In this document: in pieces, positions 1 through 23,029 of the stretch
Layout: the number at the start of each line of letters is the position of its first letter
Position numbering within the stretch: position 1 is the stretch's first letter
IMG/VR virus record: IMGVR_UViG_2703718857_000002
Length of the DNA: 23,029 nt
From: a virus
Lineage: Duplodnaviria; Heunggongvirae; Uroviricota; Caudoviricetes
Reading direction: 5' to 3' (one strand)
Notes under the pieces: generated by a model
What the model was told of the DNA's origin: nothing
The model's input: only the letters and a program-made list of their open reading frames with translations
Databases searched by the model: none
Made by a program: the position numbers and the translations under genes

Positions 1-549
1 TCAGCTAGCTGGAAACTTTTTATACAGAGTTGAGAGCCCTACTCCATACGTTTTTGATACGCTTTGTCGTGATTCACCGGTTGCCATCCGCTCCCCCATT
101 TCCCGCCATTGCTCATCCGTGAACTTAGGCCTGCGACCACCAACTCGCCATTTTGCCCTGGCTACGGCCAGCCCTGCTAAGGTACGTTCGCTATTAAGAT
201 CAGATTCATATTGTGCTGCGGAAAGGATGTTACGAAAGTTATAGCGGCCGCTGGCTGTTTTGAGATCCACGCCATCGGTAATACTGCGGAAGTTGATACC
301 CTTTTCCTGTAACTGCTGGAACATCAACAGCGCATGCAGAACGTTGCGGCCTATCCTGTCCAGCTTCCAGACCACCAGTTCATCCCCCGGCTGCATAGTG
401 GCGATCAGCCGTTTTAGAACCGGCCGATTCGATTTCCTCCCGCTGGCATGCTCTTCAAAAATTTTCTCACAACCCGCTGACTTGAGCGCCGTTAGTTGCA
501 ATTCAGTGTCCTGGTGGTTTGTTGATACTCGGGCATAACCGTAAATCAT
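1..549 (-). CDS. Serine recombinase of the DNA-invertase (Hin/Gin/Cin/Pin) family, 182 aa
   Basis: Complete ORF: ATG at 549..547, stop TGA at 3..1. N-terminus MIYGYARVSTNHQD carries the catalytic-serine motif of small serine recombinases; C-terminal HTH (SVSKTYGVGLSTLYKKF). AGGAGAA Shine-Dalgarno lies within the upstream palindrome. Family assignment is from established knowledge of the family. Confidence 0.9.
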   Translation of the reverse strand: MIYGYARVSTNHQDTELQLTALKSAGCEKIFEEHASGRKSNRPVLKRLIATMQPGDELVVWKLDRIGRNVLHALLMFQQLQEKGINFRSITDGVDLKTASGRYNFRNILSAAQYESDLNSERTLAGLAVARAKWRVGGRRPKFTDEQWREMGERMATGESRQSVSKTYGVGLSTLYKKFPAS

Positions 550-554
550 GAGTG

Positions 555-581
555 CTTCTCCTGTTGTAAAAACAGGAGAAG
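555..581. promoter_or_regulatory. 27-bp perfect inverted repeat directly 5' of the invertase start codon
   Basis: Arms CTTCTCCTGTT and AACAGGAGAAG are exact reverse complements around a GTAAA centre. The arm nearest the gene contains the invertase Shine-Dalgarno. Function (operator, RBS-sequestering hairpin, or recombination site) is not determinable from sequence. Confidence 0.5.
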
Positions 582-740
582 AGGCGAAATATCACCTGAT
601 TCAGAAAAATATTTGAAAGGTTGGTTTGGGAGAAGCGGCAAAACGGGATGTGGGAACAGGGGAAAATCAGATACCGGATATGGCTTTTTTTGCCAGTGGT
701 GATGGATGGATGAAATTACCCAACGGTAAAATCCTGCAAT

Positions 741-977
741 ATGGTCGAGGTGCGGTTACGCCGCCGAGGTATCGATACAATTGTGTTATGTGGGATCTCG
801 ACCAATATCGGTGTTGAATCCACCGCCCGCAATGCCTGGGAACTTGGCTTTAATCTGGTGATTGCCGAAGACGCCTGTAGTGCCGCCAGCGCCGAGCAAC
901 ACAATAACAGCATTAATCATATCTACCCGCGCATCGCCCGTGTGCGTAGCGTGGAAGAGATCCTTCACGCGTTATGA
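741..977 (+). pseudogene. 3' fragment of an isochorismatase-family hydrolase gene (yecD-like), about 78 codons
   Basis: Translation ...[39 protein letters not shown]... matches the conserved Cys-containing core of isochorismatase-like hydrolases. In-frame homology begins only around nt 744 (stop in frame at 711..713); upstream sequence is in a different frame and unrelated, so the gene is 5'-truncated or frameshifted. Confidence 0.6.
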
Positions 978-1078
978 TTTACATCGGTCTGCCGCAATGG
1001 TCGCATCCTAAATGGGTGCGGTTGGGGATCACCAGCCTTGAAGAGTATGCCCGTCACTTTAACTGCGTGACGCGGTAA
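974..1078 (+). pseudogene. 5' fragment (34 codons) of a DUF72-family gene (yecE-like)
   Basis: ATG at 974 overlaps the TGA of the preceding fragment (ATGA), the arrangement expected for adjacent host genes. Translation [32 protein letters not shown] then terminates after 2 more codons; a full DUF72 protein is several-fold longer. Family identification is from memory and unverified. Confidence 0.5.
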
Positions 1079-1241
1079 ATTTAAAAATCGACAAATATCG
1101 TCCAGGAGCGCCATTTTTAATGGCTGGAGATAGCAACCAATATGCGTTGTTTGCAATATTTGGCGAATTTTACCGATTTCTCATGCCCCACCCATGCCCC
1201 AAGACACCTGCCACGCGAAATCTTCCATCAATTGACTGCAA

Positions 1242-1559
1242 CTAAACAACCGCATTGTCCTGGCGCACATCGCAGATAGTAAACGTCACGACGCCGATGA
1301 CAGTAACATCGTCCAGGGCTTCGCCCTCGATCGCTTCACCATCTTCAGTAATCAGTGACTTTCCTCTCAGCGTGGCAAGCTCCGTCCCGCCGCCGTGCTG
1401 TATAAGTAGTTGGCTACCCTGCTTTGGCTTCAGGGAGATATCCAGTACAACGTAACCACCAGATCGCTCGAAAACTAGCGTGTTTGGGCCGACATTGCAG
1501 ATCGAGTTAACAGACAACCTTTGCTCAACGTAGTCCGTCGCTGGTGAAGGGAATCCCAT
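1242..1559 (-). CDS. Hypothetical protein, 105 aa; distal gene of a LexA-box-controlled two-gene operon
   Basis: ATG at 1559..1557 overlaps the TAA of the upstream gene by 1 nt (TAATG); GGAGGG Shine-Dalgarno upstream. Translation MGFPSPATDYVEQRLSVNSICNV... with no family I can recognise. Confidence 0.55.
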   Translation of the reverse strand: MGFPSPATDYVEQRLSVNSICNVGPNTLVFERSGGYVVLDISLKPKQGSQLLIQHGGGTELATLRGKSLITEDGEAIEGEALDDVTVIGVVTFTICDVRQDNAVV

Positions 1560-1798
1560 TAGATCACCCTCCCCATGTTGGCCATCATCCACAAACGGTT
1601 TTCGCTATGGTCGGTGGTTTTGTCGACAAAGTACGTCTGCTCTCTAGATATCCACGCATTAGCCTCTGCGTCGGTAAAGTGCAGCCCACGCCGGCGCAGC
1701 GCTGACACAAAATCCTTTGTGTGCAGGTACTGGTAGCCTTTGGAGTTGCGCAATACCGACTCGCGGAAAGCCGCGGCGATGTCTGACTGTCGAAGCAT
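1559..1798 (-). CDS. Hypothetical protein, 79 aa; proximal gene of a LexA-box-controlled operon
   Basis: ATG at 1798..1796 preceded by GGAGGG at about -8; the GTG at 1819 used in the ORF track lies inside the LexA box and is less likely. Translation MLRQSDIAAAFRESVLRNSKGYQYLHTKDF...; no family recognised. Confidence 0.6.
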   Translation of the reverse strand: MLRQSDIAAAFRESVLRNSKGYQYLHTKDFVSALRRRGLHFTDAEANAWISREQTYFVDKTTDHSENRLWMMANMGRVI

Positions 1799-1816
1799 GA
1801 TCTGCCCTCCGATAAA

Positions 1817-1836
1817 CACTGTTTTTATATACAGTA
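1817..1836. promoter_or_regulatory. LexA (SOS) box CACTGTTTTTATATACAGTA
   Basis: CTGT-N8-ACAG with an AT-rich spacer; 17 of 20 positions match the enterobacterial consensus TACTGTATATATATACAGTA. Sits about 20 bp upstream of the 79-aa gene start, overlapping the likely -10 region. Confidence 0.7.
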
Positions 1837-1905
1837 GTTTTAAGTGAGCGGCAGATCAATGCTGGTTGTGGCTATCAATCCCTGCGTCAGTAGCAAACTA
1901 TTGTT

Positions 1906-2709
1906 TTAGCTATAGCGCCCATTAACCAGGTTGATGTCATCTGAAAGAATCTCTAAGGCATTTTTACTTGTTAGCGTCAGGTCATCTAATCGACCGCGAT
2001 ACACTCCACCATTCACCGAGAGTGATGTCGTTGTTATTTCAGCATCCCCCAGCCGCGCCAGAGTAATTGCTGCAGGATAAGCAACAATCGCTGAGAATGA
2101 GCTCTCATACTTCAGTACGCCATCAAGGTAGAGGCGCGATTTCTGCATTGTTCCATCAGAAGAAACTACGCGCTCAACAGCAACCTGGTGGACATTCCCA
2201 TCAAAAAGCCCTGACAGGAATGAGTACGCATTAATCACCTCTCCGTGGTTAATCACCTGCAATGCGCTCGCGGCAGTTGTTGAAGAGAATGTCGGGCGCA
2301 GCCAAAACAGCGTGTTCGCTGCGTTACTGGGTGTGCCATTTGTCAGAGCCACCAGGAATGAGTTGGAAGTAGCAGCAGCAGCACCTGTTACTTTCAGCCA
2401 GAACGTATACAGATAATTTGTCATCCCTGATGTGGCAATCATTGATGCCGGGAGATTAATTCCCTGCGCATGAACTGAGTTCAGTTCGTACCCATTACCA
2501 GCTGCTGTCAGATCAGAGTTAGCTGTCGCGTTGTCGTCGACATAGCACATGTTTTTGATTTGCGCACCAGCAACGAGGTCTGCCCCCGCGCCAGACCATG
2601 TGTTATGGAATGAAATTAACCCCTTCGTCCCACTATTAATCGAGCCATCACGATAAAGAATATCGCCAGTTGCGACAATTACATCATTTCGTTTCTCAAA
2701 CGGACCCAT
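1906..2709 (-). CDS. Lectin-like (concanavalin A / LamG-like) protein, 267 aa
   Basis: ATG at 2709..2707 lies 1 nt after the stop of the upstream 709-aa gene, indicating coupling. Motifs ...LFDGNVHQVAVERVVSSDGTMQKSRLYLDGVL... resemble the beta-sandwich core of LamG/ConA-like domains; domain call is by pattern only. Confidence 0.55.
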   Translation of the reverse strand: MGPFEKRNDVIVATGDILYRDGSINSGTKGLISFHNTWSGAGADLVAGAQIKNMCYVDDNATANSDLTAAGNGYELNSVHAQGINLPASMIATSGMTNYLYTFWLKVTGAAAATSNSFLVALTNGTPSNAANTLFWLRPTFSSTTAASALQVINHGEVINAYSFLSGLFDGNVHQVAVERVVSSDGTMQKSRLYLDGVLKYESSFSAIVAYPAAITLARLGDAEITTTSLSVNGGVYRGRLDDLTLTSKNALEILSDDINLVNGRYS

Positions 2710-2710
2710 T

Positions 2711-4840
2711 TTACACCCACCCTAATAATTGAAATTTCTGGTAAATAAATTCAGCGTTTACGTCCGCGCCAGCCTGCAATGCATATTCAGGGGCGTTAGA
2801 TGTTTCTTTCGATTGGCTAGGATGCAGTCCGTCATACTTCAATGAAGTTGGAGGGATATCATTTCCAAAGTCAGAAACGTCCTGAGAATATGCTGGATTA
2901 TAGTTGTTTACGAAGTTTTCTCTCATATCAACACTATCAATTTCGCACCATAACTCAGGGTATTTCTTTTTAATCATGCTGTTTGATAACATGACGTTTG
3001 CATAACCTGCTGATCCACGGGGCTCAACACTGCTGTTAAAATCAGGCAGGATAATAACCTTCTGCCCAAGAGATTTAAGGTATTCAACTACACCAATAGT
3101 GTCGCTGAGAACCTGCATTGACTGGCTAATATTATTCCTTCCCATCCAGAAAATATTTATACATTCAGGGTGAAGAGGGAAAGATGTTCCTGCCGGAATT
3201 CCTCCGGTAATAGCACCAGTGGTCACCGGATCGCAAATGAATGGCACGGCAACAGGCACGTTAACCGCATCACCAGATGCATCACGTGTGAATGTGGCAT
3301 TAGTTCCATCCCATGAAAAATTGCCTGGAATGCCAGCCAGAGAACCGTGGAACGGCGTCGATGCTGCGGCGTTGGCAAAATAACTCAGTGGCCCCGGGTT
3401 TGCCGGAGAAAGAGTTACCGAACCGCTGGCAGGAATGCTGCCGCCAACTGGAACGTAATACGCTCTGCGCCCACCCTGAGCAGCAGCTGTGCCAACGCTT
3501 GTGCGTGAGCTTTTGCCAAAGTTATAGGCCGTGTAGCCGGTTAGCTCCTGCAGGTGTGTCAGCATACGGGGGTTATCAACCATTGAATGGCCCCACCCGC
3601 AAATGATCGGCCTGGACATTACAGAGTGCTCAGTCAGATCATTGATATAGCAATAATACTGCCCACCCGGTGCGCGATTAGTCTCCCTGTCCGATTGCCA
3701 GATAACCTTATCACCATCAACGCGTGGCAAGGTTTCATTACTGGATGTATTGGTTACACGAACCTGCTGACCTGTATCGCGATCAAACAGGAAAATCTGC
3801 TCATAGCCTTCTTTCTCTTCGCTAAATGCAATGTAATCAGGCTGACCTGAATTTGTCAGGTCCGATGATTTCAGCGACTCGATAACAACCAGGTTTTCAG
3901 ATGTGGATGCAGAAATGTATCCACTATCTGCATACTCATCAGGTGAGAGAAACGTTACTGACTCTGGAAGAGGTGATAATGCGTCAGTAACACCCTTTAC
4001 CTCTGTAAAATCGCTTCCTTCAATTACCGCATCGCCAACAACAATTTTGCTAAAATAAATGGTGGTGCCTTTAATGCCAACAATAATTCTATTGTTTTCA
4101 GAAAAAGTTGCTGAGTCATACCCTGAATCCGAAAATTCAGATATATCGACAAAAGTCGAAGCCTGTAAAAAAGGAACGATTCCAAGAAGGCTCTGCCCGG
4201 AAATTAAAATGTCGTTTCCTGAAAGGATTTCAGCAGCGAATTGATCTGCGCTGATTTCCCCCGCTCTGATTTTTTGGAAAAACCACTCGACACCTTTCCT
4301 GGATAGTAGTATTTTTTTATTTTCATCTAGTATAGCCTCTTCCACCCCAGAATCTTTATATTCATCAGGAGGAAAGAACTCTGACGCCTGTGTTATATTT
4401 AACAAAGGAGAGTAGGGATCAATAGCATCATCTACATACTTCTTAGATGGCATTTTTCTACCGGTGGGCTCAAGAGTGCCACCATTGTTAATTACTTCAA
4501 TAGCCAGCGCGCTATCGTCAGGGCTGCGGTAATACGTGGTAGAACCCACCGGGATATTCGCTATATCCGCCTGCGCCGCTGCCAGCGTCATGTATTGCCG
4601 GCTGAGAGGGATCAGGTTTTGGCGGGCTTCATCAATAACAGCGTCGGTAGCAGCTGCCATTTTTTTAGTAGCCCCAATTATCGTATCCCGGGCGTTACCA
4701 AAACGATCTATAAAAGTATCGCTTTCGCTGTTCAGGAAATCATCGTACGCCAGGGCGTTATCATTCAGATCCTTCATGCTATTTGAAGGTCTTGGATTGC
4801 CGGTATTATATCTTTTGTCCATACCTGTTCCTGTCTTCAT
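2711..4840 (-). CDS. Large protein (about 709 aa) with internal beta-rich repeats and a C-terminal SGNH/GDSL-like hydrolase motif set; putative receptor-binding esterase
   Basis: Long ORF; preferred start ATG 4840 or 4822 (the latter has AGGAACAGG upstream), since the first ATG at 4891 has no RBS. Residues about 165-400 hold at least 4 repeats with recurring (S/P)xDEYxDSGY...SEN. The C-terminal half has GHSM, FGKSS, GRNN and DGLHP in the order of SGNH blocks I, II, III and V. No signal peptide. Confidence 0.6.
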   Translation of the reverse strand: MKTGTGMDKRYNTGNPRPSNSMKDLNDNALAYDDFLNSESDTFIDRFGNARDTIIGATKKMAAATDAVIDEARQNLIPLSRQYMTLAAAQADIANIPVGSTTYYRSPDDSALAIEVINNGGTLEPTGRKMPSKKYVDDAIDPYSPLLNITQASEFFPPDEYKDSGVEEAILDENKKILLSRKGVEWFFQKIRAGEISADQFAAEILSGNDILISGQSLLGIVPFLQASTFVDISEFSDSGYDSATFSENNRIIVGIKGTTIYFSKIVVGDAVIEGSDFTEVKGVTDALSPLPESVTFLSPDEYADSGYISASTSENLVVIESLKSSDLTNSGQPDYIAFSEEKEGYEQIFLFDRDTGQQVRVTNTSSNETLPRVDGDKVIWQSDRETNRAPGGQYYCYINDLTEHSVMSRPIICGWGHSMVDNPRMLTHLQELTGYTAYNFGKSSRTSVGTAAAQGGRRAYYVPVGGSIPASGSVTLSPANPGPLSYFANAAASTPFHGSLAGIPGNFSWDGTNATFTRDASGDAVNVPVAVPFICDPVTTGAITGGIPAGTSFPLHPECINIFWMGRNNISQSMQVLSDTIGVVEYLKSLGQKVIILPDFNSSVEPRGSAGYANVMLSNSMIKKKYPELWCEIDSVDMRENFVNNYNPAYSQDVSDFGNDIPPTSLKYDGLHPSQSKETSNAPEYALQAGADVNAEFIYQKFQLLGWV

Positions 4841-4862
4841 CTTTTCAATGAAGCAATTAAGA

Positions 4863-4891
4863 TTGACGACCCGCCCCTTCAGGGCTAACAT
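4863..4891 (+). promoter_or_regulatory. Candidate sigma70 promoter for the regulator/acyltransferase operon
   Basis: TTGACG (4863..4868), 17-bp spacer, TAACAT (4886..4891), about 30 bp upstream of the ATG at 4924. The spacer contains a small GCCC...GGGC inverted repeat. Read by eye, not scored. Confidence 0.35.
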
Positions 4892-4923
4892 CGCCTTACG
4901 TGTTTAAACGGTTAAGTAAGAGA

Positions 4924-5187
4924 ATGATTTTAATAAATAAATACACTCCTCCAACGCAGGAAGATTTAGCCAGACTGAAATCCGCAATAAACTACTCCGG
5001 AAACCAAATGGCAGGGCTCGCAGGTGTAGCCAGCGATAGCCAATGGCGGAAATACACTGGCGGAGAGAGCCCCAGGGTAATGTCAAGACACATACTGTTT
5101 TATATTGCAGCTCAGCTTGTTCTGTCTGATGAGCAACTTAACAATGTAATAAATAAAATGCGCGATATTGGCGCGGAGATAAAATAA
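4924..5187 (+). CDS. Small XRE-type helix-turn-helix protein, 87 aa; putative regulator of the downstream acyltransferase
   Basis: ATG at 4924 with AAGAG-type Shine-Dalgarno (the ORF track starts at GTG 4900). Segment ...GNQMAGLAGVASDSQWRKYTGGESPRVMSRHILFYIAAQL... fits an XRE-like HTH pattern. Its stop overlaps the acyltransferase ATG (TAATG). Confidence 0.55.
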   Translation: MILINKYTPPTQEDLARLKSAINYSGNQMAGLAGVASDSQWRKYTGGESPRVMSRHILFYIAAQLVLSDEQLNNVINKMRDIGAEIK

Positions 5188-6278
5188 TGCTTGGCCTAAT
5201 AAGGTTTTTTTTGGCATCGTGCGTCATTGCTTTTCACTTAACGGCTCGCATACCTGCACTTGGCAACTTTGCAGTGAATTGCTTCTATGTTATCAGTGGT
5301 TTTTTAATAACATACATTTTGCATGAAACATACAAGTTCAACTTCTCTATGTTTTGGAAAAATAGAATACTGAGGTTATTCCCGGCATATATATTTTTTC
5401 TCGTCATGGGCTTTCTTATTATAAAATTAATTCCATCCGCAAAGGAATTCCACTCAAACTGGACAGGCAATTTCTTACCTGGAGATTTATTAGGAAACCT
5501 CTTAATCTTCCCCTGGGCTTTCCTTTCTGATAATGCTGTAGCAAATCCATTCGGTGCCTTTTCATCCATTTATCACTTTGCTATTGATGGTAATAGATTC
5601 AGAATAGTCACATCATCATGGTCAGTGGGTGTTGAGATAACATGTTATTTTTTATTGTGGCTTTTCATAGCCCGAAATAAATTTACAGCCATTACGTCGA
5701 TTCTGCTTTCACTGCTTTATCATGCTTACGTATATGTAGTACACCATTCTTTTGATATGGCGTATTTCCCATTCCTTGCTGCAACACTTCCTTTTAGCAT
5801 GGGTTCTCTGGGTTATTTTGCCCATAGAAAGTTCAAAGCTATGTATCTTTCTCCACACAAAGCTTTTTTAATAACATTTATTTGCATCGGGATTTTTATT
5901 ACCAATTGGTATTTATATACAATTAATGCATTAGGTCAGTACAACATAATACTTTACTACACCAATAATGTAATAGCATTGTTTACAACCCTGGTATTAT
6001 TAAAAATAAAGACAAACATACATCTTGAGAAAATACTCAAGTGGTTTGGTGACCTGGCCTATCCAATTTTTCTTTGTCAATATTTTGGTGGATTTCTAGC
6101 ATGGCTTGCTATTGGTGGTGAAAATCGTGGCTTATCCATCTTTTTATTAGGCTACCCAATATCAATTGCACTTGGGATCGTTTGTGTAATATTAATAGAC
6201 AAGCCACTAATTAAAATTAGAGCAAAAATAAGGGCGGACGCTCAAAGCAAAAATAATCAGGAAAACTCTTCAAGGTAA
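5187..6278 (+). CDS. Acyltransferase family 3 (AT3) integral membrane protein, 363 aa; probable O-antigen/LPS O-acetyltransferase (Oac/OafA-like)
   Basis: N-terminal His in the first hydrophobic segment (...VIAFHLTARIPALG...) and the VNCFYVISGFLIT motif typical of AT3 acyltransferases; multiple hydrophobic segments throughout. Gene body is visibly AT-rich, roughly one-third G+C by eye. The LPS substrate is inferred from the prophage tail-fibre context. Confidence 0.8.
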   Translation: MLGLIRFFLASCVIAFHLTARIPALGNFAVNCFYVISGFLITYILHETYKFNFSMFWKNRILRLFPAYIFFLVMGFLIIKLIPSAKEFHSNWTGNFLPGDLLGNLLIFPWAFLSDNAVANPFGAFSSIYHFAIDGNRFRIVTSSWSVGVEITCYFLLWLFIARNKFTAITSILLSLLYHAYVYVVHHSFDMAYFPFLAATLPFSMGSLGYFAHRKFKAMYLSPHKAFLITFICIGIFITNWYLYTINALGQYNIILYYTNNVIALFTTLVLLKIKTNIHLEKILKWFGDLAYPIFLCQYFGGFLAWLAIGGENRGLSIFLLGYPISIALGIVCVILIDKPLIKIRAKIRADAQSKNNQENSSR

Positions 6279-7042
6279 ACTAAACCATTCGCTCCTTTTC
6301 CTGATGAATAGTTACCATTCCCCCCGGCACCACCTGAGCCGGGGAAACCGCCATCATCGCCAGAACTACCGAAGTGGCCATTGCCACCCGTTGATGAAAA
6401 TGCAGATCCTCCAGCCCCGCCAATAAAAGCATCAGAACCATAATACAGACCACCTTGAGATATTCCGCCAGTAATATTTAAAATGTTCCCGCCACTTCCG
6501 ATACCTCCAGCAGGAACTGTAGCCCCGCCACCACTCCCTCCAGTAGCTGAGATTAAACTCCCGAACCTTGTATCACCACCATTCCCACCTTTAGACGAGA
6601 CACCAGCAGCAACAGCACTGCCACCAGTACCTATCGTCACAGATATAGTTTCGTTATCAGAAATATTAAATAACCCTTCCGAAAATCCACCAGCACAACC
6701 TCCAGATGCGCCCACACTAACTGGAGCATTCTGGCCACCTCCCCCCGCTCCCCAAACTTTCACCCGCACTCTTTTCGTCCCTTTAGTTGGAGTGTAAGTC
6801 CCTGACTTAGTAAAGGTGACAATATTAAGCAGGCGACCGCCACCAATCGCTTTAAGAACCTGTGAATCATCATCAGGATCAAGCTCAAGCCCCGCGCCCT
6901 CAACAACGTTTACCAGCTCACGCTGAAAGGTATTCATCATCTCAGCATTAATTATTGTCGGTGAAATACCATTAGCGACATTACCATTAGTGTATTCACC
7001 ATTAGCATCAGCGGTGTCAGTTGTACTGCCAACTTTTCTCAT
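6257..7042 (-). CDS. Glycine-rich tail fibre protein, 261 aa
   Basis: ATG at 7042..7040 with AAGAAGG Shine-Dalgarno. Lies immediately downstream of the gp48-like gene, where Mu-type fibres sit. N-terminal region ...ISPTIINAEMMNTFQRELVNVVEGAGLELD... is followed by a GGxGG-rich low-complexity C-terminal half. Its 3' end overlaps the acyltransferase 3' end by 22 bp (convergent). Confidence 0.7.
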   Translation of the reverse strand: MRKVGSTTDTADANGEYTNGNVANGISPTIINAEMMNTFQRELVNVVEGAGLELDPDDDSQVLKAIGGGRLLNIVTFTKSGTYTPTKGTKRVRVKVWGAGGGGQNAPVSVGASGGCAGGFSEGLFNISDNETISVTIGTGGSAVAAGVSSKGGNGGDTRFGSLISATGGSGGGATVPAGGIGSGGNILNITGGISQGGLYYGSDAFIGGAGGSAFSSTGGNGHFGSSGDDGGFPGSGGAGGNGNYSSGKGANGLVYLEEFS

Positions 7043-7068
7043 ATAAACCTTCTTTTTAAATGTCTGAA

Positions 7069-7743
7069 TTAAACGTAACCAGAAGCGATATCAAATATTC
7101 TGGCAAACTCAGGCGTGACTTCGTAAACCCCCTCATCGTTAAAACCGAAATAGATATAGCCGAATTTGACCAGGGTGTATGAGGGGGCGAGGGCATTAAT
7201 CCGGCATTCAAGCTGACGATTACCCCAGGAACGTAATGGATCGCCACAATAACTCAGACCTGCACGGGCATAAGTTATCGTTGTGTCTTCCGCCTCTACC
7301 AGCCAGACAAATGGCCAGTCATCCCCATTTAGCCCGTCACCACATACCGATAAGCCAGCACGCGCCTGCCGGTATTCCTTAATCGAAATCGTATAACCCA
7401 TTGCTGCGGCAATACTGATGAAATAGCTCTTTGACTGCCCGCCGGTACTGATGAGTTTCGATACAATGGCAGACTGACGCTTCGCAATCGTATCCACTTC
7501 GCCAATCGAGCAATCATCAGGTAAGCCGAGTGTTTTTTCCCACTCGGTGAGCATAATCGTCGCAGTTTTTGGAAAGGCACCGCGCAGCAATGCAAGTGCG
7601 TCGTTATCACTACGCTGGAAACTGGCCGCAATGGCCCGCAGCACAGCAGCCTGAACAGCTTTTGGATCCCGTGTCCACGCTCGGCCGGTGGGGATAAGCG
7701 CCTGCAGTGCCTTCTGATAATCGTCTGTTGAGAAAAGGCTCAT
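7069..7743 (-). CDS. Baseplate protein, DUF2313 / Mu gp48-like (YmfQ-like), 224 aa
   Basis: N-terminus MSLFSTDDYQKALQALIPTGRAWTRDP...TEWEKTLGLPDDC matches the conserved start of Mu gp48-family proteins. ATGA overlap with the upstream J-like gene. Confidence 0.75.
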   Translation of the reverse strand: MSLFSTDDYQKALQALIPTGRAWTRDPKAVQAAVLRAIAASFQRSDNDALALLRGAFPKTATIMLTEWEKTLGLPDDCSIGEVDTIAKRQSAIVSKLISTGGQSKSYFISIAAAMGYTISIKEYRQARAGLSVCGDGLNGDDWPFVWLVEAEDTTITYARAGLSYCGDPLRSWGNRQLECRINALAPSYTLVKFGYIYFGFNDEGVYEVTPEFARIFDIASGYV

Positions 7744-8888
7744 GTGTAGTTCACCTCGCCACGAACAGCCAGCTCCCCAACTCCCGGCTCAATATTCGCA
7801 GAAGGCGACACAAGGATATAACCTGAAGTACCGGCAACATCCCCTATCGCGCGGTTGAGATCTGAAAGGTAAATTTTCCCTGTGCCGAGCGGGTTAGCAG
7901 ATTCAAACAATACCCCGTCAATCGCATCAGCAATGGCCGCAGTCGTTGCGCTGTCGGCATCAGATATCCCGCTTATTTCAAAATCGATAACGCGTTCGAT
8001 GGGAGAGCAGACATAGTTAAGGGAGGTAACCGGCGCAAGCGGATACATATAATCGGCAACTCTCCCCTGATCCCCGGTGGCTTTTACAGCCCCCCACTCT
8101 TCCAGTTGAGAGACACCGTCAGTTCCTGCAGGGAATCCATGATTGGTTTTATCATCGCCGTCGCACATGATGTAAATCACCACGGTACCCGGCCCCATCC
8201 CCCGGCGCCGTATCCATGCCCTGGTGATCCCCGACACGGATAAAGCCCAGCTTTTATAATCAGTGTCACTCCCGCCCTGCGGGGGATTCTGATACGCCAG
8301 CAGACCACGTAATCGGAAATCCTCTTCACTTTCAATGTTGGCGCCGCCGGTGGCGGGCTCAATCAGCGTAACCGAGCTGTCTATGCCGGGGGCATTAGCA
8401 TCCAGTGTAAGAATGGTGCCAGCATCGGCATTTCCGGAAGCGCCTCCTCCTGTCACATCGTCTGTGATATCCGGCAAAACCGCTGTTACAGCAACCGACG
8501 CACTGCCAGCAGTGTTTATCGTTATGGCATCATCGGTTGTGTACTGGTAACCATCATCACGGTTTAACACCGCCCCTTTTGACAGTGTTTTCCCCGGCGT
8601 TCCGGTAACGGTCGCCGCCGGAGAGCGTGCTGCCGTTGCGGCTTTTCGGTAAATCTGCTTTAGCGCCATCCATCCGGCAAGCCACTCATCGGTAGAGGTG
8701 AAAGGCGTGCTCTGACGGGCAATATAATCCAGGTAGGCGTAGTGCAGATGGGCCATGCCCGCATCCATATCAGCGAGCACCTTAAGGTTGCCAAACCGTA
8801 ACAGCGCGCCAACACTTTCAAGCTCTGCCTGCATAAACTGGCGATTCTCCTGCCGGAGCTCGCTCAGTGTTTTCCGCTTAAATGGCAT
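7740..8888 (-). CDS. Baseplate J-like protein (Mu gp47 / P2 gpJ family), 382 aa
   Basis: Size, position between the gp46-like and gp48-like genes, and overall sequence character fit the baseplate J family. Overlapping start/stop on both sides indicates a coupled operon. Confidence 0.75.
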   Translation of the reverse strand: MPFKRKTLSELRQENRQFMQAELESVGALLRFGNLKVLADMDAGMAHLHYAYLDYIARQSTPFTSTDEWLAGWMALKQIYRKAATAARSPAATVTGTPGKTLSKGAVLNRDDGYQYTTDDAITINTAGSASVAVTAVLPDITDDVTGGGASGNADAGTILTLDANAPGIDSSVTLIEPATGGANIESEEDFRLRGLLAYQNPPQGGSDTDYKSWALSVSGITRAWIRRRGMGPGTVVIYIMCDGDDKTNHGFPAGTDGVSQLEEWGAVKATGDQGRVADYMYPLAPVTSLNYVCSPIERVIDFEISGISDADSATTAAIADAIDGVLFESANPLGTGKIYLSDLNRAIGDVAGTSGYILVSPSANIEPGVGELAVRGEVNYT

Positions 8889-9327
8889 TATTCAGTTGCT
8901 CCCATAGCCAGAAGAATTTGAACTCCTGCCAGTCCCCCGCCGGCGGCAAATACCGGATGATGAGGTTCAGCCTATTCGGGAAAACAATCTCTGACTGAGC
9001 CTCTATCGCTGCTGCAATACCATCCGACTTCATCCAGGCCAGAGCCTCTTCGGCATAATCTTCAGCTCTCATCGCCACTTCGCGCGTCAGTTTTTCACGC
9101 CGCAGTAGCCACAGCCTTGAGCCAATATTCCGGTCGTTGTCCAGATCCCCCCACCAGCCGCGGCGGTCAGTTCCTTCATAATCATCATCAGCGCGCGCCA
9201 GTCCGTCAGTAAACAAACTGATAATTATGGCCGTGTGCATATCATTCTCAGATGTCAGTACGCCGTTACCGGTTTGCCAGTCAGCATGAATGGCATCCAC
9301 ATCCCAGAATGAGGAAATATCACTCAT
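8878..9327 (-). CDS. Baseplate protein, Mu gp46-like (GP46 family), 149 aa
   Basis: Size and position between the spike and J-like genes; 4-bp overlap with the spike gene. Family call by synteny plus pattern. Confidence 0.65.
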   Translation of the reverse strand: MSDISSFWDVDAIHADWQTGNGVLTSENDMHTAIIISLFTDGLARADDDYEGTDRRGWWGDLDNDRNIGSRLWLLRREKLTREVAMRAEDYAEEALAWMKSDGIAAAIEAQSEIVFPNRLNLIIRYLPPAGDWQEFKFFWLWEQLNNAI

Positions 9328-9905
9328 ACCTGACTCTCTGTTTTTTCGCTTATGATCGTGCTATCGCCGGACTGAACTTTTTTAACGTCATGGTCATGAT
9401 CGTTGTGAGCATCCCGCAGCGCTTTGAGCGTTGAATTGTTCGTCTCGCAGTTATCGATGATGTCACCCGTCACCAGGAGTTTGGGGGTAACCAGCTTTAC
9501 CTGTTCCGTTGCCGTCGCGGTGATGTTTCTGGCATTATTGATCTCTACATCTTTGCCTTTCGCATCAATGAAAATTCCCTCCTCGGTCAGATGAATATTC
9601 ATCCCCTGCTGGTTATAGACCACGGTTTCGCCTGGCTTAAGCCCGGTATACCGGAAGCTTTGATGGTTAGAGGCAATGACGACAGGACTGGAGCGGTCCC
9701 CGCCGAGAAAGGCAATAAGCACATCCGATCCCGCCGGTAACCCCGATGAAAAACCAAAATCAGAGAGCCGTGGGGCGCTGGCCACTTCCAGCGGAGTCTG
9801 GTACTGGATTTCCTGCACAACCCCGCTATCTTTCTGCGTGGTAATACGGCCAATGCCCAGCATGCCGGCGATGCGCGTGGCCGATTTCTTTAAATTTTGA
9901 TTCAT
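9324..9905 (-). CDS. Baseplate central spike / assembly protein V (Mu gp45 / P2 gpV-like), 193 aa
   Basis: Size, synteny, and a C-terminal His-rich motif HNDHDHD (nt 9387..9407) of the kind that coordinates metal at the tip of contractile-tail spikes. Confidence 0.7.
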   Translation of the reverse strand: MNQNLKKSATRIAGMLGIGRITTQKDSGVVQEIQYQTPLEVASAPRLSDFGFSSGLPAGSDVLIAFLGGDRSSPVVIASNHQSFRYTGLKPGETVVYNQQGMNIHLTEEGIFIDAKGKDVEINNARNITATATEQVKLVTPKLLVTGDIIDNCETNNSTLKALRDAHNDHDHDVKKVQSGDSTIISEKTESQV

Positions 9906-10777
9906 TGGTTTAGTCCGGGTATTTGCTGGTAGAAAGCATAAGGCTGGACAGCGAAAGCCTCCGGGGGCATCAGATAAAGGCGCGCATGGGTGCCGTCACT
10001 GTCTCTGATATAAGTCACCTCTGCGATAAGCAATTCGGTGTCAGGCAGCTGCAGACTCGGGATGTTGACCGGGATAAGCGTATTCGGCTCCCATAATTTC
10101 CCGGATTTATCGCGCCAGGAATCAATCGTCACCGTTAACTGACGGGAACGGCCGTATCGGCGGTTCATCTCCCAGTCAATCGCTCGCTGAGCCTGTTGTG
10201 AAGCCATCAGTGTACTTTCAACAATAATGATCCGTTTTCGGTAACGCATACTGGCCGCCTCAGGATCGCGGGCCGTCGCCAGCGTCACCGAATCATAAGC
10301 CGTATCTGGCGAGAATCCTGCAATCGGCGAAATGCTCATCGATACGCCGACGTAATCAGAAAAGCGGTCAGCCATCGAACGGCGGTAATAAGCCTGTTCG
10401 ATATTTACCCCTTCTGCGATACCGCTGGCCGCGCGCTTTGTCCCCACCCGGGTCAGAAATAAGTTACCGTCAGGCTGATCGTAATAAAGCAATGCCGACC
10501 AGCGGGAGACACGATCAAGTATTTCCTGTGGCGATTCCCCCCAGTTCAGGGAAAATTGCGGAACTTTCACCAGATCATCAACGTCTGTACTTACGCCAAT
10601 GTTGTAATGGGATGCGAGGCGGGAGGCTATATCAAGCGCATTACTGTTATTGATGACGTTATTTGGCCATTCAGCAGAGCAATCAACGAGATCTGCGCAC
10701 TTACTGCGGCCTGAGGCTCTGACTTCATGGCGCGAACGGGAAATAGCAGGCGACCAGTCATCAACATACCCCGTCAC
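9902..10777 (-). pseudogene. 5'-truncated baseplate hub gene (Mu gp44 / P2 gpD family), 291 codons retained
   Basis: Frame opens at a GTG at 10777 that overlaps the portal stop codon in a different frame. C-terminal region ...LLIAEVTYIRDSDGTHARLYLMPPEAF resembles the conserved end of gpD-family proteins. Full-length homologues are about 380 aa (from memory), implying loss of roughly 90 N-terminal residues. Confidence 0.5.
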
Positions 10778-11931
10778 TACCAGGTACCGGATGAGAAATT
10801 ACGCAATACTGCAGACTCGAAAACCTCAAAGTTGCTGTAAGGGCGGGCAGCGTTGACCGTTGTTATTCTCTCCCCTGGATAAAGGATCGGCATACGGGCG
10901 CCATTCTGCAGCGTCAAACGGCGATCATTATGAAACTCTGCACGACCATCCTGGTATGCTCCCAATCCCTCTTCGAAGTTTTCCCCCAGCGCGGACTGGA
11001 TCATTTCGGGATCGTATGGAGACTCAATATACGCGGCGAAGATAGCATTCAGAATTGCTGCTTCCAGCTCGCTCTGGTCGTACTTCACCAGCATCTTCAG
11101 ACGTTGCACTACTGGAGTCAGAATGCCATTCCCCCGATGCTGAGCTCCACGCTCATGGTCAAAGTCGTGCACAACGTGCGGGCGCCCCCATGCGGTTTCG
11201 CGCGGGATTCGTCGCCATGTCATTGTTTTGGCGCCACTCCACCAGTCACCGATATGTGCTTCACGTATGTGATAAGCCACAGGTGCGCCGTCAGCATCAA
11301 TTTCAACGCCGCCGCGGATATTCGGCATATCAAAATTCTGCTGCGGGTTACTGAGTCTGTCGGGATCAACAACCTGCACCGTCGTGGCATAACGCCCCTT
11401 ACCTGGTCCAAGGCGATCGGTGCGATACTGAAGCACCATCAGGGCATCGCCATCAATCAGCTTGTGGCGAAAGGCCAGACGCAACATTTGTGGAACGGTT
11501 AGCTTGCGCTCAACGTCACAATAACGGCCTGTGTCGTATGCCCAGGTTCTCCAGTGGGAAGCGAGTGCTTTTCCGTACTCTTCCGCCCATACTGCGTCAA
11601 AACTTTTATTACCTGTCATCATCCGTAATACACGATAGTCAGGCTTCATGATCGGACGGAAATTGGCGCCGACCGCATTATCAAGCAGGCGAGTTATGGC
11701 ACCATTGGCCCATCCATCATTTCGGACCAGATCCCGCGCACGGGAAACTATACGGTCACGGTAGATATTAATTTCGTTATCCGGTGACCATAGTGCGGGC
11801 TGCCAGTTCGCCAGTTGATCGCTGAAGGAATCCGCGGCGTCATATGGCACCCGGCTACCGCCCGTCAACATGCTGGGTTTTGGTGCCTGATAAGGTCTCC
11901 CGTCAGGACCAAGGATTTGCACTTTATTCAT
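10777..11931 (-). pseudogene. 3'-truncated portal gene (lambda gpB family), 384 codons retained
   Basis: N-terminus MNKVQILGPDGRPY, the VERKLT motif and ...AILNAIFAAYIES... parallel lambda gpB; the ORF stops at ...NFEVFESAVLRNFSSGTW, where lambda-family portals continue for about 140 more residues (from memory). Start overlaps the gpW-like stop by 1 nt. Confidence 0.65.
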
Positions 11932-12194
11932 CAGAATCTGAACCTCACTGGCTTCCGTGGCCGGGCGACAATTCCCAGTTGCGCCTGCAGCAACTGAATC
12001 AGCGCCAGCAGGTCGGCGAGAGAGCTTTGCTGATAGGAGACAGAGCGCGTCCCATCACCCTGCGTATAGGAGAATGAGACGCCACGGCTGCCGGTAGTCA
12101 GGTCGATATAAGCCTGCTGCGCTTTCTGCAGAGCGTCTCTGAGCTGCTCATCAGTCATCCCACCAGCAAGTAAGCTCGTGTTTCGGTTAAACAT
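11931..12194 (-). CDS. Head-tail joining protein, lambda gpW-like, 87 aa
   Basis: Small ORF between terminase large subunit and portal, the lambda Nu1-A-W-B order. Translation ...LRDALQKAQQAYIDLTTGSRGVSFSYTQGDGTRSVSY... resembles gpW. Confidence 0.7.
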   Translation of the reverse strand: MFNRNTSLLAGGMTDEQLRDALQKAQQAYIDLTTGSRGVSFSYTQGDGTRSVSYQQSSLADLLALIQLLQAQLGIVARPRKPVRFRF

Positions 12195-12202
12195 GGTTTT
12201 CC

Positions 12203-14335
12203 TTATTGCGGCAGGAGTTTAGAAATGTTCTTACGCTTAACAGGAGCCATAGCCTCATCCACGATGGCACCCGGTAATTCGTAATTGATTTTTTCTTCTG
12301 GCTCGGCTGGCGCCGGCAGGAACTTATCGGGATCGGCCTGAAGGTTAGCGGCCCGAACATTGAGTTTTAATCCCATATGTTTCAGCCCACACAACGCGGC
12401 ATAGCTGTAAACGAGGCAGTCGAGTGCTTCGTTCGCCCGTCCGGGGATAGGCTCCCAGACACTGAATCGCTGACCGGCCACCACTTTATAAACCAGTCGC
12501 TCGGCCAGCAGCTGGTTGAAATATCCGAGGTCACGATCATCCGGGAAGTGCATATAGCCCGCACCGGCAGTACCTAAAGCTGGCGGTTCAAGATGCAGAC
12601 GACCACGGACAACATCTTTCGCAGAGTTCACGCCAAGTATAATTGGCCTGAAGCTGGCTTTACTTTTCGATGTCGGTCGCTTGGTTGGCCAGACGGGGTT
12701 GCGTTTCCCACCCTGCGCAGATTCGCCCTTGATAGCCCAGACGCGGCGCCCAAGGCGATCTTTGCAGAACTCATAAACCTTTTGCGTGTGGTGACCGCCG
12801 GAGTCCATACATGCAGCCAGAATATTCAGCCCTCGCCCGTCGCCGCGTCGCCATATCTGTTTCAGGTACGCATCGAGGCGCTTCCAGGGTTCCTCAGTCT
12901 CCAGATCGCCATAAATGACGTCATGCGCAACTGACCACGATTCCTCGTCCCGCCCCCAGCCAGTGATCGTGATTTCGAATCGGTCATCCTGGGTATCGAC
13001 GCCCGCAGTTAACAATGCCACGCCATCAGGAACGACGGCCGGGAAGACTTCACGGCGCGCCAGCAGGACATCAACCGGGAGCTGTTTCCCGTGGTTAGGC
13101 CGGTGCGGCAACCCCATCTGGGTGTTCCACCAGGCCTGTTCCTTATCCGGATCCCCTTTCGCATCGAGGTATTTCTTTGCAATGTCCGATGGCTTATCTT
13201 TTTGCCAGGGACTGAAGAGTTTTGACGCCTGGTACCCGGCGTGGTGATTATCCAGCGCCTCGGCCCCGCAGTCCGGGCAAATCGCCCGGTATACGGCATG
13301 CCGTTCCGACTCTGACCAGCGCCAGACGGCATCAACACTGCCCTCGTCTCCTTCATGCCATTTCTGGTCGTATTCCATTAATGGTGAATGGCGGGAACCA
13401 CAACATTCAAACGGTTTGGTCTGATGCCAGCGGATTGTCTGTAATGCCCGCAGACGCTCACCCTCTGACCAGCCAGCACCACAACATTCACAATGGATCA
13501 TGGCCGCTTTGGTCAGGTGCTTATCACCTTCTTTTGGCCATTGAACATGTTTGAAGAAATCAAGGAACTGTCGGTGCCCGCAATGGGGGCAAACTACAGA
13601 GGCCCGCCGCTGATCTGAATCTTCGTAACTGTCAGCAATCCGGCTTTCATCTTCGACCGTCGGCGAACAAGCCCGCACGGACAGCCAGTTAAGGCCAAAT
13701 GTGGCGGTTCGCTCTTCCGCCAGAGCGATGGGATCGCCCTCACGGGTAATCGGATATTTATCCACCTCATCTGCCAGCAGAACACGGATCGGACGGCGCG
13801 CAAGGTTATCTGGACTACCGGCGCCGGCCAGCGCCAGAAATCCGCCGGTGAAAGCTTTATACAGAATGGTTTCTTTTGAACTCTTCTGCTTTGAGTCACC
13901 TATGATGTTACGCAGAACTGGCGTTACCCTAACCAGCGGGCTGATGCGTTCTTTGGAAAACTGCTCAGCGGCCTCTTCCTTCGGCTGCAGGAGCAAAATC
14001 GGACATGGGTCGAGGTGCGCAAAATAACCAAACAGGTTTTCCAGCAGCGCGGTTTTCATTAACTGGGTACAGCACATCACGGTGATAATGTGGACGCCCG
14101 ATTCCGTCGCGGCCAGCATAGGACCGCGGGCAATTTCAACCGTTGATGTTTCCCAGTTCCCGGAGGTACTGCCAGCTTCTTTCGCCAGCTTCCGGTAGTC
14201 ATCGGCCCATTGCGGGACGCTGATCCGCGGCGGCGGTGTCCACCCTTTCCGGACACTCAGTTGAAGACGCTCAATCTTCCGCTGGGTTAAACTCTGGTTC
14301 TCCGAGGACTGAGATATGTTTGTGGACATGTTCAA
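12203..14335 (-). CDS. Terminase large subunit (lambda GpA family), 710 aa
   Basis: Long ORF with cysteine-rich zinc-finger-like cluster (CPHCGH...CECCGAGW...CPDCG) and overall resemblance to GpA-type terminases. Immediately downstream of and overlapping the Nu1-like gene. Confidence 0.85.
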   Translation of the reverse strand: MNMSTNISQSSENQSLTQRKIERLQLSVRKGWTPPPRISVPQWADDYRKLAKEAGSTSGNWETSTVEIARGPMLAATESGVHIITVMCCTQLMKTALLENLFGYFAHLDPCPILLLQPKEEAAEQFSKERISPLVRVTPVLRNIIGDSKQKSSKETILYKAFTGGFLALAGAGSPDNLARRPIRVLLADEVDKYPITREGDPIALAEERTATFGLNWLSVRACSPTVEDESRIADSYEDSDQRRASVVCPHCGHRQFLDFFKHVQWPKEGDKHLTKAAMIHCECCGAGWSEGERLRALQTIRWHQTKPFECCGSRHSPLMEYDQKWHEGDEGSVDAVWRWSESERHAVYRAICPDCGAEALDNHHAGYQASKLFSPWQKDKPSDIAKKYLDAKGDPDKEQAWWNTQMGLPHRPNHGKQLPVDVLLARREVFPAVVPDGVALLTAGVDTQDDRFEITITGWGRDEESWSVAHDVIYGDLETEEPWKRLDAYLKQIWRRGDGRGLNILAACMDSGGHHTQKVYEFCKDRLGRRVWAIKGESAQGGKRNPVWPTKRPTSKSKASFRPIILGVNSAKDVVRGRLHLEPPALGTAGAGYMHFPDDRDLGYFNQLLAERLVYKVVAGQRFSVWEPIPGRANEALDCLVYSYAALCGLKHMGLKLNVRAANLQADPDKFLPAPAEPEEKINYELPGAIVDEAMAPVKRKNISKLLPQ

Positions 14336-14834
14336 TCAGCACCTCTGTCATCCTGTCCGCCGGCACATTCAGATCGGCGGCTATCAGCGGTGCCACGCGT
14401 GAAGGCCAGTTCAGCCAGGCATCACGCTGCTGGCGAAAGGCGTTAAACAGAACCTCCTCGGCGATGGCCAATTCAATTGTCTGGCCGCTGTCTTTTTCAT
14501 ACTGGAGCTTTGCCTGCAGGGCCATGTAATTTTCACGGATCCGCGCGGCCTCTTCCCTGGAAAGGACTGCACCTTCTGTAAACATTATCTGGCGAACGGT
14601 TTCATCAATTTCATCGTCGCCATCATTCCGGGGTGCTGGGGCTTTTTTCTTCTTCGCGTTTGATGCCCGCGGATCTTTTCCATCACGGTTTTTCTTCAGC
14701 GCGGCATCGCTCGCCTCAACATCAATCAGGTCGCCATCCATGACGATAAACCGACCAGCCTTGATCCATCGGCCAATAGTCTTGCGATCGACGCCTGAAT
14801 GTTGCGCGTACTGACTCTGGTTCATCGTGGTCAT
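14271..14834 (-). CDS. Terminase small subunit (lambda Nu1-like), 187 aa
   Basis: N-terminal winged-HTH region MNQSQYAQHSGVDRKTIGRWIKAGRF resembles Nu1. Overlaps the 5' end of the large-subunit gene by 65 nt, as in lambda. Start could be ATG 14834 or the ATG 3 codons downstream. Confidence 0.8.
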   Translation of the reverse strand: MTTMNQSQYAQHSGVDRKTIGRWIKAGRFIVMDGDLIDVEASDAALKKNRDGKDPRASNAKKKKAPAPRNDGDDEIDETVRQIMFTEGAVLSREEAARIRENYMALQAKLQYEKDSGQTIELAIAEEVLFNAFRQQRDAWLNWPSRVAPLIAADLNVPADRMTEVLIEHVHKHISVLGEPEFNPAED

Positions 14835-14981
14835 GGGACATCACCTGGGACATTTTTGGGGTGGGACATTTACCTGGGACATTTTTTCAATGTCCCACAC
14901 GAATGTCCCACTGGAATAAATGGAATAATCCGTGCTGGCTCTGGCGTGGCTGGCGATCCCTTGGGGTGGGACATGGGACAC
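14834..14981. repeat. Array of TGGGACA(T/C) repeats (5 direct TGGGACAT plus 1 TGGGACAC, 2 inverted copies) immediately upstream of the terminase small-subunit gene; candidate cosB-like terminase-binding region
   Basis: TGGGACAT at 14834, 14846, 14862, 14875 and 14967; TGGGACAC at 14974; inverted ATGTCCCA at 14890 and 14903. Location matches where lambda-type phages carry Nu1 binding sites next to cos. Confidence 0.5.
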
Positions 14982-15071
14982 AAAATAAAAGTTTGTAGCT
15001 AGGAAAACACTGCGGCGCGCAATGCCCGTGCCTTACAAAAGGCTCAGGAAGGACCCAAAACCCCTGGGGGG

Positions 15072-15713
15072 CTATCTGGCCGAGCTGATCGCCTCAGCAA
15101 TCGCCTGGTGCAGCGCTGAGGGTAACAATGCGTTGGCCATGGTGTTTGCCCTGTCCATATAGCCGAGCGTTGGTTTGACTGGAAGCGAGTCTCCAAACCG
15201 AATGAGCAATTTTGGTGCAGGTTGCTTAATCTTGTCTCTGCGCGTGCCGTTCGGAGAACGTTTTGCCCGTTTCTTCCCTTTTTTGGTTTTCGGCTTTTTT
15301 CTCTGCCACACGGCATTCACGCCACCAACGTCACCAATAAATACGTTTGGCTTTGCTTTGAGCTGAGAGAGCTTATTACGCGGCAGGTTGCCGTATTTAT
15401 TAAGCTTTATGTCTTTCGGGTTAAGCAAAGCACTACCATTAAGCTTGTGCTCTCCGCCGAACTCGAAGGGTTCAAGGTAACCAGCAGCAGTATCACGAAC
15501 AAACACCTTCGCACGAAGGCTGTTTTTCCTGGCACCAACTGACCCAACCGATTTAACTGTAAAAGGTGTTGGATTATCCAGATTCCGCTCAAATGCTGTT
15601 TTTTGGGCCGCTTCTATCTGGCGAACCACTTTAGTCATAGCCTGGGCAGTCGCAAACGGTATTTGCTTCTGCAGCTGTCTTAACTGACTGGAAAGGTCCT
15701 TAAGCGTTGCCAT
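15072..15713 (-). CDS. Hypothetical basic protein, 213 aa
   Basis: ATG at 15713 with AGGTGG Shine-Dalgarno. Contains a strongly basic tract QRKKPKTKKGKKRAKRSPNGTRRDK. Located between the lysis cassette and cos; no family recognised. Confidence 0.55.
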   Translation of the reverse strand: MATLKDLSSQLRQLQKQIPFATAQAMTKVVRQIEAAQKTAFERNLDNPTPFTVKSVGSVGARKNSLRAKVFVRDTAAGYLEPFEFGGEHKLNGSALLNPKDIKLNKYGNLPRNKLSQLKAKPNVFIGDVGGVNAVWQRKKPKTKKGKKRAKRSPNGTRRDKIKQPAPKLLIRFGDSLPVKPTLGYMDRANTMANALLPSALHQAIAEAISSAR

Positions 15714-15762
15714 ATCATTGACCACCTAGTTACAGTAATTAAGATCAGTTTGCTCATAAAGT

Positions 15763-15791
15763 TGACAATAAAAAACCGCCCGTAGGCGGTT
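15763..15791 (-). terminator. Rho-independent terminator after the 134-aa moron
   Basis: Minus-strand hairpin AACCGCC-TACG-GGCGGTT followed by TTTTTATTG; overlaps the stop codon of the 134-aa gene. Confidence 0.7.
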
Positions 15792-16194
15792 AGTCGAACA
15801 TTTTATCAAGTTGCTTAGCTAGAGCTCGGTTAAACAGCTCCTTCGAAACTGTCATCAGCGTGCCCATACTGGCATCTTTGAATCCGGTTTTTAATGTTGC
15901 CCAAACCTCTTTGTTACGGAGAGCATCCAAGAAGTCATGCCCCATCGCGGTCAATCGCAAGGGCATTACAGCCCAGTGAGTCATTCCGTCTAAAGACTGA
16001 ATAGCACCAAAGCCGGGCTCCCCATCACTCCTGATAATCAGCCCTCTATCCTCAAGCAAACGCATATGAAACACAAATGTGTCAGTTTCACAATTGAACC
16101 CTAAATCCTTTAATCGAATAATATCGGTATCAGGTGAATCCGATGCCTCGAAAGCCTCGAGCAAACCTTTAAGGTATTCTTGATCTATTTGCAT
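15790..16194 (-). CDS. Hypothetical protein, 134 aa (moron between Rz and cos)
   Basis: ATG at 16194 with GGAGGGG Shine-Dalgarno and its own terminator. Translation MQIDQEYLKGLLEAFEASDSPDTDIIRLKDLGF...; no family recognised with confidence. Confidence 0.65.
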   Translation of the reverse strand: MQIDQEYLKGLLEAFEASDSPDTDIIRLKDLGFNCETDTFVFHMRLLEDRGLIIRSDGEPGFGAIQSLDGMTHWAVMPLRLTAMGHDFLDALRNKEVWATLKTGFKDASMGTLMTVSKELFNRALAKQLDKMFD

Positions 16195-16226
16195 AACCCC
16201 TCCGTATGTAAAAGGTTAATTTAACA

Positions 16227-16697
16227 TCAATTTAAGCACTGCTCTTTGATGTATTCCTGCAAATATCCAACCTGTTTCGTCACTGTGACGATTCGCTCTC
16301 TGAGGGTGAAATAATCCCGTTCAGCGGAGTCAGTAAGTCGGGGGCCGGTAACATCGCCCAGGCCGCCGGTGCTGGTCGTTCCGTTCGCGGGACAGTTTGC
16401 GTTGAGCTGCAGCCGCTTACGGCCAGCAATGACATCGCTATGCAGACGCTCAATGGTTTCTTTCGCATCAGCCAGTTCTCCGGTGTATTTGGCATCCAGT
16501 GCAGCGACATCACGCTGGCGGGTCTGCATGTCTTTAATGGTGGCGGTCGCCAGGAGGAGTTTCTCAGTGGCCTTATCGCGCTGGTCTCTGTAAGTGATGG
16601 CGTTGTCGCGGTAGTGGTTCACGAAGAAAGCCAGTGCGCCGATTAACGCCAGCACCAGCAACTGCAGCCAGTAACGCTTAACCAGTGCGCTAATCAT
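16227..16697 (-). CDS. Rz-type i-spanin, 156 aa
   Basis: N-terminal transmembrane segment ([17 protein letters not shown]) followed by a charged coiled-coil-like region; ATGA overlap with the lysozyme gene; contains the embedded Rz1 frame. Confidence 0.8.
16280..16468 (-). CDS. Rz1-type o-spanin lipoprotein, 62 aa, embedded in Rz in an alternative frame
   Basis: [22 protein letters not shown]... has a lipoprotein signal with lipobox cysteine, followed by a proline-rich mature region (...[19 protein letters not shown]). Start taken at the internal ATG at 16468. Confidence 0.75.
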
Positions 16698-17134
16698 GAC
16701 AGGAACAGAGCTCGCTCTGCCTCCCGCCGACGTGTCAGCCCATTCAGCACCTTCCCACCAGCTTTATTCCAGCGCAGGAACTCATCGGCTGCACCAGCGT
16801 AATCTCCGGCGTTGAGTTTTCGCAGGAGAGTCGATGTCGACAATGACCGCGCACCGAGGTTATACGTGAACGACACCAGGGCATCGAATTGCCCCTGAGT
16901 CAGGCCAACTTTAACCAGTCGTGACACGTCACTTTCGTAACTGACCATTCCTGTCTTCAGCAGGCGTTCTGCCGTTTCCTGCTTAATTGTCATCCCGGCA
17001 CGGATTGGTTTCCCGTCGACGGGCTGAGTCCAGCCATAACCGATCGTCCAAACGCCGACGCTGTCCTGATAGGCAGTGAGCTTGCAACCTTCGAACTCTT
17101 TGATCAGGGCAATGCCTTTATCACTGGTTTGCAT
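16694..17134 (-). CDS. Phage lysozyme (T4-type, GH24; P22 gp19-like), 146 aa
   Basis: Translation [34 protein letters not shown]... ending ...[12 protein letters not shown] closely parallels P22 lysozyme, including the catalytic Glu in EFEG. Confidence 0.9.
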
Positions 17135-17438
17135 TCTTCATCCCCGTCAAGCGTTCCCAGAAATAGGTCAGAGCCACTGAACCCATCGCCCCGCTAATGC
17201 CGGACGTGACAAGGATCATGTGAAAACTCAACCCACTCTCCACGCTTATCAACCCGCCAATCAAACCGGTAAAGCCGGAGACAGCGATCTGTGCCAGCGC
17301 GTTTATCCAGCTCCATGTCGCTTTATTCTGCTTTACGTCGATCAGGTAGCGAACTAAACCGCCCCAGCATGCAATGCCGAGCAGGACTAACCAGGACAGG
17401 CCTACAATTTTGTGGTCGTCATTCATACGCTTTGCCAT
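17121..17438 (-). CDS. Holin (lambda S-like class I), 105 aa
   Basis: ATG at 17438 with GGAGGTG Shine-Dalgarno; the ORF-track start at 17630 lacks an RBS and crosses the terminators. Three hydrophobic segments and a charged C-terminus; N-terminus MAKRM offers two in-frame starts separated by Lys-Arg. Confidence 0.8.
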   Translation of the reverse strand: MAKRMNDDHKIVGLSWLVLLGIACWGGLVRYLIDVKQNKATWSWINALAQIAVSGFTGLIGGLISVESGLSFHMILVTSGISGAMGSVALTYFWERLTGMKNANQ

Positions 17439-17510
17439 ATCACCTCCGAAGGAACGGGGTGCTGTTTGTGTAGAGTGGAAGGATGCCAGGAAACAACGAC
17501 CGGACATCGC

Positions 17511-17537
17511 AAATAAAAAAGCCAGCGACAGGCTGGC
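17511..17537 (-). terminator. Rho-independent terminator (proximal) in the Q-like/holin intergenic region
   Basis: Minus-strand hairpin GCCAGC-CTGTC-GCTGGC followed by TTTTTTATTTG. Confidence 0.55.
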
Positions 17538-17610
17538 AATGTGAGGGTAAGGCAATGTCGGCTCTCTGGCCGAAGGGTCCCAGGTAGTGGGTTCTGTGTG
17601 CTGCGTACCG

Positions 17611-17641
17611 CAAATAAAAAAGCCCCGCACGATGGCGAGGC
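17611..17641 (-). terminator. Rho-independent terminator (distal) in the Q-like/holin intergenic region
   Basis: Minus-strand hairpin GCCTCGC-CATCGT-GCGGGGC (one G-U pair) followed by TTTTTTATTTG; shares the flanking AAATAAAAAAGCC motif with the proximal terminator. Confidence 0.5.
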
Positions 17642-17707
17642 TCTTAATTCTTTGTCGACCTACGAAGCTATGGCGACGATATCAGATTTACATGAAATAT
17701 ATGCGTT

Positions 17708-18397
17708 TCAATCCAGTTTTGCAAGACTTGAGTCTAAATTTGTCGCCTTTTGTTGTGAACGTGATCGCGTAACCTGCAATAAAGCCCCGCTATCCAGTCG
17801 CAGGAAGATGCTGCGCATCTCAACCCAGCGGTCAGTAAAGGTCTCTGACCAGTTTTTTGGCGTTACGCCAACCAGCGACGCCAGCGCCTGATATTCGTAC
17901 GTCTCACGCCCTGCCAGCTCTGCTTTCACGTCCTGAGCCGCGAGCCAGACAAGCTTCTTCAGGCGCTCCATCGTTTTGCCGGCCACCTTCTTCGCGCCGA
18001 GCTGCTCCCGGAACTCTGCCCACGCCCATTGAGTGATTTCCACCTGATAGCACCAGCGCACGTTCTCGCTATAGTTCCATAGCAGCCACGCTTTCTGGTG
18101 TTCTTCGAGTGACATCAGTGCGCGGCGCCACGATGCGCTGGAGTATTCAACCGGCTGCACCAGGGGAATATGCGAACCCTTGGTATGCGACTGCTTGCCC
18201 GGTATTGGCGGGTTATCCAGCGTAATCATTTCCCCGGTCACTTCATCCAGCACTCGAGGCTTTTTACGTTTAAACGTTCCCGTATCGAACTGCGCGTTTT
18301 CAAGCCACGCCATCAACTGCCCTTTCGTCGCACCACTTAAATCGGCGGTGGCCACCATCAACTGCTGGCGCACGTATTCGAGAAATTGAGTATTCAT
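17708..18397 (-). CDS. Putative late-gene regulator (Q-like antiterminator by position), 229 aa
   Basis: Sits between NinG and the holin, where lambdoid Q lies, and is followed by terminators. Start taken at ATG 18397 (MNTQFLEYV...); the ORF track extends to 18490. No Q-specific motif such as a zinc finger is recognised, so the call rests on synteny. Confidence 0.4.
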   Translation of the reverse strand: MNTQFLEYVRQQLMVATADLSGATKGQLMAWLENAQFDTGTFKRKKPRVLDEVTGEMITLDNPPIPGKQSHTKGSHIPLVQPVEYSSASWRRALMSLEEHQKAWLLWNYSENVRWCYQVEITQWAWAEFREQLGAKKVAGKTMERLKKLVWLAAQDVKAELAGRETYEYQALASLVGVTPKNWSETFTDRWVEMRSIFLRLDSGALLQVTRSRSQQKATNLDSSLAKLD

Positions 18398-18527
18398 ACT
18401 GCACCGCCTATGGTTTTGATGTAGTTCTTCAGTATTCGGTAATCCGTCAGCACAGAGCCCGGAAAGTGGTATAAGCGCAATCGTTGCCAACGAACGCGGA
18501 GGTGATCGGCAAAATAGGATTCGAATG

Positions 18528-19139
18528 TCATGCTGCCTCCTGCTTTTTCAGCGCGCGCAGGTCAGCCAGCGCGGTCAGTCTGATTTCCTTCAGTTCTTCA
18601 ATAGTCCAACGATGCGGAGCGTTATTGTTCTCGAGCGCTAGTACCAGCTCTTCGCCATAACGTTCCACCAGCGCGGCTCGGTATGCTTCGATATTCCCGG
18701 ATTTGTAGACGTTGCAGACATCACACTGAAGATGGATGTTGAAGCGAGTGAAGCGCAGATGCCCAGCGGCTGCCGTAGTCCGATAATGGCCAGCATGCCA
18801 GGCGAACGCCGTTTTAGTTCCGCAGGAAATACAGCCCCGCCCCTCCGCCAACTCCGTCTCGCGGCAAATGTCATTTACGGCACGCTGCGTCAGGTCAATC
18901 CAGTGCTTCAGCGGCTTAACTGCAGCTTTACGCTGGCGCCAGGCTGCACGTTCTTTCTTCTCAGTGGCGCGCTGCTTGGCAGACTCTTTGCGTTGTGCAG
19001 CCTCCCGGGCTTTTCTGGTCTGCTCTTTCCCGACGGCGCTGGCGCACTCATAACCGCAGACGGTCTGCGTGTCGCGTACTGGATTGAACCACTGGCGGCA
19101 TTCCTTGTTGGCGCACTTCCGGCGCGGTAACTTAGCCAT
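18528..19139 (-). CDS. ninG: NinG (Rap) family protein, 203 aa
   Basis: MAKLPRRKCANKECRQWF...CISCGT...AGHYRTTAAAGHLRF...CDVCNVYKSGN... parallels lambda NinG, including the conserved Cys clusters. ATG at 19139 with GGGGGTG Shine-Dalgarno. Confidence 0.85.
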   Translation of the reverse strand: MAKLPRRKCANKECRQWFNPVRDTQTVCGYECASAVGKEQTRKAREAAQRKESAKQRATEKKERAAWRQRKAAVKPLKHWIDLTQRAVNDICRETELAEGRGCISCGTKTAFAWHAGHYRTTAAAGHLRFTRFNIHLQCDVCNVYKSGNIEAYRAALVERYGEELVLALENNNAPHRWTIEELKEIRLTALADLRALKKQEAA

Positions 19140-19141
19140 AA

Positions 19142-19348
19142 TCACCCCCAGACCTTTTGTCGAAAGGTTCTTGGTGTACGCGCCGGATGCTCGCATTCAG
19201 GCAATTTTGCGCTGATAGTCCAGGTGATGTTGTCGCGATTCAGGCTACGTTCTACCGTGGCGCCACGACGACGGTAACTGGCCACCAGCTCGTCGGCCTG
19301 ATCGGTTGTGCATTCGTGATGGTGGAACCAGGAATATTTCATCGCCAT
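19142..19348 (-). CDS. Small hypothetical nin-region protein, 68 aa
   Basis: ATG overlaps the stop of the upstream gene (TGATG), and the ORF ends 2 nt before the ninG start. No family recognised. Confidence 0.4.
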   Translation of the reverse strand: MAMKYSWFHHHECTTDQADELVASYRRRGATVERSLNRDNITWTISAKLPECEHPARTPRTFRQKVWG

Positions 19349-19947
19349 CACCCCGCAAAGCTCATGAGCTGCGATGCGGCGTTTTCCGCTTCACGCTGGT
19401 CCTTGAATGCCCGGGACAATACCCAGCGCCACAGAACATCGAGCGCGGCTTTGTACAGCTGCTGGAACTCGGTTTCGTCCATGTTGGCAAAGGCAATGCT
19501 GCGGGGGTGTTTGCGAAGGGTGCCGTCGGGAAGCTGTATGGCGTCGTAGTGGCCAGACTCGATGATCACCCATGCACGATATGCGTCATAGGATTTGCAG
19601 ATGCTGATACTACCGGCGCGCTTATCGGCGATGCGGTCCAGATATTGCTCAGCAGCATCCAGGAGTGCTGCTTCACTTCCCGCGAATGAGGCAAGGAACT
19701 TGGCATAGCCGGTTACCAGCTTGCGTTCGTTGGAGGAGATTGCCCCGCCGGTGGGTTCCCAGTATTCGAAACCGAGATTGAGTAACGCGAAGAAACGACG
19801 GTGAAAGGCCGGGTTGCGTACCTGCCGGAACTCAGCCACCAGTACGGAGCCGAGTTTGATTTTTGATTGCAGTAAATCACTGGTCTCCGGCGTAGCGGGG
19901 ATCAGGATTCCTGAGGAATGCTTGATGAGTTGTAGTTCGTGCGCCAT
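19348..19947 (-). CDS. Hypothetical nin-region protein, 199 aa (possibly DUF1367-like)
   Basis: ATG at 19947 with GGAGAGA Shine-Dalgarno. The family suggestion is from memory of lambdoid nin-region proteins and is unverified. Confidence 0.55.
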   Translation of the reverse strand: MAHELQLIKHSSGILIPATPETSDLLQSKIKLGSVLVAEFRQVRNPAFHRRFFALLNLGFEYWEPTGGAISSNERKLVTGYAKFLASFAGSEAALLDAAEQYLDRIADKRAGSISICKSYDAYRAWVIIESGHYDAIQLPDGTLRKHPRSIAFANMDETEFQQLYKAALDVLWRWVLSRAFKDQREAENAASQLMSFAG

Positions 19948-19981
19948 GGTTTCTCTCCGTGGCGCAGTAGGTTACGGTTGT

Positions 19982-20230
19982 TCAGACCGTTGATTTCATA
20001 TTATCAGAAGGTGGGGTTACCCGGTAGCCGAGACGGTGAATAAACTGCATAAAACCATTAGGAGTAAAGACCTCTTCATCATCCAGCAAAGGCCGCATAG
20101 AAACCATGCCATTGACGCGATAAATTAGATGCCTGCCCGATGAAGGAAAGCTAAACACCACGCAGCCGTCAGACCTTCTTACAATGTCATACCAGTTGTC
20201 TTCTGACGTTTGCAAAGCTGAATCACTCAC
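19982..20230 (-). CDS. Small hypothetical protein, 82 aa
   Basis: ORF with a GTG start and a somewhat distant AGGGAG; sits between the DinI-like gene and the nin genes. Confidence 0.4.
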   Translation of the reverse strand: MSDSALQTSEDNWYDIVRRSDGCVVFSFPSSGRHLIYRVNGMVSMRPLLDDEEVFTPNGFMQFIHRLGYRVTPPSDNMKSTV

Positions 20231-20347
20231 ATTTATGTTCTCCCTTCGAGCGACTAACAGACGCGATTAAAGATTGTCGGCAGCAGCATCAGAGGGTTAC
20301 GCAAATTGCGGTATTCTGAAAAATGCGCGCCAGCCTTAAGCGCAATT

Positions 20348-20581
20348 CTAATAAAACCAGTCGTCAGCGCTTTCCCAGGTATCCTGGAGGATTGATTCAA
20401 TTTTCTTTTTATCGTCCTTGTCACCACCAAAAACACTTAACCCATCGGCCCCGGCACGGCGGATTGTGAGCCTGCAATTGTCATAGTGATCATTCAGGCG
20501 CTTAAGCAGTTCTTTCTCCAGTGCTGGTACTGCGCCTTTAGGAAGTTCTTTCATGCGATCAATGGTTAATTCAACTTTCAT
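20348..20581 (-). CDS. DinI-family protein, 77 aa
   Basis: MKVELTIDR...LSVFGGDKDDKKKIESILQDTWESADDWFY closely parallels E. coli DinI, including the ...ILQETWESADDWF C-terminus. ATG at 20581 with GGGGG upstream; a LexA box lies 19 bp upstream. Confidence 0.8.
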   Translation of the reverse strand: MKVELTIDRMKELPKGAVPALEKELLKRLNDHYDNCRLTIRRAGADGLSVFGGDKDDKKKIESILQDTWESADDWFY

Positions 20582-20599
20582 AATGGCCCCCATTGCATG

Positions 20600-20619
20600 T
20601 ACTGTGTTTTTATACAGTA
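20600..20619. promoter_or_regulatory. LexA (SOS) box TACTGTGTTTTTATACAGTA
   Basis: CTGT-N8-ACAG with palindromic TACTGT/ACAGTA ends; 17 of 20 positions match consensus. Immediately upstream of the DinI-like gene. Confidence 0.75.
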
Positions 20620-20680
20620 TACCTATGCGCGGAAATGATCAACGTTTTAAGAGCACAAATTGTTAATTTTCTGTCAGTAG

Positions 20681-20709
20681 TAAAAAAAGAAAACCCGCCG
20701 TAGCGGGTT
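20681..20709 (-). terminator. Rho-independent terminator (minus-strand orientation) upstream of the DinI-like promoter
   Basis: Minus-strand hairpin AACCCGC-TACG-GCGGGTT followed by TTTCTTTTTTT. Would insulate the DinI-like promoter from minus-strand read-through coming from the integrase side. Confidence 0.5.
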
Positions 20710-20842
20710 GAATTAGCGATGTTTTATTACGCCGCTATTTGTTTCTGCTGACAAAGCTCCTGTATCAAACCCGAAACAGCAGATCGCTTATCTGGCACTC
20801 AAATACTGGGCGCGCCTGTATTGCCCTGCAGTTGTTCTTGGT

Positions 20843-21319
20843 GTGTACACCCCTGATGAGATTGAACAGCGCACAGAAAAAGAGATCAACCCAACGCCGC
20901 AACGCGTTAGCCTGGCTGATATCTCAGGTGACACCGTCACAACCACGCAAAGCGCACAGGAATCGTCGGTAAATGTCGACTCTCTTGCCGATGATTTCCG
21001 CGAACGCATCGAATCTGCTCAGGACGTGGATAGCGCCAAATCGCTGCGTGCCGACATTGAAACGGCGAAAGCTACGCTGGGATCCGCACTATTCACCGAG
21101 CTGAAAAACAAAGCCGTAAAGCGTTATTACCTAGTGGATGCACGCAACAAGGTTGAGGAGGCTATTAAATCCCTGCCCCAGCCCGACGAGCCGCATGCAG
21201 CCGAACGGTTCGCTGAAGCCGAGCGCATGCTTGCATCTTCAAAGCGTCACTTAGGCGATGAACTGCACGATCAATTCAGCATCACCCTGGCGGATATGAA
21301 ACCGGAATACGTGGCCTGA
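20843..21319 (+). CDS. Hypothetical acidic protein, 158 aa from GTG; possibly the 3' remnant of a longer gene
   Basis: The frame is open from 20717 with no ATG before the GTG at 20843, and the upstream in-frame translation (...IAYLALKYWARLYCPAVVLG...) looks protein-like. No family recognised. Confidence 0.4.
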   Translation: MYTPDEIEQRTEKEINPTPQRVSLADISGDTVTTTQSAQESSVNVDSLADDFRERIESAQDVDSAKSLRADIETAKATLGSALFTELKNKAVKRYYLVDARNKVEEAIKSLPQPDEPHAAERFAEAERMLASSKRHLGDELHDQFSITLADMKPEYVA

Positions 21320-21357
21320 CGAGACCGGGAGGGGTAACCCTCCCTCAAGGAGATTAT

Positions 21358-21600
21358 ATGCGACTGATCAATCGAGGAAGTAAGCAATCACCTTTAGCTC
21401 GCCAAGCATGCGACATCGCGCTGGCAGCTCACTTGCAAACATATGGCGACTATGGGCGAAGCAAGATGAAAGAGACTTATACGGTGAAGGTTGAAGGCGT
21501 GAAAGTCTGGGTGGAGGTGGTGAACCGAAAGGCGAGCTACGTGGCCACAGCGATGACCGGCATGCGCCGTCTCCGCTCCCTGCCCGGGCAGGTTGGTTGA
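21358..21600 (+). CDS. Hypothetical protein, 80 aa
   Basis: Strong AAGGAG Shine-Dalgarno 7 nt upstream of the ATG; no family recognised. Confidence 0.5.
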   Translation: MRLINRGSKQSPLARQACDIALAAHLQTYGDYGRSKMKETYTVKVEGVKVWVEVVNRKASYVATAMTGMRRLRSLPGQVG

Positions 21601-21641
21601 AAAAGATTTTGAATGGCCCGAACGGGCAACTGGAGAGAGCT

Positions 21642-21839
21642 ATGGATGATATTTTGGTAACGTCAGACCTGACCAGTCGCTACAAAATTTCACGCAAAAC
21701 CCTTTGGTCATGGCAAAGTGCAGACACAATGCCTCGGGGCTTCGTATGCCCGTTCCCACCCCCTGACTGGCCCGGCAACCCTAACCGCTGGCGCTCTGAG
21801 TCAATCAAAGAGTGGGAGGATAAAAAGAAGATAAATTAA
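21642..21839 (+). CDS. AlpA/Xis-like small DNA-binding protein, 65 aa
   Basis: [25 protein letters not shown]...[11 protein letters not shown] fits the AlpA/excisionase-type HTH pattern. ATG at 21642 with GGAGAGAG Shine-Dalgarno (the ORF track starts at TTG 21597). 3' end overlaps the integrase 3' end (convergent). Confidence 0.55.
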
Positions 21840-23029
21840 CTGAAGGGCTCTCCGATGATCTCTTCAAGATGGCTCTGCCAAACGCGGAGCCAGTGTTTCT
21901 GATCATCGATATAGTCATGAAGGTTGTAATGCGCCATAACCCCCACCATCTGATGCCCGAGCAGCTTTTCAATTACGTGCGGCGGGCAACCTAACTCAGA
22001 GAGATTTGTGGCTATCGTCCGCCTCATATCATGAAGCGACCACTCTGCCATACCTGTTCCATTCCAAATAGAACGGGCGTAATTGGATGCCACAGGTGAA
22101 TGAACGGGCGAATCTTTGATCCCGCCATCAATTTTACGTTGTGAAGTCACCAGGTGATTGGTGTTTATTTTCTTGAGGTGATTTCTGACCAGGTTAACGG
22201 CGGCGTCTGAGAGTCCCCTTCTAATATGTACCCGAGTTTTATAACTGCCCGCAGGCACGACCCACTCATTATCATCCAATCGAAACCATGATCTCTCACT
22301 AAGTCGAATCTCAGCCGTACGGCATCCGGTAAGCATAATAAATTTCACCAGGAAAACGGACTCTATCGACATATGGCTTTTCAACCACTGATAGATTTTG
22401 CGCAGATCGTCATCGTCCATCCTGCGAGTTCTCTTTTTAGGCTTTTGCCCGACATCAGATGGCAGTAATCCCTCGAGTGGGTTTGAGGCGATCACACTTC
22501 TGTTAACGCAGAACCTAAACGCCCGTTTGCACAGCGAAAGCATGTAATGAGCCATCACCCTGCTTTCTATAGAATCGAAGACGTTGATCCAGTGCATTTT
22601 CGCTGTGTTATCGACTTTGACATTCTTCATCGGTTCGGCGATATGTTTCTCAAACACCTGGCGATAGTAATCGACTTTAACTAGCCCGTTAGCGATACAG
22701 TGCCTTTCAATCCAGTAATTGAACGCTTCGGCAACGGACATCGCTTCCTGTCGGGTCTGCTTATCCAGCTTCACCTGCTCTCGCGGATCCAGTCCCTCAG
22801 TTAACCAGTTTCTGAATTGTTGGCGACGCTCTCTTGCCTGGGTGATACTCATTGCAGGATAATCACCAACATTGAGTTTTACCGCTTTACCGGCCCAGCG
22901 ATACCGATAGAAAAATGATATTTTTCCGGCCTGGCTGATTCTGGCGTTGAGCCCGTGCGAATCAGAAATAATCTCGATATCATCTCTTTTCTTGCCGAGC
23001 GCCTTCCTGAGCTTTGTGTCGGTGATCAT
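21836..23029 (-). CDS. int: Tyrosine integrase, P4-type, 397 aa; start coincides with the window edge
   Basis: N-terminal arm-binding region (...[32 protein letters not shown]...) and C-terminal catalytic region (...[11 protein letters not shown]...[18 protein letters not shown] with Arg, His-x-x-Arg and Tyr). The ATG sits at the last 3 nt of the window, so a slightly longer N-terminus cannot be excluded. Confidence 0.9.

Follow-up and report, generated by a model that had tools for sequence, protein, structure and literature searches.

An orphan Pin-type invertase gene in a phi80-family prophage as the probable relic of a tail-fibre inversion switch, with a conserved leader hairpin

The locus studied here raises the question of how a full-length gene for a DNA invertase came to lie beside fragments of host genes instead of the alternative tail-fibre C-termini that such invertases usually control, and of what the inverted repeat directly in front of the gene might do. 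The window, by which we mean the whole analysed stretch of 23,029 nucleotides, comes from a Caudoviricetes record of the IMG/VR collection (IMGVR_UViG_2703718857_000002). A first-pass annotation, made from the letters alone, had described the invertase as complete but orphan, had left open whether the palindrome is an operator, a translational hairpin or a degenerate crossover site, and had proposed that the enzyme could still act in trans. The analysis reported below leads us to regard the locus as probably a decayed Pin-type tail-fibre inversion switch, in which the repeat at 555–581 is not a recombination site but a conserved leader element, most probably an RNA hairpin that masks the Shine-Dalgarno (SD) sequence of the invertase gene. 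The features on which this reading is built are collected in Table 1.

Table 1. Positions of the features discussed in the text (window coordinates)
Feature	Position	Strand	Description or basis
pinL-type DNA invertase gene	1..549	(-)	ORF, 182 aa; small serine recombinase, Din (Hin/Gin/Cin/Pin) group
Leader hairpin, 'IR3' in phi80	555..581	(-)	11-bp stem, 5-nt loop; 3' arm holds SD AGGAG (+ strand 558-562)
Second small hairpin	582..597	(-)	(A)GGUGA-UAUU-UCGCC(U), immediately 5' of IR3; MFE structure
Invertase-proximal 26-bp crossover site	609..634		minus-strand reading TTCTCCCAAACC AA CCTTTCAAATAT; two 12-bp imperfect inverted half-sites, 2-bp core
5' stump (46 codons, 138 nt) of silent alternative tail-fibre C-terminus (Sv')	626..763	(+)	starts at crossover site; L002 comparison
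Deletion/fusion junction	756..763		8-bp microhomology TTACGCCG common to tail-fibre gene and yecD; three-way comparison of window, L002 and native yecD in L102
3' fragment of host yecD (isochorismatase family), last ~70 codons	764..977	(+)	Pfam Isochorismatase profile positions 107-175 of 175
5' fragment (34 codons) of host yecE (DUF72)	974..1078	(+)	ORF
Core and phage arm (~30 nt) of fossil yecE-type attachment junction	1049..1109		phi80/mEp237 identity ends at 1109; divergence from phi80 and L102 from ~1076
YmfQ and baseplate genes	7069-10777		
Portal fragment	10777-11931		
Terminase large subunit	12203-14335		
Q-like antiterminator	17708-18490		
NinG	18528-19196		
phi80-type int	21836-23029		

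The predicted product of the invertase gene has the layout of a small serine recombinase, namely an N-terminal resolvase catalytic domain followed by a C-terminal helix-turn-helix. Indeed, a Pfam search with the 182-aa protein returned PF00239 (Resolvase, E 7.7e-38) over residues 2–133 and PF02796 (HTH_7, E 1.5e-09) over residues 138–181. The protein can be aligned over its whole length with PinE, Gin and Cin (51–55% identity), and R7, S9, D64, R65, R68, E121 and R122 are invariant in this alignment, with the catalytic Ser9 present in its Y-x-R-V-S-T motif. The description of the gene as a complete Hin/Gin/Pin-family invertase is thus borne out, as the product is full length, carries both domains and is colinear with PinE, Gin and Cin. 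'Intact' nevertheless refers to the open reading frame, and the activity of the enzyme is putative. The genes of Din invertases are expected to carry a Fis-dependent recombinational enhancer near their 5' end. The synonymous codon entropy was 0.68–0.91 in codons 1–20 and therewith only slightly below that of most 10-codon bins (0.75–1.54). For distant pinE loci, matches at the DNA level were limited to the leader and the beginning of the gene (its first ~205–275 nt, window 274/345 to 549).

An invertase of this type needs crossover sites to act on, and these were sought with a half-site matrix derived from 13 Din sites of the literature, which themselves score 15–32. When the 23-kb window was scanned with this matrix, the site at 609–634 ranked first with a score of 17.0, the maximum in 20 shuffles being 14.9. 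Its outer half-site (12 of 12 positions) and its AA core are those of e14 pixL/pixR, as published (Table 3 of PMC3241671). No second crossover site scored above the shuffle range in the 23-kb window; the runner-up, at 2964–2989, reached 12.3 and has a TG core. Given that a single site is left at 609–634, nothing in the window can invert, and we consequently read the gene as a member of the Din family and the locus, as far as its sequence tells, as not a functional switch. With one crossover site in the whole 23-kb window, the earlier statement that no intact invertible segment is in view agrees.

Relatives at this locus do have what the window lacks, namely two inverted sites that flank an invertible fibre segment. 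In E. coli O19:H7 730V1 (L002), an invertase at the same yciI locus is 99% identical over window 1–763, and beyond it follow a gene for a complete 'phage tail protein', two opposed tail fibre assembly genes and a tail-fibre gene (Sv'/tfa'/tfa/Sv). The homologue of 609–634 in this strain has an inverted partner 1848 nt away, within the tail-fibre gene. We scanned 93 loci for such partner sites (90 related loci, the window and two reference loci). In each of them the invertase-proximal site precedes the invertase ATG by ~60 bp, and 45 of the 93 have a partner site 1.4–2.7 kb upstream. In the intact relatives, the invertase, with Ser9 as its nucleophile, would recombine two inverted 26-bp sites, one located ~60 bp before its own start and the other inside the tail-fibre gene, and this recombination would flip a segment of ~1.9 kb that carries two alternative fibre C-termini together with their assembly chaperones.

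Two further groups of relatives differed from this scheme. In five loci (L006 3486–3560, L007 3483–3557, L061, L067 and L071) only the proximal half-site is left (…ATAGG AA CCTTTTTTATAA), abutting the stop of a tail-fibre assembly gene, and these loci possibly reached an orphan invertase by a different route, through recombination between the site and a quasi-site. Six relatives that are 86–89% identical (L005, L072, L074, L075, L077 and L078) carry another 5' module, with the N-terminus MQIGY or VQIGY, a leader without the IR3 hairpin described below and a site core of GA instead of AA, a pattern which suggests that crossover site, leader and N-terminus are swapped as a single unit.

The missing segment does not lie just outside the window either. 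No invertible segment was found past the left edge in B18271 and 38I23CPO002, the two sequenced E. coli chromosomes in which window 1–1300 is matched exactly; in both of these genomes, the host genes yciI, tonB and yciA are located left of coordinate 1. The left flank of the invertase gene is therefore host yciI and not an invertible segment, and the gene is an orphan, as had been proposed.

A part of the lost segment can still be recognized on the other side of the crossover site. In L002, the open reading frame of the stump runs on as the 'phage tail protein', which is followed by a tail fibre assembly gene, and the record of phage phi80 names the same piece 'internal fragment, phage tail collar domain protein (pseudogene)'. 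The window can be aligned with the fibre gene up to 763 and with native yecD from 747 on, the overlap including TTACGCCG at 756–763; we read the shared 8-bp stretch as the signature of illegitimate recombination. Native yecD-yecE in another genome of our set (L102) is 94% identical to the window copy, and in that genome a prophage truncates native yecE at the same point, the order being yecD, truncated yecE, DinI and an invertase cassette of the prophage's own. The yecE piece of the window is called 'N-terminal fragment, DUF72/UPF0759 (pseudogene)' in the phi80 record. Furthermore, records of yecE-integrated prophages (Stx phages, PPyecE) match window 756–1128 at their ends, where features carry the label 'duplication due to insertion', and the ends of Klebsiella phages match from 1049–1067 onward at 90–93%. 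Because of the arrangement in the yecE-integrated prophage and of these record matches, we interpret the debris (747–1109) as the fossil attachment junction of a yecE-integrating phage. The neighbouring sequence had first been described as host gene debris, which is correct for the yecD/yecE pieces upstream of the gene but overlooked the crossover site at 609–634 and the fibre stump at 626–763. According to the reading that we favour, illegitimate recombination at the 8-bp microhomology would have swapped everything in the segment beyond its first 138 nt for the fossil yecD'-yecE' attachment junction, and the debris was presumably captured by aberrant excision or by recombination between prophages.

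Two observations concern the region around the fossil. The Klebsiella-phage matches starting at ~1049 point to a switch of the phage arm at the yecE-type core, and directly right of the fossil lie a fragment of an S24/UmuD-like peptidase gene (1242–1592) and a small ORF (1559–1819, minus strand).

This anatomy is shared with two known phages. Window 1–1109 is 99.1% identical in phage mEp237 (JQ182730.1) and 97.1% identical in Enterobacteria phage phi80 (JX871397.1). The phi80 record lists, in this order, pinL, a repeat named 'IR3' whose arms correspond to window 555–565 and 571–581, the tail collar pseudogene fragment and the DUF72 pseudogene fragment. Both phages thus have the same order of invertase, IR3, fibre fragment and yecD'/yecE' as the window, in the same place beside the phi80-type attP/yciI site. 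Past 1109 the likeness to phi80 ends: phi80 continues with dinL/msgA and a tail fibre, whereas the window goes on with other phage DNA, which includes, besides further genes, one for an S24 peptidase-like protein. The features returned for this stretch in phi80 and mEp237 do not include the crossover site. The attP core lies ~125 bp past the pinL stop, and at its right end the window matches phi80 xis-int with 99% identity, from which it follows that the window spans a prophage at the phi80 att site, from its pinL end into int. On these identities, we accept that window 1–1109 belongs to a lambdoid prophage of the phi80 family, inserted by yciI at the phi80 attachment site, and forms its attR-proximal end; the gene content listed in Table 1 reads as that of a defective mosaic. 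As a side observation, window 8243–20761 (12.5 kb) is absent from the otherwise near-identical B18271 and 38I23CPO002. The arrangement as such is already known, given that pinL, IR3 and both pseudogene fragments are annotated in the phi80 record, and it is an ordinary evolutionary relic.

We then compared the invertases of these orphan loci. The mEp237 protein is 99.5% identical to that of the window. The difference between phi80 PinL and the window protein is G134W (Trp in the window, codon 134 being window 148–150), and the phi80 frame has a stop at codon 173 (L188 3531–3533, TCA>TAA). Of 90 relatives, 83 have Gly as residue 134, and so do Pin, Gin and Cin. The phi80 stop and the G134W of the window lineage are two independent lesions in orphan copies, with mEp237 and the intact loci having neither, and orphan invertase genes appear from these two changes to be in decay. 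G134W was also considered as a proof of inactivation and dropped, since W134 occurs in L072 as well, a relative with partner sites; a Trp at this position may be tolerated.

Could the orphan gene have been kept for action in trans on invertible segments or quasi-sites elsewhere, for instance on a P segment of the e14 type? Din invertases complement one another, the reading frame in the window is open, and so is the copy retained by the viable phage mEp237. Yet when the two genomes that match window 1–1300 were searched with window 1–700 by blastn (word size 11, which covers recognisable Din cassettes but would miss isolated 26-bp sites), only a single place resembled the invertase, the leader, the site or the conserved start of the fibre gene. 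The window itself contains no second site, and the premature stop at codon 173 of the phi80 copy is what decay under relaxed selection would be expected to produce. We consider retention for a function in trans very unlikely, and the earlier proposal that the orphan could act in this way found no support in the two genomes.

The second part of the question concerns the inverted repeat. Read on the invertase strand, the leader is CTTCTCCTGTT-TTTAC-AACAGGAGAAG-CACTC-ATG, with AGGAG in the 3' arm AACAGGAGAAG and 8 nt before the ATG. The two arms (555–565 and 571–581) are 11 nt each, 100% complementary and separated by 5 nt. What had been reported as a perfect inverted repeat of 27 bp is therefore real, but has the form 11+5+11 and is not a strict palindrome over 27 bp; that it overlaps the ribosome-binding site of the invertase gene is right, the SD AGGAG being located inside the 3' arm. 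IR3 is the sole perfect hairpin of at least 11 bp (with a loop of 3–10 nt) in the 23-kb window, and none occurred in 30 shuffles. Its dG, when folded alone, is -14.9 kcal/mol, and the MFE structure of the 66-nt leader consists of IR3 and the second small hairpin (z -4.5).

A pattern scan through all 2.9 million IMG/VR contigs yielded 90 occurrences of the motif. All 80 of the IMG/VR occurrences that we examined lie directly upstream of a PinL-clade invertase, no more than 14 nt from its ATG. Owing to this exclusive placement at invertase starts, IR3 is a dedicated leader element and not a dispersed repeat. As the terminal pair of the stem, 51 loci have T..A and 28 have C..G, with no mixed case. 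For a closer comparison, E. coli as well as genomes of Trabulsiella, Kluyvera, Pseudocitrobacter, Shimwellia and Apirhabdus supplied 21 distinct leaders of invertases that are 74–100% identical (at the protein or DNA level), and these leaders were aligned. Their 10-bp core TTCTCCTGTT/AACAGGAGAA does not vary, with one locus having a single mismatch, while four versions of the loop occur and the flanks of the leader differ freely. IR3 is thus conserved in the homologous loci. Neither of the two findings that the first-pass annotation had named as refuting its reading, a fibre segment just past the left edge and a palindrome lacking in homologous loci, was therefore obtained. In the alignment, 99.6% of the stem cells are paired and 9 of the 11 pairs never vary, which says nothing for or against pairing; a double change is seen at one pair only (C-G/U-A), and this covariation of the terminal pair is probably one compensatory event. 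The small hairpin at 582–597 (GGYGA-N4-TCGCC) has a conserved stem and a variable loop, its changes being mostly G-U wobbles (CG in 16 and UG in 5 leaders at one pair, GC in 19 and GU in 1 at another). This hairpin could belong to the leader structure or overlap with a weak -10 element. Promoter candidates picked by eye were weak, no promoter on the invertase strand passed a consensus scan, and a -10 element in the small hairpin is made less likely by the variability of its loop. A search against Rfam 15 gave no covariance-model match at E <= 1 on either strand of window 1–1400.

Which role could explain such a conserved element? Given that an invariant non-coding 5' arm complements the SD, translational masking is the simplest account. 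In the mRNA, the 5' arm of IR3 would pair with the SD in the 3' arm and throttle translation, so that the amount of invertase and with it the switching frequency would stay low. We judge it somewhat better than an even bet that this pairing takes place in the mRNA and holds translation back. More distant leaders bear on this point as well. In PinE, P2-like phage and Gin leaders, a shorter anti-SD/SD complementarity is found at the same position, with other arm sequences and with U-G wobbles that break the symmetry at the DNA level, and such wobble pairing favours a role at the RNA level. The leaders of the Pin/Gin group contain shorter, imperfect counterparts, in contrast to the longer, perfect 11-bp hairpin, which is specific to the PinL clade. 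The Pin/Gin group also has a conserved TGGCATCAT, possibly an extended -10 element. If taken as such, the transcription start would fall inside the putative 5' arm, for which reason the RNA reading may not be family-wide.

The perfect symmetry of the DNA also invites a different explanation, in which the palindrome is an operator for a dimeric protein, most plausibly the invertase itself, that would repress transcription of the invertase gene by analogy with the autoregulation of resolvases at res. Each arm holds TTCTCC, the outer 6 nt of the half-site TTCTCCCAAACC and the expected target of the helix-turn-helix domain, although this hexamer is simply the complement of the SD sequence GGAGAA. 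The element is located between crossover site and ATG in every locus, and a symmetric protein-binding site would account equally well for the covariation of the terminal pair. On the other hand, the spacing of TTC...GAA from outer end to outer end is 25 bp instead of 26, the Din AAAC/GTTT core is absent and the matrix score is -10. Moreover, the outer half-sites of real crossover sites differ from relative to relative (TTCCCC, CTTCCT, TGTTCC and others), in contrast to the invariant IR3, and the U-G wobbles by which related leaders pair destroy the DNA symmetry that an operator would need. We therefore hold an operator to be unlikely, if still the most serious competitor among the roles considered for the repeat.

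The same scan bears on a possible role of the palindrome as a crossover site of the invertase, degenerate or secondary. It is palindromic, adjoins the invertase gene, has TTC...GAA ends and, with 25–27 bp, about the right size. Its matrix score of -10, however, compares with 17 for the true site 28 bp further upstream, the odd spacer leaves no central dinucleotide, and the partner of the distal site in the intact relatives is the homologue of 609–634, not IR3. This role is, in our view, extremely improbable.

Finally, the hairpins could stop read-through transcription that comes from the tail-fibre operon, or insulate the invertase gene from it. In the intact relatives, late tail-fibre transcription heads towards the invertase gene on the same strand and would meet two adjacent stable stems, the small GC-rich one of which is followed by a U-rich stretch. 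Against this, IR3 is not followed by a U-tract, a consensus terminator scan was negative on the invertase strand, and the 3' arm coincides exactly with the SD, a coincidence for which a terminator has no need. A terminating or insulating function therefore seems highly improbable. An intrinsic terminator had also been tried as a candidate in its own right and was rejected: there is no U-tract, the stem is followed by GCACUCAUG, and the scan gave no match on the invertase strand at 550–600. A LexA (SOS) box was likewise rejected, the palindrome reading CTG-N9-CAG against the required CTG-N10-CAG. Among the three possibilities that the first-pass annotation had listed for the palindrome, the translational hairpin thus fits best, while the crossover site is contradicted by its matrix score.

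What the present work adds to the known arrangement is the crossover site, the fibre stump, the microhomology junction and the origin of the debris, as well as evidence that IR3 is conserved and specific to invertase leaders, a hairpin by which the ribosome-binding site is probably masked. The locus offers a stepwise view of how a host-range switch may decay, in which the segment would have been lost by microhomology fusion to a captured attachment junction, leaving one crossover site and an invertase that drifts (the stop in phi80, G134W in the window). If IR3 does limit translation, it would be a simple determinant of how rarely such switches flip and a useful part for engineers working with Din invertases. 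A more far-reaching idea, for which we would give only a small chance, is that IR3 acts as a clade-specific setter of the tail-fibre switching rate in lambdoid phages of the PinL type, either as a translational throttle or as an autoregulatory operator bound by PinL, and that viable phages like mEp237 retain an open pinL in spite of the missing segment because the enzyme cross-activates inversion in prophages, such as e14, residing in the same cell. The crossover site at 609–634 could be added to the phi80 annotation; beyond such tidying of the annotation, the significance of the locus is small.

When set beside known systems, IR3 resembles the hairpins in 5' leaders that sequester the SD: it has a stable stem, its 3' arm carries the SD 8 nt from the start codon, and a conserved non-coding arm is complementary to it. 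In contrast to these, no ligand, temperature or trans-acting trigger is evident for IR3, and it has no Rfam family. The locus as a whole compares with the Pin/P-segment system of e14, the Gin/G-segment system of Mu and the Cin/C-segment system of P1, whose invertases belong to the same protein family (51–55% identity) and whose 26-bp sites are of the same design. As at the window locus, the invertase genes of these systems lie just outside the segment, with a site ~60 bp upstream. The segment of the intact relatives has the same content as Mu G, P1 C and e14 P, namely two fibre C-termini and two chaperone genes, and it is this segment, together with the second site, that has been deleted in the window.

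What the first reader, a model, noticed from the sequence alone, without database searches (positions are those of the whole stretch)
626..1078. Fragments of two adjacent host-type genes wedged between the invertase and the prophage cargo
An isochorismatase-family 3' end (741..977) and a DUF72-family 5' start (974..1078) overlap by ATGA exactly as intact neighbouring genes would, but both are truncated. Phage-type genes lie on both sides. This may mark the eroded left boundary of the prophage, with the invertase belonging to a second element, or a rearrangement that trapped a piece of chromosome inside the element.
Basis: partly seen in the sequence, partly recalled or inferred. Interest (0 to 1): 0.55.

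Follow-up and report, generated by a model that had tools for sequence, protein, structure and literature searches.

The report
Fossil yecE phage junction in phi80-type prophage
The two gene fragments are a 313-base piece of the E. coli chromosome (end of yecD, start of yecE) still joined to an old phage attachment site; phage phi80 and its relatives carry the same piece, it is already annotated and has been used in experiments, and in this window it marks the seam where two different phages were spliced together.

Summary
Window 756-1069 is chromosomal yecD (nt 346-567) plus yecE (nt 1-96). It ends in the 21-bp att core used by yecE-integrating phages (1049-1069), so it is a fossil attR with its host flank.

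On the left it joins a tail-fibre stub (635-763) at an 8-bp microhomology, TTACGCCG. The stub sits beside an orphan Pin-type invertase that has only one crossover site (609-634).

The whole 1-1109 module is in phage phi80 (97%, annotated as pseudogenes PHI80_28/29 plus pinL) and in mEp237 (99%). It is not a boundary of the present element. In the closest genomes the element lies between yciI and kch, flanked by the 17-bp phi80 att repeat, and its integrase is identical to phi80 Int.

The window matches mEp237 exactly up to 1078. From 1079 it matches prophages that sit at the native yecE site, so the trapped fragment is the crossover point of a hybrid prophage, which is now defective.

De Paepe et al. 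(2014) measured phi80 recombining with chromosomal yecD through this homology. Verdict: real, explained and already known. The only modest new points are the recombinant seam and a likely local-rearrangement origin in a yecE lysogen.

The parts
1..549 (-). Pin/Hin-type serine DNA invertase (pinL homologue), 182 aa
   Evidence: Pfam Resolvase E=7.7e-38 plus HTH_7. 97% identical to phi80 pinL and 99% to the mEp237 invertase at the DNA level.
555..581 (.). Small hairpin (phi80 'IR3': 555-565 / 571-581) between the invertase start and the crossover site
   Evidence: Annotated as repeat_region IR3 in JX871397. The window is identical to phi80 over 550-608.
609..634 (.). Single invertase crossover site (hix/gix/pix-like, TTCTCCCAAACCAACCTTTCAAATAT on the - strand); no partner site
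   Evidence: One match in the window at up to 3 mismatches, 0 expected by chance. No partner at up to 8 mismatches in the window, and none at up to 7 mismatches in the fetched stretches around the module in phi80 and mEp237. Intact segments L007 and L017 have an inverted partner.
635..755 (+). Stub of an alternative tail-fibre C-terminus (Sv'-type, 'gp53-like/tail collar'), first ~45 codons only
   Evidence: Aligns to the intact gene next to an invertase in an O157 P2-like prophage (L007 2895..3305) up to window 763. Annotated as pseudogene PHI80_29 in phi80.
756..763 (.). Illegitimate-recombination joint: 8-bp microhomology TTACGCCG shared by the tail-fibre gene and yecD
   Evidence: Three-way alignment of the window, an intact tail-fibre gene and K-12 yecD. 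Tail-fibre homology ends at 763 and yecD homology begins at 756.
764..977 (+). 3' end of chromosomal yecD (with the microhomology, nt 346-567 of 567), isochorismatase family
   Evidence: 203/210 identical to K-12 and 209/210 to the allele in the PPyecE_EH1910 record. Pfam Isochorismatase positions 107-175 of 175.
974..1069 (+). 5' end of chromosomal yecE (nt 1-96 of 819, DUF72), overlapping yecD by ATGA
   Evidence: Alignment to K-12 ends at 1069. It is the same yecE stub (nt 1-96) that stx2 lysogens carry next to yecD (PMC10657854), and it is annotated as PHI80_28 in phi80.
1049..1069 (.). Fossil att core of yecE-integrating phages (GCCCGTCACTTTAACTGCGTG), in B-O-P' (attR) configuration
   Evidence: A 21-bp direct repeat at both ends of the 43-kb yecE prophage of strain 98202. 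Annotated as a 21-bp duplication at the same junction in LC567835. Unique in the window.
1070..1241 (.). P' arm and spacer of a yecE-type phage; the mosaic switch from mEp237-like to yecE-prophage-like sequence falls between 1055 and 1078 (992-1078 conservatively)
   Evidence: Identity tables by segment and by variable site: the window matches mEp237 at 100% over 550-1078 and matches 98202/JNQH497 at 50/50 over 1079-1128.
1242..1819 (-). UmuD-like gene and a phrog_3893 gene, the first genes of the yecE-type phage's attR end
   Evidence: PHROG hits at 1.3e-46 and 1.2e-39. Colinear with prophages beside native yecD in strains 98202 and JNQH497.
21836..23029 (-). phi80-type tyrosine integrase; it defines the element's real attachment site (yciI/kch) and is not cognate to the trapped yecE core
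   Evidence: 397/397 identical to phi80 Int. Essentially unrelated to the yecE-phage integrase.

Best explanation
Window 756-1078 is a molecular fossil: the right-hand junction (attR) of a phage that was once integrated in the chromosomal gene yecE, together with 313 bp of the flanking chromosome (the 3' end of yecD and the first 96 nt of yecE).

A single illegitimate recombination at an 8-bp microhomology (TTACGCCG) joined this piece to the start of an invertible tail-fibre segment lying next to a Pin-type invertase. The resulting block is invertase, one crossover site, tail-fibre stub, 'yecD, yecE', att core. It became fixed beside attP in the phi80/mEp237 lineage and travels with those phages.

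The block encodes nothing functional. The invertase has lost its second site and its substrate genes, and both host genes are truncated.

What the block does is provide homology. It matches the chromosomal flank of any prophage resident at yecE, so a phi80-type phage can recombine there and take over that prophage's tail end. The element in this window is such a recombinant. It is mEp237-type from the invertase to position 1078, yecE-phage-type from 1079 to about 20761, and mEp237/phi80-type again from 20762 (the recT 3' half, xis and int). It has since been crippled by internal deletions.

Shown here: the identity and junctions of the pieces, the single origin, the mosaic seam and the true attachment site. 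Inferred: the order of events, and that the seam arose by homologous recombination.
For: Identity and junctions.

The module is part of phi80 and mEp237 and is annotated there.

The true boundaries are the phi80 att repeats at yciI and kch, and Int is identical to phi80 Int.

Single capture: the stub|'yecD joint is 100% identical in 9 of 5426 genomes and occurs in 5 IMG/VR contigs. All five phage-borne copies compared share two private substitutions, 782T and 991G, that are absent from the four chromosomal copies compared.

An attR of yecE phages: intact yecD, the yecE' stub, the core and the same phage arm are contiguous at the native locus in strains 98202, JNQH497 and EC2001. Window 4427-10785 is 98.9% colinear with the JNQH497 yecE prophage.

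phi80's own 'yecD-to-dinL stretch is 96.7% colinear with the EC2001 yecE prophage. That prophage also has a 91-95% identical invertase and crossover site, plus an invertible tail-fibre segment, within 1.6 kb of yecD.

Seam at the fragment.

Experimental precedent: phi80 recombines with chromosomal yecD through this 300-bp, 96%-identical homology at 6e-7 per phage (PMC3945230).

yecE as a phage insertion site with the same stub of yecE nt 1-96: PMC10657854 and the LC567835 annotation.
Against: The route from a yecE lysogen to the phi80 gene order needs at least two steps, and no intermediate was found.
- No tandem duplication with two attR copies turned up.
- No yecE prophage was found whose invertase-proximal cassette is the exact gp53-like type of the stub; EC2001's cassette next to the invertase differs after window 635.

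Only one exchange event at the seam is documented, because the window class and 22F46 share it. A recurrent 'adaptor' role therefore rests on one natural case plus the laboratory assay.

The window itself does not contain the phi80 att cores. Its location at yciI/kch is inferred from genomes identical to its two ends.
Confidence: 0.85

Rival explanations
1. The seam at 1055-1078 was made by site-specific recombination, not homologous recombination. On this view a yecE-phage integrase, supplied in trans, exchanged strands between the trapped attR core and the attP or attR of a yecE-type phage, so the fossil site is still a live docking site.
For: The breakpoint interval (1055-1078 against 98202/JNQH497-type donors) overlaps the 21-bp core and lies at the extreme right end of about 320 bp of homology. 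The core is intact, 20/21 to the lysogen core and 21/21 to the degenerate pattern.
Against: If the donor carried T at 1054 and the EH1910-like yecD allele, the interval widens to 992-1078, which is unremarkable for homologous recombination. Only one event is available. The element's own Int is phi80-type and unrelated to the yecE integrase. Homologous recombination at this homology has been measured directly.
Confidence: 0.2
2. The host DNA was captured by classical Campbell-type aberrant excision of a whole yecE prophage (as in lambda gal/bio), rather than by a local duplication or circle at the attR junction.
For: The host DNA is contiguous with the att core in B-O-P' form, and the novel joint uses microhomology. 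Both are hallmarks of specialised-transducing phage formation (established knowledge of lambda gal/bio).
Against: It requires the invertase and Sv' cassette to have been near the int end of the ancestral yecE prophage. In the yecE prophage that has them (EC2001) they lie at the attR end, 1.6 kb from yecD in direct orientation. The polarity of the joint (stub on the left, 'yecD on the right) is that of a duplication or circle product of those two nearby sites.
Confidence: 0.3
3. The fragments sit at the native yecD-yecE locus and mark the eroded edge of the prophage, with the invertase belonging to a second element inserted into yecD.
For: The gene order 'yecD-yecE'-phage is exactly that of a real yecE lysogen.
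Against: Genomes identical to the window's ends place it between yciI and kch within phi80 att repeats. One of those genomes (B18271) has an intact yecD at its native locus elsewhere. The block is inside the genomes of the isolated phages phi80 and mEp237.
Confidence: 0.02
4. The fragments are an expressed, selected cargo (a moron): a 78-aa isochorismatase C-terminal peptide and/or a 34-aa YecE N-terminal peptide with a function for the phage or the lysogen.
For: Both ORFs are open, and the block is conserved at 97-100% among phi80, mEp237 and this element.
Against: - Conservation is explained by recent common descent. The only private changes are two substitutions, both at third codon positions and synonymous by my reading of the sequence.
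- The Pfam match covers only the last 69 of 175 profile positions.
- The ATG at 741 is fortuitous tail-fibre sequence in another frame.
- No promoter-like signal above chance in 500-1900.
- Both phi80 annotators and PGAP call them pseudogenes.
Confidence: 0.03

Closest known systems
Phage phi80/Lula att-proximal block pinL - PHI80_29 - PHI80_28 (GenBank JX871397, 23391-24499) and the same block in mEp237 (JQ182730)
   Same: Same sequence: 97% (phi80) and 99% (mEp237) over window 1-1109. The window is 100% identical to mEp237 over 550-1078, with the same stub|'yecD joint, the same private SNPs, the same position next to the phi80 attP, and an identical Int.
   Different: To the right of 1078 the window carries a different phage arm and a UmuD-like gene plus Mu-like tail module from a yecE-type phage, instead of dinL/msgA and lambda-like tail fibres. 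The phi80 record does not annotate the 'yecD part or the att core.
Specialised-transducing phage formation (lambda gal / lambda bio type capture of DNA flanking attB)
   Same: Host DNA immediately flanking the attachment site is carried in the phage, still joined to a hybrid att core, with a new illegitimate joint at a short microhomology.
   Different: Only 313 bp were captured, with no intact gene. The carrier now uses a different integrase and att (phi80 type). No loss of phage genes can be tied to the event, and the joint's polarity fits a local duplication or circle better than whole-prophage mis-excision.
Hin/Gin/Cin/Pin invertible tail-fibre switches (Mu G segment, P1 C segment, e14 P region)
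   Same: A serine invertase adjacent to a crossover site that lies at the start of an alternative tail-fibre C-terminus. The intact relatives L007 and L017 show the full arrangement.
   Different: Here there is one site only, 45 codons of one cassette and no tfa genes, so there is nothing to invert.
Mosaic formation between temperate phages and resident prophages by relaxed homologous recombination (De Paepe et al. 2014, PMC3945230)
   Same: The very same yecD homology in phi80 was shown to support phage-chromosome recombination. The window looks like a natural product of such an exchange with a prophage resident next to yecD.
   Different: The paper tested marker pick-up at yecD in a strain without a yecE prophage. 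In the sections I read (search hits plus section 10) it does not describe the homology as a fossil attR or report natural hybrids.

Membership tests
phi80/mEp237 pinL-'yecD-yecE' module | Colinear, near-identical sequence to JX871397 23391-24499 | tested here: met
   97.0% over 1109 nt to phi80 and 99.0-99.1% to mEp237.
phi80/mEp237 pinL-'yecD-yecE' module | Identical tail-fibre-stub|'yecD joint and shared derived substitutions | tested here: met
   The joint is 100% identical in all 9 genomes that have it. 782T and 991G are shared by all phage-borne copies compared.
phi80/mEp237 pinL-'yecD-yecE' module | Lies next to the phi80-type attP/int, and the prophage sits at yciI-kch | tested here: met
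   Int is 397/397 identical to phi80 Int. The 17-bp att repeat flanks the element in L012 and L001. The window itself stops short of the att cores.
Specialised-transduction-type host DNA capture | Captured DNA is the natural chromosomal neighbour of the attB used by that phage type and is contiguous with the att core | tested here: met
   Contiguous yecD, yecE' and core at native loci occupied by prophages.
Specialised-transduction-type host DNA capture | Novel joint made by illegitimate recombination | tested here: met
   8-bp microhomology TTACGCCG between unrelated parents.
Specialised-transduction-type host DNA capture | Reciprocal loss of phage DNA from the opposite prophage end (classical aberrant excision) | not testable with these tools
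   The ancestral phage is unknown. The integration module has since been replaced by the phi80 type.
Hin/Gin/Cin/Pin invertible switch | Serine invertase with Resolvase and HTH_7 domains | tested here: met
   Pfam hits at 7.7e-38 and 1.5e-09.
Hin/Gin/Cin/Pin invertible switch | Two crossover sites in inverted orientation | tested here: not met
   Only 609-634. No partner at up to 8 mismatches, and no conserved half-site on the other strand.
Hin/Gin/Cin/Pin invertible switch | Alternative tail-fibre C-termini with tail-fibre assembly genes between the sites | tested here: not met
   Only a stub of about 45 codons, cut at 756-763.
Isochorismatase family (YecD) | Complete catalytic domain | tested here: not met
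   Only profile positions 107-175 of 175, which is nt 346-567 of the 567-nt gene.
DUF72 (YecE) | DUF72 domain present | tested here: not met
   Only 32 codons of 272 and no Pfam hit. Identity rests on DNA homology.

The most novel reading that the evidence does not exclude
The trapped attR-plus-flank is more than a scar. On this reading it works as a universal adaptor. Because it matches the chromosomal flank and the att core of whatever phage sits at yecE, it would let phi80-type phages repeatedly swap their entire tail and host-range end with any yecE-resident prophage (Stx phages, Mu-like-tailed phages, Klebsiella-type phages). The swap would possibly be catalysed site-specifically by the resident phage's integrase acting on the still-intact 21-bp core.
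Probability: 0.2. Interest if true: 0.5.

Novelty: already known. Interest (0 to 1): 0.22.

Why it matters
The finding is a clean, fully traceable example of how a temperate phage fixes a piece of host chromosome, and of how that piece later guides module exchange with other prophages. It also affects annotation and prophage-boundary calling. A host-gene fragment next to an att-like core inside a prophage need not be an element boundary, and here the real boundary lies beyond the invertase. It opens no new biology. The block is annotated in phi80, and its recombination potential was measured in 2014.

Tried and rejected
- Partner crossover site for the invertase: none in the window (up to 8 mismatches) or in the fetched 8-9 kb stretches around the module in phi80 and mEp237 (up to 7 mismatches). 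I therefore rejected an active inversion switch.
- Second copy of the yecE att core in the window, which would indicate a nested yecE-type prophage with both ends: none.
- Exact phi80 'attP core' as annotated (ACACTTTCTTAAATTGT): found on only one side of the element. The true repeat is offset by a few bases, ATTTAAGAAAGTGTTCT.
- phi80's dinL side against the Stx-type PPyecE_EH1910 end: colinear only through the arm, so that prophage type is not the donor. The EC2001 type is colinear at 96.7%.
- Scan of GTDB species-representative genomes for the exact joint: 0 hits.
- IMG/VR locus L023 has the joint at the same coordinates as the window but belongs to the phi80 class and is not the source. 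L020 is 100% identical over the 1069 nt held.
- The phi80 genome paper (Rotman 2012, PMC3510586) is not held, so I could not check how its authors interpreted PHI80_28/29.
- Pfam gave nothing for the 34-aa yecE' ORF, the 63-aa stub ORF, the UmuD-like protein or its neighbour. PHROGs identified the last two.
- Promoter and terminator scan of 500-1900: nothing above chance.

Full report
**What is in the sequence**

Window 1..549 (- strand) encodes a 182-aa serine invertase with Resolvase and HTH_7 domains. At 609-634 there is one 26-bp crossover site of the hix/gix/pix type. It is unique in the window (0 expected by chance), and no partner was found at up to 8 mismatches.

An ORF opens at this site (626..817). 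Its first ~45 codons match the start of an alternative tail-fibre C-terminus. Intact copies, annotated 'gp53-like domain-containing protein', sit beside an invertase in complete invertible segments, for example in an O157:H7 P2-like prophage with the order invertase, Sv', tfa, tfa', main tail-fibre gene.

A three-way alignment shows that tail-fibre homology runs to window 763 and yecD homology starts at 756. The two parents share only the 8-bp TTACGCCG. That is an illegitimate-recombination joint.

From there to 1069 the window is chromosomal:
- nt 346-567 of yecD, then nt 1-96 of yecE, with the natural ATGA overlap. It is 96.3% identical to K-12 over 323 nt.
- The translated yecD piece hits Pfam Isochorismatase, but only over profile positions 107-175 of 175.
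- The stop of the 34-aa yecE' ORF (1076-1078) is phage-arm sequence.

**The right end of the host piece is a phage attachment core**

In strain 98202 a 43-kb prophage splits yecE. The order on one side is yecD, yecE' stub, prophage tail end. On the other side it is xis, int, then the rest of yecE. The two ends share the 21-bp repeat GCCCGCCACTTTAACTGCGTG.

- The window carries this core at 1049-1069 with one difference, and only once.
- GenBank LC567835 (PPyecE_EH1910) annotates a 21-bp duplication at this junction as produced by insertion.
- yecE is a recognised Stx-phage insertion site. Lysogens show a 111-bp remnant next to yecD that matches yecE nt 1-96 (PMC10657854), the same 96 nt as here.

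Window 756-1078 is therefore a B-O-P' junction (attR) of a yecE-integrating phage with 313 bp of its chromosomal flank.

**It is not a boundary of the present element**

The whole block 1-1109 is present in two isolated phages, phi80 (97%) and mEp237 (99%). It lies there between the tail-fibre/dinI region and attP. The phi80 record annotates pinL, PHI80_29 ('internal fragment, phage tail collar domain protein, pseudogene') and PHI80_28 ('N-terminal fragment, DUF72, pseudogene').

- Only 9 of 5426 complete E. coli genomes contain the stub|'yecD joint, and all 9 are 100% identical across it. In all five of those inspected the block sits beside yciI.
- Five IMG/VR contigs also carry the joint. 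None of the GTDB species representatives does.
- In the two genomes identical to the window's ends (B18271 by blastn; CM148361 at 100% over the stretches searched), the element lies between yciI and kch.
- It is flanked by the 17-bp direct repeat ATTTAAGAAAGTGTTCT, which matches phi80 attP.
- The window's integrase is 397/397 identical to phi80 Int and unrelated to the yecE-phage integrase.
- B18271 has an intact yecD at its native locus. There yecE is itself split by a ~9-kb prophage remnant.

**One capture, then at least one exchange**

All five phage-borne copies compared (window, mEp237, phi80, SZQ1, 22F46) share two substitutions, 782T and 991G. None of the four chromosomal copies compared has them. 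Otherwise the phage-borne copies carry the yecD allele seen in the PPyecE_EH1910 record rather than the K-12 allele. Together with the identical joint, this indicates a single capture.

To the right of the core the copies fall into two classes:
- phi80, mEp237, SZQ1 and relatives continue into a dinI/msgA gene.
- The window, B18271, CM148361, 22F46 and 23CRST046 continue into a UmuD-like gene.

The window is 100% identical to mEp237 over 550-1078. From 1079 it is identical to the yecE-resident prophages of strains 98202 and JNQH497 (50/50 over 1079-1128), whereas mEp237 drops to 30/50. The breakpoint is 1055-1078 relative to those donors, or 992-1078 if the donor shared the T at 1054 and the EH1910-like allele. 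Either way it falls at the right end of the trapped fragment, on or beside the core.

**The rest of the window confirms a hybrid**

- Window 4427-10785 is 98.9% colinear with the JNQH497 prophage, which sits at native yecE (aspS, yecD, yecE' stub, prophage).
- At about 10785 a truncated baseplate-hub ORF abuts a truncated portal ORF, and roughly 10.8 kb of capsid, sheath, tube and tape-measure genes are missing.
- Next come terminase, lysis genes, Q, NinG and NinB. The ORFs of 90 aa or more that I scanned include no repressor or replication gene.
- At 20762 the sequence becomes 99.96% mEp237: the 3' half of recT, then xis and int.

The element is a defective recombinant. Its two ends come from an mEp237/phi80-type phage and its interior from a yecE-type phage.

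**How the block probably arose**

Four genomes have phi80's own sequence beside an intact chromosomal yecD. It runs from the microhomology point in yecD through yecE', the core and the arm to almost the end of dinL, as one colinear piece at about 97%.

In one of them (EC2001) the yecE-resident prophage continues dinI, invertase, crossover site, Sv', tfa, tfa', Sv, Sc. Its invertase plus site is 94.7% identical to the window's (91% to phi80's), and its tail-fibre constant part is 86.6% identical to phi80 gene 25.

Every component of the phi80 block therefore exists within a few kb at the attR end of such a lysogen. yecD and the invertase-proximal cassette lie about 1.6 kb apart in direct orientation. 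Recombination between two direct microhomologies gives a deletion, or the reciprocal duplication or circle. The observed joint has the stub on the left and 'yecD on the right, which is the polarity of the duplication or circle product.

I therefore favour a local microhomology-mediated duplication or circle across the attR junction of a yecE lysogen. Normal excision, replacement of the integration module by the phi80 type, and loss of the second invertase cassette would have followed. This ordering is inference:
- No intermediate was found.
- EC2001's cassette next to the invertase differs from the stub after window 635.
- Classical Campbell-type aberrant excision remains a rival.

**How it works now**

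The block has no coding function. The invertase lacks a second site and substrate genes. The host genes are fragments, and no promoter-like signal exceeds chance.

Its demonstrable property is homology. De Paepe et al. [quoted passage not shown] 96% mean identity over 300 bp' as a phi80-chromosome homology 'near attP'. They measured recombinants at 6e-7 per phage, and a recA deletion reduced this only about two-fold.

Any prophage resident at yecE lies directly beside that homology. A crossover there, plus a second one in the early region, transfers the resident phage's tail end to a phi80-type backbone, and the window shows exactly this arrangement. Whether the natural crossover was homologous or catalysed at the intact core by a yecE-phage integrase cannot be decided from one event.

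**Comparison with what is known, and verdict**

The block is the same entity as phi80's pinL-PHI80_29-PHI80_28 region and meets every feature tested for that membership. It resembles specialised-transducing capture of att-flanking DNA. It fails the definition of an active Hin/Gin/Pin switch, because it has one site and no cassettes.

The finding is real and its anatomy is now precise, but it is already annotated and has been exploited experimentally. The modest additions here are:
- recognising the fragment as a fossil yecE attR;
- the 8-bp joint;
- the evidence for a local origin in a yecE lysogen;
- a natural hybrid whose seam lies at the fossil site.

Noticed in passing
window 9902-11931 (joint at about 10777-10785): Internal deletion joint. 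A truncated baseplate-hub ORF (9902..10777) abuts a truncated portal ORF (10777..11931). Compared with the JNQH497 yecE prophage, about 10.8 kb of capsid, sheath, tube and tape-measure genes are missing, so the element cannot make virions.
   Followed up: partly
window 20762-21319: Second mosaic or deletion joint, inside recT. Only the C-terminal 158 aa of RecT remain. From 20762 onward the sequence is 99.96% mEp237. Genomes B18271 and CM148361 keep full recE and recT but lack window 8243-20761, so they are a different deletion derivative of the same hybrid.
   Followed up: partly
L009 43964-44743; L016 635-1414: yecE-type phages rebuild the disrupted yecE. A phage-encoded N-terminus replaces the native residues upstream of the core region, and its start codon overlaps the integrase stop, giving an annotated 259-aa DUF72 protein. 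PMC10657854 reports a similar rebuilt gene (816 bp) in stx2 O26 lysogens.
   Followed up: partly
L018 7332-16775 (strain B18271 native yecE) versus L001 20195-21010: The host of the near-identical element also carries a ~9-kb remnant of a 98202-type prophage at native yecE. The yecD-3'/yecE'/attR/UmuD-like stretch is therefore present twice in one chromosome, in inverted orientation and about 630 kb apart. That is a potential substrate for a large inversion.
   Followed up: no
window 1-105: The last 35 codons of the invertase form a mosaic boundary. Homology of EC2001, Citrobacter phage Omnitron and phage SKA5 starts at 105/106. mEpX1 matches only 3-389 and HK225 matches 1-632.
   Followed up: no
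window 2711-6278: A 726-aa tail fibre/spike (PGAP calls it 'TolB family' here, and the related protein in other strains 'SGNH/GDSL hydrolase') lies next to an oppositely oriented O-acetyltransferase (5187..6278, + strand). This looks like a serotype-conversion or receptor-modifying cargo within the tail cluster.
   Followed up: no
window 1242-1819: A UmuD-like gene (phrog_3469, no Pfam hit) and a small phrog_3893 gene form a conserved pair at the attR end of yecE-type phages in both E. coli and Klebsiella phages such as vB_VIPKPNMC05, Mulock and GZ7.
   Followed up: no
window 555-581: A perfect 11-bp hairpin (CTTCTCCTGTT / AACAGGAGAAG), annotated IR3 in phi80, sits between the invertase start codon and the crossover site. 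Its role is unknown.
   Followed up: no

Follow-up and report, generated by a model that had tools for sequence, protein, structure and literature searches.

Acyltransferases made up of an AT3 domain alone acetylate O-antigens in lysogenic conversion and alter phage adsorption (PMC9558356), and the oac gene of phage Sf6 lies convergent to the tailspike gene, with a promoter and a terminator of its own. The functional motifs of AT3 proteins are R/K-X10-H in the first transmembrane segment and RXXR in the first cytoplasmic loop (PMC9558356). Acetyltransferases encoded by prophages are on record as well. On the virion side, esterase tailspikes have been documented in E. coli phage G7C (gp63.1) and Pectobacterium phage PP99 (gp55), and among the SGNH receptor-binding proteins (RBPs) of Klebsiella prophages (PMC13123978 among other sources).

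The window analyzed here, a stretch of 23,029 nucleotides (IMG/VR record IMGVR_UViG_2703718857_000002), covers an E. coli prophage region in which genes of these two kinds stand next to each other. ORFs were confirmed at 1906-2709 (minus strand), 2711-4840 (minus) and 5187-6278 (plus), and all three carry RefSeq gene annotations in identical E. coli loci, in agreement with the coordinates given by a first-pass annotation. That annotation had read them as an acylation/de-acylation pair or, alternatively, as non-structural cargo, and considered either to be unusual. Our analysis retained a membrane AT3 protein, an SGNH esterase predicted to be tail-associated and, as its partner, a lectin-like protein; it did not support a dedicated system, and the claim of rarity sits poorly with the AT3-only acetylases beside tailspikes (Sf6 oac) and the esterase tailspikes already on record; the components are known kinds of phage gene. 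The gene content, domain identity, catalytic-residue conservation and linkage patterns observed at the locus are best explained, with a probability of about 0.7, by two independent, separately mobile phage modules that lie next to each other at the distal end of a tail-gene operon. When positions 1-8000 were compared with sequenced phages by megablast, matches were confined to a Pin/Gin-family invertase located near the RBP module and to a UmuD-like flank.

The receptor-binding protein and its LamG-like partner

The product of 2711..4840 (minus strand) is a tailspike-like RBP of 703-709 aa, matching tail fibre PHROGs and phrog_19652 and counting 2260 homologues; its candidate starts are at 4891, 4840 and 4822, the last being the choice of PGAP (703 aa). 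It is composed of an N-terminal anchor, a middle part with PD40/TolB-like repeats, which AlphaFold modelled poorly, and a C-terminal SGNH domain. The anchor (residues ~1-140; 4421..4840, minus strand) has homologues at the N-termini of numerous tail fibres and tailspikes of phages, including those of PHROG families 9750, 3257, 14987 and 31290. It forms the constant part of RBPs with at least eight different C-termini, being 78-94% identical among RBPs whose C-termini are unrelated, and recombination breakpoints fall near its end, in the interval ~4439-4534. From this homology the RBP is predicted to be a virion tail protein. No signal peptide and no hydrophobic or transmembrane segment was found in it, the maximum Kyte-Doolittle value over 19 residues being 1.33, and -0.21 N-terminally. 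By tblastn it matched the tailspikes of PEAT2, JZBo1, Gungnir39 and epsilon15. RefSeq names it 'TolB family protein', a name for which polysaccharide-deacetylating RBP is the probable replacement, as judged from the domains. Membership in the TolB family was tried and rejected, TIGR02800 reaching 26 bits where the cutoff is 343 and matching residues ~301-386 only; a TolB fold was likewise rejected (Foldseek TM 0.16), the likeness being one of PD40-like repeats only.

The SGNH domain (residues ~411-709; 2714..3610, minus strand) is of the type found at the C-terminus of the epsilon15 tailspike. Its profile matched that tailspike with an E value of 4e-99, with residues 414-708 homologous, and in the PDB it matched 9sij/9sim (E 1.6e-47), whose aligned chain led by tblastn to the same tailspike. 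Across 32 homologues of 37-88% identity, the blocks G417/S419, N440-F441(-G442), G567-R568-N569-N570 and D670-x-L672-H673 are invariant or at least 90% conserved; the catalytic S419 is encoded by nt 3584-3586 and H673 by nt 2822-2824, the other residues being G442, N569/N570 and D670, and a beta-rich insertion of ~100 residues separates blocks II and III. The AF2 model of residues ~410-709 (pLDDT 80-93) has an alpha/beta/alpha, flavodoxin-like fold, for which Foldseek returned from the PDB the GDSL-like lipases/acylhydrolases 4iyj, 4hf7 and 4rw0 (probability 1.0, target TM 0.64-0.68) as well as PAF acetylhydrolase. The four conserved blocks, the modelled fold and the acylhydrolase matches bear out the SGNH-like C-terminus reported at first pass. 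Searches of all PDB chains with phmmer and profile hmmsearch gave no homology to G7C gp63.1, only the epsilon15 tailspike, a weak match to TolB and a marginal one to PAF-AH. By analogy with characterized enzymes, the domain probably hydrolyses O-acyl esters of surface polysaccharides, most likely O-acetyl esters. In the literature searched, no published esterase activity or function was found for the epsilon15-type domain, whose structures have been deposited. The present locus suggests that the C-terminal domain of the epsilon15 tailspike is itself an esterase.

Directly downstream, the gene of the 267-aa protein (1906..2709, minus strand; phrog_19357 match) starts 1 nt past the RBP stop, in agreement with the coupling described at first pass, and a gene of its LamG-like family follows the RBP directly in 55 of 58 related loci; for the esterase RBP, this gene is an obligate partner. 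A word-indexed homologue search with the 267-aa protein retrieved one cluster only, and exhaustive HMMER searching yielded 48 representatives of the family, all of them stand-alone proteins of ~260-290 aa. The lectin-like character proposed for it appears to hold at the level of the family, whose profile matches the LamG-like PDB entry 4qvs (E 2e-8 over 200 positions) and of which 7 of 40 members match PF13385 (best E 3e-5); the window protein on its own matched no domain. The AF2 model of the protein, built from a two-sequence alignment, reached a pLDDT of 33, and no signal peptide was found. Its family and position suggest a ConA/LamG-like accessory protein of the RBP, either a chaperone acting in folding and assembly or a distal lectin-like subunit.

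The AT3 acyltransferase and its upstream ORF

The gene at 5187..6278 (plus strand) encodes a predicted membrane O-acyltransferase of 363 aa that ends after its AT3 domain, with no SGNH domain fused to the C-terminus. The AT3-only architecture described at first pass was confirmed: PF01757 matches residues 4-336 (E 1.2e-15; 57.9 bits, cutoff 31), multiple 19-residue stretches are hydrophobic (maximum Kyte-Doolittle value 2.56) and the motifs are conserved. In an alignment of 26 sequences that included Sf6 Oac, R6 and H17 of the R6-X10-H17 motif are conserved in at least 90%, and both arginines of R60-x-x-R63 are invariant. Among PHROGs the protein matches phrog_3333, 'O-acetyltransferase', and tblastn against sequenced phages returned only a match of 28% identity in a Vibrio phage and a few fragments. 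The gene has the traits of the Sf6 oac type, namely location at a prophage end next to an RBP gene, orientation opposite to the late genes and an atypical G+C content (35% vs. 50% in the window), and AT3 homologues occupy the same position in other prophages. From domain, motifs and location, it is most likely a lysogenic-conversion moron of the Sf6 oac kind, with a predicted role in acylation of a surface glycan.

The first-pass annotation had the AT3 and RBP genes diverge from a shared intergenic region of roughly 80 bp. The distance between them (4840 to 5187) is in fact 346 bp and is occupied by a conserved ORF of 87 aa (4924..5187, plus strand), the gap of ~83 nt being the one that separates this ORF from the RBP start. 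Absent from the first-pass description, the ORF has 87 aa when counted from the ATG at 4924 and was listed with 95 aa from a GTG at 4900. It ends in a 1-nt overlap with the start of AT3, an arrangement that marks ORF and AT3 as a two-gene unit with predicted translational coupling. It stands upstream of the AT3 gene in all E. coli loci, 94-100% conserved, and is 71% conserved beside AT3 homologues of 48-65% identity. It matches phrog_20491 (E 1e-29), one RefSeq record names it 'transcriptional regulator' and the Klebsiella copy gives a weak HTH_31 match (E 0.04); it is possibly a small HTH regulator. A sigma-70-like match, TTGACG-17-TAACAT, at 4863..4891 (plus strand) is a candidate promoter of the unit, by consensus match only. 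Scans of 1700-7200 for promoters and terminators gave counts equal to the shuffled expectation, with no excess, and what we say about expression is therefore inferred.

Linkage of the modules and competing readings

Co-occurrence of the three genes across genomes, the check proposed at first pass for a functional pair, proved to be modular. In E. coli the AT3 is 98.6-100% identical beside at least eight different RBP C-termini (epsilon15-type SGNH, GDSL_2, SASA, CotH, beta-helix and unknown types among them), and the RBP of the window was present in only 3 of the 32 complete E. coli genomes carrying the AT3. Conversely, the RBP and its 267-aa partner were found at 94-95% identity in a ST540 prophage that lacks AT3. 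Among IMG/VR loci, an AT3 gene occurred within 8 kb in 5 of 58 with this RBP type vs. 9 of 17 that share only the anchor. AT3 and esterase RBP are thus most likely neighbours that reassort independently rather than a dedicated pair.

The mechanism that we consider best, inferred as regards enzymatic activities, substrates, virion association and expression, would operate in an E. coli phage that is temperate and carries a Mu-like baseplate. One module would be a host-range cassette formed by the RBP and its obligate 267-aa partner. The conserved anchor would attach the RBP to the tail, and during adsorption the SGNH domain (Ser419/Asp670/His673, with Gly442/Asn569 as oxyanion residues) would cleave O-acyl, most likely O-acetyl, esters, an action modelled on the esterase tailspikes G7C gp63.1 and PP99 gp55; the coupled ConA/LamG-like protein would serve as folding and assembly factor or as lectin-like distal subunit. 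The other module would be a lysogenic-conversion moron consisting of the 87-aa putative regulator and the AT3-only acyltransferase of the inner membrane, transcribed from its own promoter against the direction of the late genes. Like Sf6 Oac, the AT3 protein would acylate a glycan on the surface of the lysogen, which could alter the adsorption of the same phage or of competing ones.

A different association emerged on the other side of the AT3 gene. Here a glycine-rich tail fibre of 261 aa (6257..7042, minus strand; Gly_rich_2, E 1.3e-9, and PHROG tail fibre families) is encoded by the gene that closes the Mu-like baseplate operon, and the 3' ends of the two convergent genes overlap by 22 nt, with similar overlaps in the related loci L019, L026 and L030. 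The C-terminal two thirds of the fibre swap with the AT3 as one block. A Klebsiella locus (L022) shares 4446-5383 and 6772-10785 of the window and not 5384-6771, and L019 shares 4999-6839 on an unrelated prophage backbone, so that AT3 and fibre C-terminus are found together there too. In other prophages, genes of AT3 homologues of 44-65% identity are in every case direct neighbours of the last fibre gene and convergent to it, and several of these prophages have no tailspike beyond. Inheritance links the AT3 to the tip of the glycine-rich fibre and not to the esterase RBP. The linkage could mean that AT3 is matched to the fibre, acylating the glycan bound by the fibre tip in a self-exclusion of the Sf6 Oac/tailspike type and leaving the esterase RBP to target another polymer. 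We regard this as a tentative possibility, since the linkage may merely reflect a preferred site of moron insertion at the end of the late operon, and where AT3 identity falls to 53-55% the adjoining fibre is of another type (Caudo_TAP/Gp53-like, Peptidase_S74).

The pairing originally proposed, in which the virion esterase would recognise or remove an acyl group that AT3 installs at one and the same position of a glycan, is unlikely on present evidence; it would act either as a shield to which the lineage carries the key or as a destruction of receptors that keeps virions from being trapped on lysogens and debris. O-acyl groups on surface polysaccharides are plausible targets of both enzymes, their genes are ~350 bp apart, and an interplay of acetylation and deacetylation has been raised for Klebsiella prophages. 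Two loci would also fit such a pairing: in L014 a distant epsilon15-type RBP with its partner adjoins the same AT3, and in L104 the gene of a 631-aa AT3 protein immediately precedes that of another epsilon15-type RBP. Of 32 AT3-bearing E. coli prophages, 27 had an RBP of esterase type, with three SGNH/SASA lineages represented, which would fit a looser functional link as well. Enrichment of esterase RBPs with AT3 was nonetheless rejected as not distinguishable from the base rate, which in AT3-less E. coli prophages was 4 of 6 (Fisher p = 0.30; samples small and non-independent); one was also present in at least 3 of 6 viral loci that share the anchor and lack AT3, and esterase RBPs are common with or without AT3 (PMC13123978). 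Against the pairing stand, moreover, the near-constancy of AT3 beside varying RBP specificity domains, non-esterase CotH and beta-helix domains included, the occurrence of the same RBP in an AT3-less prophage, the 53 of 58 loci of this RBP type with no AT3 nearby and the exchange of AT3 together with the fibre tip. Taken together, the evidence argues against a dedicated coupling of AT3 and esterase. A more specific form, a phage-encoded write/erase module of an arms race, in which AT3 acylates a widely conserved glycan on the lysogen's surface and blocks competitors, and the esterase RBPs prevalent in the lineage strip the same acyl group and allow its own virions to penetrate hosts that related prophages have shielded, appears improbable as well. 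If it were true that both enzymes act on the same acyl group, the locus would offer direct evidence that glycan acetylation is a battleground of phage versus phage.

The remaining readings fare considerably worse. That the 709-aa and 267-aa proteins are non-structural accessory enzymes, for example a secreted esterase and a lectin, forming a fitness cassette with AT3, is very improbable. It would agree with RefSeq names that carry no phage function and with two complete E. coli genomes in which all that is left of the prophage is ~15 kb, with baseplate J truncated and the AT3, RBP and 267-aa genes intact. However, the N-terminal 140 residues are those of many phage tail fibres and tailspikes, in conflict with the cargo alternative of the first-pass annotation; the C-terminal domain recurs in the tailspikes of epsilon15, JZBo1 and Gungnir39, export signals are absent, and related loci hold two sets of RBP and partner in an invertase-flanked invertible segment, like Mu S/U. 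A split OafA/OatA-type enzyme, in which AT3 would pass the acyl group across the membrane for transfer by a periplasmic SGNH protein in the manner of PatA/PatB or of the reported WecH-PatB cross-talk, has in its favour that AT3-SGNH fusions are established, that an AT3-only protein can pass acetate to a soluble SGNH protein (PMC9558356) and that the two genes are neighbours, but it is practically ruled out because the SGNH protein has no signal peptide, nor a hydrophobic segment, and begins with a phage RBP anchor, its gene is not co-inherited with AT3, and AT3-only O-antigen acetylases work alone (Sf6 Oac; PMC9558356).

Comparison with described systems

Under the preferred reading of two independent modules, the closest counterpart of the AT3 gene is Sf6 oac. 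Both encode AT3-only proteins, lie convergent to a distal receptor-binding gene at a prophage end, with an own promoter presumed here, and have the region of the RXXR motif in common. The two proteins nevertheless show only local similarity (36% over 44 residues), the 87-aa ORF is coupled upstream of AT3 in the present locus, and the neighbours are a glycine-rich fibre and a putative esterase instead of an endorhamnosidase. With OafA/OatA-type enzymes the protein shares an AT3 domain bearing the R-X10-H and RXXR motifs, whereas no SGNH domain is fused to it and the neighbouring one belongs to a cytoplasmically made RBP that has no export signal and is not co-inherited.

The RBP resembles the documented esterase tailspikes in combining an N-terminal anchor with an SGNH domain whose catalytic residues are intact, and by analogy it would be expected to deacetylate O-antigen or capsule processively, without depolymerisation. 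It differs from them in belonging to another SGNH lineage with an insertion of ~100 residues, in its PD40-like repeats and in its LamG-like partner. With epsilon15 gp20 (9sij/9sim) it has the GHS, block II, GRN and D-x-L-H motifs in common; there, in a podovirus tailspike, the domain follows a beta-helix endorhamnosidase, whereas in the present prophage, with its Mu-like baseplate, it is preceded by another anchor and by a propeller-like region.

The constant anchor, exchangeable C-terminus, coupled downstream partner and nearby invertase recall the S-U genes of the Mu G segment. A related locus (L058) holds two mirror-image sets of RBP and partner with 116-nt inverted repeats, beside an invertase; in the window no long inverted repeat was found in 1-7200 and no gix-like site. 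The window has a single set, its partner is LamG-like instead of a Caudo_TAP chaperone and its RBP is, by prediction, enzymatic, in contrast to the Mu segment. As it stands, the locus illustrates how host range evolves by modules in temperate phages of enterobacteria.

Organisation of the prophage tail end

The window covers the tail end of a temperate phage of E. coli. The phage baseplate is Mu-like, represented by Mu gp48/YmfQ (7069-7743, Pfam), and RefSeq copies of the locus additionally encode gp46, gp47 (baseplate J), gp45, gp44-like and DNA-circularisation proteins. Reading leftwards, the baseplate genes are followed by a glycine-rich fibre of 261 aa (6257-7042, minus strand, PF21722), a 363-aa acyltransferase, AT3 (5187-6278, plus strand, PF01757), the 87-aa ORF87 (ATG 4924-5187, plus strand, phrog_20491), a receptor-binding protein (RBP) of 703-709 aa combining an anchor with an SGNH domain (2711-4822/4840, minus strand) and a LamG-like partner of 267 aa, named from its family profile (1906-2709, minus strand). 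The first-pass annotation had AT3 and the RBP diverging from a shared intergenic region of roughly 80 bp; the conserved ORF87 in fact lies between the two genes, and the gap of about 83 nt is the one between the RBP start and ORF87.

Beyond the LamG-like gene, an 86-aa ORF (phrog_3893) and an overlapping UmuD-like ORF (phrog_3469, S24 peptidase-like; 116 aa from GTG 1592, 105 aa in RefSeq) occupy 1242-1819 on the minus strand. Among related loci (L025-L027, L021/L022, L002, L004) this pair recurs at prophage ends, adjoining RBP modules and also AT3 homologues without a tailspike. A 3′ fragment of the host isochorismatase gene yecD (741-977) and a Pin/Gin-family invertase (1-549) complete the window. 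The invertase and its flank (1-1109) are 97-99% identical to phages mEp237 and phi80, and since neither inverted repeats nor a gix-like site was present in the window, the enzyme appears orphaned here. Three complete genomes contain the exact module of the window. In two of them (E. coli NZ_CM148361.1 and NZ_CP144710.1) the prophage is a remnant of about 15 kb between yciI/tonB and kch, near the phi80 attachment region, with baseplate J truncated and the AT3, RBP and LamG-like genes intact. The IMG/VR contig UViG_2541047941_000003 matches the whole window without differences and represents the intact prophage.

A probable esterase RBP and its LamG-like partner

An SGNH-like C-terminus had been proposed for the large protein on motifs, and the comparison with 32 homologues of 37-88% identity upholds it: little or no variation is seen in the nucleophile block G417-H-S419, block II (N440-F-G442), block III (G567-R-N569-N570) or block V (D670-x-L672-H673). 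The AlphaFold model built from this alignment is confident over residues ~410-709 (pLDDT 80-93), a region resembling GDSL-like acylhydrolases (target TM 0.64-0.68), and the predicted SGNH assignment can be regarded as secure on motifs and model alike. The only solved sequence relatives of the domain are PDB 9sij and 9sim (E 1.6e-47; profile E 4e-99), which were traced to the C-terminal domain of the tailspike from Salmonella phage epsilon15, and the same domain is common to the annotated tailspikes of epsilon15, SW16-7, JZBo1 and Gungnir39. The first ~140 residues recur, 50-94% identical, at the N-termini of numerous phage and prophage RBPs with unrelated C-termini, and neither a signal peptide nor a hydrophobic segment was found in the protein. 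By its sequence the RBP thus conforms to the standard architecture of an anchor with an exchangeable enzymatic head, and would be virion-associated. The RefSeq name "TolB family protein" was rejected, as it derives from one or two PD40-like repeats (residues ~300-400) far below family cutoffs.

The epsilon15 C-terminal domain itself (AY150271, 22363-23220) retains all SGNH catalytic motifs, namely GHS, block II, GGRN and D-N-L-H. Epsilon15 infects Salmonella group E1. In this group the AT3 protein WbaK O-acetylates the galactose of the O-antigen, an acetylation that the epsilon15 prophage reportedly shuts off. Taken together, these points suggest that the endorhamnosidase tailspike may also be a deacetylase; no paper assigning esterase activity to this domain was found in the literature searched.

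The 267-aa protein had been described as lectin-like. The window protein itself gave no direct Pfam or PDB match, but the profile of its 40-member family matches the LamG-like structure 4qvs (E 2e-8) and seven of the 40 members match PF13385, so that the description appears reasonable at the level of the family. Of the 58 epsilon15-type loci, 55 have a gene of this family beginning within a few nucleotides of the stop codon of the RBP, and the other three are contig ends; the real pair is the esterase RBP and the LamG-like protein. In the viral contig IMGVR_UViG_646311937_000002 (7938-14209), two complete sets of esterase RBP and partner lie in mirror orientation, flanked by inverted repeats of 116 nt (7938-8053 and 13481-13596) that are 92% complementary; an invertase sharing 46% identity with that of the window comes next. 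The arrangement resembles an invertible host-range switch of the Mu G-segment kind, made of whole esterase RBP genes. A second, opposite-strand partner gene also occurs in three other related loci (L055, L061, L063). In the Klebsiella prophages L021/L022 the RBP partner (3151-4065, minus strand) is a 304-aa protein matching PF09206, the alpha-L-arabinofuranosidase B catalytic domain family, and a truncated resolvase follows its gene.

The acyltransferase and the fibre tip

The identification of an AT3-only protein was borne out by a PF01757 match of 57.9 bits (cutoff 31) over residues 4-336 of 363, and by conservation across 26 family members of R-X10-H (R6, H17) and RXXR (R60, R63), motifs that a review of AT3 proteins regards as functionally essential (PMC9558356); as a sequence-based assignment it is secure. 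The gene has a G+C content of 35% against 50% for the window, and its start is overlapped by 1 nt by the stop of ORF87, which is kept beside AT3 homologues of 48-65% identity. The Klebsiella ORF87 is 98% identical, though the accompanying AT3 is only 49%. A weak HTH_31 match (E 0.04) and one RefSeq record naming a "transcriptional regulator" hint that ORF87 may be a small HTH regulator.

The AT3 and fibre genes are convergent, their 3′ ends overlapping by 22 nt (6257-6278); a similar overlap is found in L019 (65% AT3 identity), L026 (53%) and L030 (44%), and not in Klebsiella L021/L022. Klebsiella prophage L022 matches the window at 4446-5383 (88%) and 6772-10785 (98.8%) and not at 5384-6771, the missing block corresponding to AT3 from about codon 66 and the C-terminal two thirds of the fibre. 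In L019 an unrelated backbone bears ORF87, AT3 and the C-terminal part of the fibre (68% identity to window 4999-6839). AT3 travels with the glycine-rich fibre tip, and this linkage, set beside that of the RBP and LamG-like genes, gives two exchange cassettes that reassort independently.

Co-occurrence across genomes, the check suggested with the original proposal, speaks against AT3 and the RBP forming a dedicated pair. Among 5,426 complete E. coli genomes, 32 carry the AT3 block (fibre, AT3, ORF87 and RBP anchor) at 98-100% identity, and only three of these the RBP head of the window. Elsewhere the same AT3 adjoins SASA-type acetylesterase or GDSL_2-type SGNH hydrolase heads, a CotH-domain protein, a beta-helix protein or one of two unknown types, and each of these has a downstream partner gene of its own. 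Conversely, the RBP and 267-aa module occurs at 94-95% identity in an AT3-less prophage at tRNA-Arg/intS (three ST540 assemblies). In IMG/VR, an AT3 of any kind lies within 8 kb in only five of the 58 loci encoding an epsilon15-type SGNH RBP versus nine of 17 anchor-only loci (Fisher p = 2e-4, the loci not being independent). Homologues of AT3 (44-65% identity) hold the same position, convergent to the last tail-fibre gene, in other Enterobacterales prophages with Mu-like baseplates, an unrelated Phage_Wedge1-type baseplate (L019/L020) or a lambda-like GpJ tail (L025), and several of these have no tailspike beyond AT3. In L104 a 631-aa AT3-family ORF of the size of an AT3-SGNH fusion (5821-7716, minus strand) sits immediately upstream of a further epsilon15-type SGNH RBP (8001-8891, plus strand), in divergent orientation. 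In L038 and L039 a 342-aa AT3 is encoded downstream of the LamG-like partner gene, at a distance of about 1 kb; AT3 morons from unrelated lineages therefore recur occasionally beside esterase RBPs.

Possible roles of the two cassettes

In the mechanism we propose, the RBP would be fixed to the tail, its SGNH domain hydrolysing O-acyl, probably O-acetyl, esters of a surface polysaccharide during adsorption. Such hydrolysis by a tailspike has been demonstrated for G7C gp63.1 and PP99 gp55, and pNP-acetate assays support an esterase mechanism for SGNH RBPs of Klebsiella prophages. The LamG-like partner, placed relative to the RBP as Mu U is to S, could be a folding or assembly factor or a lectin-like distal subunit. 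ORF87 and AT3 would constitute a moron expressed during lysogeny, with a promoter-like site at 4863-4891 (a consensus match only) as its candidate promoter, and AT3 would acylate a surface glycan as Sf6 Oac does; the oac gene of Sf6, too, converges on the tailspike gene, with a promoter and terminator of its own.

As AT3 and the fibre tip are exchanged together, the AT3 target may be the receptor of the glycine-rich fibre, a tentative suggestion that we hold as possible rather than probable. The earlier proposal that AT3 installs the very acyl group recognised or removed by the RBP stands as to its components and is not supported as to a system, given their independent reassortment. Esterase-type RBPs do accompany AT3 in 27 of 32 E. 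coli prophages, but they are about as common without it (four of six AT3-less cases in E. coli, p = 0.30; at least three of six anchor-sharing viral loci; 53 of 58 epsilon15-type loci), and the RBP domain reported to be most prevalent in Klebsiella prophages is SGNH; a shared target is unlikely, and so is a phage lineage that would use acylation as shield and de-acylation as key. That the genes are non-structural cargo is at odds with the RBP anchor and with the invertible segment found in relatives, and is very improbable. A split OafA-type transferase, with the SGNH part encoded apart from AT3, is rejected: the SGNH protein carries no export signal, and it and AT3 are not inherited together.

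What is new is a distinct SGNH-RBP lineage, that of the epsilon15 C-terminal domain, which is obligately accompanied by a LamG-like protein, together with an ORF87-AT3 moron linked to the tip of a glycine-rich fibre. Each element has known counterparts, in AT3-only phage acetylases, in esterase tailspikes and in modular RBP exchange, and a 2026 PLoS Biology study of Klebsiella prophages already discusses acetyltransferases together with SGNH RBPs as two faces of specificity between phage and host and between phages.

Follow-up and report, generated by a model that had tools for sequence, protein, structure and literature searches.

The gene considered here, carried by a stretch of viral DNA of 23,029 nucleotides (the window), probably encodes a side fibre or spike with an SGNH esterase tip from a temperate E. 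coli phage, in which lambdoid early and lysis genes are combined with a Mu-type contractile tail. Guided by three precedents discussed below (G7C gp63.1, Possum gp66 and the SGNH fibres of Klebsiella prophages), we propose that this esterase acts in O-deacetylation, such that the fibre would most likely remove O-acetyl groups from a surface polysaccharide, either O antigen or capsule. The features on which this reading draws are listed in Table 1.

Table 1. Coordinates in the window of the fibre gene, its domains and predicted catalytic codons, and associated genes.
Feature	Coordinates	Strand	Remarks
Receptor-binding fibre gene	2711..4822	-	703 aa + stop; basis: ORF list, RefSeq, phrog_19652
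N-terminal anchor/adaptor domain, aa 1 to ~131	4430..4822	-	Common to many unrelated receptor-binding protein bodies
Repeat region, aa 135-317	3872..4420	-	~2.5 copies of ~75-aa unit
PD40/TolB-like neck, aa ~324-400	3623..3853	-	~Two beta-propeller-type blades
C-terminal SGNH/GDSL hydrolase domain, aa 404-703	2714..3613	-	
Ser413 codon (GHS, block I)	3584..3586	-	Predicted nucleophile
Beta-rich insertion, ~105 aa, between SGNH blocks II and III	3164..3475	-	Bears invariant 'PASG'
Asn563 codon (GRN, block III)	3134..3136	-	Predicted oxyanion hole
Asp664-Gly-Leu-His667 codons (DxxH, block V)	2822..2833	-	Predicted acid/base pair of triad
Partner gene, 267 aa	1906..2709	-	ConA-like/LamG jelly-roll ('lectin') fold
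Exchangeable cassette (fibre aa ~121-703 + partner gene)	1843..4460	.	Flanks 99% identical in sister prophage
AT3-family O-acetyltransferase gene, 363 aa	5187..6278	opposite to fibre gene	

The reading frame is open without interruption across 2711..4891, with further in-frame ATGs upstream of 4822 at 4840 and 4891. The initial annotation began the protein at 4840 (709 aa); RefSeq and the homologue alignment favour the ATG at 4822 (703 aa), and the product agrees at 100% identity with RefSeq WP_021571832.1, whose annotated bounds are the same, and matches phrog_19652 along its full length (E 6e-176). A scan for promoters and terminators around the gene found sites no more numerous than in shuffled sequence. 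The gene follows Baseplate_J and Mu-gp48 and forms the distal end of a Mu-type baseplate/fibre module encoded on the same strand, as first described, but it does not come 'directly after' the preceding fibre gene, since an opposite-strand acyltransferase gene and a 365-nt gap lie between the two.

On its sequence, the product is a predicted phage receptor-binding protein. PHROG matches to its N-terminal anchor are confined to aa 10-140 and fall in more than 10 tail-fibre families, the anchor shares 50-65% identity with N-terminal regions of proteins from Klebsiella and E. coli phages, and aa 7-54 align with the N-terminus of the Sf11 tail protein gp13, present in a solved tail structure (9occ). 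When the window is compared by blastn with the intact sister prophage L008, homology is found at 1-1201, 1556-1842 and 4461-10785 and is absent from 1843 to 4460, with one recombination breakpoint inside the anchor (window ~4460) and a second at ~1843. At the same site other E. coli carry different bodies, among them another SGNH/GDSL type as well as a CotH kinase; in the alternative SGNH cassette of E. coli JNQH498, the partner shows no detectable relationship to the 267-aa partner described here (hhalign probability 0.4). This is the organization of a receptor-binding protein, with a conserved anchor and an identical N-terminus ahead of swapped distal bodies. A serine recombinase gene occupies window 1..549, much as the Gin and Pin genes adjoin fibre genes, and this raised the idea of an invertible fibre segment. 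The idea was rejected, as the inverted repeats around the fibre genes are unconvincing (best pairs 16-23 nt, 74-88% complementarity).

The homologues are likewise found in tail loci. An unrelated E. coli ST540 prophage and a Klebsiella prophage each have the same body right behind their baseplate genes, homologues in the lytic phages PEAT2, JZBo1 and Gungnir39 are annotated as tail spikes or fibres, and the tail-module setting recurs in 79 IMG/VR viral contigs; Klebsiella contributes hundreds of fibre homologues at 37-47% identity. A role outside the virion, whether as a TolB-like periplasmic protein or as a lysogenic-conversion moron acting with the acyltransferase on the host surface, would fit the RefSeq name ('TolB family protein'), the AT3-family O-acetyltransferase gene adjoining on the opposite strand, and the persistence of an intact fibre gene in a defective prophage. 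We consider such a role very improbable. In agreement with the initial annotation, the N-terminus is hydrophilic by inspection, with no signal-peptide-like stretch, and is instead a phage receptor-binding-protein anchor, while homologues are tail-locus genes of lytic phages that carry no acyltransferase. The acyltransferase itself is linked, at 98-99% identity, to several other receptor-binding bodies, and its slot in Klebsiella is filled by an unrelated gene; on the same grounds we rejected a dedicated esterase/O-acetyltransferase pair. As to TolB, ~75-110 fibre residues resemble one to two PD40 blades, and the TolB model TIGR02800, whose cut-off is 343 bits, scores 26.1 and matches residues 293-380 only. 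The signal peptide, the TolB N-terminal domain and the six-bladed propeller are all absent, and 'TolB family protein' is a misnomer.

The C-terminal half of the fibre is a predicted SGNH hydrolase in which the catalytic positions are conserved. Modelled as an AF2 monomer, it adopts the three-layer alpha/beta/alpha fold with central parallel sheet that defines SGNH/GDSL proteins, and in fold comparison it is most like esterases of carbohydrates and sialic acid (7tog, 7pzg, 7ddy). All peptide strings quoted in the initial annotation are present, and GHSM, FGKSS, GRNN and DGLHP occur in the order given, the last at nt 2819..2833, 3 nt from the 2822..2836 assigned to it. Ser413 and Asn563 are each invariant in 50/50 database homologues and 56/56 independent viral (IMG/VR) homologues, with Ser413 aligned to the Ser of GDSL in distant homologues; Asp664 and His667 are both kept in 50/50 database and 55/56 viral homologues (one gap), and are invariant in the distant alignment too. 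Block II is less regular: the FGKSS string proposed for it exists, but its Gly sits three residues upstream of the canonical oxyanion-hole Gly column, which in the fibre protein is occupied by Ser. That column holds Gly in 43 of the 50 database homologues, and among the 56 viral homologues it is divided between Gly (36), Asn (13), Ser (5) and Ala (2). At the gathering thresholds of Pfam PF13472 and PF00657 the fibre protein gave zero matches, whether whole or as the isolated domain, and a close homologue (P0119) reaches 25.7 bits, below 32.9; a distant homologue (P0131) clears both models and thereby forms a sequence bridge to canonical GDSL proteins. The beta-rich insertion that interrupts the domain occurs throughout the family, epsilon15 and the actinobacterial-type homologues included, its residues P62, A63, S64 and G65 do not vary in the distant alignment, and its strands (E454-530) are modelled with pLDDT ~90. 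With an SGNH fold, catalytic motifs kept in homologues and homologues in phage tail loci, the SGNH reading of this region is upheld, and we infer an esterase activity by analogy.

A solved homologue of aa 404-703 is available in the C-terminal domain of tailspike gp20 of the Salmonella phage epsilon15 (PDB 9sij, 9sik, 9sil, 9sim, 9sin; chain identified as gp20 by tblastn of the aligned segment). By phmmer, fibre query residues 414-708 align with gp20 chain residues 83-369 (E 1.6e-47, 36-38% identity over ~290 aa). A word-indexed search with the isolated C-terminal domain returned few relatives (16). The two proteins share the GHS, GRN and DxLHPS motifs and the ~100-aa 'VGGSIPASG' insertion. 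Unlike the fibre, however, epsilon15 has the domain attached to the ~1070-aa beta-helix endorhamnosidase spike of a podovirus, and gp20 is without the PD40 neck, the 75-aa repeats and the ConA-like partner gene, all three of which belong to the fibre locus. Literature searches for PDB codes 9SIJ-9SIN and for an epsilon15 esterase yielded no paper on the function of this domain.

Might the domain bind an acetylated glycan and not hydrolyse it, as a pseudo-enzyme on what would then be a plain adhesin? The Ser in place of the block II Gly, an oxyanion-hole contributor, in the fibre and its closest relatives would agree with this, as would the non-Gly residues at that position in 20/56 viral homologues, a block I that reads GHS and not GDS, and the missing Pfam SGNH match. 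We nevertheless think it unlikely, as all four residues (the Ser nucleophile, Asn, Asp and His) stay invariant in homologues down to ~25% identity, which would be unexpected for a dead site. Moreover, SGNH block II contributes a backbone amide, so that a side-chain change there need not abolish catalysis, and the Asp of GDS is not catalytic.

Fibres and spikes bearing SGNH esterases are a named and experimentally characterized class, and the novelty that the initial annotation had implied is not supported. The G7C tailspike gp63.1 (PDB 4QNL) has no sequence homology to the fibre that we could detect (it is absent among phmmer matches at E<=1), and differs from it in domain order, in N4-type attachment through gp66 and in accessory domains. 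This E. coli phage protein is cited as an O-antigen deacetylase in two papers on SGNH fibres (PMC13123978, PMC9569702). The Klebsiella prophage SGNH fibres 164_08-KL2 and 174_38-KL55 hydrolyse pNPA, and SGNH fibres are prevalent in Enterobacterales prophages (PLoS Biol 2026, PMC13123978). These two Klebsiella proteins resemble the fibre in type, being temperate-phage fibres with a C-terminal SGNH 'brush', and PMC13123978 makes no mention of a PD40/TolB-like neck or a ConA-like partner ('propeller' and 'TolB' have 0 occurrences). In the Pectobacterium phage Possum, gp66 is an SGNH tail fibre that deacetylates the host O-polysaccharide, as determined by NMR (PMC9569702). Its SGNH domain lies in the middle of the protein, with a binding domain of its own at the C-terminus, whereas that of the fibre is C-terminal; Possum is also N4-like, and its partner gp67 is an adaptor, in contrast to the lectin-fold partner of the fibre. 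An active SGNH enzyme of other chemistry or substrate, for example a lipase or lysophospholipase that attacks outer-membrane lipid or the acyl chains of LPS, or else an acyl-transferase, has a low probability in our estimation: in fold the domain is most like the carbohydrate and sialic-acid esterases named above, the phage SGNH receptor-binding proteins characterized so far are all glycan deacetylases, the partner has a carbohydrate-binding-type fold, and the epsilon15 homologue sits on a spike targeting an O antigen, one that is O-acetylated.

Between anchor and esterase, the initial annotation saw at least four tandem units of ~35 aa, and both the number and the period were mistaken. Three copies of one motif, with the core (S/P)xDE(Y/F)xDSGxxxAxxxEN, are spaced 78 and 65 aa apart and score 63-88 when aligned in pairs by Smith-Waterman, where shuffled sequence reaches at most 46, and the family profile aligned to itself by hhalign (E 6e-17, 105 columns) is offset by 75, which corresponds to ~2.5 copies. 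The string quoted as a fourth copy, YIAFSEEKEGYEQ, scores 19-28, within the shuffle range, and opens the separate PD40/TolB-like stretch. The comparison of the repeats to beta-propeller blades survives for the last ~75 aa only, where there is a sub-threshold blade signal, but not for the remaining repeat region. This neck scores 18.6 bits against Pfam PD40 (gathering threshold 20.9), the fibre scores 30 bits against TIGR04275, far short of the cut-off, and Foldseek returns local TolB matches (~110 columns, probability 1.0); the model gives the neck six beta-strands at pLDDT 74-82. A full beta-propeller across the whole repeat region was not supported, given that the TolB matches are only local and that pLDDT in the repeat/shaft region of the monomer is below 50, where the model is unreliable. 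Nor is there a right-handed parallel beta-helix domain in the fibre, in agreement with the earlier statement that it does not resemble P22/Sf6-type tailspikes. Overall, the predicted function of a receptor-binding protein carrying an esterase stands, but the repeat description that accompanied it does not.

The fibre stop and the partner ATG are separated by 1 nt. The partner has a two-sheet jelly-roll fold and profile similarity to Laminin_G_3, that is, a ConA-like/LamG fold, which bears out the prediction of a coupled lectin-like neighbour; sugar binding is not established by fold alone. Its relatives numbered one by word-indexed search and 48 by exhaustive representative search. In myo-, podo- and N4-like phages practically all fibre-type members have the partner behind them, but it is absent from epsilon15-type loci (0/10); its co-divergence is strongest with the fibre repeat/neck region (Spearman 0.70), and it has a conserved N-terminal arm. 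Most likely, we infer, it is either an accessory subunit of lectin type or a factor dedicated to assembly. More tentatively, the fibre and its 267-aa neighbour might make up a receptor-binding module in which both proteins are obligate, one the esterase and the other a separate lectin, a notion compatible with the linkage of the partner to fibre-type and not epsilon15-type members and with its co-divergence with the repeat/neck. In such a module the ConA-like partner would dock on the repeat/PD40 part of the fibre and supply in trans the glycan recognition that the beta-helix of epsilon15-type spikes would supply in cis, and the two PD40 blades per chain might form a six-bladed inter-chain propeller collar in a trimer.

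Returning to the fibre as an esterase-tipped receptor-binding protein, we suggest that the ~125 N-terminal residues dock it to the baseplate or tail, as indicated by homology to anchored N-termini and by the recombination breakpoints, and that the ~2.5 copies of the ~75-aa repeat followed by the two PD40-like blades may serve as shaft and neck. At the tip, Ser413 would be the nucleophile, His667/Asp664 the charge relay, and Asn563 would contribute to the oxyanion hole. Deacetylation would permit a reversible, receptor-modifying attachment by which the virion works its way to the outer membrane. Fibre and translationally coupled partner are inherited as one cassette. Head and tail genes amounting to 10.8 kb are missing from the prophage in the window through loss, so that the intact fibre gene here is a stranded cassette and not part of a particle-forming phage, and its current function in the present host is doubtful because the prophage is defective.

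The esterase-tipped phage fibre is an already documented strategy, and what is new here is only the lectin-like partner gene that is always adjacent and the misleading database name. The analysis corrects a name, 'TolB family protein', that is propagating through RefSeq and UniRef for a widespread Enterobacterales prophage receptor-binding protein. It also ties this fibre family by sequence to the solved C-terminal domain of the epsilon15 tailspike, a link which suggests that the classic spike of epsilon15 may bear an esterase beside its endorhamnosidase. A strategy to 'deacetylate rather than depolymerise', recently shown for Klebsiella prophages, would extend to Mu-tailed E. coli prophages. 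The strictly linked ConA-like partner gene offers a handle on glycan recognition by such fibres, and cassettes that combine a shared anchor with an exchangeable esterase body and partner are natural templates for host-range engineering.

The minus-strand reading frame 2711..4891 is free of interruptions in the ORF listing of the window, and the identical sequence is annotated by RefSeq from the ATG at 4822 as WP_021571832.1, a 703-aa 'TolB family protein' carried on E. coli chromosomes with a 100% match to this part of the window. This start agrees with the aligned N-termini of homologues and lies six codons downstream of the one chosen in the initial annotation (a 709-aa version); residues are numbered here on the 703-aa protein. 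All peptide strings quoted in that annotation are found in the translation, and GHSM, FGKSS, GRNN and DGLHP occur in the order described; DGLHP maps to nt 2819..2833, a 3-nt shift from the position assigned to it.

Modelling shows an SGNH fold for the C-terminal domain of this fibre, residues 400–703 being predicted by AF2 at pLDDT ~90 (50-sequence alignment), in agreement with Foldseek matches. The predicted catalytic positions are conserved: G411, S413, G561, R562, N563, D664, L666, H667 and P668 are invariant in the 50-sequence alignment, and an independent collection of 56 distinct homologues, drawn from viral contigs of IMG/VR, retains Ser and Asn in all 56 and Asp and His in 55. In distant homologues (25–33% identity), one of which passes the Pfam thresholds of both PF13472 and PF00657, the textbook GDSL motif aligns in the column of the GHS of the target. 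No Pfam model hits the target itself, a failure probably due to the beta-rich insertion of ~105 aa, bearing an invariant PASG motif, that parts blocks II and III. In block II the canonical Gly column is occupied by Ser in the target and the relatives nearest to it, and this column varies family-wide (G36, N13, S5 and A2 among the 56 viral homologues).

The only phmmer matches among PDB sequences were 9sij and 9sim ('Tail spike protein', E 1e-47), which tblastn with the aligned segment identifies, at 100% identity, as pieces of the tailspike of Salmonella phage epsilon15; a literature search found no paper describing this tailspike domain. The epsilon15 tailspike ends in a homologous SGNH-type domain of ~290 aa (AY150271.2 22360..23220) with its Ser, Asn and Asp/His positions as in the target, and for this reason the classical endorhamnosidase spike may also carry an esterase. 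On sequence grounds, the C-terminal domain of the target is placed in the epsilon15 gp20 C-terminal-domain family.

The downstream partner gene begins 1 nt past the fibre stop codon. Its family (48 representatives, 250–290 aa) yields a profile that matches a LamG-like PDB chain (E 8e-7), Pfam Laminin_G_3 is matched by 7 of 41 members, and the AF2 model of the partner has a pLDDT of 90.8. Fibre homologues in two phages are likewise followed by homologous partners, at 35% identity in Pectobacterium podophage PEAT2 and at 31% in Klebsiella phage JZBo1, presumably N4-like in view of its 71.5-kb size. Across 79 IMG/VR loci, a partner-family ORF lies downstream of 66 of the 78 C-terminal-domain ORFs with downstream room, nearly always starting −12 to +16 nt from the fibre stop (a few up to 179 nt), while the 12 ORFs that lack one comprise ten epsilon15-type spikes (~960–1084 aa) and two 5′ fragments of frameshifted genes. 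This lectin-fold partner is obligately linked to the fibre. Pairwise identities of partner and fibre correlate (Spearman 0.54 for the SGNH domain and 0.70 for the repeat/neck region); as the pairs are not independent, little weight attaches to the p-values. Divergence is faster in the partner than in the SGNH domain. The partner probably serves either as a lectin subunit or as an assembly factor.

The region ahead of the SGNH domain had been described as at least four tandem units of about 35 aa, resembling propeller blades. Our computation instead puts the unit at ~75 aa and the number of copies at about 2.5 (family profile against itself, E 6e-17), and a single motif occurs three times, 78 and 65 aa apart (Smith–Waterman 63–88, against a shuffle maximum of 46). 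The supposed fourth unit is not a repeat copy; it begins a PD40-like segment, about two blades long, that scores 18.6 bits with Pfam PD40 (threshold 20.9), 30 bits with TIGR04275 and 26 bits with TolB (cut-off 343), and that has local Foldseek matches to TolB. The RefSeq name, a misnomer, goes back to this segment. Over residues 134–330 the AF2 monomer is unreliable (pLDDT <50); the repeats may form a trimeric shaft or may be degenerate blades. In a 2025 survey, n-bladed beta-propellers of unclear function made up 18% of predicted Klebsiella prophage 'depolymerase' domains (PMC12491483); some of these may belong to the PD40-plus-SGNH fibre family.

The target occupies a tail-locus position, with an exchangeable body behind a shared anchor. 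Over ten PHROG tail-fibre families have N-termini matching residues ~10–140, as do many Klebsiella and E. coli phage proteins at 50–65% identity, and residues 7–54 align to the N-terminal end of the Sf11 tail protein gp13, which is seen in a solved tail structure. The acyltransferase gene, the short glycine-rich fibre gene and the first ~120–127 target codons are shared between E. coli genomes at 98–99.5% identity, and the bodies that follow differ (a second, unrelated SGNH/GDSL type, CotH kinase and others). Relative to L008, an intact sister prophage that occupies this chromosomal site in E. coli 23CRST046, the unique segment is 1843..4460, that is, fibre residues ~121–703 plus the downstream gene. 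The same body and downstream genes directly follow baseplate genes in a different, myovirus-type prophage of E. coli ST540, with an equivalent arrangement in a Klebsiella quasipneumoniae prophage. At the same site, E. coli JNQH498 (L002) carries an alternative cassette, in which an identical anchor leads into different repeats and an unrelated canonical SGNH domain (GDSW, GTND, DGLH), followed by a ~250-aa protein with no detectable relation to the partner. Two small genes accompany different fibre-plus-partner cassettes at the prophage end in four prophages (L001, L002, L003 and L006).

Features of the window and of the alternative cassette
Feature	Coordinates	Strand	Remarks
Serine recombinase	1..549	-	182 aa; Resolvase + HTH_7
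Small gene A	within 1242..1819	-	79–86 aa; no family hit
Small gene B	within 1242..1819	-	105–116 aa; weak HumD/UmuD-like match; RefSeq 'S24/S26 family peptidase'
Partner	1906..2709	-	267 aa
Target fibre	2711..4822	-	703 aa
ORF preceding acyltransferase	4900..5187	+	95 aa; no Pfam hit
AT3-family acyltransferase	5187..6278	+	363 aa; O-antigen acetylase-like
Short glycine-rich fibre	6257..7042	-	upstream of target
Baseplate_J; Mu gp48/YmfQ homologue		-	upstream of target
Truncated baseplate hub	9902..10777	-	deletion junction
Truncated portal	10777..11931	-	deletion junction; abuts hub
Large terminase	12203..14335	-	710 aa; phrog_15, E 5e-236
L002 fibre (E. coli JNQH498)	3602..5377		
L002 downstream protein (E. 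coli JNQH498)	2850..3599		

The target had been placed directly after the fibre gene, but the opposite-strand acyltransferase gene intervenes; with the small ORF before it, this gene forms an insert (4900..6278), and the acyltransferase gene overlaps the 3′ end of the short fibre gene convergently by 22 nt. In the Klebsiella prophage this slot is taken by an unrelated gene of 442 aa that lacks a Pfam hit, and so the interval has the look of a hot spot for moron insertion. Further upstream are genes for terminase, lysis, Q, NinG and NinB; lambdoid early, lysis and packaging genes are here mixed with a Mu-type baseplate. For the ORF at 12203..14335, a tape-measure identity, suggested by size and position, was ruled out by its terminase match. 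Compared with L008, 10,773 bp are absent at a junction near 10,784, removing the portal C-terminus, S49 protease, decoration and major capsid proteins, sheath, tube, tape measure, DNA-circularisation protein and hub N-terminus; with these head and tail genes lost, the prophage is defective and unable to make particles alone. At the prophage/chromosome border, beside yciI-tonB, lies a serine recombinase gene; inverted repeats defining a Gin/Pin-type invertible fibre segment were sought in the window and not found.

The initial reading of the target as a receptor-binding protein with an SGNH esterase is largely borne out by the fold, the conserved catalytic positions and the tail-locus position. 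The novelty implied there does not hold: SGNH-esterase phage receptor-binding proteins are an established class, to which the target adds a well-supported new member. By analogy with G7C gp63.1, Possum gp66, whose activity was proven by NMR (PMC9569702), and two Klebsiella prophage fibres active on pNPA (PMC13123978), we propose that it would be a virion fibre whose tip takes O-acetyl groups off surface polysaccharide, and we infer that it works like G7C gp63.1. The modest novelty lies in the ConA-like partner with its strict linkage, in the PD40-like neck and in an annotation that misleads in public databases.

Follow-up and report, generated by a model that had tools for sequence, protein, structure and literature searches.

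Oac of Shigella phage Sf6, OacB-D and PhiV10 exemplify AT3-only membrane acyltransferases of temperate phages that, like the enzyme described here, are transcribed against the structural genes. Sf6 Oac and similar phage acetylases alter the O-antigen and block adsorption, and no dedicated regulator gene is mentioned for Sf6-type Oac cassettes in these two papers (PMC9558356, PMC7556043). The prophage-borne gtr/oafB operons of Salmonella also modify the O-antigen, with an AT3 enzyme (OafB) among their products, and OafB-type modification shields against the phage's own tailspike (PMC9558356). Small HTH proteins such as Aca1, Aca10 and the HTH domain of AcrIF24 accompany varied phage accessory cargo, and their structures are the closest to that of the regulator considered below. 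Aca proteins bind an inverted repeat and thereby repress the strong promoter from which a phage accessory operon is transcribed. The C proteins C.AhdI and C.Kpn2I have the same fold; as small dimers on a palindrome in their own promoter, they set the level of a co-transcribed, potentially harmful enzyme. As a rule, C proteins use two operators and act as activators as well as repressors. A literature search for a characterised XRE autoregulator of surface-modification cassettes of this type found nothing relevant.

The layout of the locus analysed here has already been published for Serratia phage vB_SspM_BZS1 (PMC7556043), whose authors proposed that the O-antigen is acetylated in the lysogen and deacetylated by the fibre, and who had ‘no clue’ about p25 and p26. 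We refer to the whole 23,029-nt stretch of tailed-phage DNA in IMG/VR record IMGVR_UViG_2703718857_000002 as the window. It shares with the p24-p26 region of BZS1 a Mu-type baseplate, a distal fibre, an antisense HTH and AT3 block, a fibre with an esterase domain and then a minus-strand gene; p25 is 66% identical to the window HTH protein, and the N-terminal 48 aa of the neighbouring window fibre are 75% identical to p27. However, two features that precede the HTH gene in BZS1, a gene for a 57-aa membrane protein and a terminator-like hairpin, are absent from the window; neither the AT3 proteins nor the enzymatic portions of the two fibres are detectably related; and, whereas the window prophage is defective, BZS1 has been isolated as a phage and its genome is complete. 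Megablast of positions 4600-6500 against phage genomes gave no match, and BZS1 was found by protein search.

The cassette lies antisense between two tail-fibre genes (Table 1). In line with the preliminary description, it is the sole plus-strand coding block from about 1900 to 19950; the surrounding ‘structural operon’ of that description is not intact, with a truncated portal gene meeting a truncated baseplate gene at 10777, and the prophage is therefore defective. Also borne out were the 1-nt overlap of the two cassette genes (TAATG at 5187) and the 22-bp 3' overlap of the convergent AT3 and minus-strand fibre genes. An alternative GTG start at 4900 would give a 95-aa HTH protein, but 30 aligned relatives begin with MRLI..., which corresponds to MILI at 4924, and the start was therefore set at the latter position. 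Most of the RefSeq E. coli records inspected either lack the 87-aa gene or give it too short. The start of the neighbouring 726-aa ORF is most likely M24 (4822) instead of 4891, which leaves a divergent intergenic region of 101 bp (4823-4923). The leader between promoter and HTH gene is 32 nt long in the window, and neither the window cassette nor the BZS1 leader matched Rfam. Among complete E. coli genomes carrying the cassette, 27 of 32 have it at ≥99% identity, other defective prophages among them.

Table 1. Features of the cassette and the adjoining fibre genes, in window coordinates.
Feature	Coordinates	Strand	Details
87-aa HTH gene	4924..5187	+	ATG at 4924, stop codon at 5185-5187
AT3 acyltransferase gene, 363 aa	5187..6278	+	ORF; predicted to be translationally coupled via TAATG
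Sigma-70-type promoter (predicted)	4863..4891	+	TTGACG (4863-4868), 17-bp spacer, TAACAT (4886-4891); promoter scan and family alignment
Operator-like element CCGCCCCTTCAGGGCTA	4871..4887	.	Inside promoter spacer; matched by position to relatives' palindrome
Distal tail fibre, glycine-rich, 261 aa	6257..7042	-	PF21722 Gly_rich_2; phrog_863 and other tail-fibre families
Tail fibre with SGNH-type esterase domain, 703 aa	2711..4822	-	Structure match; RefSeq names

The cassette had been described as markedly AT-rich against its flanks, and this holds in part. The AT3 gene has the highest AT content among nearby genes (GC 0.352), and its GC3 (0.33) is below that of the baseplate genes (0.50-0.59). 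However, the flanking fibre genes are low as well (GC3 0.32 and 0.415) and the composition of the HTH gene is 0.428, so that the bias is only partly specific to the cassette. Given the low GC3 of both flanking fibre genes, the foreign composition extends to the whole distal fibre block.

The 363-aa protein is an AT3 enzyme based on its profile match, conserved motifs and hydrophobic segments, in agreement with the initial assignment. It matches PF01757 with 57.9 bits (cut-off 31; E 1.2e-15), residues 4-336 covering profile positions 6-323 of 326, and also phrog_3333 (O-acetyltransferase). The motifs defined for AT3 proteins are R/K-X10-H in TMH1, FFXISG in TMH2 and RXXR near TMH3, and in OafA both the Arg and the His of the first are essential (PMC7448272). 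The window protein has R6-FFLASCVIAF-H17, in which both of these residues are present, FYVISG at 33-38 and R60-I-L-R63. The Kyte-Doolittle hydropathy profile reaches 1.4 or more in nine peaks, and a weaker segment lies near residue 200; AT3 proteins are expected to be polytopic, with about 10 helices. The sequence is only 24-48% identical to the neighbours' AT3 proteins, with just three weak matches among phages, no match among PDB sequences and, by tblastn at E 1e-5, no detectable similarity to any characterised phage O-acetylase. The enzyme would move an acyl (probably acetyl) group from cytoplasmic acyl-CoA, its presumed donor, onto a surface glycan such as O-antigen, its presumed acceptor. 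Acylation of this putative substrate would alter the receptor seen by phages, and the serotype-conversion role proposed earlier would be of this kind.

The adjacent 703-aa fibre comprises an N-terminal baseplate adaptor, TolB-like beta-propeller repeats and a C-terminal SGNH-type esterase domain, and is named ‘sialate O-acetylesterase’ or ‘SGNH/GDSL hydrolase’ in RefSeq. Its C-terminal 295 aa match the solved tail-spike chains 9sij/9sim (E 4e-48) and retain the GHS, GRN and DxLH blocks; a literature search for PDB entries 9SIJ/9SIM found nothing relevant. The esterase domain suggests that acetyl groups on a surface glycan matter to the phage. Since the prophage is defective, the link between cassette and esterase fibre may be historical.

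The XRE-type identity of the 87-aa protein stands, although thresholds were missed in profile scans. No Pfam family scored above threshold (best HTH_31, E 0.24, 12.2 bits against a cut-off of 27), nor did any NCBIfam (RstR, E 0.065, 13.5 bits against 80). The best match among PDB sequences had an E of 0.14-0.25, with Aca-type proteins on top. The protein belongs to phrog_20491 (E 9e-30). An AF2 model built on 134 diverse sequences (pLDDT 93.2, pTM 0.79) has an XRE/Cro fold of five helices (12-21, 26-33, 38-45, 55-66 and 69-81), of which the recognition helix bears S39 and the invariant QWRKYTGG. A model from 31 close sequences (pLDDT 63), whose Foldseek matches to histones were meaningless, was replaced by this one. 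The leading Foldseek matches of the accepted model are the AcrIF24 HTH domain (probability 1.0, 28% identity), Aca10 and Aca1, the last of which was solved with palindromic DNA, followed by C.AhdI, C.Kpn2I, HigA and lambda cI; the best 50 PDB matches are almost all XRE-type HTH proteins (probability up to 1.00, E 0.014 upward). Alignment by hhalign to 434 Cro/cI, P22 C2 and SinR was in register (E 4e-4). We are confident in the five-helix XRE/Cro type that the model predicts. The window protein retains 16 of 16 invariant family residues, while the HTH protein of the sister E. coli cassette L003 has substitutions at invariant positions (W41C and G46S/G47N).

The HTH family comprises at least 1,350-1,450 clusters at 90%, and the genes that follow it vary, encoding AT3 proteins, hexapeptide acetyltransferases, WaaZ, GT2 and GT4 glycosyltransferases and SGNH/GDSL esterases. 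Photorhabdus nhaA and genes for a recombinase, an enoyl-CoA hydratase, a ferredoxin and a pterin-binding enzyme, also seen downstream, were set aside as chromosomal neighbours or chance ORFs, not cargo. While the left-hand neighbour differs by locus (holin, fibre, DinI-like, integrase), the order of promoter, palindrome and HTH gene is constant. Lambdoid relatives have a cargo-less unit between Q and the holin gene, where it runs against the direction of late transcription. Relatives' units usually include a small membrane protein of about 57 aa with a coiled coil and a C-terminal TM segment, and most have an intrinsic-terminator-like hairpin, AAGCCCCGAAAGGGGCTTTTT, which resembles the operator and lies 10-15 nt before the HTH start. 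The window has an HTH homologue, an aligned promoter, a position antisense by fibre genes and a glycan-modifying gene in common with the TM-HTH-cargo unit of the BZS1 type; its palindrome is degenerate, no terminator precedes its HTH gene, and tblastn found no homologue of the small membrane protein in it. The window copy is thus a reduced one, with the first gene of the unit lost and a half-degenerate operator, in a prophage that is defective. PADLOC defence models matched neither the HTH, AT3 and fibre proteins nor the relatives' small membrane protein. The earlier view of a cassette with its own dedicated regulator (a moron) is strongly backed by these relatives. Across loci, the HTH gene and its promoter-operator form a portable unit with varied cargo, which is noted here for the first time.

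The promoter scan was by itself not above chance level (4 sites vs. 6.2 expected). The plausible promoter of the preliminary description is nevertheless backed by comparison: it aligns with the family promoter TTGACA-N17-TAnnAT and is 90% identical to that of the L003 cassette, whereas the adjoining DNA is just 61% identical. In 57 of 89 loci the 500 nt upstream of the HTH gene contain the family palindrome TAGnnCC-N3-GGnnCTA (consensus TAGCACCAAAGGGGCTA), against fewer than 2 expected by chance, and its arms vary symmetrically; about one third of relatives have no palindrome inside 600 nt. Nearly all of these palindromes are flanked by a TTGACA-like box and by TAnnAT, and the spacers that were measured are 17 bp long. 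The window counterpart, CCGCCCCTTCAGGGCTA, has 3 mismatches to the palindrome, with a good right half and a left half without TA. Matches of this grade number 8 in the window vs. 7.7 expected and are not significant alone; CCGCCCCTTCAGGGCTA lies at the same position as the palindrome of those 57 relatives. No second good operator was found in the window, and an operator-like site at 15058-15074, which has no promoter context, was taken as chance. Because its operator is degenerate, autoregulation in the window copy may be weak or lost. Paired GATC sites in OxyR half-sites upstream of the operon mark Dam/OxyR-type phase variation, and the absence of this signature was confirmed: the control region (4823-4923) holds no GATC, the nearest being at 4705 and 4768 inside the fibre gene. 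In this the cassette differs from gtr/oafB, where Dam/OxyR phase variation governs an enzyme, OafB, that fuses AT3 to SGNH; the window AT3 stands alone, with a protein regulator encoded beside it in cis. A search for tandem repeats found none, and hence no signature of repeat-based phase variation.

The residue preceding QWRKY tracks base 4 of the palindrome: S, N or Q goes with C (34 of 35 loci), R with G (8/8 loci, plus Pantoea L030) and H with A (7/7 loci), the classes following clades and therefore representing few independent events, perhaps 3-5. Phage PE067, with ARRWRDY, has a TAGG-type palindrome too. Comparative evidence, namely co-inheritance and covariation, supports the predicted sequence-specific binding of the HTH protein to a two-fold symmetric operator.

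In our preferred reading, which we consider probable, the cassette, which now resides in a defective E. coli prophage, is a lysogenic-conversion module (moron) whose phage was temperate and had a Mu-type baseplate; it combines a sigma-70 promoter, AT3 glycan acylation and HTH autorepression. The promoter would drive one mRNA for two translationally coupled proteins. As a small dimeric repressor, the 87-aa protein would bind the 17-bp palindrome that fills its own -35/-10 spacer, keeping the membrane enzyme low independently of copy number. Such logic would equal that of Aca on anti-CRISPR operons or of C proteins on restriction-modification operons, with several differences. Unlike Aca operons, the cargo here is glycan-modifying rather than anti-CRISPR and the HTH gene is upstream of it; sequence similarity to Aca proteins is marginal (E 0.14-0.5), and the window protein is in no named Aca family. 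Unlike C-protein systems, the window locus has no restriction-modification genes and only one palindrome was seen.

The HTH family with its promoter-spacer palindrome and the residue-base covariation argue for a dimeric autorepressor, and we infer repression, rather than activation; the degenerate operator of the window may still be bound. MerR-family activators bind the promoter spacer, typically of 19-20 bp, and the predicted binding site here is likewise in the spacer; the hairpin before the HTH gene in most relatives also resembles the operator, so that an activator could switch the cassette on either in the MerR manner or by countering this terminator. However, the spacer has the optimal 17 bp, the -35 and -10 boxes are near consensus and thus need no activator, the fold matches Cro/Aca/C-protein repressors rather than MerR, and the window copy has no terminator. 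We regard activation as very unlikely. The main target of the HTH protein could instead lie elsewhere (the divergent esterase-fibre gene or late genes in the lysogen, or genes of the host or another prophage), its adjacency to the acyltransferase being incidental. The operator is inside the 101-bp region common to the divergent fibre gene, the BZS1 operator lies about 30-50 bp from the p27 start, and the cargo-less lambdoid units run antisense to late transcription; yet promoter, palindrome and HTH gene stay together while left-hand neighbours change, and a second good operator is missing from the window. A distant target is therefore an unlikely explanation.

It is doubtful, too, that the cassette is merely a decaying remnant with a dead regulator, a constitutive or silent acyltransferase and no current role. 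The defective prophage, the missing first gene, the half-degenerate operator, the alterations at invariant positions in the L003 HTH protein and the mostly missing RefSeq annotation of the 87-aa gene would fit decay, but both ORFs are intact, the window HTH protein has all invariant residues, the promoter is conserved and the cassette is nearly identical in most carrier genomes.

Autorepression thus remains our preferred reading of the window cassette. For the family as a whole, we see about an even chance that the 87-aa protein represents an unrecognised, Pfam-absent family of Aca/C-protein-like autorepressors which, with its portable promoter-operator and in most cases a small membrane protein, forms a plug-in platform for interchangeable glycan-modifying enzymes of beta- and gammaproteobacterial temperate phages, with a readable recognition code (residue 39 S/N/Q, R or H vs. 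base 4 C, G or A). Aca genes have served as guilt-by-association markers for anti-CRISPRs; if this proposal is true, the HTH gene could in the same way lead to new receptor-modifying genes in prophages.

O-acetylation of surface sugars by phage-borne enzymes shifts serotype, vaccine targets and phage susceptibility. To our knowledge, characterised examples are either unregulated or phase-variable, and the locus suggests a third arrangement, in which an autorepressor encoded in cis comes with its own promoter-operator; this unit recurs in two proteobacterial classes ahead of at least six kinds of glycan-modifying genes. The treatment of the 87-aa gene in RefSeq E. coli records is, moreover, a gap in annotation. 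If confirmed, the system would provide a simple protein-DNA recognition code and a worked case of how acetylation in the lysogen and deacetylation by the virion fibre enter into competition between phage and host and among phages, a topic recently brought up for Klebsiella prophages (PMC13123978).

Reading of the open frames bears out the preliminary description of an antisense gene pair joined by a 1-nt overlap (TAATG), the second gene of which overlaps the convergent 261-aa glycine-rich fibre gene by 22 bp at its 3' end; coordinates, junction and overlap are correct, and the interpretation of the cassette is supported. The HTH gene starts at ATG 4924 rather than GTG 4900, since 30 aligned relatives open with MRLI. 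RefSeq leaves this gene unannotated in E. coli HS and in a genome identical to the query stretch 4600-6500 (records compared: L001, L002, L102), and in strain JNQH498 it is annotated as a 59-aa 'hypothetical protein', which looks like a systematic annotation gap. The cassette had also been described as AT-rich compared with its flanks. This holds against the baseplate genes (GC3 0.50-0.59), the AT3 gene having the highest AT content of any gene in the region (GC 0.352, GC3 0.33; HTH gene, GC 0.428), but not against the flanking fibre genes, in which GC3 is likewise low (0.32 and 0.415). The entire distal fibre block, not the cassette alone, is therefore compositionally foreign. Glycine codons in the 261-aa fibre gene hide foreign AT-rich codon usage resembling that of the AT3 gene.

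Features of the window discussed in the text
Feature	Position	Strand	Remarks
Serine recombinase	1-549	-	Resolvase and HTH_7 domains, Hin/Gin-like size; left end of the window
Host isochorismatase-family gene fragment (yecD-like)	741-977	+	Adjoins serine recombinase
S24-peptidase (UmuD-like) pair	1242-1819		
Tail fibre (left neighbour)	2711-4822	-	TolB-like propeller repeats, C-terminal SGNH-type esterase domain
Cassette promoter	4863-4891		Aligns with the family promoter, equal spacing
Putative operator position	4871-4887		
87-aa HTH ORF	ATG 4924, stop 5185-5187	+	ORF reading
363-aa AT3 ORF	5187-6278	+	ORF reading
261-aa glycine-rich fibre gene	6257-7042	-	GC 0.48, GC3 only 0.32
Lambda-family portal gene (cut to 384 aa) and truncated Mu gp44-like baseplate gene	9902-11931		Meet at 10777
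Possible AlpA-like regulator	21597-21839	+	One of several small plus-strand genes within 19982-23029
Integrase	21836-23029	-	Past DUF1367/NinG/Q genes

The prophage is carried by 32 of 5,426 complete E. coli genomes, E. coli HS among them. A Mu-type baseplate (Baseplate_J, Mu Gp48) precedes the fibre genes, and among the other genes are lambdoid Q, NinG and large terminase. The prophage is defective: its portal and baseplate genes are both truncated and directly joined, and it lacks genes for head, sheath, tube and tape measure; E. coli HS has the same prophage type with a different deletion. The yecD-like fragment beside the recombinase suggests a rearranged prophage boundary, and the integrase and small genes at 19982-23029 are part of the same prophage or of a second element. 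For the 726-aa ORF of the left fibre, RefSeq starts at M24 (4822), from where the first 48 residues are 75% identical to a phage fibre N-terminus. This is most likely the true start, the longest ORF (start 4891) being 23 codons too long, which would leave a divergent intergenic region of 101 bp. In its last 295 residues the fibre protein shows homology to the tail-spike chains 9sij/9sim, of known structure (E 4e-48); this part keeps the SGNH hydrolase blocks GHS, GRN and DxLH, and RefSeq names the protein sialate O-acetylesterase or SGNH/GDSL hydrolase.

The predicted AT3 identity of the 363-aa protein stands. Pfam PF01757 covers it end to end (57.9 bits; cut-off 31), hydropathy gives 9-10 hydrophobic segments, and all three motifs of functional AT3 acetyltransferases, R/K-X10-H in TMH1, FFXISG and RXXR (PMC7448272), are present as R6...H17, FYVISG (33-38) and R60xxR63. 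It is 'AT3-only', like Sf6 Oac and unlike the AT3-SGNH fusions OafA and OafB (PMC9558356). The substrate is not readable from homology, because no close characterised relative occurs among the phage proteins or PDB sequences searched.

The 87-aa protein matches no curated HTH profile and belongs to phrog_20491 (listed function unknown); although this family is absent from Pfam, 'XRE-type HTH' is right as to fold. The AF2 model built from 134 diverse relatives (pLDDT 93.2, five helices), which replaced a poor one from a shallow alignment, has almost exclusively XRE/Cro-type HTH proteins as Foldseek neighbours (named: AcrIF24, Aca10, phage 186 regulator, Aca1, HigA, C.AhdI, C.Kpn2I, lambda cI); Aca1 has also been solved on palindromic DNA. 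Using hhalign, helices 1-4 are in register with what we take to be the sequences of 434 Cro, 434 cI, P22 C2 and SinR (E 4e-4). The family profile matches PDB sequences marginally (AcrIF24 HTH domain, Aca3, CapH; E 0.14-0.55). Clustering at 90% identity divides the family into at least 1,350-1,450 clusters, with members in Enterobacterales, Pseudomonas, Burkholderiales and Chromobacterium.

In most of the related loci, the HTH gene comes second in a conserved unit: promoter, ~50-nt leader with a hairpin, gene for a ~57-aa protein with a coiled coil and C-terminal TM (phrog_6330/9071), terminator-like hairpin, HTH gene and cargo. The leader hairpin is GCGGAAAGGCCGC (relative locus L091, 5706-6000; same region in L006-L023, L095, L099), and the terminator-like hairpin, operator-like but with a 4-nt centre, is AAGCCCCGAAAGGGGCTTTTT (L091, L006-L023, L095, L099). 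The small-protein gene has a stop codon in Citrobacter (L006) and Serratia liquefaciens (L015), with the HTH gene intact in both. Judging from the loci compared, the gene 3' of the HTH gene is interchangeable cargo: AT3 in E. coli, Lonsdalea, Serratia and phage BZS1; a hexapeptide-repeat acetyltransferase in Salmonella, beside sopA; a WaaZ-type Kdo transferase in Citrobacter; GT2 and GT4 glycosyltransferases in Buttiauxella and S. arizonae; SGNH/GDSL esterases in Burkholderiales and phage phiE131; and a pilin-like gene plus acetyltransferase in phage PE067. The Salmonella enterica loci (L095-L098) are a prophage remnant in which the 194-aa acetyltransferase is followed by an HtrL/YibB-family gene; their HTH variant is present on 418 contigs. 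Cargo is lacking in lambdoid prophages of Klebsiella oxytoca (L099-L101) and Pantoea (L009), where the membrane-protein and HTH unit lies antisense between the Q antiterminator and holin genes and, inside the late transcript, could interfere with leaky late transcription.

The family promoter is TTGACA-N17-TAnnAT, and a 17-bp palindrome, TAGnnCC-N3-GGnnCTA, fills its spacer. Allowing ≤2 mismatches, 57 of 89 loci have the palindrome no more than 500 nt upstream of the HTH gene (chance expectation <2). Its arms vary symmetrically, and along with the HTH protein: operator base 4 is C when the residue before the invariant QWRKY is S, N or Q (34/35), G when it is R (8/8, plus Pantoea L030) and A when it is H (7/7). 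A TAGG-type palindrome, its inner bases CGG in place of CCC, also accompanies the divergent protein of PE067 (ARRWRDY). The classes follow clades, so the covariation comprises few independent events. Since it lies upstream of the transcription start, stays symmetric and co-varies with the recognition helix, the palindrome is most plausibly an operator to which the HTH protein binds as a dimer.

On balance we lean towards a reading in which one bicistronic, translationally coupled mRNA would start at the cassette promoter, and an HTH dimer on the spacer palindrome would repress that promoter. Autorepression would hold the polytopic membrane enzyme low, independent of dosage, and AT3 would acylate a surface glycan in the lysogen, altering phage recognition. 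The last step fits the esterase-bearing fibre next door and the interplay of acetylation and deacetylation reported in other phages (PMC7556043, PMC13123978). The HTH protein might instead be an activator; we infer repression from where the operator lies, from a 17-bp spacer between near-consensus boxes and from the structural neighbours of the fold. Phase variation of known kinds is unlikely, because the cassette control region has no Dam/OxyR sites or repeats, as the claim of a non-Dam/OxyR architecture had anticipated.

The HTH protein might also have its target elsewhere, or the cassette might be a decayed, unregulated remnant. The putative window operator, CCGCCCCTTCAGGGCTA, is by itself at chance level, its left half is without TA, and inspection of the window and a homologue search found leader, membrane-protein gene and terminator all absent. 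Its right half-site is good and of the C class, in agreement with S39, and the window HTH protein retains 16/16 invariant family residues. A second E. coli cassette (L003; integrase-HTH-AT3) retains a decayed stub of the fibre gene 5' end and therefore goes back to an arrangement like that of the window. Identity between the two is 90% in promoter and leader, versus 61% in the stub, 83% in the HTH gene and 57% in the AT3 gene, which points to a control region under constraint. The L003 operator is a better palindrome than that of the window; its HTH protein (6001-6264) has W41C, G46S and G47N at otherwise invariant positions, and this regulator may be decaying.

Serratia phage vB_SspM_BZS1 shares the window layout: baseplate, fibre p23, antisense p26-p25-p24 (small membrane protein, HTH, AT3), then esterase fibre p27 and p28. 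Its p25 is 66% identical to the window HTH protein, and p27 matches the left fibre over the first 48 residues only. Its authors proposed that the lysogen acetylates and the fibre deacetylates, found p25-p26 pairs adjoining acetyltransferases in Serratia prophages, and had 'no clue' on p25 and p26 (PMC7556043). The architecture is thus already published for one phage, its regulator uncharacterised. The enzyme is ordinary, AT3 conversion genes being familiar from phages. What is new here, with no description in the literature searched, is a promoter-operator-HTH unit that is portable, the variety of glycan-modifying cargo it carries and a proposed recognition code readable from sequence.

Follow-up and report, generated by a model that had tools for sequence, protein, structure and literature searches.

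Cryptic prophages and the element in the window

The conversion of prophages into cryptic elements has been reviewed (PMC6379469), and the portal-hub scar described here is ordinary prophage decay, a textbook case of this known phenomenon. Among the closest described systems, e14 of E. coli K-12, which lies at icd and has been grouped with the SfV/SfI phage type (PMC3636060), carries a portal gene fragment, beeE (157 aa), adjoining a baseplate fragment, the jayE pseudogene; YmfQ, tail-fibre genes and a Pin-type invertase (pinE) follow, and the head and tail-tube genes are all missing. A remnant in E. coli HS (NC_009800.1, 2.067-2.081 Mb) belongs to the same phage family as the element described here (99.3-99.7% identity) and is likewise defective because its morphogenesis operon has lost an internal stretch, joined at short microhomology, but this deletion is 7,813 bp long, the remnant retains full-length portal and hub genes, it occupies another locus, and it breaks off past the terminase region. 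Two isolated phages, Citrobacter phage phiNP (OR565852.1), a viable temperate myovirus (PMC6456863), and Serratia phage BZS1, have the genes from portal to hub in the order of this family and share approximately 71% DNA identity with both flanks of the junction described below; unlike the element in the window, both are complete and functional, infect hosts of other genera and differ in their early regions. Finally, E. coli 23CRST046 (NZ_AP045816.1) carries an apparently intact 43-kb prophage (hereafter L002) between yciI and kch.

The window (the whole stretch of DNA analysed, 23,029 nucleotides) finds its best counterpart in this last strain, which was the one genome covering 87% of it in a whole-window search. 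L002 and the window agree in their integrase, invertase, late and baseplate genes and are 98.99-99.92% identical over the retained segments. L002 differs in keeping a 10,775-bp head and tail interval and a 9,224-bp early region that the window lacks, and in carrying a different tail-spike cassette (window positions 1201-4446 are unmatched). The initial annotation had called the element e14-like and had pointed to SfV-like mosaics as its intact relatives. The first description serves well as an analogy, since the beeE'-jayE' junction of e14 is of the same kind, but not as a statement of kinship: e14 was rejected as a true relative because BeeE gives no significant alignment with the window's portal protein (E = 0.5), and only YmfQ is homologous, namely to the gp48-like protein of the window (33% identity, E = 6e-34). 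Moreover, the e14 deletion ends in gp47/J while that of the window ends in gp44, and e14 resides at icd while the window's relatives are at yciI-kch. The likeness to e14 reflects convergent decay and not orthology. The second description was not borne out. An SfV-like ancestry of the head module was considered and rejected, given the absence of similarity to BeeE and a sensitive DNA search among phage records that returned phiNP, BZS1 and phiAP1 but not SfV; in the relatives, which are phiNP-like, the head is of lambda type and the tail of Mu type.

The portal-hub junction and the DNA missing from it

When the window is aligned with L002 by blastn, three ungapped segments are obtained: window 4446-10785 corresponds to L002 7537-13876 (98.99% identity), window 10784-20764 to L002 24650-34630 (99.92%), and window 20762-23029 to L002 43852-46119 (99.91%). 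At the first joint exactly 10,775 bp of L002 (13877-24651) are missing, and the window passes at 10784/10785 from hub-gene DNA on the left to portal-gene DNA on the right. The initial annotation had placed a junction between truncated portal and hub ORFs at 10690-10790, a range into which this breakpoint falls, and the comparison of synteny with intact related prophages that it had proposed bears the junction out, L002 being collinear on both sides. The two parental sequences have only GT in common at this position (2 nt of microhomology in a three-way display), and no insertion sequence, mobile element or longer repeat was seen in the junction sequence. In a megablast search of 9000-12500 against 5,426 complete E. 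coli genomes, the two halves matched separately, split at the same position. The features of the window are collected in Table 1.

Table 1. Coordinates of the junctions, gene remnants and retained genes in the window, with the basis of each assignment.
Feature	Coordinates	Strand	Basis
Deletion junction (portal-hub)	10784..10785	.	blastn of window vs L002 and L001 (HS remnant); three-way sequence display
3'-truncated lambda-family portal gene	10777..11931	-	Pfam PF05136; alignment with L002, HS, lambda gpB
5'-truncated Mu gp44 / P2 gpD-type baseplate hub gene	9902..10785	-	Pfam; alignment; frame analysis
Baseplate and fibre genes, intact	6257..9905	-	Pfam; no stops/indels vs L002
gp45-like spike	9324-9905	-	Pfam
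gp46	8878-9327	-	Pfam
gp47/J	7740-8888	-	Pfam
gp48/YmfQ	7069-7743	-	Pfam
Glycine-rich fibre protein	6257-7042	-	Pfam
Packaging genes, intact	11931..14834	-	Pfam; no stops/indels vs L002
gpW	11931-12194	-	Pfam
Large terminase, gpA type	12203-14329	-	Pfam
Putative small terminase	14271-14834	-	Pfam
Late regulator and lysis genes, retained	16227..18397	-	Pfam; identical to L002
Q antiterminator	17708-18397	-	Pfam
Holin	17121-17426	-	Pfam
Lysozyme	16694-17134	-	Pfam
Rz	16227-16697	-	Pfam
Tyrosine integrase, intact, right end of element	21836..23029	-	Pfam; 100% identical to L003
Serine recombinase (invertase/resolvase type), intact, left end	1..549	-	Pfam PF00239 and PF02796
Second deletion junction, microhomology GTA	20762..20764	.	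blastn; sequence display; L002 annotation
recT 3' remnant	20765..21319	+	mapping to L002 recT, 43297-44409

All genes around the junction lie on the minus strand, which reads ...AAT TTC TCA TCC GGT ACC TGG TAG TGA CGG GGT ATG... across it. The ORF list gives the portal remnant as a frame of 384 aa with an ATG start and the hub remnant as a frame of 291 aa with a GTG start (9902..10777); the portal stop (TAG, 10777-10779) and the hub-frame GTG (10775-10777) overlap by one base in different frames, an arrangement that had been described correctly from the outset. The junction is a fusion of DNA and not a translational fusion. Past the last retained codon, the portal frame runs into hub DNA in the wrong frame and reads TGG TAG (Trp, stop), and in the hub frame the GTG is the first canonical start, a stop lying seven codons ahead of it (frame analysis). 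Reading of the sequence revealed no recognisable Shine-Dalgarno element before the hub GTG, and any translation of the hub remnant would have to rely on reinitiation where the TAG and GTG overlap.

On the portal side, the ORF matches Phage_portal_2 (PF05136) with 286.4 bits (cut-off 32.9) but only over positions 3-319 of the 354-position profile, while the intact portal of L002, with 544 aa, covers 3-354. Aligned with the portals of L002, HS and lambda gpB, the window's protein is identical to its cognates up to Thr383 and then ends in Trp-stop; 382 native codons are kept, Thr383 is preserved through the junction, and 161 of the 544 codons are gone. Identity to lambda gpB is 32%. Cognate portals measure 544 aa in L002, HS and the intact prophage L010, 547 aa in phiNP and 533 aa in lambda (gpB), and the intact cognate aligns over residues 32-534 with the solved lambda portal (PDB 8K38, E = 2.8e-64; also 8VHX). 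A complete portal domain with its C-terminal region would take about 530-545 aa, of which 383 of 544 residues are left here. The genes for gpW and TerL are present upstream, and the S49 protease gene that follows the portal gene in L002, L010 and phiNP is deleted.

On the hub side, Gp44-like_2nd (PF22255, 70.6 bits) and GpP_4th (PF21929, 58.9 bits; cut-off 27 for each) are recognised in the ORF, and the N-terminal domain GpP-like_1st (PF21683) is reduced to positions 61-85 of 85, with 20.1 bits, below the 27-bit cut-off. In the intact L002 hub, a protein of 361 aa, that domain spans 2-85 of 85 and scores 89 bits. Native hub sequence in the window starts at nucleotide 203 of 1086, so that 67 codons and one base are lost from the DNA; the first canonical in-frame start is the GTG of Val71, which opens the 291-aa ORF, lacks the native ribosome-binding site and leaves 70 N-terminal codons out of the frame. 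The remnant is 30% identical to Mu gp44. Hubs of 361 aa are found in L002, HS, L010 and MuSo2 (3CDD), of 359 aa in phiNP and of 379 aa in Mu (gp44), and the intact cognate aligns over approximately residues 9-347 with the structures of MuSo2 (3CDD, E = 3e-51) and Mu gp44 (1WRU, E = 6e-42). Genes gp45 to gp48 follow in order, and gp43, encoding the DNA-circularisation protein, is deleted.

These alignments to the lambda gpB and Mu gp44 families, which the initial annotation had suggested for mapping the breakpoint, put it at residue 383 in the 544-residue portal and at residues 68-71 in the 361-residue hub, in accord with the extent of the Pfam matches. The alignments agree with the annotation's reading of a portal frame that stops at 10777 after some 384 codons, short for the lambda family (533-547 aa). 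Its two estimates of size need adjustment: the portal is indeed truncated, relative to a cognate of 544 and not roughly 530 residues, and the hub has indeed lost its N terminus, by 67 fully deleted codons (70 absent from the ORF) and not about 90.

In L002 the 10,775-bp interval holds the last 488 nt of the portal gene, 13 whole genes and the first 202 nt of the hub gene. According to the L002 annotation, the 13 genes encode, in order, an S49 peptidase (the prohead protease), a 196-aa scaffold-like product, a head decoration protein, the major capsid protein, a 125-aa product, a head-tail joining protein, a 181-aa product, a DUF2635 protein, tail sheath, tail tube, a tail assembly protein, a 617-aa tape-measure-like protein and a DNA-circularisation protein of the gp43 type. 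The fifth to eighth of these are four head-completion, head-tail or tail-completion genes, and the tail assembly protein is a tail chaperone. Gene order from portal to hub is the same in L010 and in phiNP, and neither the ORF list nor Pfam reveals head or tail-tube genes elsewhere in the window. Everything from protease and scaffold to tape measure had been said to be missing between the two ORFs, and this whole series, present in order in intact relatives, is absent here.

A second joint, at the right of the window, had escaped the initial annotation, which spoke of a single large internal deletion; the 10,775-bp scar stands, and a further 9,224 bp of L002 are missing, beginning shortly after dinI and ending midway through recT. 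The replication genes O/P, the cI/cro-type regulators together with the promoters of the latter, recE and the 5' half of recT were lost in this second deletion. Against L002, none of the other retained genes shows a stop or an indel, and most match it exactly, in keeping with the proposal that the lysis, packaging and baseplate/fibre modules are intact. The element is a defective prophage, probably incapable of induction, replication or the building of heads and tails. It should be non-inducible and non-productive, because early promoters, replication genes, capsid and tail tube are absent. The cryptic-element architecture proposed at first, with its presumed loss of function, agrees with both deletions and the modules they removed. 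The scar is of use chiefly to annotators, who should mark the two ORFs as pseudogene fragments and the whole element as defective.

Origin and age of the scar

The best explanation of the portal-hub scar, to which we give a probability of about 0.88, is a one-step internal deletion of 10,775 bp in the prophage of a temperate phage. The ancestor would have been a temperate phage of approximately 43 kb, its head of lambda type, its contractile tail of Mu type and its early region lambdoid, integrated, as its closest relatives are, between yciI and kch of E. coli; the window's own site is taken from L003 only, the nearest relative. One illegitimate recombination event at 2 nt of microhomology would have removed the interval that starts at codon 383 of the portal and ends at codon 68 of the hub, taking 13 complete genes and truncating two more, and the resulting scar would yield at most two fragments, both presumably without function. 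The other deletion, of 9,224 bp, would have taken away the immunity and replication region. Short-homology illegitimate recombination or end joining would be consistent with junctions that have 2-5 nt of homology and lack a mobile element, and the short-homology process of E. coli resembles microhomology-mediated end joining (PMC11372144; PMC3375238).

The same scar could have been reached in two steps, if an intermediate like the HS remnant had lost 7,813 bp (from gp43 to the decoration gene) and then another 2,959 bp that erased the first junction. The arithmetic permits this route: the HS deletion is wholly nested inside the interval deleted from the window, and the gap between the window and the HS remnant (L001) is 2,959 bp (window 4503-10785 corresponds to L001 15504-21786, and window 10784-15069 to L001 24746-29031). 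However, the HS element, whose truncated integrase is a different one, resides elsewhere in the chromosome, beside tRNA-Ser and mtfA, while the nearest relatives of the window, L003 (99.99-100% identity) and L002, are both at yciI-kch; on the right flank, moreover, the window is no closer to HS (99.74%) than to L002 (99.92%), and two events are invoked where one is enough. Because the HS element lies elsewhere and the window's closest relatives are at yciI-kch, the more parsimonious history is a single step that started from an ancestor like L002, and we regard the two-step route as improbable.

Far less credence is due to an assembly artefact in which two contigs of an intact prophage were wrongly joined. 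Its appeal lies in the rarity of the junction, which occurs in none of the 5,426 complete E. coli genomes; the exact 34-nt junction pattern likewise has no match among GTDB species-representative genomes, a result that speaks to rarity only. An exact-protein look-up nevertheless placed the 384-aa fragment on one contig of the Logan assembly of run SRR15116329 (SRR15116329_160), which is 14,956 bp long, spans the junction and is 100% identical to window 1371-16326, although this run could derive from the same isolate as the window. A 2-nt overlap, furthermore, cannot make a false join in a k-mer assembler, and sibling elements carry comparable clean deletions.

Lambdoid phages are mosaic, and the slight difference between the flanks in identity to L002 (98.99% on the left, 99.92% on the right) might suggest a module boundary made by recombination between phages, or intact genes of an unusual phage, without any loss of DNA, but such readings are hardly tenable when both ORFs are cut within conserved Pfam domains, every full-length homologue is longer (533-547 aa for the portal and 359-379 aa for the hub, where homologues of the sizes seen here would have spoken for intact genes) and the window has no head or tail-tube genes elsewhere.

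As to age, the one-step deletion appears to be very recent, since the remaining genes are still undamaged. L003, at yciI-kch, differs from the window by 1 mismatch in 8,242 bp and by none in another 2,268 bp, yet carries a different deletion, of 26.4 kb; being near-identical but differently deleted, the two elements suggest that the decay events were recent and independent. A further element, L004, has a deletion of 31.3 kb. The portal-hub scar is therefore a recent, lineage-private event, one of several independent deletions among related elements, and in this family large deletions precede point-mutational decay, repeatedly and independently.

The recT breakpoint

One position in recT, ...GGGTA/TCAAACCCGAAAC... 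(the slash marks the break), forms the right end of the window's second deletion, of the L004 deletion and of an allele type represented by L011 and L012. The last of these, shared by 12 complete genomes, is bordered on the left by a different prophage remnant; the left-hand DNA differs among the three deletions and is joined in each case at ...TA/TCAAACCCGAAAC. In the recT region of L002, the site at this hotspot is GGGTATCAAACCC. Three independent ends within a 5-nt window of an element of approximately 40 kb would not be expected by chance. The dinucleotide TA is found in the microhomology at 5 of 6 junctions examined, while it makes up 4.3% of dinucleotides; the portal-hub junction, with GT, does not clearly show the pattern.

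It is conceivable, though we consider it doubtful, that deletions in this prophage family are non-random, made by a process of breakage or recombination that prefers certain sites, and that the portal-hub scar is the product of such directed "grounding" and not of neutral decay. Candidates for the site preference may include a strong topoisomerase or gyrase site, a nuclease site or a phage-encoded function. If the recurrence is real, the recT breakpoint would offer the study of illegitimate recombination in E. coli a hotspot that is both natural and tractable.

Three familiar sources of defined ends were considered and set aside. Deletion by the integrase was rejected because the att core, ATTTAAGAAAGTGTTCT, is unlike any of the breakpoints. 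An endpoint defined by Chi and RecBCD was rejected as well, since no Chi occurs within approximately 280 bp of a breakpoint or, in the case of the recT hotspot, within 1.1 kb. At the recT site, TATCAAACC presumably bears a loose resemblance to a gix/hix half-site; a crossover there by an invertase of the Pin/Gin type was rejected, the break being at the outer edge of the putative site and not at its centre. Among motifs around nine parental breakpoints, chosen post hoc and assessed by permutation, there was marginal enrichment of GGTTA (5/9, p ~0.016) and of CCGGTAC (3/9, p ~0.02).

Large deletions in the window and its relatives

The initial annotation described one large deletion in this defective prophage, but a second went unmentioned there: relative to L002, the intact prophage at yciI-kch of E. 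coli 23CRST046, a further 9,224 bp are absent from the window at a junction with the microhomology GTA (20762-20764). The lost segment held the replication genes, the cI/cro-type regulators and recE, together with recT's 5′ half, and the junction was found in none of the 5,426 complete E. coli genomes searched. At least four other decay states of the same prophage family are known. Deletions of 7.8, 26.4, and 31.3 kb have occurred, respectively, in the E. coli HS remnant L001 (NC_009800.1, 2.067-2.081 Mb), in L003, the window's nearest relative, and in the further deleted element L004, while the L011-type remnant, an allele whose deletion ends in recT and which has another prophage remnant on its left, represents another such state. 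L003 differs from the window by a single base in 8.2 kb, yet its deletion is not the same; because of this, the sequences indicate that near-identical prophage copies undergo large deletions both repeatedly and quickly.

A recurrent breakpoint in recT

Three deletions that arose independently, each with a different partner on its left, share a breakpoint in recT, all of them joining where ...TA meets TCAAACCCGAAAC. The microhomologies there are GTA in the window, GGGTA in L004, and TATC in the L011 type, whose junction is present in 12 complete genomes. The site seems to be a hotspot of illegitimate recombination. The att core was rejected as the source of the breakpoint, its sequence being unrelated, and a search for a Chi site found none nearby.

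Six junctions were compared (window 10784-85 and 20762-64, L001 ~22408, L003 ~12240, L004 ~15072, and L011 ~12001). The dinucleotide TA, which accounts for just 4.3% of the prophage's dinucleotides, lies within or ends the microhomology in five of them, often as GTA or GGTA, and CCGGTAC/GTACCGG occurs no more than 12 nt from three of nine parental breakpoints; both patterns were picked out post hoc, with a permutation p of only ~0.02.

Gene content of the remnant

Coordinates of features in the window and of the recT breakpoint in related elements
Feature	Element	Position	Strand	Remark
Serine invertase/resolvase gene	window	1-549		far left end of element
Region noted together with the invertase/resolvase gene	window	626-1201
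Tail-spike/distal cassette	window	1201-4446		ORFs 1906-2709 and 2711-4891
95-aa ORF	window	4900-5187	+	upstream of acyltransferase
Acyl_transf_3 family acyltransferase	window	5187-6278	+	between fibre and tail-spike genes, on opposite strand
Two genes without assigned role	window	15072-16194		between lysis and terminase modules
recT remnant	window	20765-21319
recT breakpoint	window	20762-20770
recT breakpoint	L002	43850-43856
recT breakpoint	L004	15070-15075
recT breakpoint	L011 and L012	12001-12003

The tail-spike cassette is 99.99% identical to that of L003, in whose annotation the large ORF encodes a TolB family protein. L002 has no counterpart save a 287-bp stretch at 79% identity. At the corresponding place, E. 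coli HS and other relatives have genes for sialate O-acetylesterase, SGNH or CotH. The cassette appears to be a receptor-binding module that can be swapped; Pfam searches of its two listed ORFs gave no match. In the relatives, the stretch from the serine invertase/resolvase gene to the fibre genes contains short fragments annotated as pseudogenes (isochorismatase and others).

The acyltransferase is likely an O-antigen-modifying "moron" gene, which could be one reason for keeping the prophage remnant. The 95-aa ORF had no Pfam match, nor did the 213-217-aa ORF between the lysis and terminase modules; the latter and its neighbor, encoding a DUF2513 protein, are each identical to L002.

Follow-up and report, generated by a model that had tools for sequence, protein, structure and literature searches.

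Specificity cassettes made up of cosB and the small terminase subunit (TerS) are, as a concept, textbook lambda biology. In lambda, the gene for the small subunit, Nu1, starts at bp 191, and the R2 site of cosB is inverted with respect to R3 and R1 (PMC9026076, PMC4669245). R3 lies at bp 50-65 in lambda and at bp 48-60 in N15, complex cosBs have an IHF site (I1) between R3 and R2, which N15 is without, and cosN of lambda has two-fold symmetry at 10 of 16 bp (PMC9026076). The known E. coli PICIs have a cosB unlike that of the helper and need Rpp (PMC6739421). Closer to the DNA studied here is Serratia phage vB_SspM_BZS1, whose cohesive end was determined with PhageTerm on virion reads and confirmed by comparing the sequence of a PCR product from the prophage cos with the phage DNA ends; the portion of that report that was available gives the cohesive end, and no cosB (PMC7556043).

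The DNA analysed here, referred to as the window, is a stretch of 23,029 nt from a tailed phage (IMG/VR record IMGVR_UViG_2703718857_000002). An earlier note, made from the letters alone, had pointed out a cluster of TGGGACA(T/C) repeats upstream of a terminase small subunit gene and had read it as a candidate cosB-like packaging site. In this work the cluster was compared with known cos regions and followed through related prophages and other genomes.

Results

Eight copies of an 8-bp motif lie between a predicted cosN and the terminase genes

An exact search of both strands gave 8 matches to TGGGACAY in the window, all of them within 14834-14981. The plus strand carries five copies of TGGGACAT (at 14834, 14846, 14862, 14875 and 14967) and one of TGGGACAC (14974), and the minus strand carries two further TGGGACAT copies (14890 and 14903), so that the earlier listing of five direct copies, one variant and two inverted copies in about 150 bp was exact. 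Dinucleotide-preserving shuffles gave 1.31 ± 0.98 matches in the whole window, with a maximum of 3. By arithmetic from this mean, only about 0.008 matches are expected per 148 nt, and a chance origin of the cluster is therefore excluded. Outside the array, the window has no TGTCCCA/TGGGACA 7-mer.

Both terminase genes lie on the minus strand, and in gene orientation the motif of the array is therefore RTGTCCCA. The framing in the earlier note needs correction in this one respect. The features of the locus are given below in gene order; bp numbers are those of the mature chromosome, with bp 1 at the predicted window position 15025.

15050 to 15056, minus strand: cosQ-like heptamer GGGTCCT, 24 nt upstream of the predicted nick; conserved across the family
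15014 to 15025, minus strand: cosN, predicted 12-nt 5' cohesive end GCATTGCGCGCC; assigned by identity to the BZS1 end and by conserved flanks on both sides
14982 to 15013, minus strand: conserved 32-nt linker between cosN and cosB, GCAGTGTTTTCCTAGCTACAAACTTTTATTTT; length fixed across specificity classes
14974 to 14981, minus strand: copy 1, GTGTCCCA in gene orientation, bp 45-52; cosN-proximal half of a tandem pair, at the position equivalent to R3
14967 to 14974, minus strand: copy 2, ATGTCCCA, bp 52-59; second half of the tandem pair, with one base in common with copy 1
14911 to 14966, no strand assigned: 56-nt spacer from the tandem pair to the inverted copies, at the position of lambda I1; 30-80% conserved, indels tolerated
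14903 to 14910, plus strand: copy 3, inverted with respect to the others, bp 116-123; R2-like orientation
14890 to 14897, plus strand: copy 4, inverted, bp 129-136
14875 to 14882, minus strand: copy 5, direct, bp 144-151; an A-tract precedes it in gene orientation
14862 to 14869, minus strand: copy 6, direct, bp 157-164
14846 to 14853, minus strand: copy 7, direct, bp 173-180
14834 to 14841, minus strand: copy 8, direct, bp 185-192; its final A is the A of the TerS ATG (bp 192)
14271 to 14834, minus strand: TerS, small terminase subunit, 187 aa; phrog_57 'terminase small subunit', E = 2.6e-34
12203 to 14335, minus strand: TerL, large terminase subunit of the gpA family; Pfam GpA_ATPase 9e-66, GpA_nuclease 3e-81

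The array thus fills the gap from cosN to the TerS start codon at 14834. Its copies are arranged in pairs with spacings of 7, 13, 13 and 12 nt, and the central four are taken in by a 23-nt imperfect palindrome (14861-14883 / 14889-14911). An AGGTGA ribosome-binding site, which copy 8 abuts, is found just upstream of the TerS start, and the junction TGTCCCATG between this copy and the TerS start is kept even in TerS relatives of only 55-70% identity.

The cohesive end is that of phage BZS1 and the layout is that of lambda

In blastn searches, the only cultured phages matched were BZS1 and Citrobacter phage phiNP, both via the 217-aa gene upstream of the array. The linear record of BZS1 starts with an annotated 12-nt left cohesive end, GCATTGCGCGCC. 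The cosN-like nick site that the earlier note proposed to look for nearby was found by homology, as a 12-mer identical to this end at 15014-15025, and it is on this homology that the nick positions given here for the prophage are placed. Both phages are identical to the window in the 12-nt end and its flanks, and they have the same gene order (217-aa gene, cos, TerS, TerL, W, portal) and a myovirus tail module. They differ from it in the TerS N-terminus and in cosB, which are of a class with the motif GGTAACA; in both, cosB is short, with only the cosN-proximal copies, and TerS starts at about bp 75. The cohesive end has been mapped only in BZS1, that is, in a phage that is of the other specificity class in both TerS and cosB. 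A tblastn search of the collection of cultured phages found no TerS of the window's type, the best match being about 30% identical.

Compared with lambda, the subsites follow in the same order, cosQ-cosN-cosB, and in the same direction relative to TerS and TerL. The heptamer GGGTCCT is identical, at 23 nt from the nick in lambda and 24 nt here, and a 12-nt 5' overhang, established for BZS1, is inferred here by homology. The tandem pair, at bp 45-59, is placed much as R3 is in lambda and N15, the TerS ATG at bp 192 stands next to the position of the Nu1 start, and the orientations of the copies (direct, inverted, direct) are those of R3-R2-R1. A gpA-family TerL, gpW, a lambda-family portal and the predicted winged-helix fold of TerS complete the likeness. 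Other features differ. Lambda has three 16-bp R sites, whereas eight 8-bp copies of RTGTCCCA are found here; the cohesive ends agree at only 5 of 12 positions; the two-fold symmetry of cosN is 6 of 16 bp by our own count; TerS is without detectable sequence similarity to Nu1; and the IHF consensus WATCAANNNNTTR has no match with at most one mismatch in 14834-15025. Among the hallmarks of a lambda-type cos we found a predicted cosN with a gpA-family TerL, cosQ, the placement of cosB and co-variation with TerS (see below), and no IHF consensus. As the copies are more numerous and shorter, the lambda model may not hold for stoichiometry and geometry.

The part of the spacer beside the inverted copies (14911-14935) holds a direct repeat, TATTCCA...TATTCCA (GGATTATTCCATTTATTCCAG in gene orientation), which is kept among close E. 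coli relatives, and not in the distant loci with the same type of TerS. It could be a host-factor site in place of lambda I1.

TerS is a predicted winged-helix protein without detectable sequence similarity to Nu1

The TerS ORF overlaps that of TerL, and gpW and the portal come after TerL. In this group of temperate myoviruses of the Enterobacterales, TerS is labelled 'hypothetical protein' almost everywhere. It had been called Nu1-like in the earlier note, a name that suits its position and its predicted fold but not its sequence family: no Pfam match, to Phage_Nu1 or to any other family, was obtained even at E ≤ 10, phmmer against PDB sequences found nothing, and a BLASTP comparison with Nu1 reached E = 0.27 over residues that are not homologous. 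With the Pfam and PDB sequence searches negative, the link to Nu1 is by fold only.

An AlphaFold2 model of TerS built from 36 homologues has a mean pLDDT of 71.7, with about 77-80 in the N-terminal domain. Residues 1 to about 50 are predicted to form a winged helix-turn-helix (beta-helix-helix-beta-beta-helix), with a recognition helix at about residues 17-26 (RKTIGRWIKA), followed by a disordered linker (57-72) and conserved C-terminal helices. The N-terminal fold matches the DNA-binding domains of TerS proteins, including that of lambda, and then those of excisionases, BldC and AlpA; Foldseek gave the same set of TerS fold matches, with weak E-values. The modelled architecture would therefore be that of a TerS, an N-terminal winged helix-turn-helix followed by a helical region for oligomerisation and TerL binding.

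By its domains, TerL would provide the cosN nuclease and the packaging ATPase, and it appears intact. Over 13640-14335, the part compared, it is 97-100% identical to its counterpart in a complete prophage, and over the region compared both terminase subunits of the window's prophage appear intact.

The repeat motif changes with the N-terminal domain of TerS

IMG/VR was scanned with a 16-mer from cosN, which gave at least 120 loci and, among those listed, 65 distinct cos regions with a recognisable TerS. All 32 distinct regions with a TerS of the window's type (class A, N-terminus of the form ..A.H.GV[DN]RKT..RW.K.G..) carry 5-9 copies of TGTCCCA/TGGGACA and none of GGTAACA, a pattern that still holds for relatives as distant as 55-70% identity. 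Where TerS is of the BZS1 type (class B, ..LH.VSRKTVT.WK.RGW..), about 28 distinct regions carry 1-7 copies of GGTAACA/TGTTACC and none of TGTCCCA. These counts refer to distinct cos regions (about 60) and not to phylogenetically independent events, and within them the partition of the two motifs, RTGTCCCA and RGGTAACA, by the class of the N-terminal winged helix of TerS is perfect. The two motifs have R.GT..CA in common and differ at 3 of 8 positions. In the recognition helix, class A has GR at positions 21-22 and an inserted I24, where class B has TT or TM. Relatives that share this terminase and lack the repeats, which the earlier note had named as evidence against its proposal, were thus looked for and none was found among the 32 class-A regions, and the switch of the motif with the DNA-binding domain of TerS supports its suggestion, at the level of sequence, of a terminase specificity distinct from that of lambda.

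The tandem pair keeps one and the same offset from cosN throughout the class-A loci and, built from the other motif, throughout the class-B loci. Within the 32 class-A regions, conservation is 90-100% in the columns of the motif, against 30-80% in the DNA between copies, where indels occur that are not multiples of three. These observations bear on whether the array has a function at all. A 67-aa ORF (14799-15002, plus strand) can be read through the repeats, so that they might be an ORF by-product or a non-functional simple repeat; yet the copies cluster far beyond chance, they stand in both orientations, and they are kept across genera while the intervening DNA diverges without regard to a reading frame. 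Given this clustering and conservation, together with the co-variation with TerS, we consider a non-functional repeat effectively refuted.

Three IMG/VR contigs (L070, L108 and L053) have three more N-terminal types of TerS on the same cosN 16-mer, and in the slot at bp 45-60 they carry tandem repeats of their own, TTCACA, GTTTCA and ATGTCCGCAC. With RTGTCCCA, RGGTAACA and at least these three others, the sequences point to at least five packaging specificities on one cosN.

The closest comparison is offered by an E. coli prophage, L007, which is 97-100% identical to the window left of 14360 and right of about 14995 and unrelated to it between these points. In the protein alignment, the TerS of L007 has a class-B N-terminus on a C-terminus nearly identical to that of the window. 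Since the two are near-identical on either side, the exchanged piece consists of cosB and the 5' part of TerS only. This pair also speaks to the possibility that the repeats bind another protein that organises cos, either a host nucleoid protein or the product of the upstream 217-aa gene (15072-15725). Lambda cosB does include a host-factor site, that for IHF, and the 217-aa gene is always found upstream of cos in this family. However, window and L007 are 95-100% identical over 15072-15485, have the same host species and a near-identical TerS C-terminus and TerL, and their repeats nevertheless differ. The motif tracks the N-terminal domain of TerS only, and a host factor would not switch along with a phage cassette. 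Recognition by such a protein is thus extremely improbable, and TerS is the predicted partner of the array.

Arrays beside cosN in loci with and without a terminase

The GTDB species genomes (596 Gb) were scanned with the 16-mer of the tandem pair instead of cosN, and at least 120 matches were listed. Of the 120 listed, 100 were mostly lone chance matches, about 280 being expected by chance in 596 Gb by arithmetic. Because most matches were of this kind, a filter on local copy number (at least 4 copies within 200 nt) was applied, which 20 of the 120 passed. In 17 of these 20, the array is followed by a class-A TerS and preceded, at about 45 nt, by a cosN-like sequence. These 17 are spread across Enterobacterales (Kluyvera, Morganella, Photorhabdus, Arsenophonus, Hafnia, Raoultella, Rahnella, Yersinia, Xenorhabdus and Salmonella). 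In two of the three exceptions a TGTCCCA array accompanies a diverged cosN, and the locus is without any TerS or TerL:

L230, Morganella morganii H1r, NZ_AYMP01000004, about 16690-16790 of the contig: array in a locus with a 917-aa P4-alpha-like primase and a ProQ/FinO protein
L213, JAHEOE010000100, 5.7-kb MAG contig: array in a locus with an SSB gene

Both carry the diverged cosN GACATTGTGCGCC, the tandem pair and 7-9 more TGTCCCA copies, and neither has a GGGTCCT box. From their sequences they look like phage satellites that copy the cosB of a helper, and this, with the P4-alpha-like primase near the Morganella array, suggests piracy of this packaging system. A repeat cluster of GTGGGACA upstream of a P4-type integrase in a Magnetococcales MAG (JADFWP010000080) was judged unrelated to any terminase. 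These repeats are probably arm-type sites of the integrase, and the case indicates that the motif by itself is not diagnostic.

That the two terminase-less loci keep the array although they have no TerS gene speaks for a role in packaging rather than in regulation of the TerS gene, the function that would be expected if the repeats were operators at which TerS or another winged-helix regulator bound to autoregulate transcription or translation of the terminase operon, with no part in packaging. Some features of the locus would suit such operators: the last copy abuts the ribosome-binding site and the start codon, the imperfect palindrome of the central four copies is typical of operators, and the fold class of TerS is common to the MerR, Xis, AlpA and BldC regulators. 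On the other hand, a promoter and terminator scan found no sigma-70-like promoter in 14600-15300, and the operon is placed downstream of the Q antiterminator and the lysis cassette, like lambdoid late operons. Moreover, in long and short cosB forms alike it is cosN, rather than the gene start, from which the tandem pair lies at a fixed distance, and the terminase-less elements keep the array beside cosN with no TerS gene to regulate. Regulation as the sole function is therefore very unlikely; a secondary autoregulatory effect of the copy at the start codon, beside a cosB function, is possible.

The prophage in the window has lost its head and tail-shaft genes

The genes upstream of the array are those for the conserved 217-aa protein, a DUF2513 protein, lysis, Q and NinG, and an integrase and a Pin-like invertase are found at opposite ends of the window. 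This gene content is that of a defective lambdoid myovirus prophage in the style of e14 and SfV. The portal ends at residue 384 and runs straight into a truncated Mu gpP-like baseplate hub (junction 10777-10790). A 99.9% identical relative in E. coli 23CRST046 has a complete portal, protease, decoration protein, capsid, sheath, tube, tape measure and baseplate; it follows that the prophage of the window lost about 10.8 kb, from mid-portal to mid-baseplate hub, and, judged by its genes, it could build neither heads nor tail shafts. The description of the locus as a prophage without head genes is accordingly right for the window, but the same cos and TerS are also found in complete prophages. 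None of the 5,426 complete E. coli genomes searched has the deletion junction. The headless state is thus private to the source of the window, and it gives no sign of selection for a cos/terminase relic.

Other parts of the prophage gave some separate observations. An Rfam scan had no match in the cos region, and its sole match in the window was to isrJ, an Hfq-binding sRNA (17619-17692, minus strand; 68.7 bits against a gathering score of 37), between the Q antiterminator and holin genes, the place where a leader transcript from a lambdoid late promoter would be. The early region is lacking, in that in 20650-23029 no replication or immunity genes are found between the DinI gene and the integrase, unlike in the 23CRST046 relative; three small plus-strand ORFs (158-aa; DUF4060; 80-aa AlpA-like) converge there on a P4-type integrase with Arm-DNA-bind_3. 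A low-GC (37%) acyltransferase-3 gene (5187-6278, plus strand) stands among the tail-fibre genes and may code for an O-antigen acetylase of the serotype-conversion type. The gene of the Pin-like serine invertase occupies 1-549 (minus strand), at the left end.

Discussion

We propose, with a probability of about 0.87, that the array is cosB, the predicted TerS-binding site of a lambda-type cos that runs on the minus strand from cosQ (15050-15056) through cosN (15014-15025) to cosB (14834-14981). The anatomy, the conservation of the copies and their co-variation with a domain of TerS can be read directly from the sequences compared. The proposal is well supported because the motif and TerS change together, because cosB and the TerS domain have been swapped as one cassette, and because the array occurs in terminase-less loci. 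The alternatives considered above fit poorly with the fixed spacing from cosN, with the swapped cassette, with the loci that lack a terminase and with the pattern of conservation. The cosB-like reading of the earlier note is in this way supported by a cosN 32 nt from the array, by cosQ, by the lambda-like layout, by copy conservation and by co-variation with the TerS domain, as far as sequence comparison reaches.

By analogy with the lambda paradigm, the N-terminal winged helix-turn-helix of TerS would recognise the 8-bp RTGTCCCA. The tandem pair (bp 45-59), held at a fixed distance from cosN, would anchor TerL, which would then make staggered nicks and leave the 12-nt 5' overhang GCATTGCGCGCC. 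The two inverted and four direct copies would have the accessory role of R2 and R1 in lambda, stabilising a higher-order TerS-DNA complex on the end to be packaged, and packaging would run towards TerS and TerL and stop at the next cosQ/cosN. In the window itself this module is a relic of a prophage that lacks about 10.8 kb.

The lambda-21 and lambda-N15 hybrids with exchanged left-end segments (PMC4669245) have a natural counterpart in the window and L007, where a cassette of about 500-600 nt is swapped while cosQ, cosN, the TerS C-terminus and TerL are kept unchanged. The contrast between simple and complex cosBs, as in N15 versus Monarch, also recurs inside this family, since both forms are present, the long ones being those of the window and L007. 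A short form of the TGTCCCA class was not found among the loci sampled. Cos-type satellites, such as Gram-negative PICIs with the Rpp adaptor and P4-like elements, are the known systems closest to the two terminase-less loci, which, unlike the known E. coli PICIs, appear to copy a helper-type cosB. The window itself does not belong among these elements, being a decayed prophage with a terminase of its own. What is new is the motif, its multi-copy paired layout, an unannotated TerS family, the alternative specificities on one cosN and the putative satellites.

A wider reading can be built on this. DNA wrapping around an oligomeric TerS has been proposed for the small terminases of pac phages, and eight short paired sites with a 23-nt central dyad could wrap DNA around TerS in the same manner. 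The cassette of cosB and the TerS domain would circulate among near-identical Enterobacterales prophages as a 'packaging incompatibility' module, with at least five motif classes on one cosN, and the satellites of Morganella H1r and of the MAG contig would pirate class-A helpers via a copied cosB, without an adaptor of the Rpp type. If all this were true, the headless prophage of the window would be packageable by any superinfecting class-A phage. Taken jointly, wrapping, a circulating cassette, Rpp-free piracy and a packageable relic make a tentative picture that we regard as rather doubtful in its entirety. A superinfecting class-A phage should in principle recognise this cos; mobilisation of the relic by a helper is speculation.

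For the widespread temperate myoviruses of the Enterobacterales, the comparison of RTGTCCCA with RGGTAACA, paired with two TerS recognition helices, would provide a recognition code that is concrete and testable. The near-isogenic cassette swaps found in nature are material for studying how winged-helix TerS proteins discriminate between DNA sequences. Such a code would serve annotation as a guide to placing cos in these prophages, and it may make packaging compatibility predictable between prophages, defective prophages and putative satellites.

Follow-up and report, generated by a model that had tools for sequence, protein, structure and literature searches.

The Ne1 superfamily of tail completion proteins (TCPs) includes lambda gpZ (PF06763), HK97 gp10 (PF04883), SPP1 gp16.1 and 80alpha gp51, and its members range in size from 56 to 255 aa (PMC4362835; PMC11099176). 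Genes of this type are essentially universal in phages with this type of neck (PMC4362835; PMC11099176), and gpZ, gp16.1 and gpS have been shown to be necessary for productive head-tail joining and for correct delivery of the DNA (PMC11661146; PMC4362835; PMC11099176). 80alpha gp51, the equivalent of gpZ, gp16.1 and HK97 gp10, is a monomer located inside the neck lumen. It caps the packaged DNA at its end, joins the three tape-measure N-termini via beta-sheet and helical-bundle contacts, and interacts mainly with the head-side connector and less with the tail wall (PMC11661146). An extra beta domain at the apex has been reported for lambda gpZ, and according to the authors of the 80alpha study the low-copy lumenal protein of lambda is lost under symmetric averaging (PMC11661146). 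The corresponding genes typically belong to the neck cluster (Ad1-Hc1-Ne1-Tc1), which precedes the tail terminator and tube genes. This placement is not obligatory: it has been lost for Mu gpG (Mup31) and P2 gpS, and the Mu G gene is located between the head genes F and I (Table 1 of PMC11099176).

Here we analyzed a window, that is, the whole stretch of 23,029 nucleotides of caudovirus DNA in IMG/VR record IMGVR_UViG_2703718857_000002, with respect to the interval between the lysis cassette and cos. The genes of this region all lie on the minus strand. In transcription order, a NinG-like gene (19196-18528) and the Q antiterminator gene (18490-17708) are followed by the holin gene, the lysozyme gene (17134-16694; PF00959), and the Rz gene with an embedded Rz1 ORF (16697-16227; PF03245). 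The first-pass annotation had placed two ORFs between Rz and cos, which we could confirm: ORF134 (134 aa from ATG) is located at 16194-15790, and ORF213 (213 aa from ATG), the last gene before cos, at 15713-15072. Both had been regarded as moron-like genes, with host fitness, exclusion or defence as candidate functions. Lambda-type morons such as bor indeed sit in the post-lysis region. Our results lead to a different reading, which we consider likely: ORF213 is the phage's own TCP of the gpZ/HK97 gp10/Ne1 superfamily, with ORF134 as optional cargo. A DNA search of the phage collection returned just a 71-nt match in the Rz end as a near-identical stretch, and the relatives described below were recovered by protein-level searches.

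Downstream of ORF213, a 237-nt non-coding stretch extends to the gene for the small terminase subunit. Within it, 46 nt past the ORF213 stop codon, lies a cosN-like 12-mer, GCATTGCGCGCC (15014-15025, minus strand). This putative cohesive-end sequence agrees in all 12 nt with the cohesive end (5' overhang) that was mapped experimentally in the related Serratia phage BZS1 (PMC7556043), and the original assignment of cos was therefore accurate. A pattern search revealed eight TGGGACA/TGTCCCA heptamers (14834..14980) between cosN and the start of terS, which are candidate binding sites for the small terminase subunit and may thus represent a cosB-like element. The terS gene (14834-14271) matches phrog_57 (E 2.6e-34) and is followed by terL (14335-12203), a 710-aa ORF of the long, roughly 700-aa type. 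The latter is placed as lambda gpA is, with a gpW-family gene and then the portal gene following it, and is near-identical to an E. coli prophage gene annotated as 'phage terminase large subunit family protein'.

Translation from a GTG further upstream (15725) would extend ORF213 to 217 aa. The protein contains 41 K+R versus 14 D+E in total. Its long Lys/Arg-rich tract, correctly pointed out earlier, corresponds to KKPKTKKGKKRAKRSPNGTRRDKIKQPAP (residues 139-167, 15213..15299, minus strand), in which 14 of 29 residues are Lys or Arg. In contrast to the Ne1 superfamily, the window protein itself stayed below the Pfam thresholds, and NCBIfam gave no hit for ORF134 or ORF213 either. The statement that neither protein belongs to a family that can be named did not hold: PHROG 1924, 'minor tail protein', matches ORF213 with an E value of 3.5e-62, and ORF134 belongs to Pfam DUF2513 (see below). 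A second PHROG, phrog_27 ('tail completion or Neck1'), matched ORF213 weakly (E 1.5e-3).

Homologues of ORF213 are found in Citrobacter phage phiNP (82% identity) and Serratia phage BZS1 (71%), as well as in Dinoroseobacter phage R4C, the Rhodobacter phages RcCronus, RcRhea and RcSaxon, the Ralstonia YO phages, Acetobacter phage phiAP1, and Yersinia phage vB_YpM_39. An exhaustive HMMER search retrieved 1221 family representatives at E<=1e-3, each standing for a cluster at 50% identity. The family is uniformly basic (median net charge, +29), and a basic surface is also common to the Ne1 superfamily. When 114 family members were inspected, Minor_tail_Z (PF06763) was found in 27 of them at E<=1 (best E 1.9e-7) and HK97-gp10_like (PF04883) in a single one. 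Comparison of lambda gpZ with the family by hhalign gave an E value of 6.8e-5 and a probability of 63%, covering the N-terminal helix only (71 columns). Furthermore, the database names among the homologues include one 'minor tail protein Z' and one 'HK97 gp10 family'. The ORF213- and ORF134-family profiles returned nothing meaningful when compared with PDB sequences. Taken together, the profile links to the Ne1 superfamily (Minor_tail_Z, phrog_27) are weak; the sequence evidence for ORF213 as a TCP points the same way as the predicted structure, weakly. A comparison of ORF213 with Mu gpG by hhalign was not significant (probability 1%) and thus uninformative as to a link between the two.

A feature that distinguishes part of the family from the Ne1 superfamily is the Lys/Arg-rich loop. 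In each of the 20 enterobacterial sequences that were aligned, it comprises 28-30 residues, compared to a family median of 9, and insertions of this length are rare outside the enterobacterial members. The loop is therefore regarded as a clade-specific insertion, predicted to be disordered, that would be an elaboration and not the defining feature of the family.

The AlphaFold2 model of ORF213, which was based on a 114-sequence alignment, reached a pLDDT of 87 and a pTM of 0.73. It consists of an N-terminal helix (residues 4-44; 41 residues) and a C-terminal helix (185-212; 28 residues), with a beta-rich insert and the low-confidence Lys/Arg loop in the middle (pLDDT about 60 for residues 141-160). 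Long N- and C-terminal helices connected by a loop with a beta-hairpin, the hallmark of the TCP fold, are thus present in the model. More specifically, ORF213 shares with the Ne1 superfamily the predicted arrangement of a long bent N-terminal helix, a loop/beta region and a long C-terminal helix. The model also matches the extra apex beta domain of gpZ (PMC11661146), and the size of the protein fits the superfamily range (PMC4362835; PMC11099176). The sole structural neighbor of the model ranked as significant was a bona fide TCP, 80alpha gp51 (9mu2 chain P); the Foldseek match of the model to 9mu2_P was not significant (E 5.4).

We subsequently compared the position of the gene in two sets of 80 IMG/VR loci each, a close set (70-100% identity) and a distant set (34-54% identical to phage R4C). 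Both sets were retrieved through ORF213 homologues, and the presence of the gene is thus given. In the close set, TerL was encoded within 3.5 kb downstream in 70 of the 72 loci that comprise at least 2.5 kb of downstream sequence. In the distant set, a gpA-type TerL was found within 3.5 kb in 64 of 80 loci and at 3.5-5.2 kb in a further five, while two loci were too short to judge. Nine contigs of this set end within 800 nt of the ORF213 homologue, eight of them 42-106 nt past it, as expected for a cos end. In the annotated phages, the homologue is in every case either the last gene on the linear map or located directly upstream of terS/terL, and it is present in all three intact annotated relatives (phiNP, BZS1 and the prophage of E. 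coli 23CRST046). By contrast, ORF213 follows the last lysis gene detected at distances between 57 nt and over 4 kb. Loci L066 and L071 are outliers in which no TerL was seen downstream, and L066 carries reversed ORFs past the gene; both are taken to be rearranged or prophage-edge cases.

The locus context of ORF213 is therefore fixed; sporadic presence would be expected of a moron, and ORF213 shares with the lambda-type morons nothing but its position. Because of this fixed position next to cos and the terminase genes, together with the predicted TCP fold, we conclude that ORF213 is a core late gene and not a moron.

In contrast to the typical arrangement in the Ne1 superfamily, the ORF213 gene does not lie between the head-closure and tail-terminator genes, but between the lysis cassette and cos/terS, where it precedes cosN. 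Mu gpG and P2 gpS are likewise encoded outside the neck cluster (PMC11099176), and the tail modules of phiNP and BZS1 are Mu-like. In contrast to these two examples, ORF213 has been displaced to a different site, in front of cos, and this is also observed in the siphoviruses R4C and RcCronus. The intact relatives combine lambda-like head genes (Nu1, A, W, portal, S49 protease, decoration, capsid, FII-like) with a Mu-like contractile tail; gpW represents Ad1 and the FII-like protein represents Hc1. Between the capsid and sheath genes, phiNP and BZS1 encode a DUF7210 protein, the FII-like head-closure protein, a 181-aa protein (phrog_6774), and a DUF2635 protein. By sequence methods, none of the neck proteins of phiNP, BZS1 and the 23CRST046 prophage matches the Ne1 families or the ORF213 profile. 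The 181-aa phrog_6774 protein was excluded as a TCP by single-sequence hhalign. Its comparison with Mu gp37 by BLASTP was uninformative (phiNP protein, E 0.23), and its role as tail terminator is an assumption from its position. In phiNP and BZS1, the canonical slot is thus filled by no other recognizable TCP. Since this slot is empty and TCPs are near-universal, ORF213 is the obvious candidate for this role. Most likely, ORF213 therefore represents an unannotated TCP in a non-canonical but strictly conserved gene position. The same would most likely apply to its lineage, in which the TCP gene is located outside the neck cluster as the last gene before cosN, the head genes are lambda-like (Nu1/A/W/B/C/D/E/FII), and the tails are Mu-like contractile or long non-contractile.

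The tight association with cos also suggests another function, namely that of a DNA-packaging accessory factor that acts at cos together with the terminase, for example by binding or bending cos DNA or by protecting the right cohesive end. The linkage of ORF213 to cosN-TerS-TerL (gpA type) is near-absolute over a wide divergence, and it is independent of the tail type, being found in the myoviruses BZS1 and phiNP and in the siphoviruses R4C and RcCronus. In many genomes, about 42-106 nt separate the stop codon of the gene from the physical end of the DNA, and the protein is extremely basic. Unlike the Ne1 superfamily in general, the ORF213 family is thus co-inherited with the gpA-type terminase across siphovirus and myovirus tails; that it moves with the head/packaging module is not expected of a tape-measure binder and argues against a TCP. 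The virion data agree with a packaging factor as well. Mass spectrometry of BZS1 virions listed 13 proteins, and the homologue p72 was absent (PMC7556043). The cryo-EM analysis of R4C counted 12 structural proteins, and gene 049, the ORF213 homologue, is not among them (PMC10276861); the R4C genome paper does not discuss gene 049. The absence of p72 is weak evidence, since the portal, gpW, the FII-like protein (Hc1) and the tape measure were also missed in BZS1 (PMC7556043). In R4C, symmetric averaging would hide a lumenal protein of low copy number. A packaging factor would not account for the predicted structure, whose sole neighbor ranked as significant is a bona fide TCP, or for the matches of family members to Minor_tail_Z, and it would leave the canonical TCP slot empty in intact relatives, where a near-universal role must be filled (PMC4362835). 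Furthermore, the 80alpha TCP likewise touches both the DNA end and the adaptor on the head side, and by analogy these contacts alone could explain the co-inheritance with the head/cos module. We therefore consider a packaging factor unlikely and prefer the assignment of ORF213 as a TCP.

As a TCP, one or a few copies of ORF213 would reside inside the tail/neck lumen, by analogy with the 80alpha neck. [quoted passage not shown] The protein would make tails competent for head joining and would route the DNA correctly at infection. Its basic surface, plus the Lys/Arg loop in the enterobacterial members, may contact DNA or an acidic lumen wall. With respect to expression, transcription from a Q-dependent late promoter would cover the lysis genes and then ORF213; on circular or concatemeric DNA, it would run on over cos and reach the genes for packaging and the head. 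It is also conceivable, if rather improbable, that the TCP is locked at about 45 nt from cosN by specific recognition of the right cohesive end, with the apex domain capping the 12-13-nt 5' overhang. If true, TCP, cos and gpA-type terminase would evolve jointly, as a single 'DNA-end module' that can be exchanged and combined with contractile or non-contractile tails. This would provide a sequence-specific role for a class of proteins thought to cap DNA ends non-specifically, and would explain the extra apex domain of gpZ-type TCPs.

The second gene, ORF134, is preceded by a GGAGG ribosome-binding site (16203-16199), read from the sequence, 4 nt upstream of the ATG. A terminator scan and sequence inspection identified an intrinsic-terminator-like hairpin (AACCGCC-TACG-GGCGGTT plus T-run; 15766..15791, minus strand). 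Its 7-bp stem-loop with five G-C pairs (15791-15774) overlaps the ORF134 stop codon and is followed by TTTTTATTG. The strong RBS and the own terminator ascribed to this gene by the first-pass annotation are thus both present. To pass this terminator into ORF213, late transcription would depend on Q antitermination. No sigma-70-like promoter was detected upstream of ORF134 or ORF213 on the minus strand.

ORF134 matches DUF2513 (PF10711) over residues 4-110 with 41.3 bits, compared to a gathering cutoff of 29.6, and all 115 listed homologues carry PF10711. Its predicted fold, a winged-helix core with C-terminal helices, is shared with DUF2513, a small winged-helix family of the MarR/PadR type. 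ORF134 would most likely act as a small DNA-binding regulator. A literature search on DUF2513 retrieved no paper, and the neighborhoods of the homologues contained no ligand-binding or partner gene.

In contrast to ORF213, the distribution of ORF134 is sporadic. It is present in 14 of 80 close-relative loci, always with at least 96% identity. This includes one locus (L078) in which ORF213 is just 76% identical, and high identity of ORF134 next to a diverged ORF213 indicates cassette exchange. Both phiNP and BZS1 lack ORF134; the same slot holds a sialyltransferase-annotated gene and a DNA polymerase III theta homologue. Elsewhere, Klebsiella prophages encode ORF134 homologues behind their lysis genes and in front of a different terminase module (HNH/Terminase_4/HK97-type TerL), phage Chlobot carries one adjacent to xis/int, and others occur in non-phage neighborhoods, unrelated phages and islands. 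ORF134 therefore behaves like optional cargo at a variable site that separates the lysis cassette from the proposed TCP gene.

The predicted function of ORF134 would also be compatible with a dedicated regulator of the phage's late/packaging genes, which would make it part of the core program and not cargo. It has a winged-helix DNA-binding fold and is encoded in the late operon, directly upstream of morphogenetic genes, and the Klebsiella prophages again place a homologue just upstream of a packaging module. Such a role is hardly compatible with the fact that phiNP, BZS1 and 66 of the 80 close relatives lack ORF134, although ORF213-TerS-TerL is retained in these 66, nor with the homologues near the Chlobot xis/int genes and in non-phage contexts. 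A core regulator is thus quite improbable, even more so than a packaging function of ORF213.

GC content is lower over both ORFs (0.444 for ORF134 and 0.492 for ORF213) than in their neighbors (0.52-0.57), and ORF134 has the lowest GC and GC3 in the region (0.444 versus about 0.55 in the flanks). Together with the post-lysis position, a known cargo site whose slot holds other cargo in phiNP and BZS1, and with the terminator behind ORF134, this would fit the original view that both genes are morons for host fitness, exclusion or defence. But ORF213 occurs in essentially all relatives analyzed, at a fixed position, and has the predicted fold of a virion protein. Even where the slot is near-empty, as in one locus (L041), its homologue begins 57 nt after Rz. 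Moreover, a separate promoter on the coding strand was detected for neither gene, and searches with the PADLOC defence models gave no hit for ORF134 and a chance-level match only for ORF213 (E 0.034, 11 bits). That both genes are morons is therefore very improbable, the least probable of all explanations considered here. The moron-like character may be maintained for ORF134, which shares with the lambda-type morons the variable post-lysis slot, the deviant GC content, the terminator and the sporadic distribution. It differs from them by the lack of a detected promoter, of a membrane or secretion signal, and of a match to a defence family. For ORF213, it cannot be maintained in view of its fixed position and TCP-type predicted fold. 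Homology to conserved structural or packaging proteins, which had been named as the outcome that would refute the moron assignment, was accordingly found for ORF213, but not for ORF134.

Assignment of ORF213 as a TCP would also offer a name for its large family (more than 1200 clusters at 50% identity), whose members are 'hypothetical' in PGAP and in most phage records. For at least one phage solved by cryo-EM (R4C), the family is missing from the list of structural proteins. The rule that the TCP gene lies just before the tail terminator gene would then fail in the whole lineage with gpA-type terminases, siphoviruses included. This has a bearing on neck-module classifiers and on any mining of defence hotspots that counts the Rz-to-cos interval as cargo. 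It would also correct an appealing interpretation: an unannotated gene for a basic protein, found where morons classically reside, most likely encodes a core component of the virion. ORF134, in turn, represents one more DUF2513 winged-helix gene that serves as mobile phage cargo. Overall, this is an ordinary finding, and the gene order is a modest curiosity.

Finally, the intact prophage of E. coli 23CRST046, which is 99.9% identical, served as a reference for the window. The prophage in the window is a deletion remnant without head and tail genes. Relative to the 23CRST046 prophage, 10.8 kb are missing from mid-portal to a baseplate gene (junction at about 10784/10785), including the genes for the protease, decoration protein, capsid, neck, sheath, tube and tape measure. 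A further 9.2 kb of the replication/immunity/RecE region are also missing (junction at about 20762-20764). With the head and tail genes lost, there is no virion left to whose assembly the intact ORF213 could contribute. Few E. coli genomes carry the element: of 5426 complete genomes, 63 gave a match, which in 21 cases covered at least 80% of the query.

The 12-nt sequence GCATTGCGCGCC at positions 15014-15025 is identical to the experimentally determined 5' cohesive end of the Serratia phage BZS1. It is probably the cosN of the window prophage. It is located 46 nt past the stop codon of ORF213, the minus-strand gene (15713-15072) encoding a predicted tail completion protein. A similar spacing of 42-106 nt separates the stop codon of the ORF213 homologue from the physical end of the linear contig or genome in distant relatives, namely the siphoviruses R4C (L004) and RcCronus (L003) as well as the loci L097, L141, L144, L151, L158, L161, L166, and L172. 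Between cosN and the start codon of the terminase gene terS (minus strand, 14834-14271), the heptamer TGGGACA/TGTCCCA is present in eight copies (14834-14980), six in one orientation and two in the other; the last of the eight overlaps the terS ATG. These heptamers are candidate binding sites for the small terminase, comparable to cosB.

The distance between the ORF213 homologue and terS is about 800 nt in many enterobacterial relatives, compared to about 240 nt in the window, which suggests that these relatives carry an insertion of approximately 560 nt near cos. In BZS1, two small ORFs are found in this gap. Only two of the 72 close-relative loci, L066 and L071, lack a gene for the large terminase (TerL) downstream of the ORF213 homologue. 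Since the ORFs directly after this homologue are reversed in L066, this locus may represent a prophage that has decayed or undergone rearrangement.

Neck gene order is generally scrambled in the phage lineage to which R4C belongs. In R4C (MK882925), a siphophage solved by cryo-EM, the tail terminator is encoded by gene 018, which follows the tail-fibre gene 017 rather than lying near the genes for the stopper and the tube (009, 010). The tail completion protein-like product of R4C gene 049 is not among the 12 structural proteins in the published list.

The window prophage itself is a deletion remnant. Relative to the intact prophage of E. coli 23CRST046 (L173), which is 99.9% identical, 10.8 kb are missing at ∼10784-10785, extending from the portal C-terminus through the protease, capsid, neck, sheath, tube, and tape measure genes into a baseplate gene. 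The truncated "portal" ORF (384 aa, 10777-11931) abuts a baseplate-hub fragment (9902-10777). Another 9.2 kb, comprising the replication, immunity, and RecE region, are missing at ∼20762-20764.

Genes of the DUF2513 family, to which the optional cargo gene ORF134 (minus strand, 16194-15790) belongs, travel together with DUF2560 genes in the Klebsiella prophages L176-L178 (3680-4402), flanked on one side by the lysis cassette and on the other by a packaging module of the HNH/Terminase_4/TerL type. Klebsiella phage ST846-OXA48phi9.2 (L010) carries this gene pair too. As a candidate moron or serotype-conversion gene, the O-acetyltransferase gene on the opposite (plus) strand (5187-6278) is more typical than either ORF134 or ORF213; it matches phrog_3333 ("O-acetyltransferase") and, more weakly, an O-antigen acetylase family. 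It adjoins the tail-fibre genes, and BZS1 carries comparable acetylase genes in the same place.

Follow-up and report, generated by a model that had tools for sequence, protein, structure and literature searches.

Two terminators in the late-operon leader of a defective E. coli-type prophage frame an empty cargo slot behind an IsrJ-family RNA

The window, that is the whole stretch of DNA analysed here, is 23,029 nt long and comes from a virus of the Caudoviricetes (IMG/VR record IMGVR_UViG_2703718857_000002). It carries a lambdoid late region in which two hairpins with U-tracts separate the antiterminator gene Q from the holin gene. The features of this region are as follows:

17708..18397, minus strand: Q antiterminator gene of the Q82 type (Pfam PF06323 Phage_antiter_Q, E 8e-101)
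17696..17724, minus strand: predicted late promoter (pR'-type) overlapping the Q stop codon (consensus scan, 9/12 matches)
17612..17692, minus strand: IsrJ-family leader RNA of about 80 nt (Rfam RF01393 isrJ at 17692-17619)
17612..17645, minus strand: terminator 1, the tR' equivalent (hairpin and U-tract scan, folding)
17609-17624 and 17508-17523, minus strand: copies 1 and 2 of the 16-mer GGCTTTTTTATTTGCG (CGCAAATAAAAAAGCC on the plus strand)
17595..17611, minus strand: empty-slot linker GCGGTACGCAGCACACA, at the position that holds cargo in relatives
17511..17594, minus strand: module B, a conserved trailer of about 85 nt (exact 25-mer in at least 120 viral contigs)
17511..17537, minus strand: terminator 2 (terminator scan, folding, covariation)
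17121..17438, minus strand: holin (class III), first gene of the late operon (Pfam PF16083, ATG at 17438)
16694-17134, downstream of the holin: lysozyme (Pfam PF00959)
16227-16697, downstream of the holin: Rz (Pfam PF03245)

Read along the minus strand, the order is the Q stop codon, about 45 nt of leader, terminator 1, a 17-nt linker, an 84-nt segment, 72 nt and the holin ATG. NinG and DUF1367 genes precede Q, and genes for the small and large terminase, the portal and the tail follow Rz. The cassette thus stands directly behind Q, and the genes for lysis and morphogenesis follow it on that strand. The interval is the leader of a lambdoid late operon, because Q lies upstream while holin, lysozyme, Rz, terminase, portal and tail genes lie downstream. 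The Q protein has 229 residues when read from the ATG at 18397 (MNTQF...), which is most likely the start codon; the maximal open reading frame extends to 18490. It shares 72% identity with phage 434 Q, annotated as 'Q82-like', and 70.5% with that of the Salmonella prophage Gifsy-1. A sequence search found no solved structure for this type of Q.

The preliminary description had reported two minus-strand hairpin-plus-U-tract terminators about 100 bp apart, both upstream of the holin start. Both are present, 101 nt apart and between the Q stop (17708) and the holin ATG (17438), and neither hairpin is weak (-16.9 and -10.9 kcal/mol, z -4.1 and -4.0). A terminator scan selects just these two on the minus strand. 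Its expectations that the arrangement would locate the late promoter and that a short structured RNA might be made here also hold, the former for a predicted promoter and the latter through an RNA family match.

The predicted promoter consists of the -35 hexamer TTGCAA (17724-17719), a spacer of 17 nt and the -10 hexamer TATATT (17701-17696). In an alignment of 80 distinct relatives the -35 hexamer never varies, the -10 hexamer reads TATATT or TACATT, and the spacer is variable. Consensus and conservation together support its prediction as a sigma70 promoter. It is homologous to the promoter downstream of Q in phage 434, which served as the representative of the Q82-type late region in place of phage 82 itself. 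The homology covers the promoter and the first 20 or so transcribed bases (TTGCAAAACTGGATT...CATGCAAATTTGGTATG) and is followed in 434 by a short leader with an annotated terminator. However, the body of the 434 leader and its terminator are unrelated to those of the window, and moron genes rather than module B lie downstream. The 5' block of the window leader also contains, at about +9 to +17, an extended -10-like sequence, TGATATCGT. It is matched in form by TGGTATGTT of phage 434, the element TGnTAT..T being common to both, and is a candidate sigma70 pause element. The 5' end placed by homology to IsrJ (17692) lies only 4 nt past the predicted -10 hexamer. The true start is therefore probably at 17690-17688, or else the hexamer assignment is slightly off. 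A promoter scan found no promoter-like site between the two terminators.

Terminator 1 is formed by a stem at 17645-17618 of 11 pairs (6 of them G-C) with a 6-nt loop, and a U6AUUU tail that ends near 17612, about 80 nt from the start of transcription. Only one of 200 dinucleotide shuffles folds as well. In a permissive Rfam scan of positions 16500-19000 the leader matches isrJ with 68.7 bits (gathering score 37, E 6e-12) over the complete model (1-75 of 75), and terminator 1 corresponds to the 3' hairpin of that model. The leader RNA thus has the parts of isrJ, namely a conserved 5' block, a small hairpin and the terminator hairpin, and both hairpins appear in the minimum free energy and centroid folds. 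Both of its ends were placed by homology with the Salmonella RNA, whose own ends have been mapped (PMC2330248). Relatives carry two alleles of the terminator-1 stem, AGCCUCGCC/GGCGGGGCU and AGCCCGAGG/CCUUGGGCU, both of which pair. By analogy with IsrK and StxS, the leader RNA was also paired with the downstream leader, module B and the holin start; the duplex energies were no better than those of shuffled sequences (z +0.9, +1.3 and -1.4).

IsrJ was described as a 74-nt RNA encoded between STM2614 and STM2616 in Gifsy-1 that affects effector translocation (PMC2330248). It is expressed, with its own transcription start and a Rho-independent terminator (PMC2330248, PMC4825925), and has been reported as a discrete, Hfq-associated RNA of about 74 nt for Salmonella only (PMC2330248). 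The Gifsy-1 locus is recovered by the same model with 100.3 bits and a further locus (L021) with 60.2 bits. Window and Gifsy-1 share the RNA family, the promoter hexamers, the 5' 30 nt, two hairpins, the 3' terminator and the family of the neighbouring Q. In Gifsy-1, however, an insert of 883 nt (isrK-orf45-anrP) separates Q from isrJ, whereas in the window the RNA follows Q directly. Gifsy-1 alone has a tRNA-Arg gene about 230 nt downstream and a poorer U-tract, GGGGUUUUCCAUUU. The reported dependence of IsrJ on HilA and its invasion phenotype are likewise Salmonella-specific.

At least 120 viral-contig loci match the first 25 nt of the isrJ-type RNA. Among the 160 isrJ-type sites listed, which comprise every locus gathered and not just the matches of that 25-mer scan, a Q homologue (43-100% identical to that of the window) ends 18-24 nt upstream in 135. 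In 17 others Q is further upstream, at 506-1092 nt with an insert in the cases inspected; Gifsy-1 belongs to these. As relatives were gathered with exact 25-mers, these counts are biased to close relatives, and conservation inside the 25-mers is uninformative. The position of Q in 135 of the 160 sites identifies the IsrJ-type RNA, on sequence grounds, as the pR'-tR'-type leader of Q82-type phages.

This puts the RNA into one class with lambda 6S RNA and StxS. Lambdoid phages generally make short pR'-tR' RNAs, which can act as sRNAs; lambda 6S RNA and StxS are made constitutively, terminated unless Q acts, and bound by Hfq (PMC7547250; bioRxiv 10.1101/2024.10.31.621285). Like them, the window leader lies after Q and before the lysis genes, and would combine a promoter, a short terminated leader and an antitermination logic. 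There is however no sequence similarity, the window leader is shorter (about 80 nt against 194 and 258 nt) and its Q belongs to a different family (PF06323). The literature on IsrJ, in which we found no description of it as a late-operon leader, treats it as an island-encoded sRNA of Salmonella; here it is a leader RNA found directly behind Q82-type genes in many enterobacterial prophages. Its membership of the lambda 6S/StxS class suggests how IsrJ is regulated.

Terminator 2 has a shorter stem (17537-17521, GCCAGC-CUGUC-GCUGGC) of 6 pairs, 5 of them G-C, with a 5-nt loop, and a U6AUUU tail at 17520-17511. None of 200 dinucleotide shuffles folds as well. In 63 distinct module-B sequences 96.8% of the cells of this stem are paired and four of the six pairs change on both sides (C-G/G-C, C-G/U-A and G-C/A-U/C-G). 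The covariation score and the number of compensatory cells were reached by none of 500 column shuffles, and sliding the 3' partner by 1-3 columns reduces pairing to 16-44%. Terminator 2 thus shows what is expected of an intrinsic (Rho-independent) terminator, including a stem maintained in evolution. It forms the end of module B, which begins with two small hairpins (17591-17579 and 17572-17559). Their invariance is uninformative, as they lie mostly inside the 25-mer used for collection. In relatives module B directly follows the last tRNA gene or a tRNA-shaped RNA. Among species-representative genomes its 25-mer has only 4 matches, in Enterobacter and Pseudescherichia, and the 38-mer of the empty junction has none; E. 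coli RefSeq genomes did contain the sequence, and the representative collection is uninformative as a census.

BLAST comparison with phage genomes reveals a mosaic. The end of Q and the leader match one set of phages, and the holin with the 40 nt upstream of it matches P22-like phages such as ST64T. Only the Enterobacter phages ENT1, BHUENT3 and BHUENT6 cover terminator 2, with a match split into two pieces across 470 bp. ENT1, about 97% identical to the window on either side, carries tRNA-Asn (GTT), tRNA-Gly (TCC) and tRNA-Thr (TGT) exactly at the junction of the window, between the tail of terminator 1 and a segment starting with GAACCCACTACC. The slot is occupied in E. coli M37H by tRNA-Asn, tRNA-Thr and tRNA-Arg genes (RefSeq annotation), with module B after the last of them. 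The window itself has no tRNA gene according to ARAGORN, nor does Rfam find one in 16500-19000. Its flanks are homologous to those of the tRNA-bearing relatives, and it represents the empty form of the slot rather than a member of the tRNA cassettes.

The 61 loci with both modules among the matches listed fall into three spacing groups. In 26 of them, including the window, the spacing is 96-103 nt and there is no tRNA. Seventeen have a spacing of 238-823 nt and tRNA sets (Asn-Thr, Phe-Thr, Asn-Gly-Thr, or Thr alone), in some cases with additional small ORFs. The remaining 18 (288-687 nt) carry other cargo in which no tRNA was detected: in most, a structured element of about 190 nt with or without a small ORF, and in five a different insert of about 190 nt. 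The tRNA-shaped cargo RNA has no ARAGORN or Rfam match. Counted from module B, the empty linker ATTTGCGGTACGC[C/A]GCACAC[A/C] is found at 51 of the 120 sites listed, with near-variants at 4 more, while module B adjoins the 3' end of tRNA-Thr at 38 and the tRNA-shaped element at 25. The empty form occurs behind at least five unrelated leader types (26 sites of the isrJ type; 8, 8, 5 and 2 of four others). It therefore appears to be an established allele and not a deletion private to the window.

The tail of terminator 1 also varies with the content of the slot. U6AUUU follows its stem in 25 of the 26 empty sites, and cargo-bearing sites mostly have 3-5 uninterrupted U residues. This is suggestive of a leakier terminator 1 at cargo sites, with terminator 2 as the real stop. 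The tail is however part of the junction haplotype, and the difference in U-runs does not count as independent evidence.

The reading that we prefer, with a probability of about 75%, is that of a Q82-type late-operon leader in which a leader terminator is followed by a backstop terminator closing an empty cargo slot, both of them read through with the help of Q. Computed here were sequence identities, hairpin strengths, covariation, how the RNA is linked to Q and how the slot varies; promoter activity, termination efficiencies and Q-dependent read-through are extrapolated from the lambda, 82 and Stx paradigm. The IsrJ-family RNA of about 80 nt would be started constitutively, from the promoter that overlaps the Q stop codon. 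Without Q, most transcripts would end at terminator 1 (about 17612) and yield the short RNA; polymerases that leak through would be caught at terminator 2 (about 17511), leaving holin and lysozyme silent. Q would engage the paused early elongation complex at its promoter-proximal site, and the modified polymerase would pass both terminators and go on to transcribe holin, lysozyme, Rz and the structural genes. Module B would serve to close the cargo slot, whose contents elsewhere comprise tRNAs (Asn, Gly, Thr, Phe, Arg and Met), the tRNA-shaped RNA and small ORFs; with the slot empty in the window, the two terminators would come to stand side by side. In cargo-bearing relatives the tRNAs would be excised from the read-through transcript. 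The prophage of the window is defective; it may not produce any Q at all, and the read-through part of the scheme may be vestigial in its host.

Tandem arrangements of this kind are not restricted to the window. The preliminary description had assumed that a lambdoid late operon normally has a single tR'. This is too simple a picture, since two terminators flank the tRNA genes of ST64T, a second hairpin lies upstream of S in lambda and module B is present in at least 120 viral contigs. Luk and Szybalski reportedly described tandem terminators in the lambda late operon in 1983. About 100 nt before S, the lambda sequence contains GGCAGGAGGU...ACCUCCUGCC GUUUUG, a GC-rich hairpin with UUUU behind it. 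This hairpin is not homologous to that of the window, and with its weak U-tract it is not scored by a simple scan. As the simple scan also misses lambda tR' itself, which has a long loop, it is not a fair census, and the lambda sequence was read instead. What lambda nevertheless has in common with the window is that polymerase leaving pR' would meet more than a single termination signal before the late genes.

In ST64T the Q and the promoter are different (Q21-type). A terminator ending in GGUGGCUUUUUUAUUUGGG is followed by two tRNA genes and by a trailer, GCCTTACCCTC, that is homologous to module B. Its second terminator, GCCCAC...GUGGGC against GCCAGC...GCUGGC in the window, differs by paired changes. 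The holin follows, and its start is 90% identical to that of the window. tRNA genes are found at the 5' end of the late operon in only some P22-like phages (PMC8022706; for the position also PMC2629481). The tRNA clusters of L, ST64T, Sf6 and Stx phages sit in this very slot, past the first terminator but ahead of the lysis genes. In the Stx2 phage a separate mapped promoter drives the tRNAs (PMC7547250). Unlike the Stx2 phage, neither the window nor ENT1 has room or a signal for a separate tRNA promoter; ENT1 has only about 25 nt between the U-tract and its first tRNA, and relatives like it would leave no room for one. The slot consequently bears on a question raised for phage L, whether the tRNAs are excised from the late transcript or have a promoter of their own (PMC8022706).

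The isrJ family, the class of pR'-tR' leader RNAs and tRNA genes at this position were known. What appears modestly new is the identity of IsrJ and the comparative picture of the slot, useful though not surprising in kind; we found no description either of IsrJ as a Q82-type late leader or of a frame of two terminators around a hypervariable cargo slot. The late leader thus appears as a recombination-prone slot with very diverse contents. A broader reading, tentative at best, makes the interval a dedicated cargo site whose conserved flanks are the hairpin and tail of terminator 1 on one side and module B with terminator 2 on the other. Lambdoid phages of at least five leader or Q-promoter types would exchange cargo here, including tRNA sets, a so far undescribed tRNA-shaped RNA of about 130 nt and small ORFs. 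Module B would then be a functional RNA or a processing signal, kept even when the slot is empty, and IsrJ would simply be the late leader of the Q82 type.

A related and somewhat less likely possibility, compatible with the backstop reading, is that module B is itself a functional RNA, either an sRNA or sponge derived from a 3' trailer or a processing signal, with terminator 2 as its 3' end. It would be produced by read-through of terminator 1, as a long isoform of about 180 nt, or by processing of the late transcript. Its retention at the 51 cargo-free sites among the 120 listed, behind at least five leader types, is consistent with such a role, as are the two extra small hairpins, the first of which keeps its stem with a different loop in M37H. 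Lambda also has a second Hfq-bound short RNA, LPR2, near 6S RNA in its late operon (bioRxiv 10.1101/2024.10.31.621285). However, those hairpins lie largely inside the collection 25-mer, where conservation carries no information, and the fold of the whole 101-nt segment is unremarkable (z -1.85). Module B has no promoter of its own and matched no Rfam family in the permissive scan.

The state of the prophage raises the question of whether the leader has any present function. Positions 23029-20762 of the window are 100% identical to the int-xis-DUF4060-recT region of mEp237 and HK225. At about 20760 this region is joined to a nin region that is 82% identical to SEN34, and the repressor, N and replication genes are missing. 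The window is thus a deleted, defective prophage of E. coli type. In E. coli KFu022 the decay has gone further: an 84-nt stub is all that is left of Q, and it is joined to a fragment of recE, but promoter, leader RNA, the two terminators and the lysis genes are all intact (the locus has no RNA gene in the RefSeq annotation). Read-through may no longer operate in hosts of this kind; what they would keep is a short RNA made constitutively and two locks in series on holin and lysozyme.

A crippling deletion of recent date could have left the leader and terminator 2 as a neutral relic. We consider this improbable. The absence of the immunity and replication genes, the Q stub of KFu022 and a disrupting C-to-A change in the mini-hairpin of the window linker would agree with it. 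Yet the arrangement is widespread in viral contigs of 40-55 kb and shows compensatory evolution there, and the 238-nt leader shows 100% identity across several complete chromosomes from unrelated strains of E. coli, KFu022, ET881 and 20KM2222 among them, whose lysis genes are intact. For such strains it would be important that holin and lysozyme are silenced without leakage; in defective prophages in which both genes are intact, serial terminators may keep them harmless. Host phenotypes have moreover been reported for IsrJ in Salmonella (PMC2330248).

The preliminary description had explained the pair as a tandem duplication of one terminator for tighter silencing of the late genes, each copy following a shared flanking motif. 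The motif stands as an exact 16-mer present twice, but not as an element preceding the terminators: GGCUUUUUUAUUUGCG ends both of them, 101 nt apart, and on the transcribed strand it comprises the last stem bases, the U-tract and three further bases. It has exactly two copies in the window and no others with 2 mismatches allowed. Two copies have a chance expectation of 0.04 and were obtained in none of 100 shuffles; shuffling thus rules out a chance origin for the 16-mer, as it does for the hairpins.

The repeat, which is beyond chance, is the main argument for a duplication, and two serial terminators would indeed lower leak-through. However, the stems, GAGCCUCGCC...GGCGGGGCU and GCCAGC...GCUGGC, and their loops are unrelated, and the tails alone match. 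U6AUU(U) is common among many alleles of both terminators. The GCG after the tail of terminator 1 is the start of the empty-slot linker (CUUUUUUAUUUGCG in 25 of 26 empty sites). Behind terminator 2, (U)(U)CAGGC is the usual continuation among relatives; GCGAUG, as in the window, belongs to one right-hand junction variant, found at only 11 of the 120 module-B sites listed, two of which have tRNA cargo and a different terminator-1 tail. Exact identity of the two 16-mers is confined to 11 of these 120 sites. Terminator 2 moreover belongs to a separate module that follows tRNA genes in relatives whose first terminator has another tail. As the two GCG contexts vary independently among relatives, the sequences identify the 16-mer as a combination of two junction variants, and neither a duplication nor a functional shared element. 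A duplication is already contradicted by these comparative data and is very unlikely; tighter silencing would still be a reasonable consequence of having two terminators, whatever their origin.

Least probable of all, and rejected for want of any coding signal, is a small protein encoded across module B by a 57-aa ORF (17613-17440), whose reading frame stays open in the window as well as in those close relatives that were inspected but which would start at a TTG inside the U-tract without a ribosome-binding site, in a region replaced by tRNA in cargo-bearing relatives, and whose C-terminal parts are unrelated between junction variants, with radical amino-acid changes (SHCQPVAG, SSSRPVAG, PYCPHVAG) where RNA pairing is kept.

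At 25 of the at least 120 sites in viral contigs that carry module B, the conserved trailer ending in the second terminator, the slot between the two terminators holds a structured cargo element of ~190 nt in place of tRNAs. The examples considered here, with the corresponding lambda features, are as follows:

L021, 2499-2700, minus strand: cargo element with a tRNA-shaped RNA
L007, 1731-1859, minus strand: the same; also found in L008, L049 and other related loci
L228 (lambda, NC_001416 44300-45400), about 485-560 and 733-775: late-leader features, from sequence reading

The 5' part of the element is a long hairpin whose loop varies, ACAACAGGAAAGAGCA...UGCUCUUUCCGUUGU. It is followed by a tRNA-shaped RNA of ~130 nt with an acceptor-like stem (UGUGGUG/CGCCACA), a T-arm (AUCGG-UUCGAGU-CCGAU) and internal hairpins that show compensatory variants among loci. 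Neither ARAGORN nor Rfam searches gave a match to this RNA, even at permissive thresholds, and it may represent an undescribed phage RNA. The opening hairpin is the same as the long hairpin CACAACAGGUAAGAGCA...UGCUCUUUCCGUUGUG located immediately 3' of tR' in lambda, which may correspond to the RNase III site documented in the late leader. Lambda carries a second G+C-rich hairpin (10 bp, followed by GUUUUG) ~100 nt upstream of S.

Five relatives (L037, L044, L063, L107 and L114; spacing 289 or 430 nt) possess two first-terminator hairpins in series, and therefore three terminators per leader. The isrJ terminator, which has a poor U-tract (CUUUAUUUUAC), is followed by a ~190-nt insert, a second terminator copy of the alternative allelic type (GCCCGAGGUU.AC.CCUUGGGCUUUUUUAUUUGCGG) and module B. 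In two other relatives, an ORF ends within a tRNA-Thr remnant:

L054, about 7300-7640, plus strand
L090, minus strand

Only the 3' half of the tRNA (GCTGCGCGTCAGAGGTTCGATTCC...) is left, upstream of module B, indicating that a resident tRNA can be disrupted by cargo insertion.

Insertion between Q and the isrJ-type leader is observed in Gifsy-1 (L002, NC_010392). Its isrK region (684-882, between Q and anrP) scores 69 bits against the Rfam family C4 antisense RNA and 48 bits against c4-a1b1, so that the isrK-orf45-anrP insert resembles an antirepressor module of the P1/P7 immI type (c4-icd-ant).

Three further regions of the window deserve mention:

17424-17462, minus strand: holin start region, 90% identical to ST64T gene 13
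5187-6278, plus strand: O-acetyltransferase/O-antigen acetylase-like gene (363 aa)
20700-23029: integrase, excisionase, DUF4060 and 5'-truncated recT, sharing 100% identity with phages mEp237 and HK225

The holin N-terminus, MAKRM, places Lys-Arg between two Met codons, the pattern of dual-start holin/antiholin genes. A small hairpin is predicted immediately upstream, with CACCCC paired to the Shine-Dalgarno sequence GGAGGUG, recalling the lambda structure that controls the S starts. The acetyltransferase-like gene, on the opposite strand and flanked by ORFs matching tail-fibre and baseplate proteins, is likely a lysogenic-conversion moron. At about 20760, the mEp237/HK225-identical integrase-side genes abut nin-region genes. 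The window's prophage includes no immunity, N or replication genes and is therefore defective. In E. coli KFu022, which harbours the same prophage type, Q is lost too, while the leader and lysis genes are retained.
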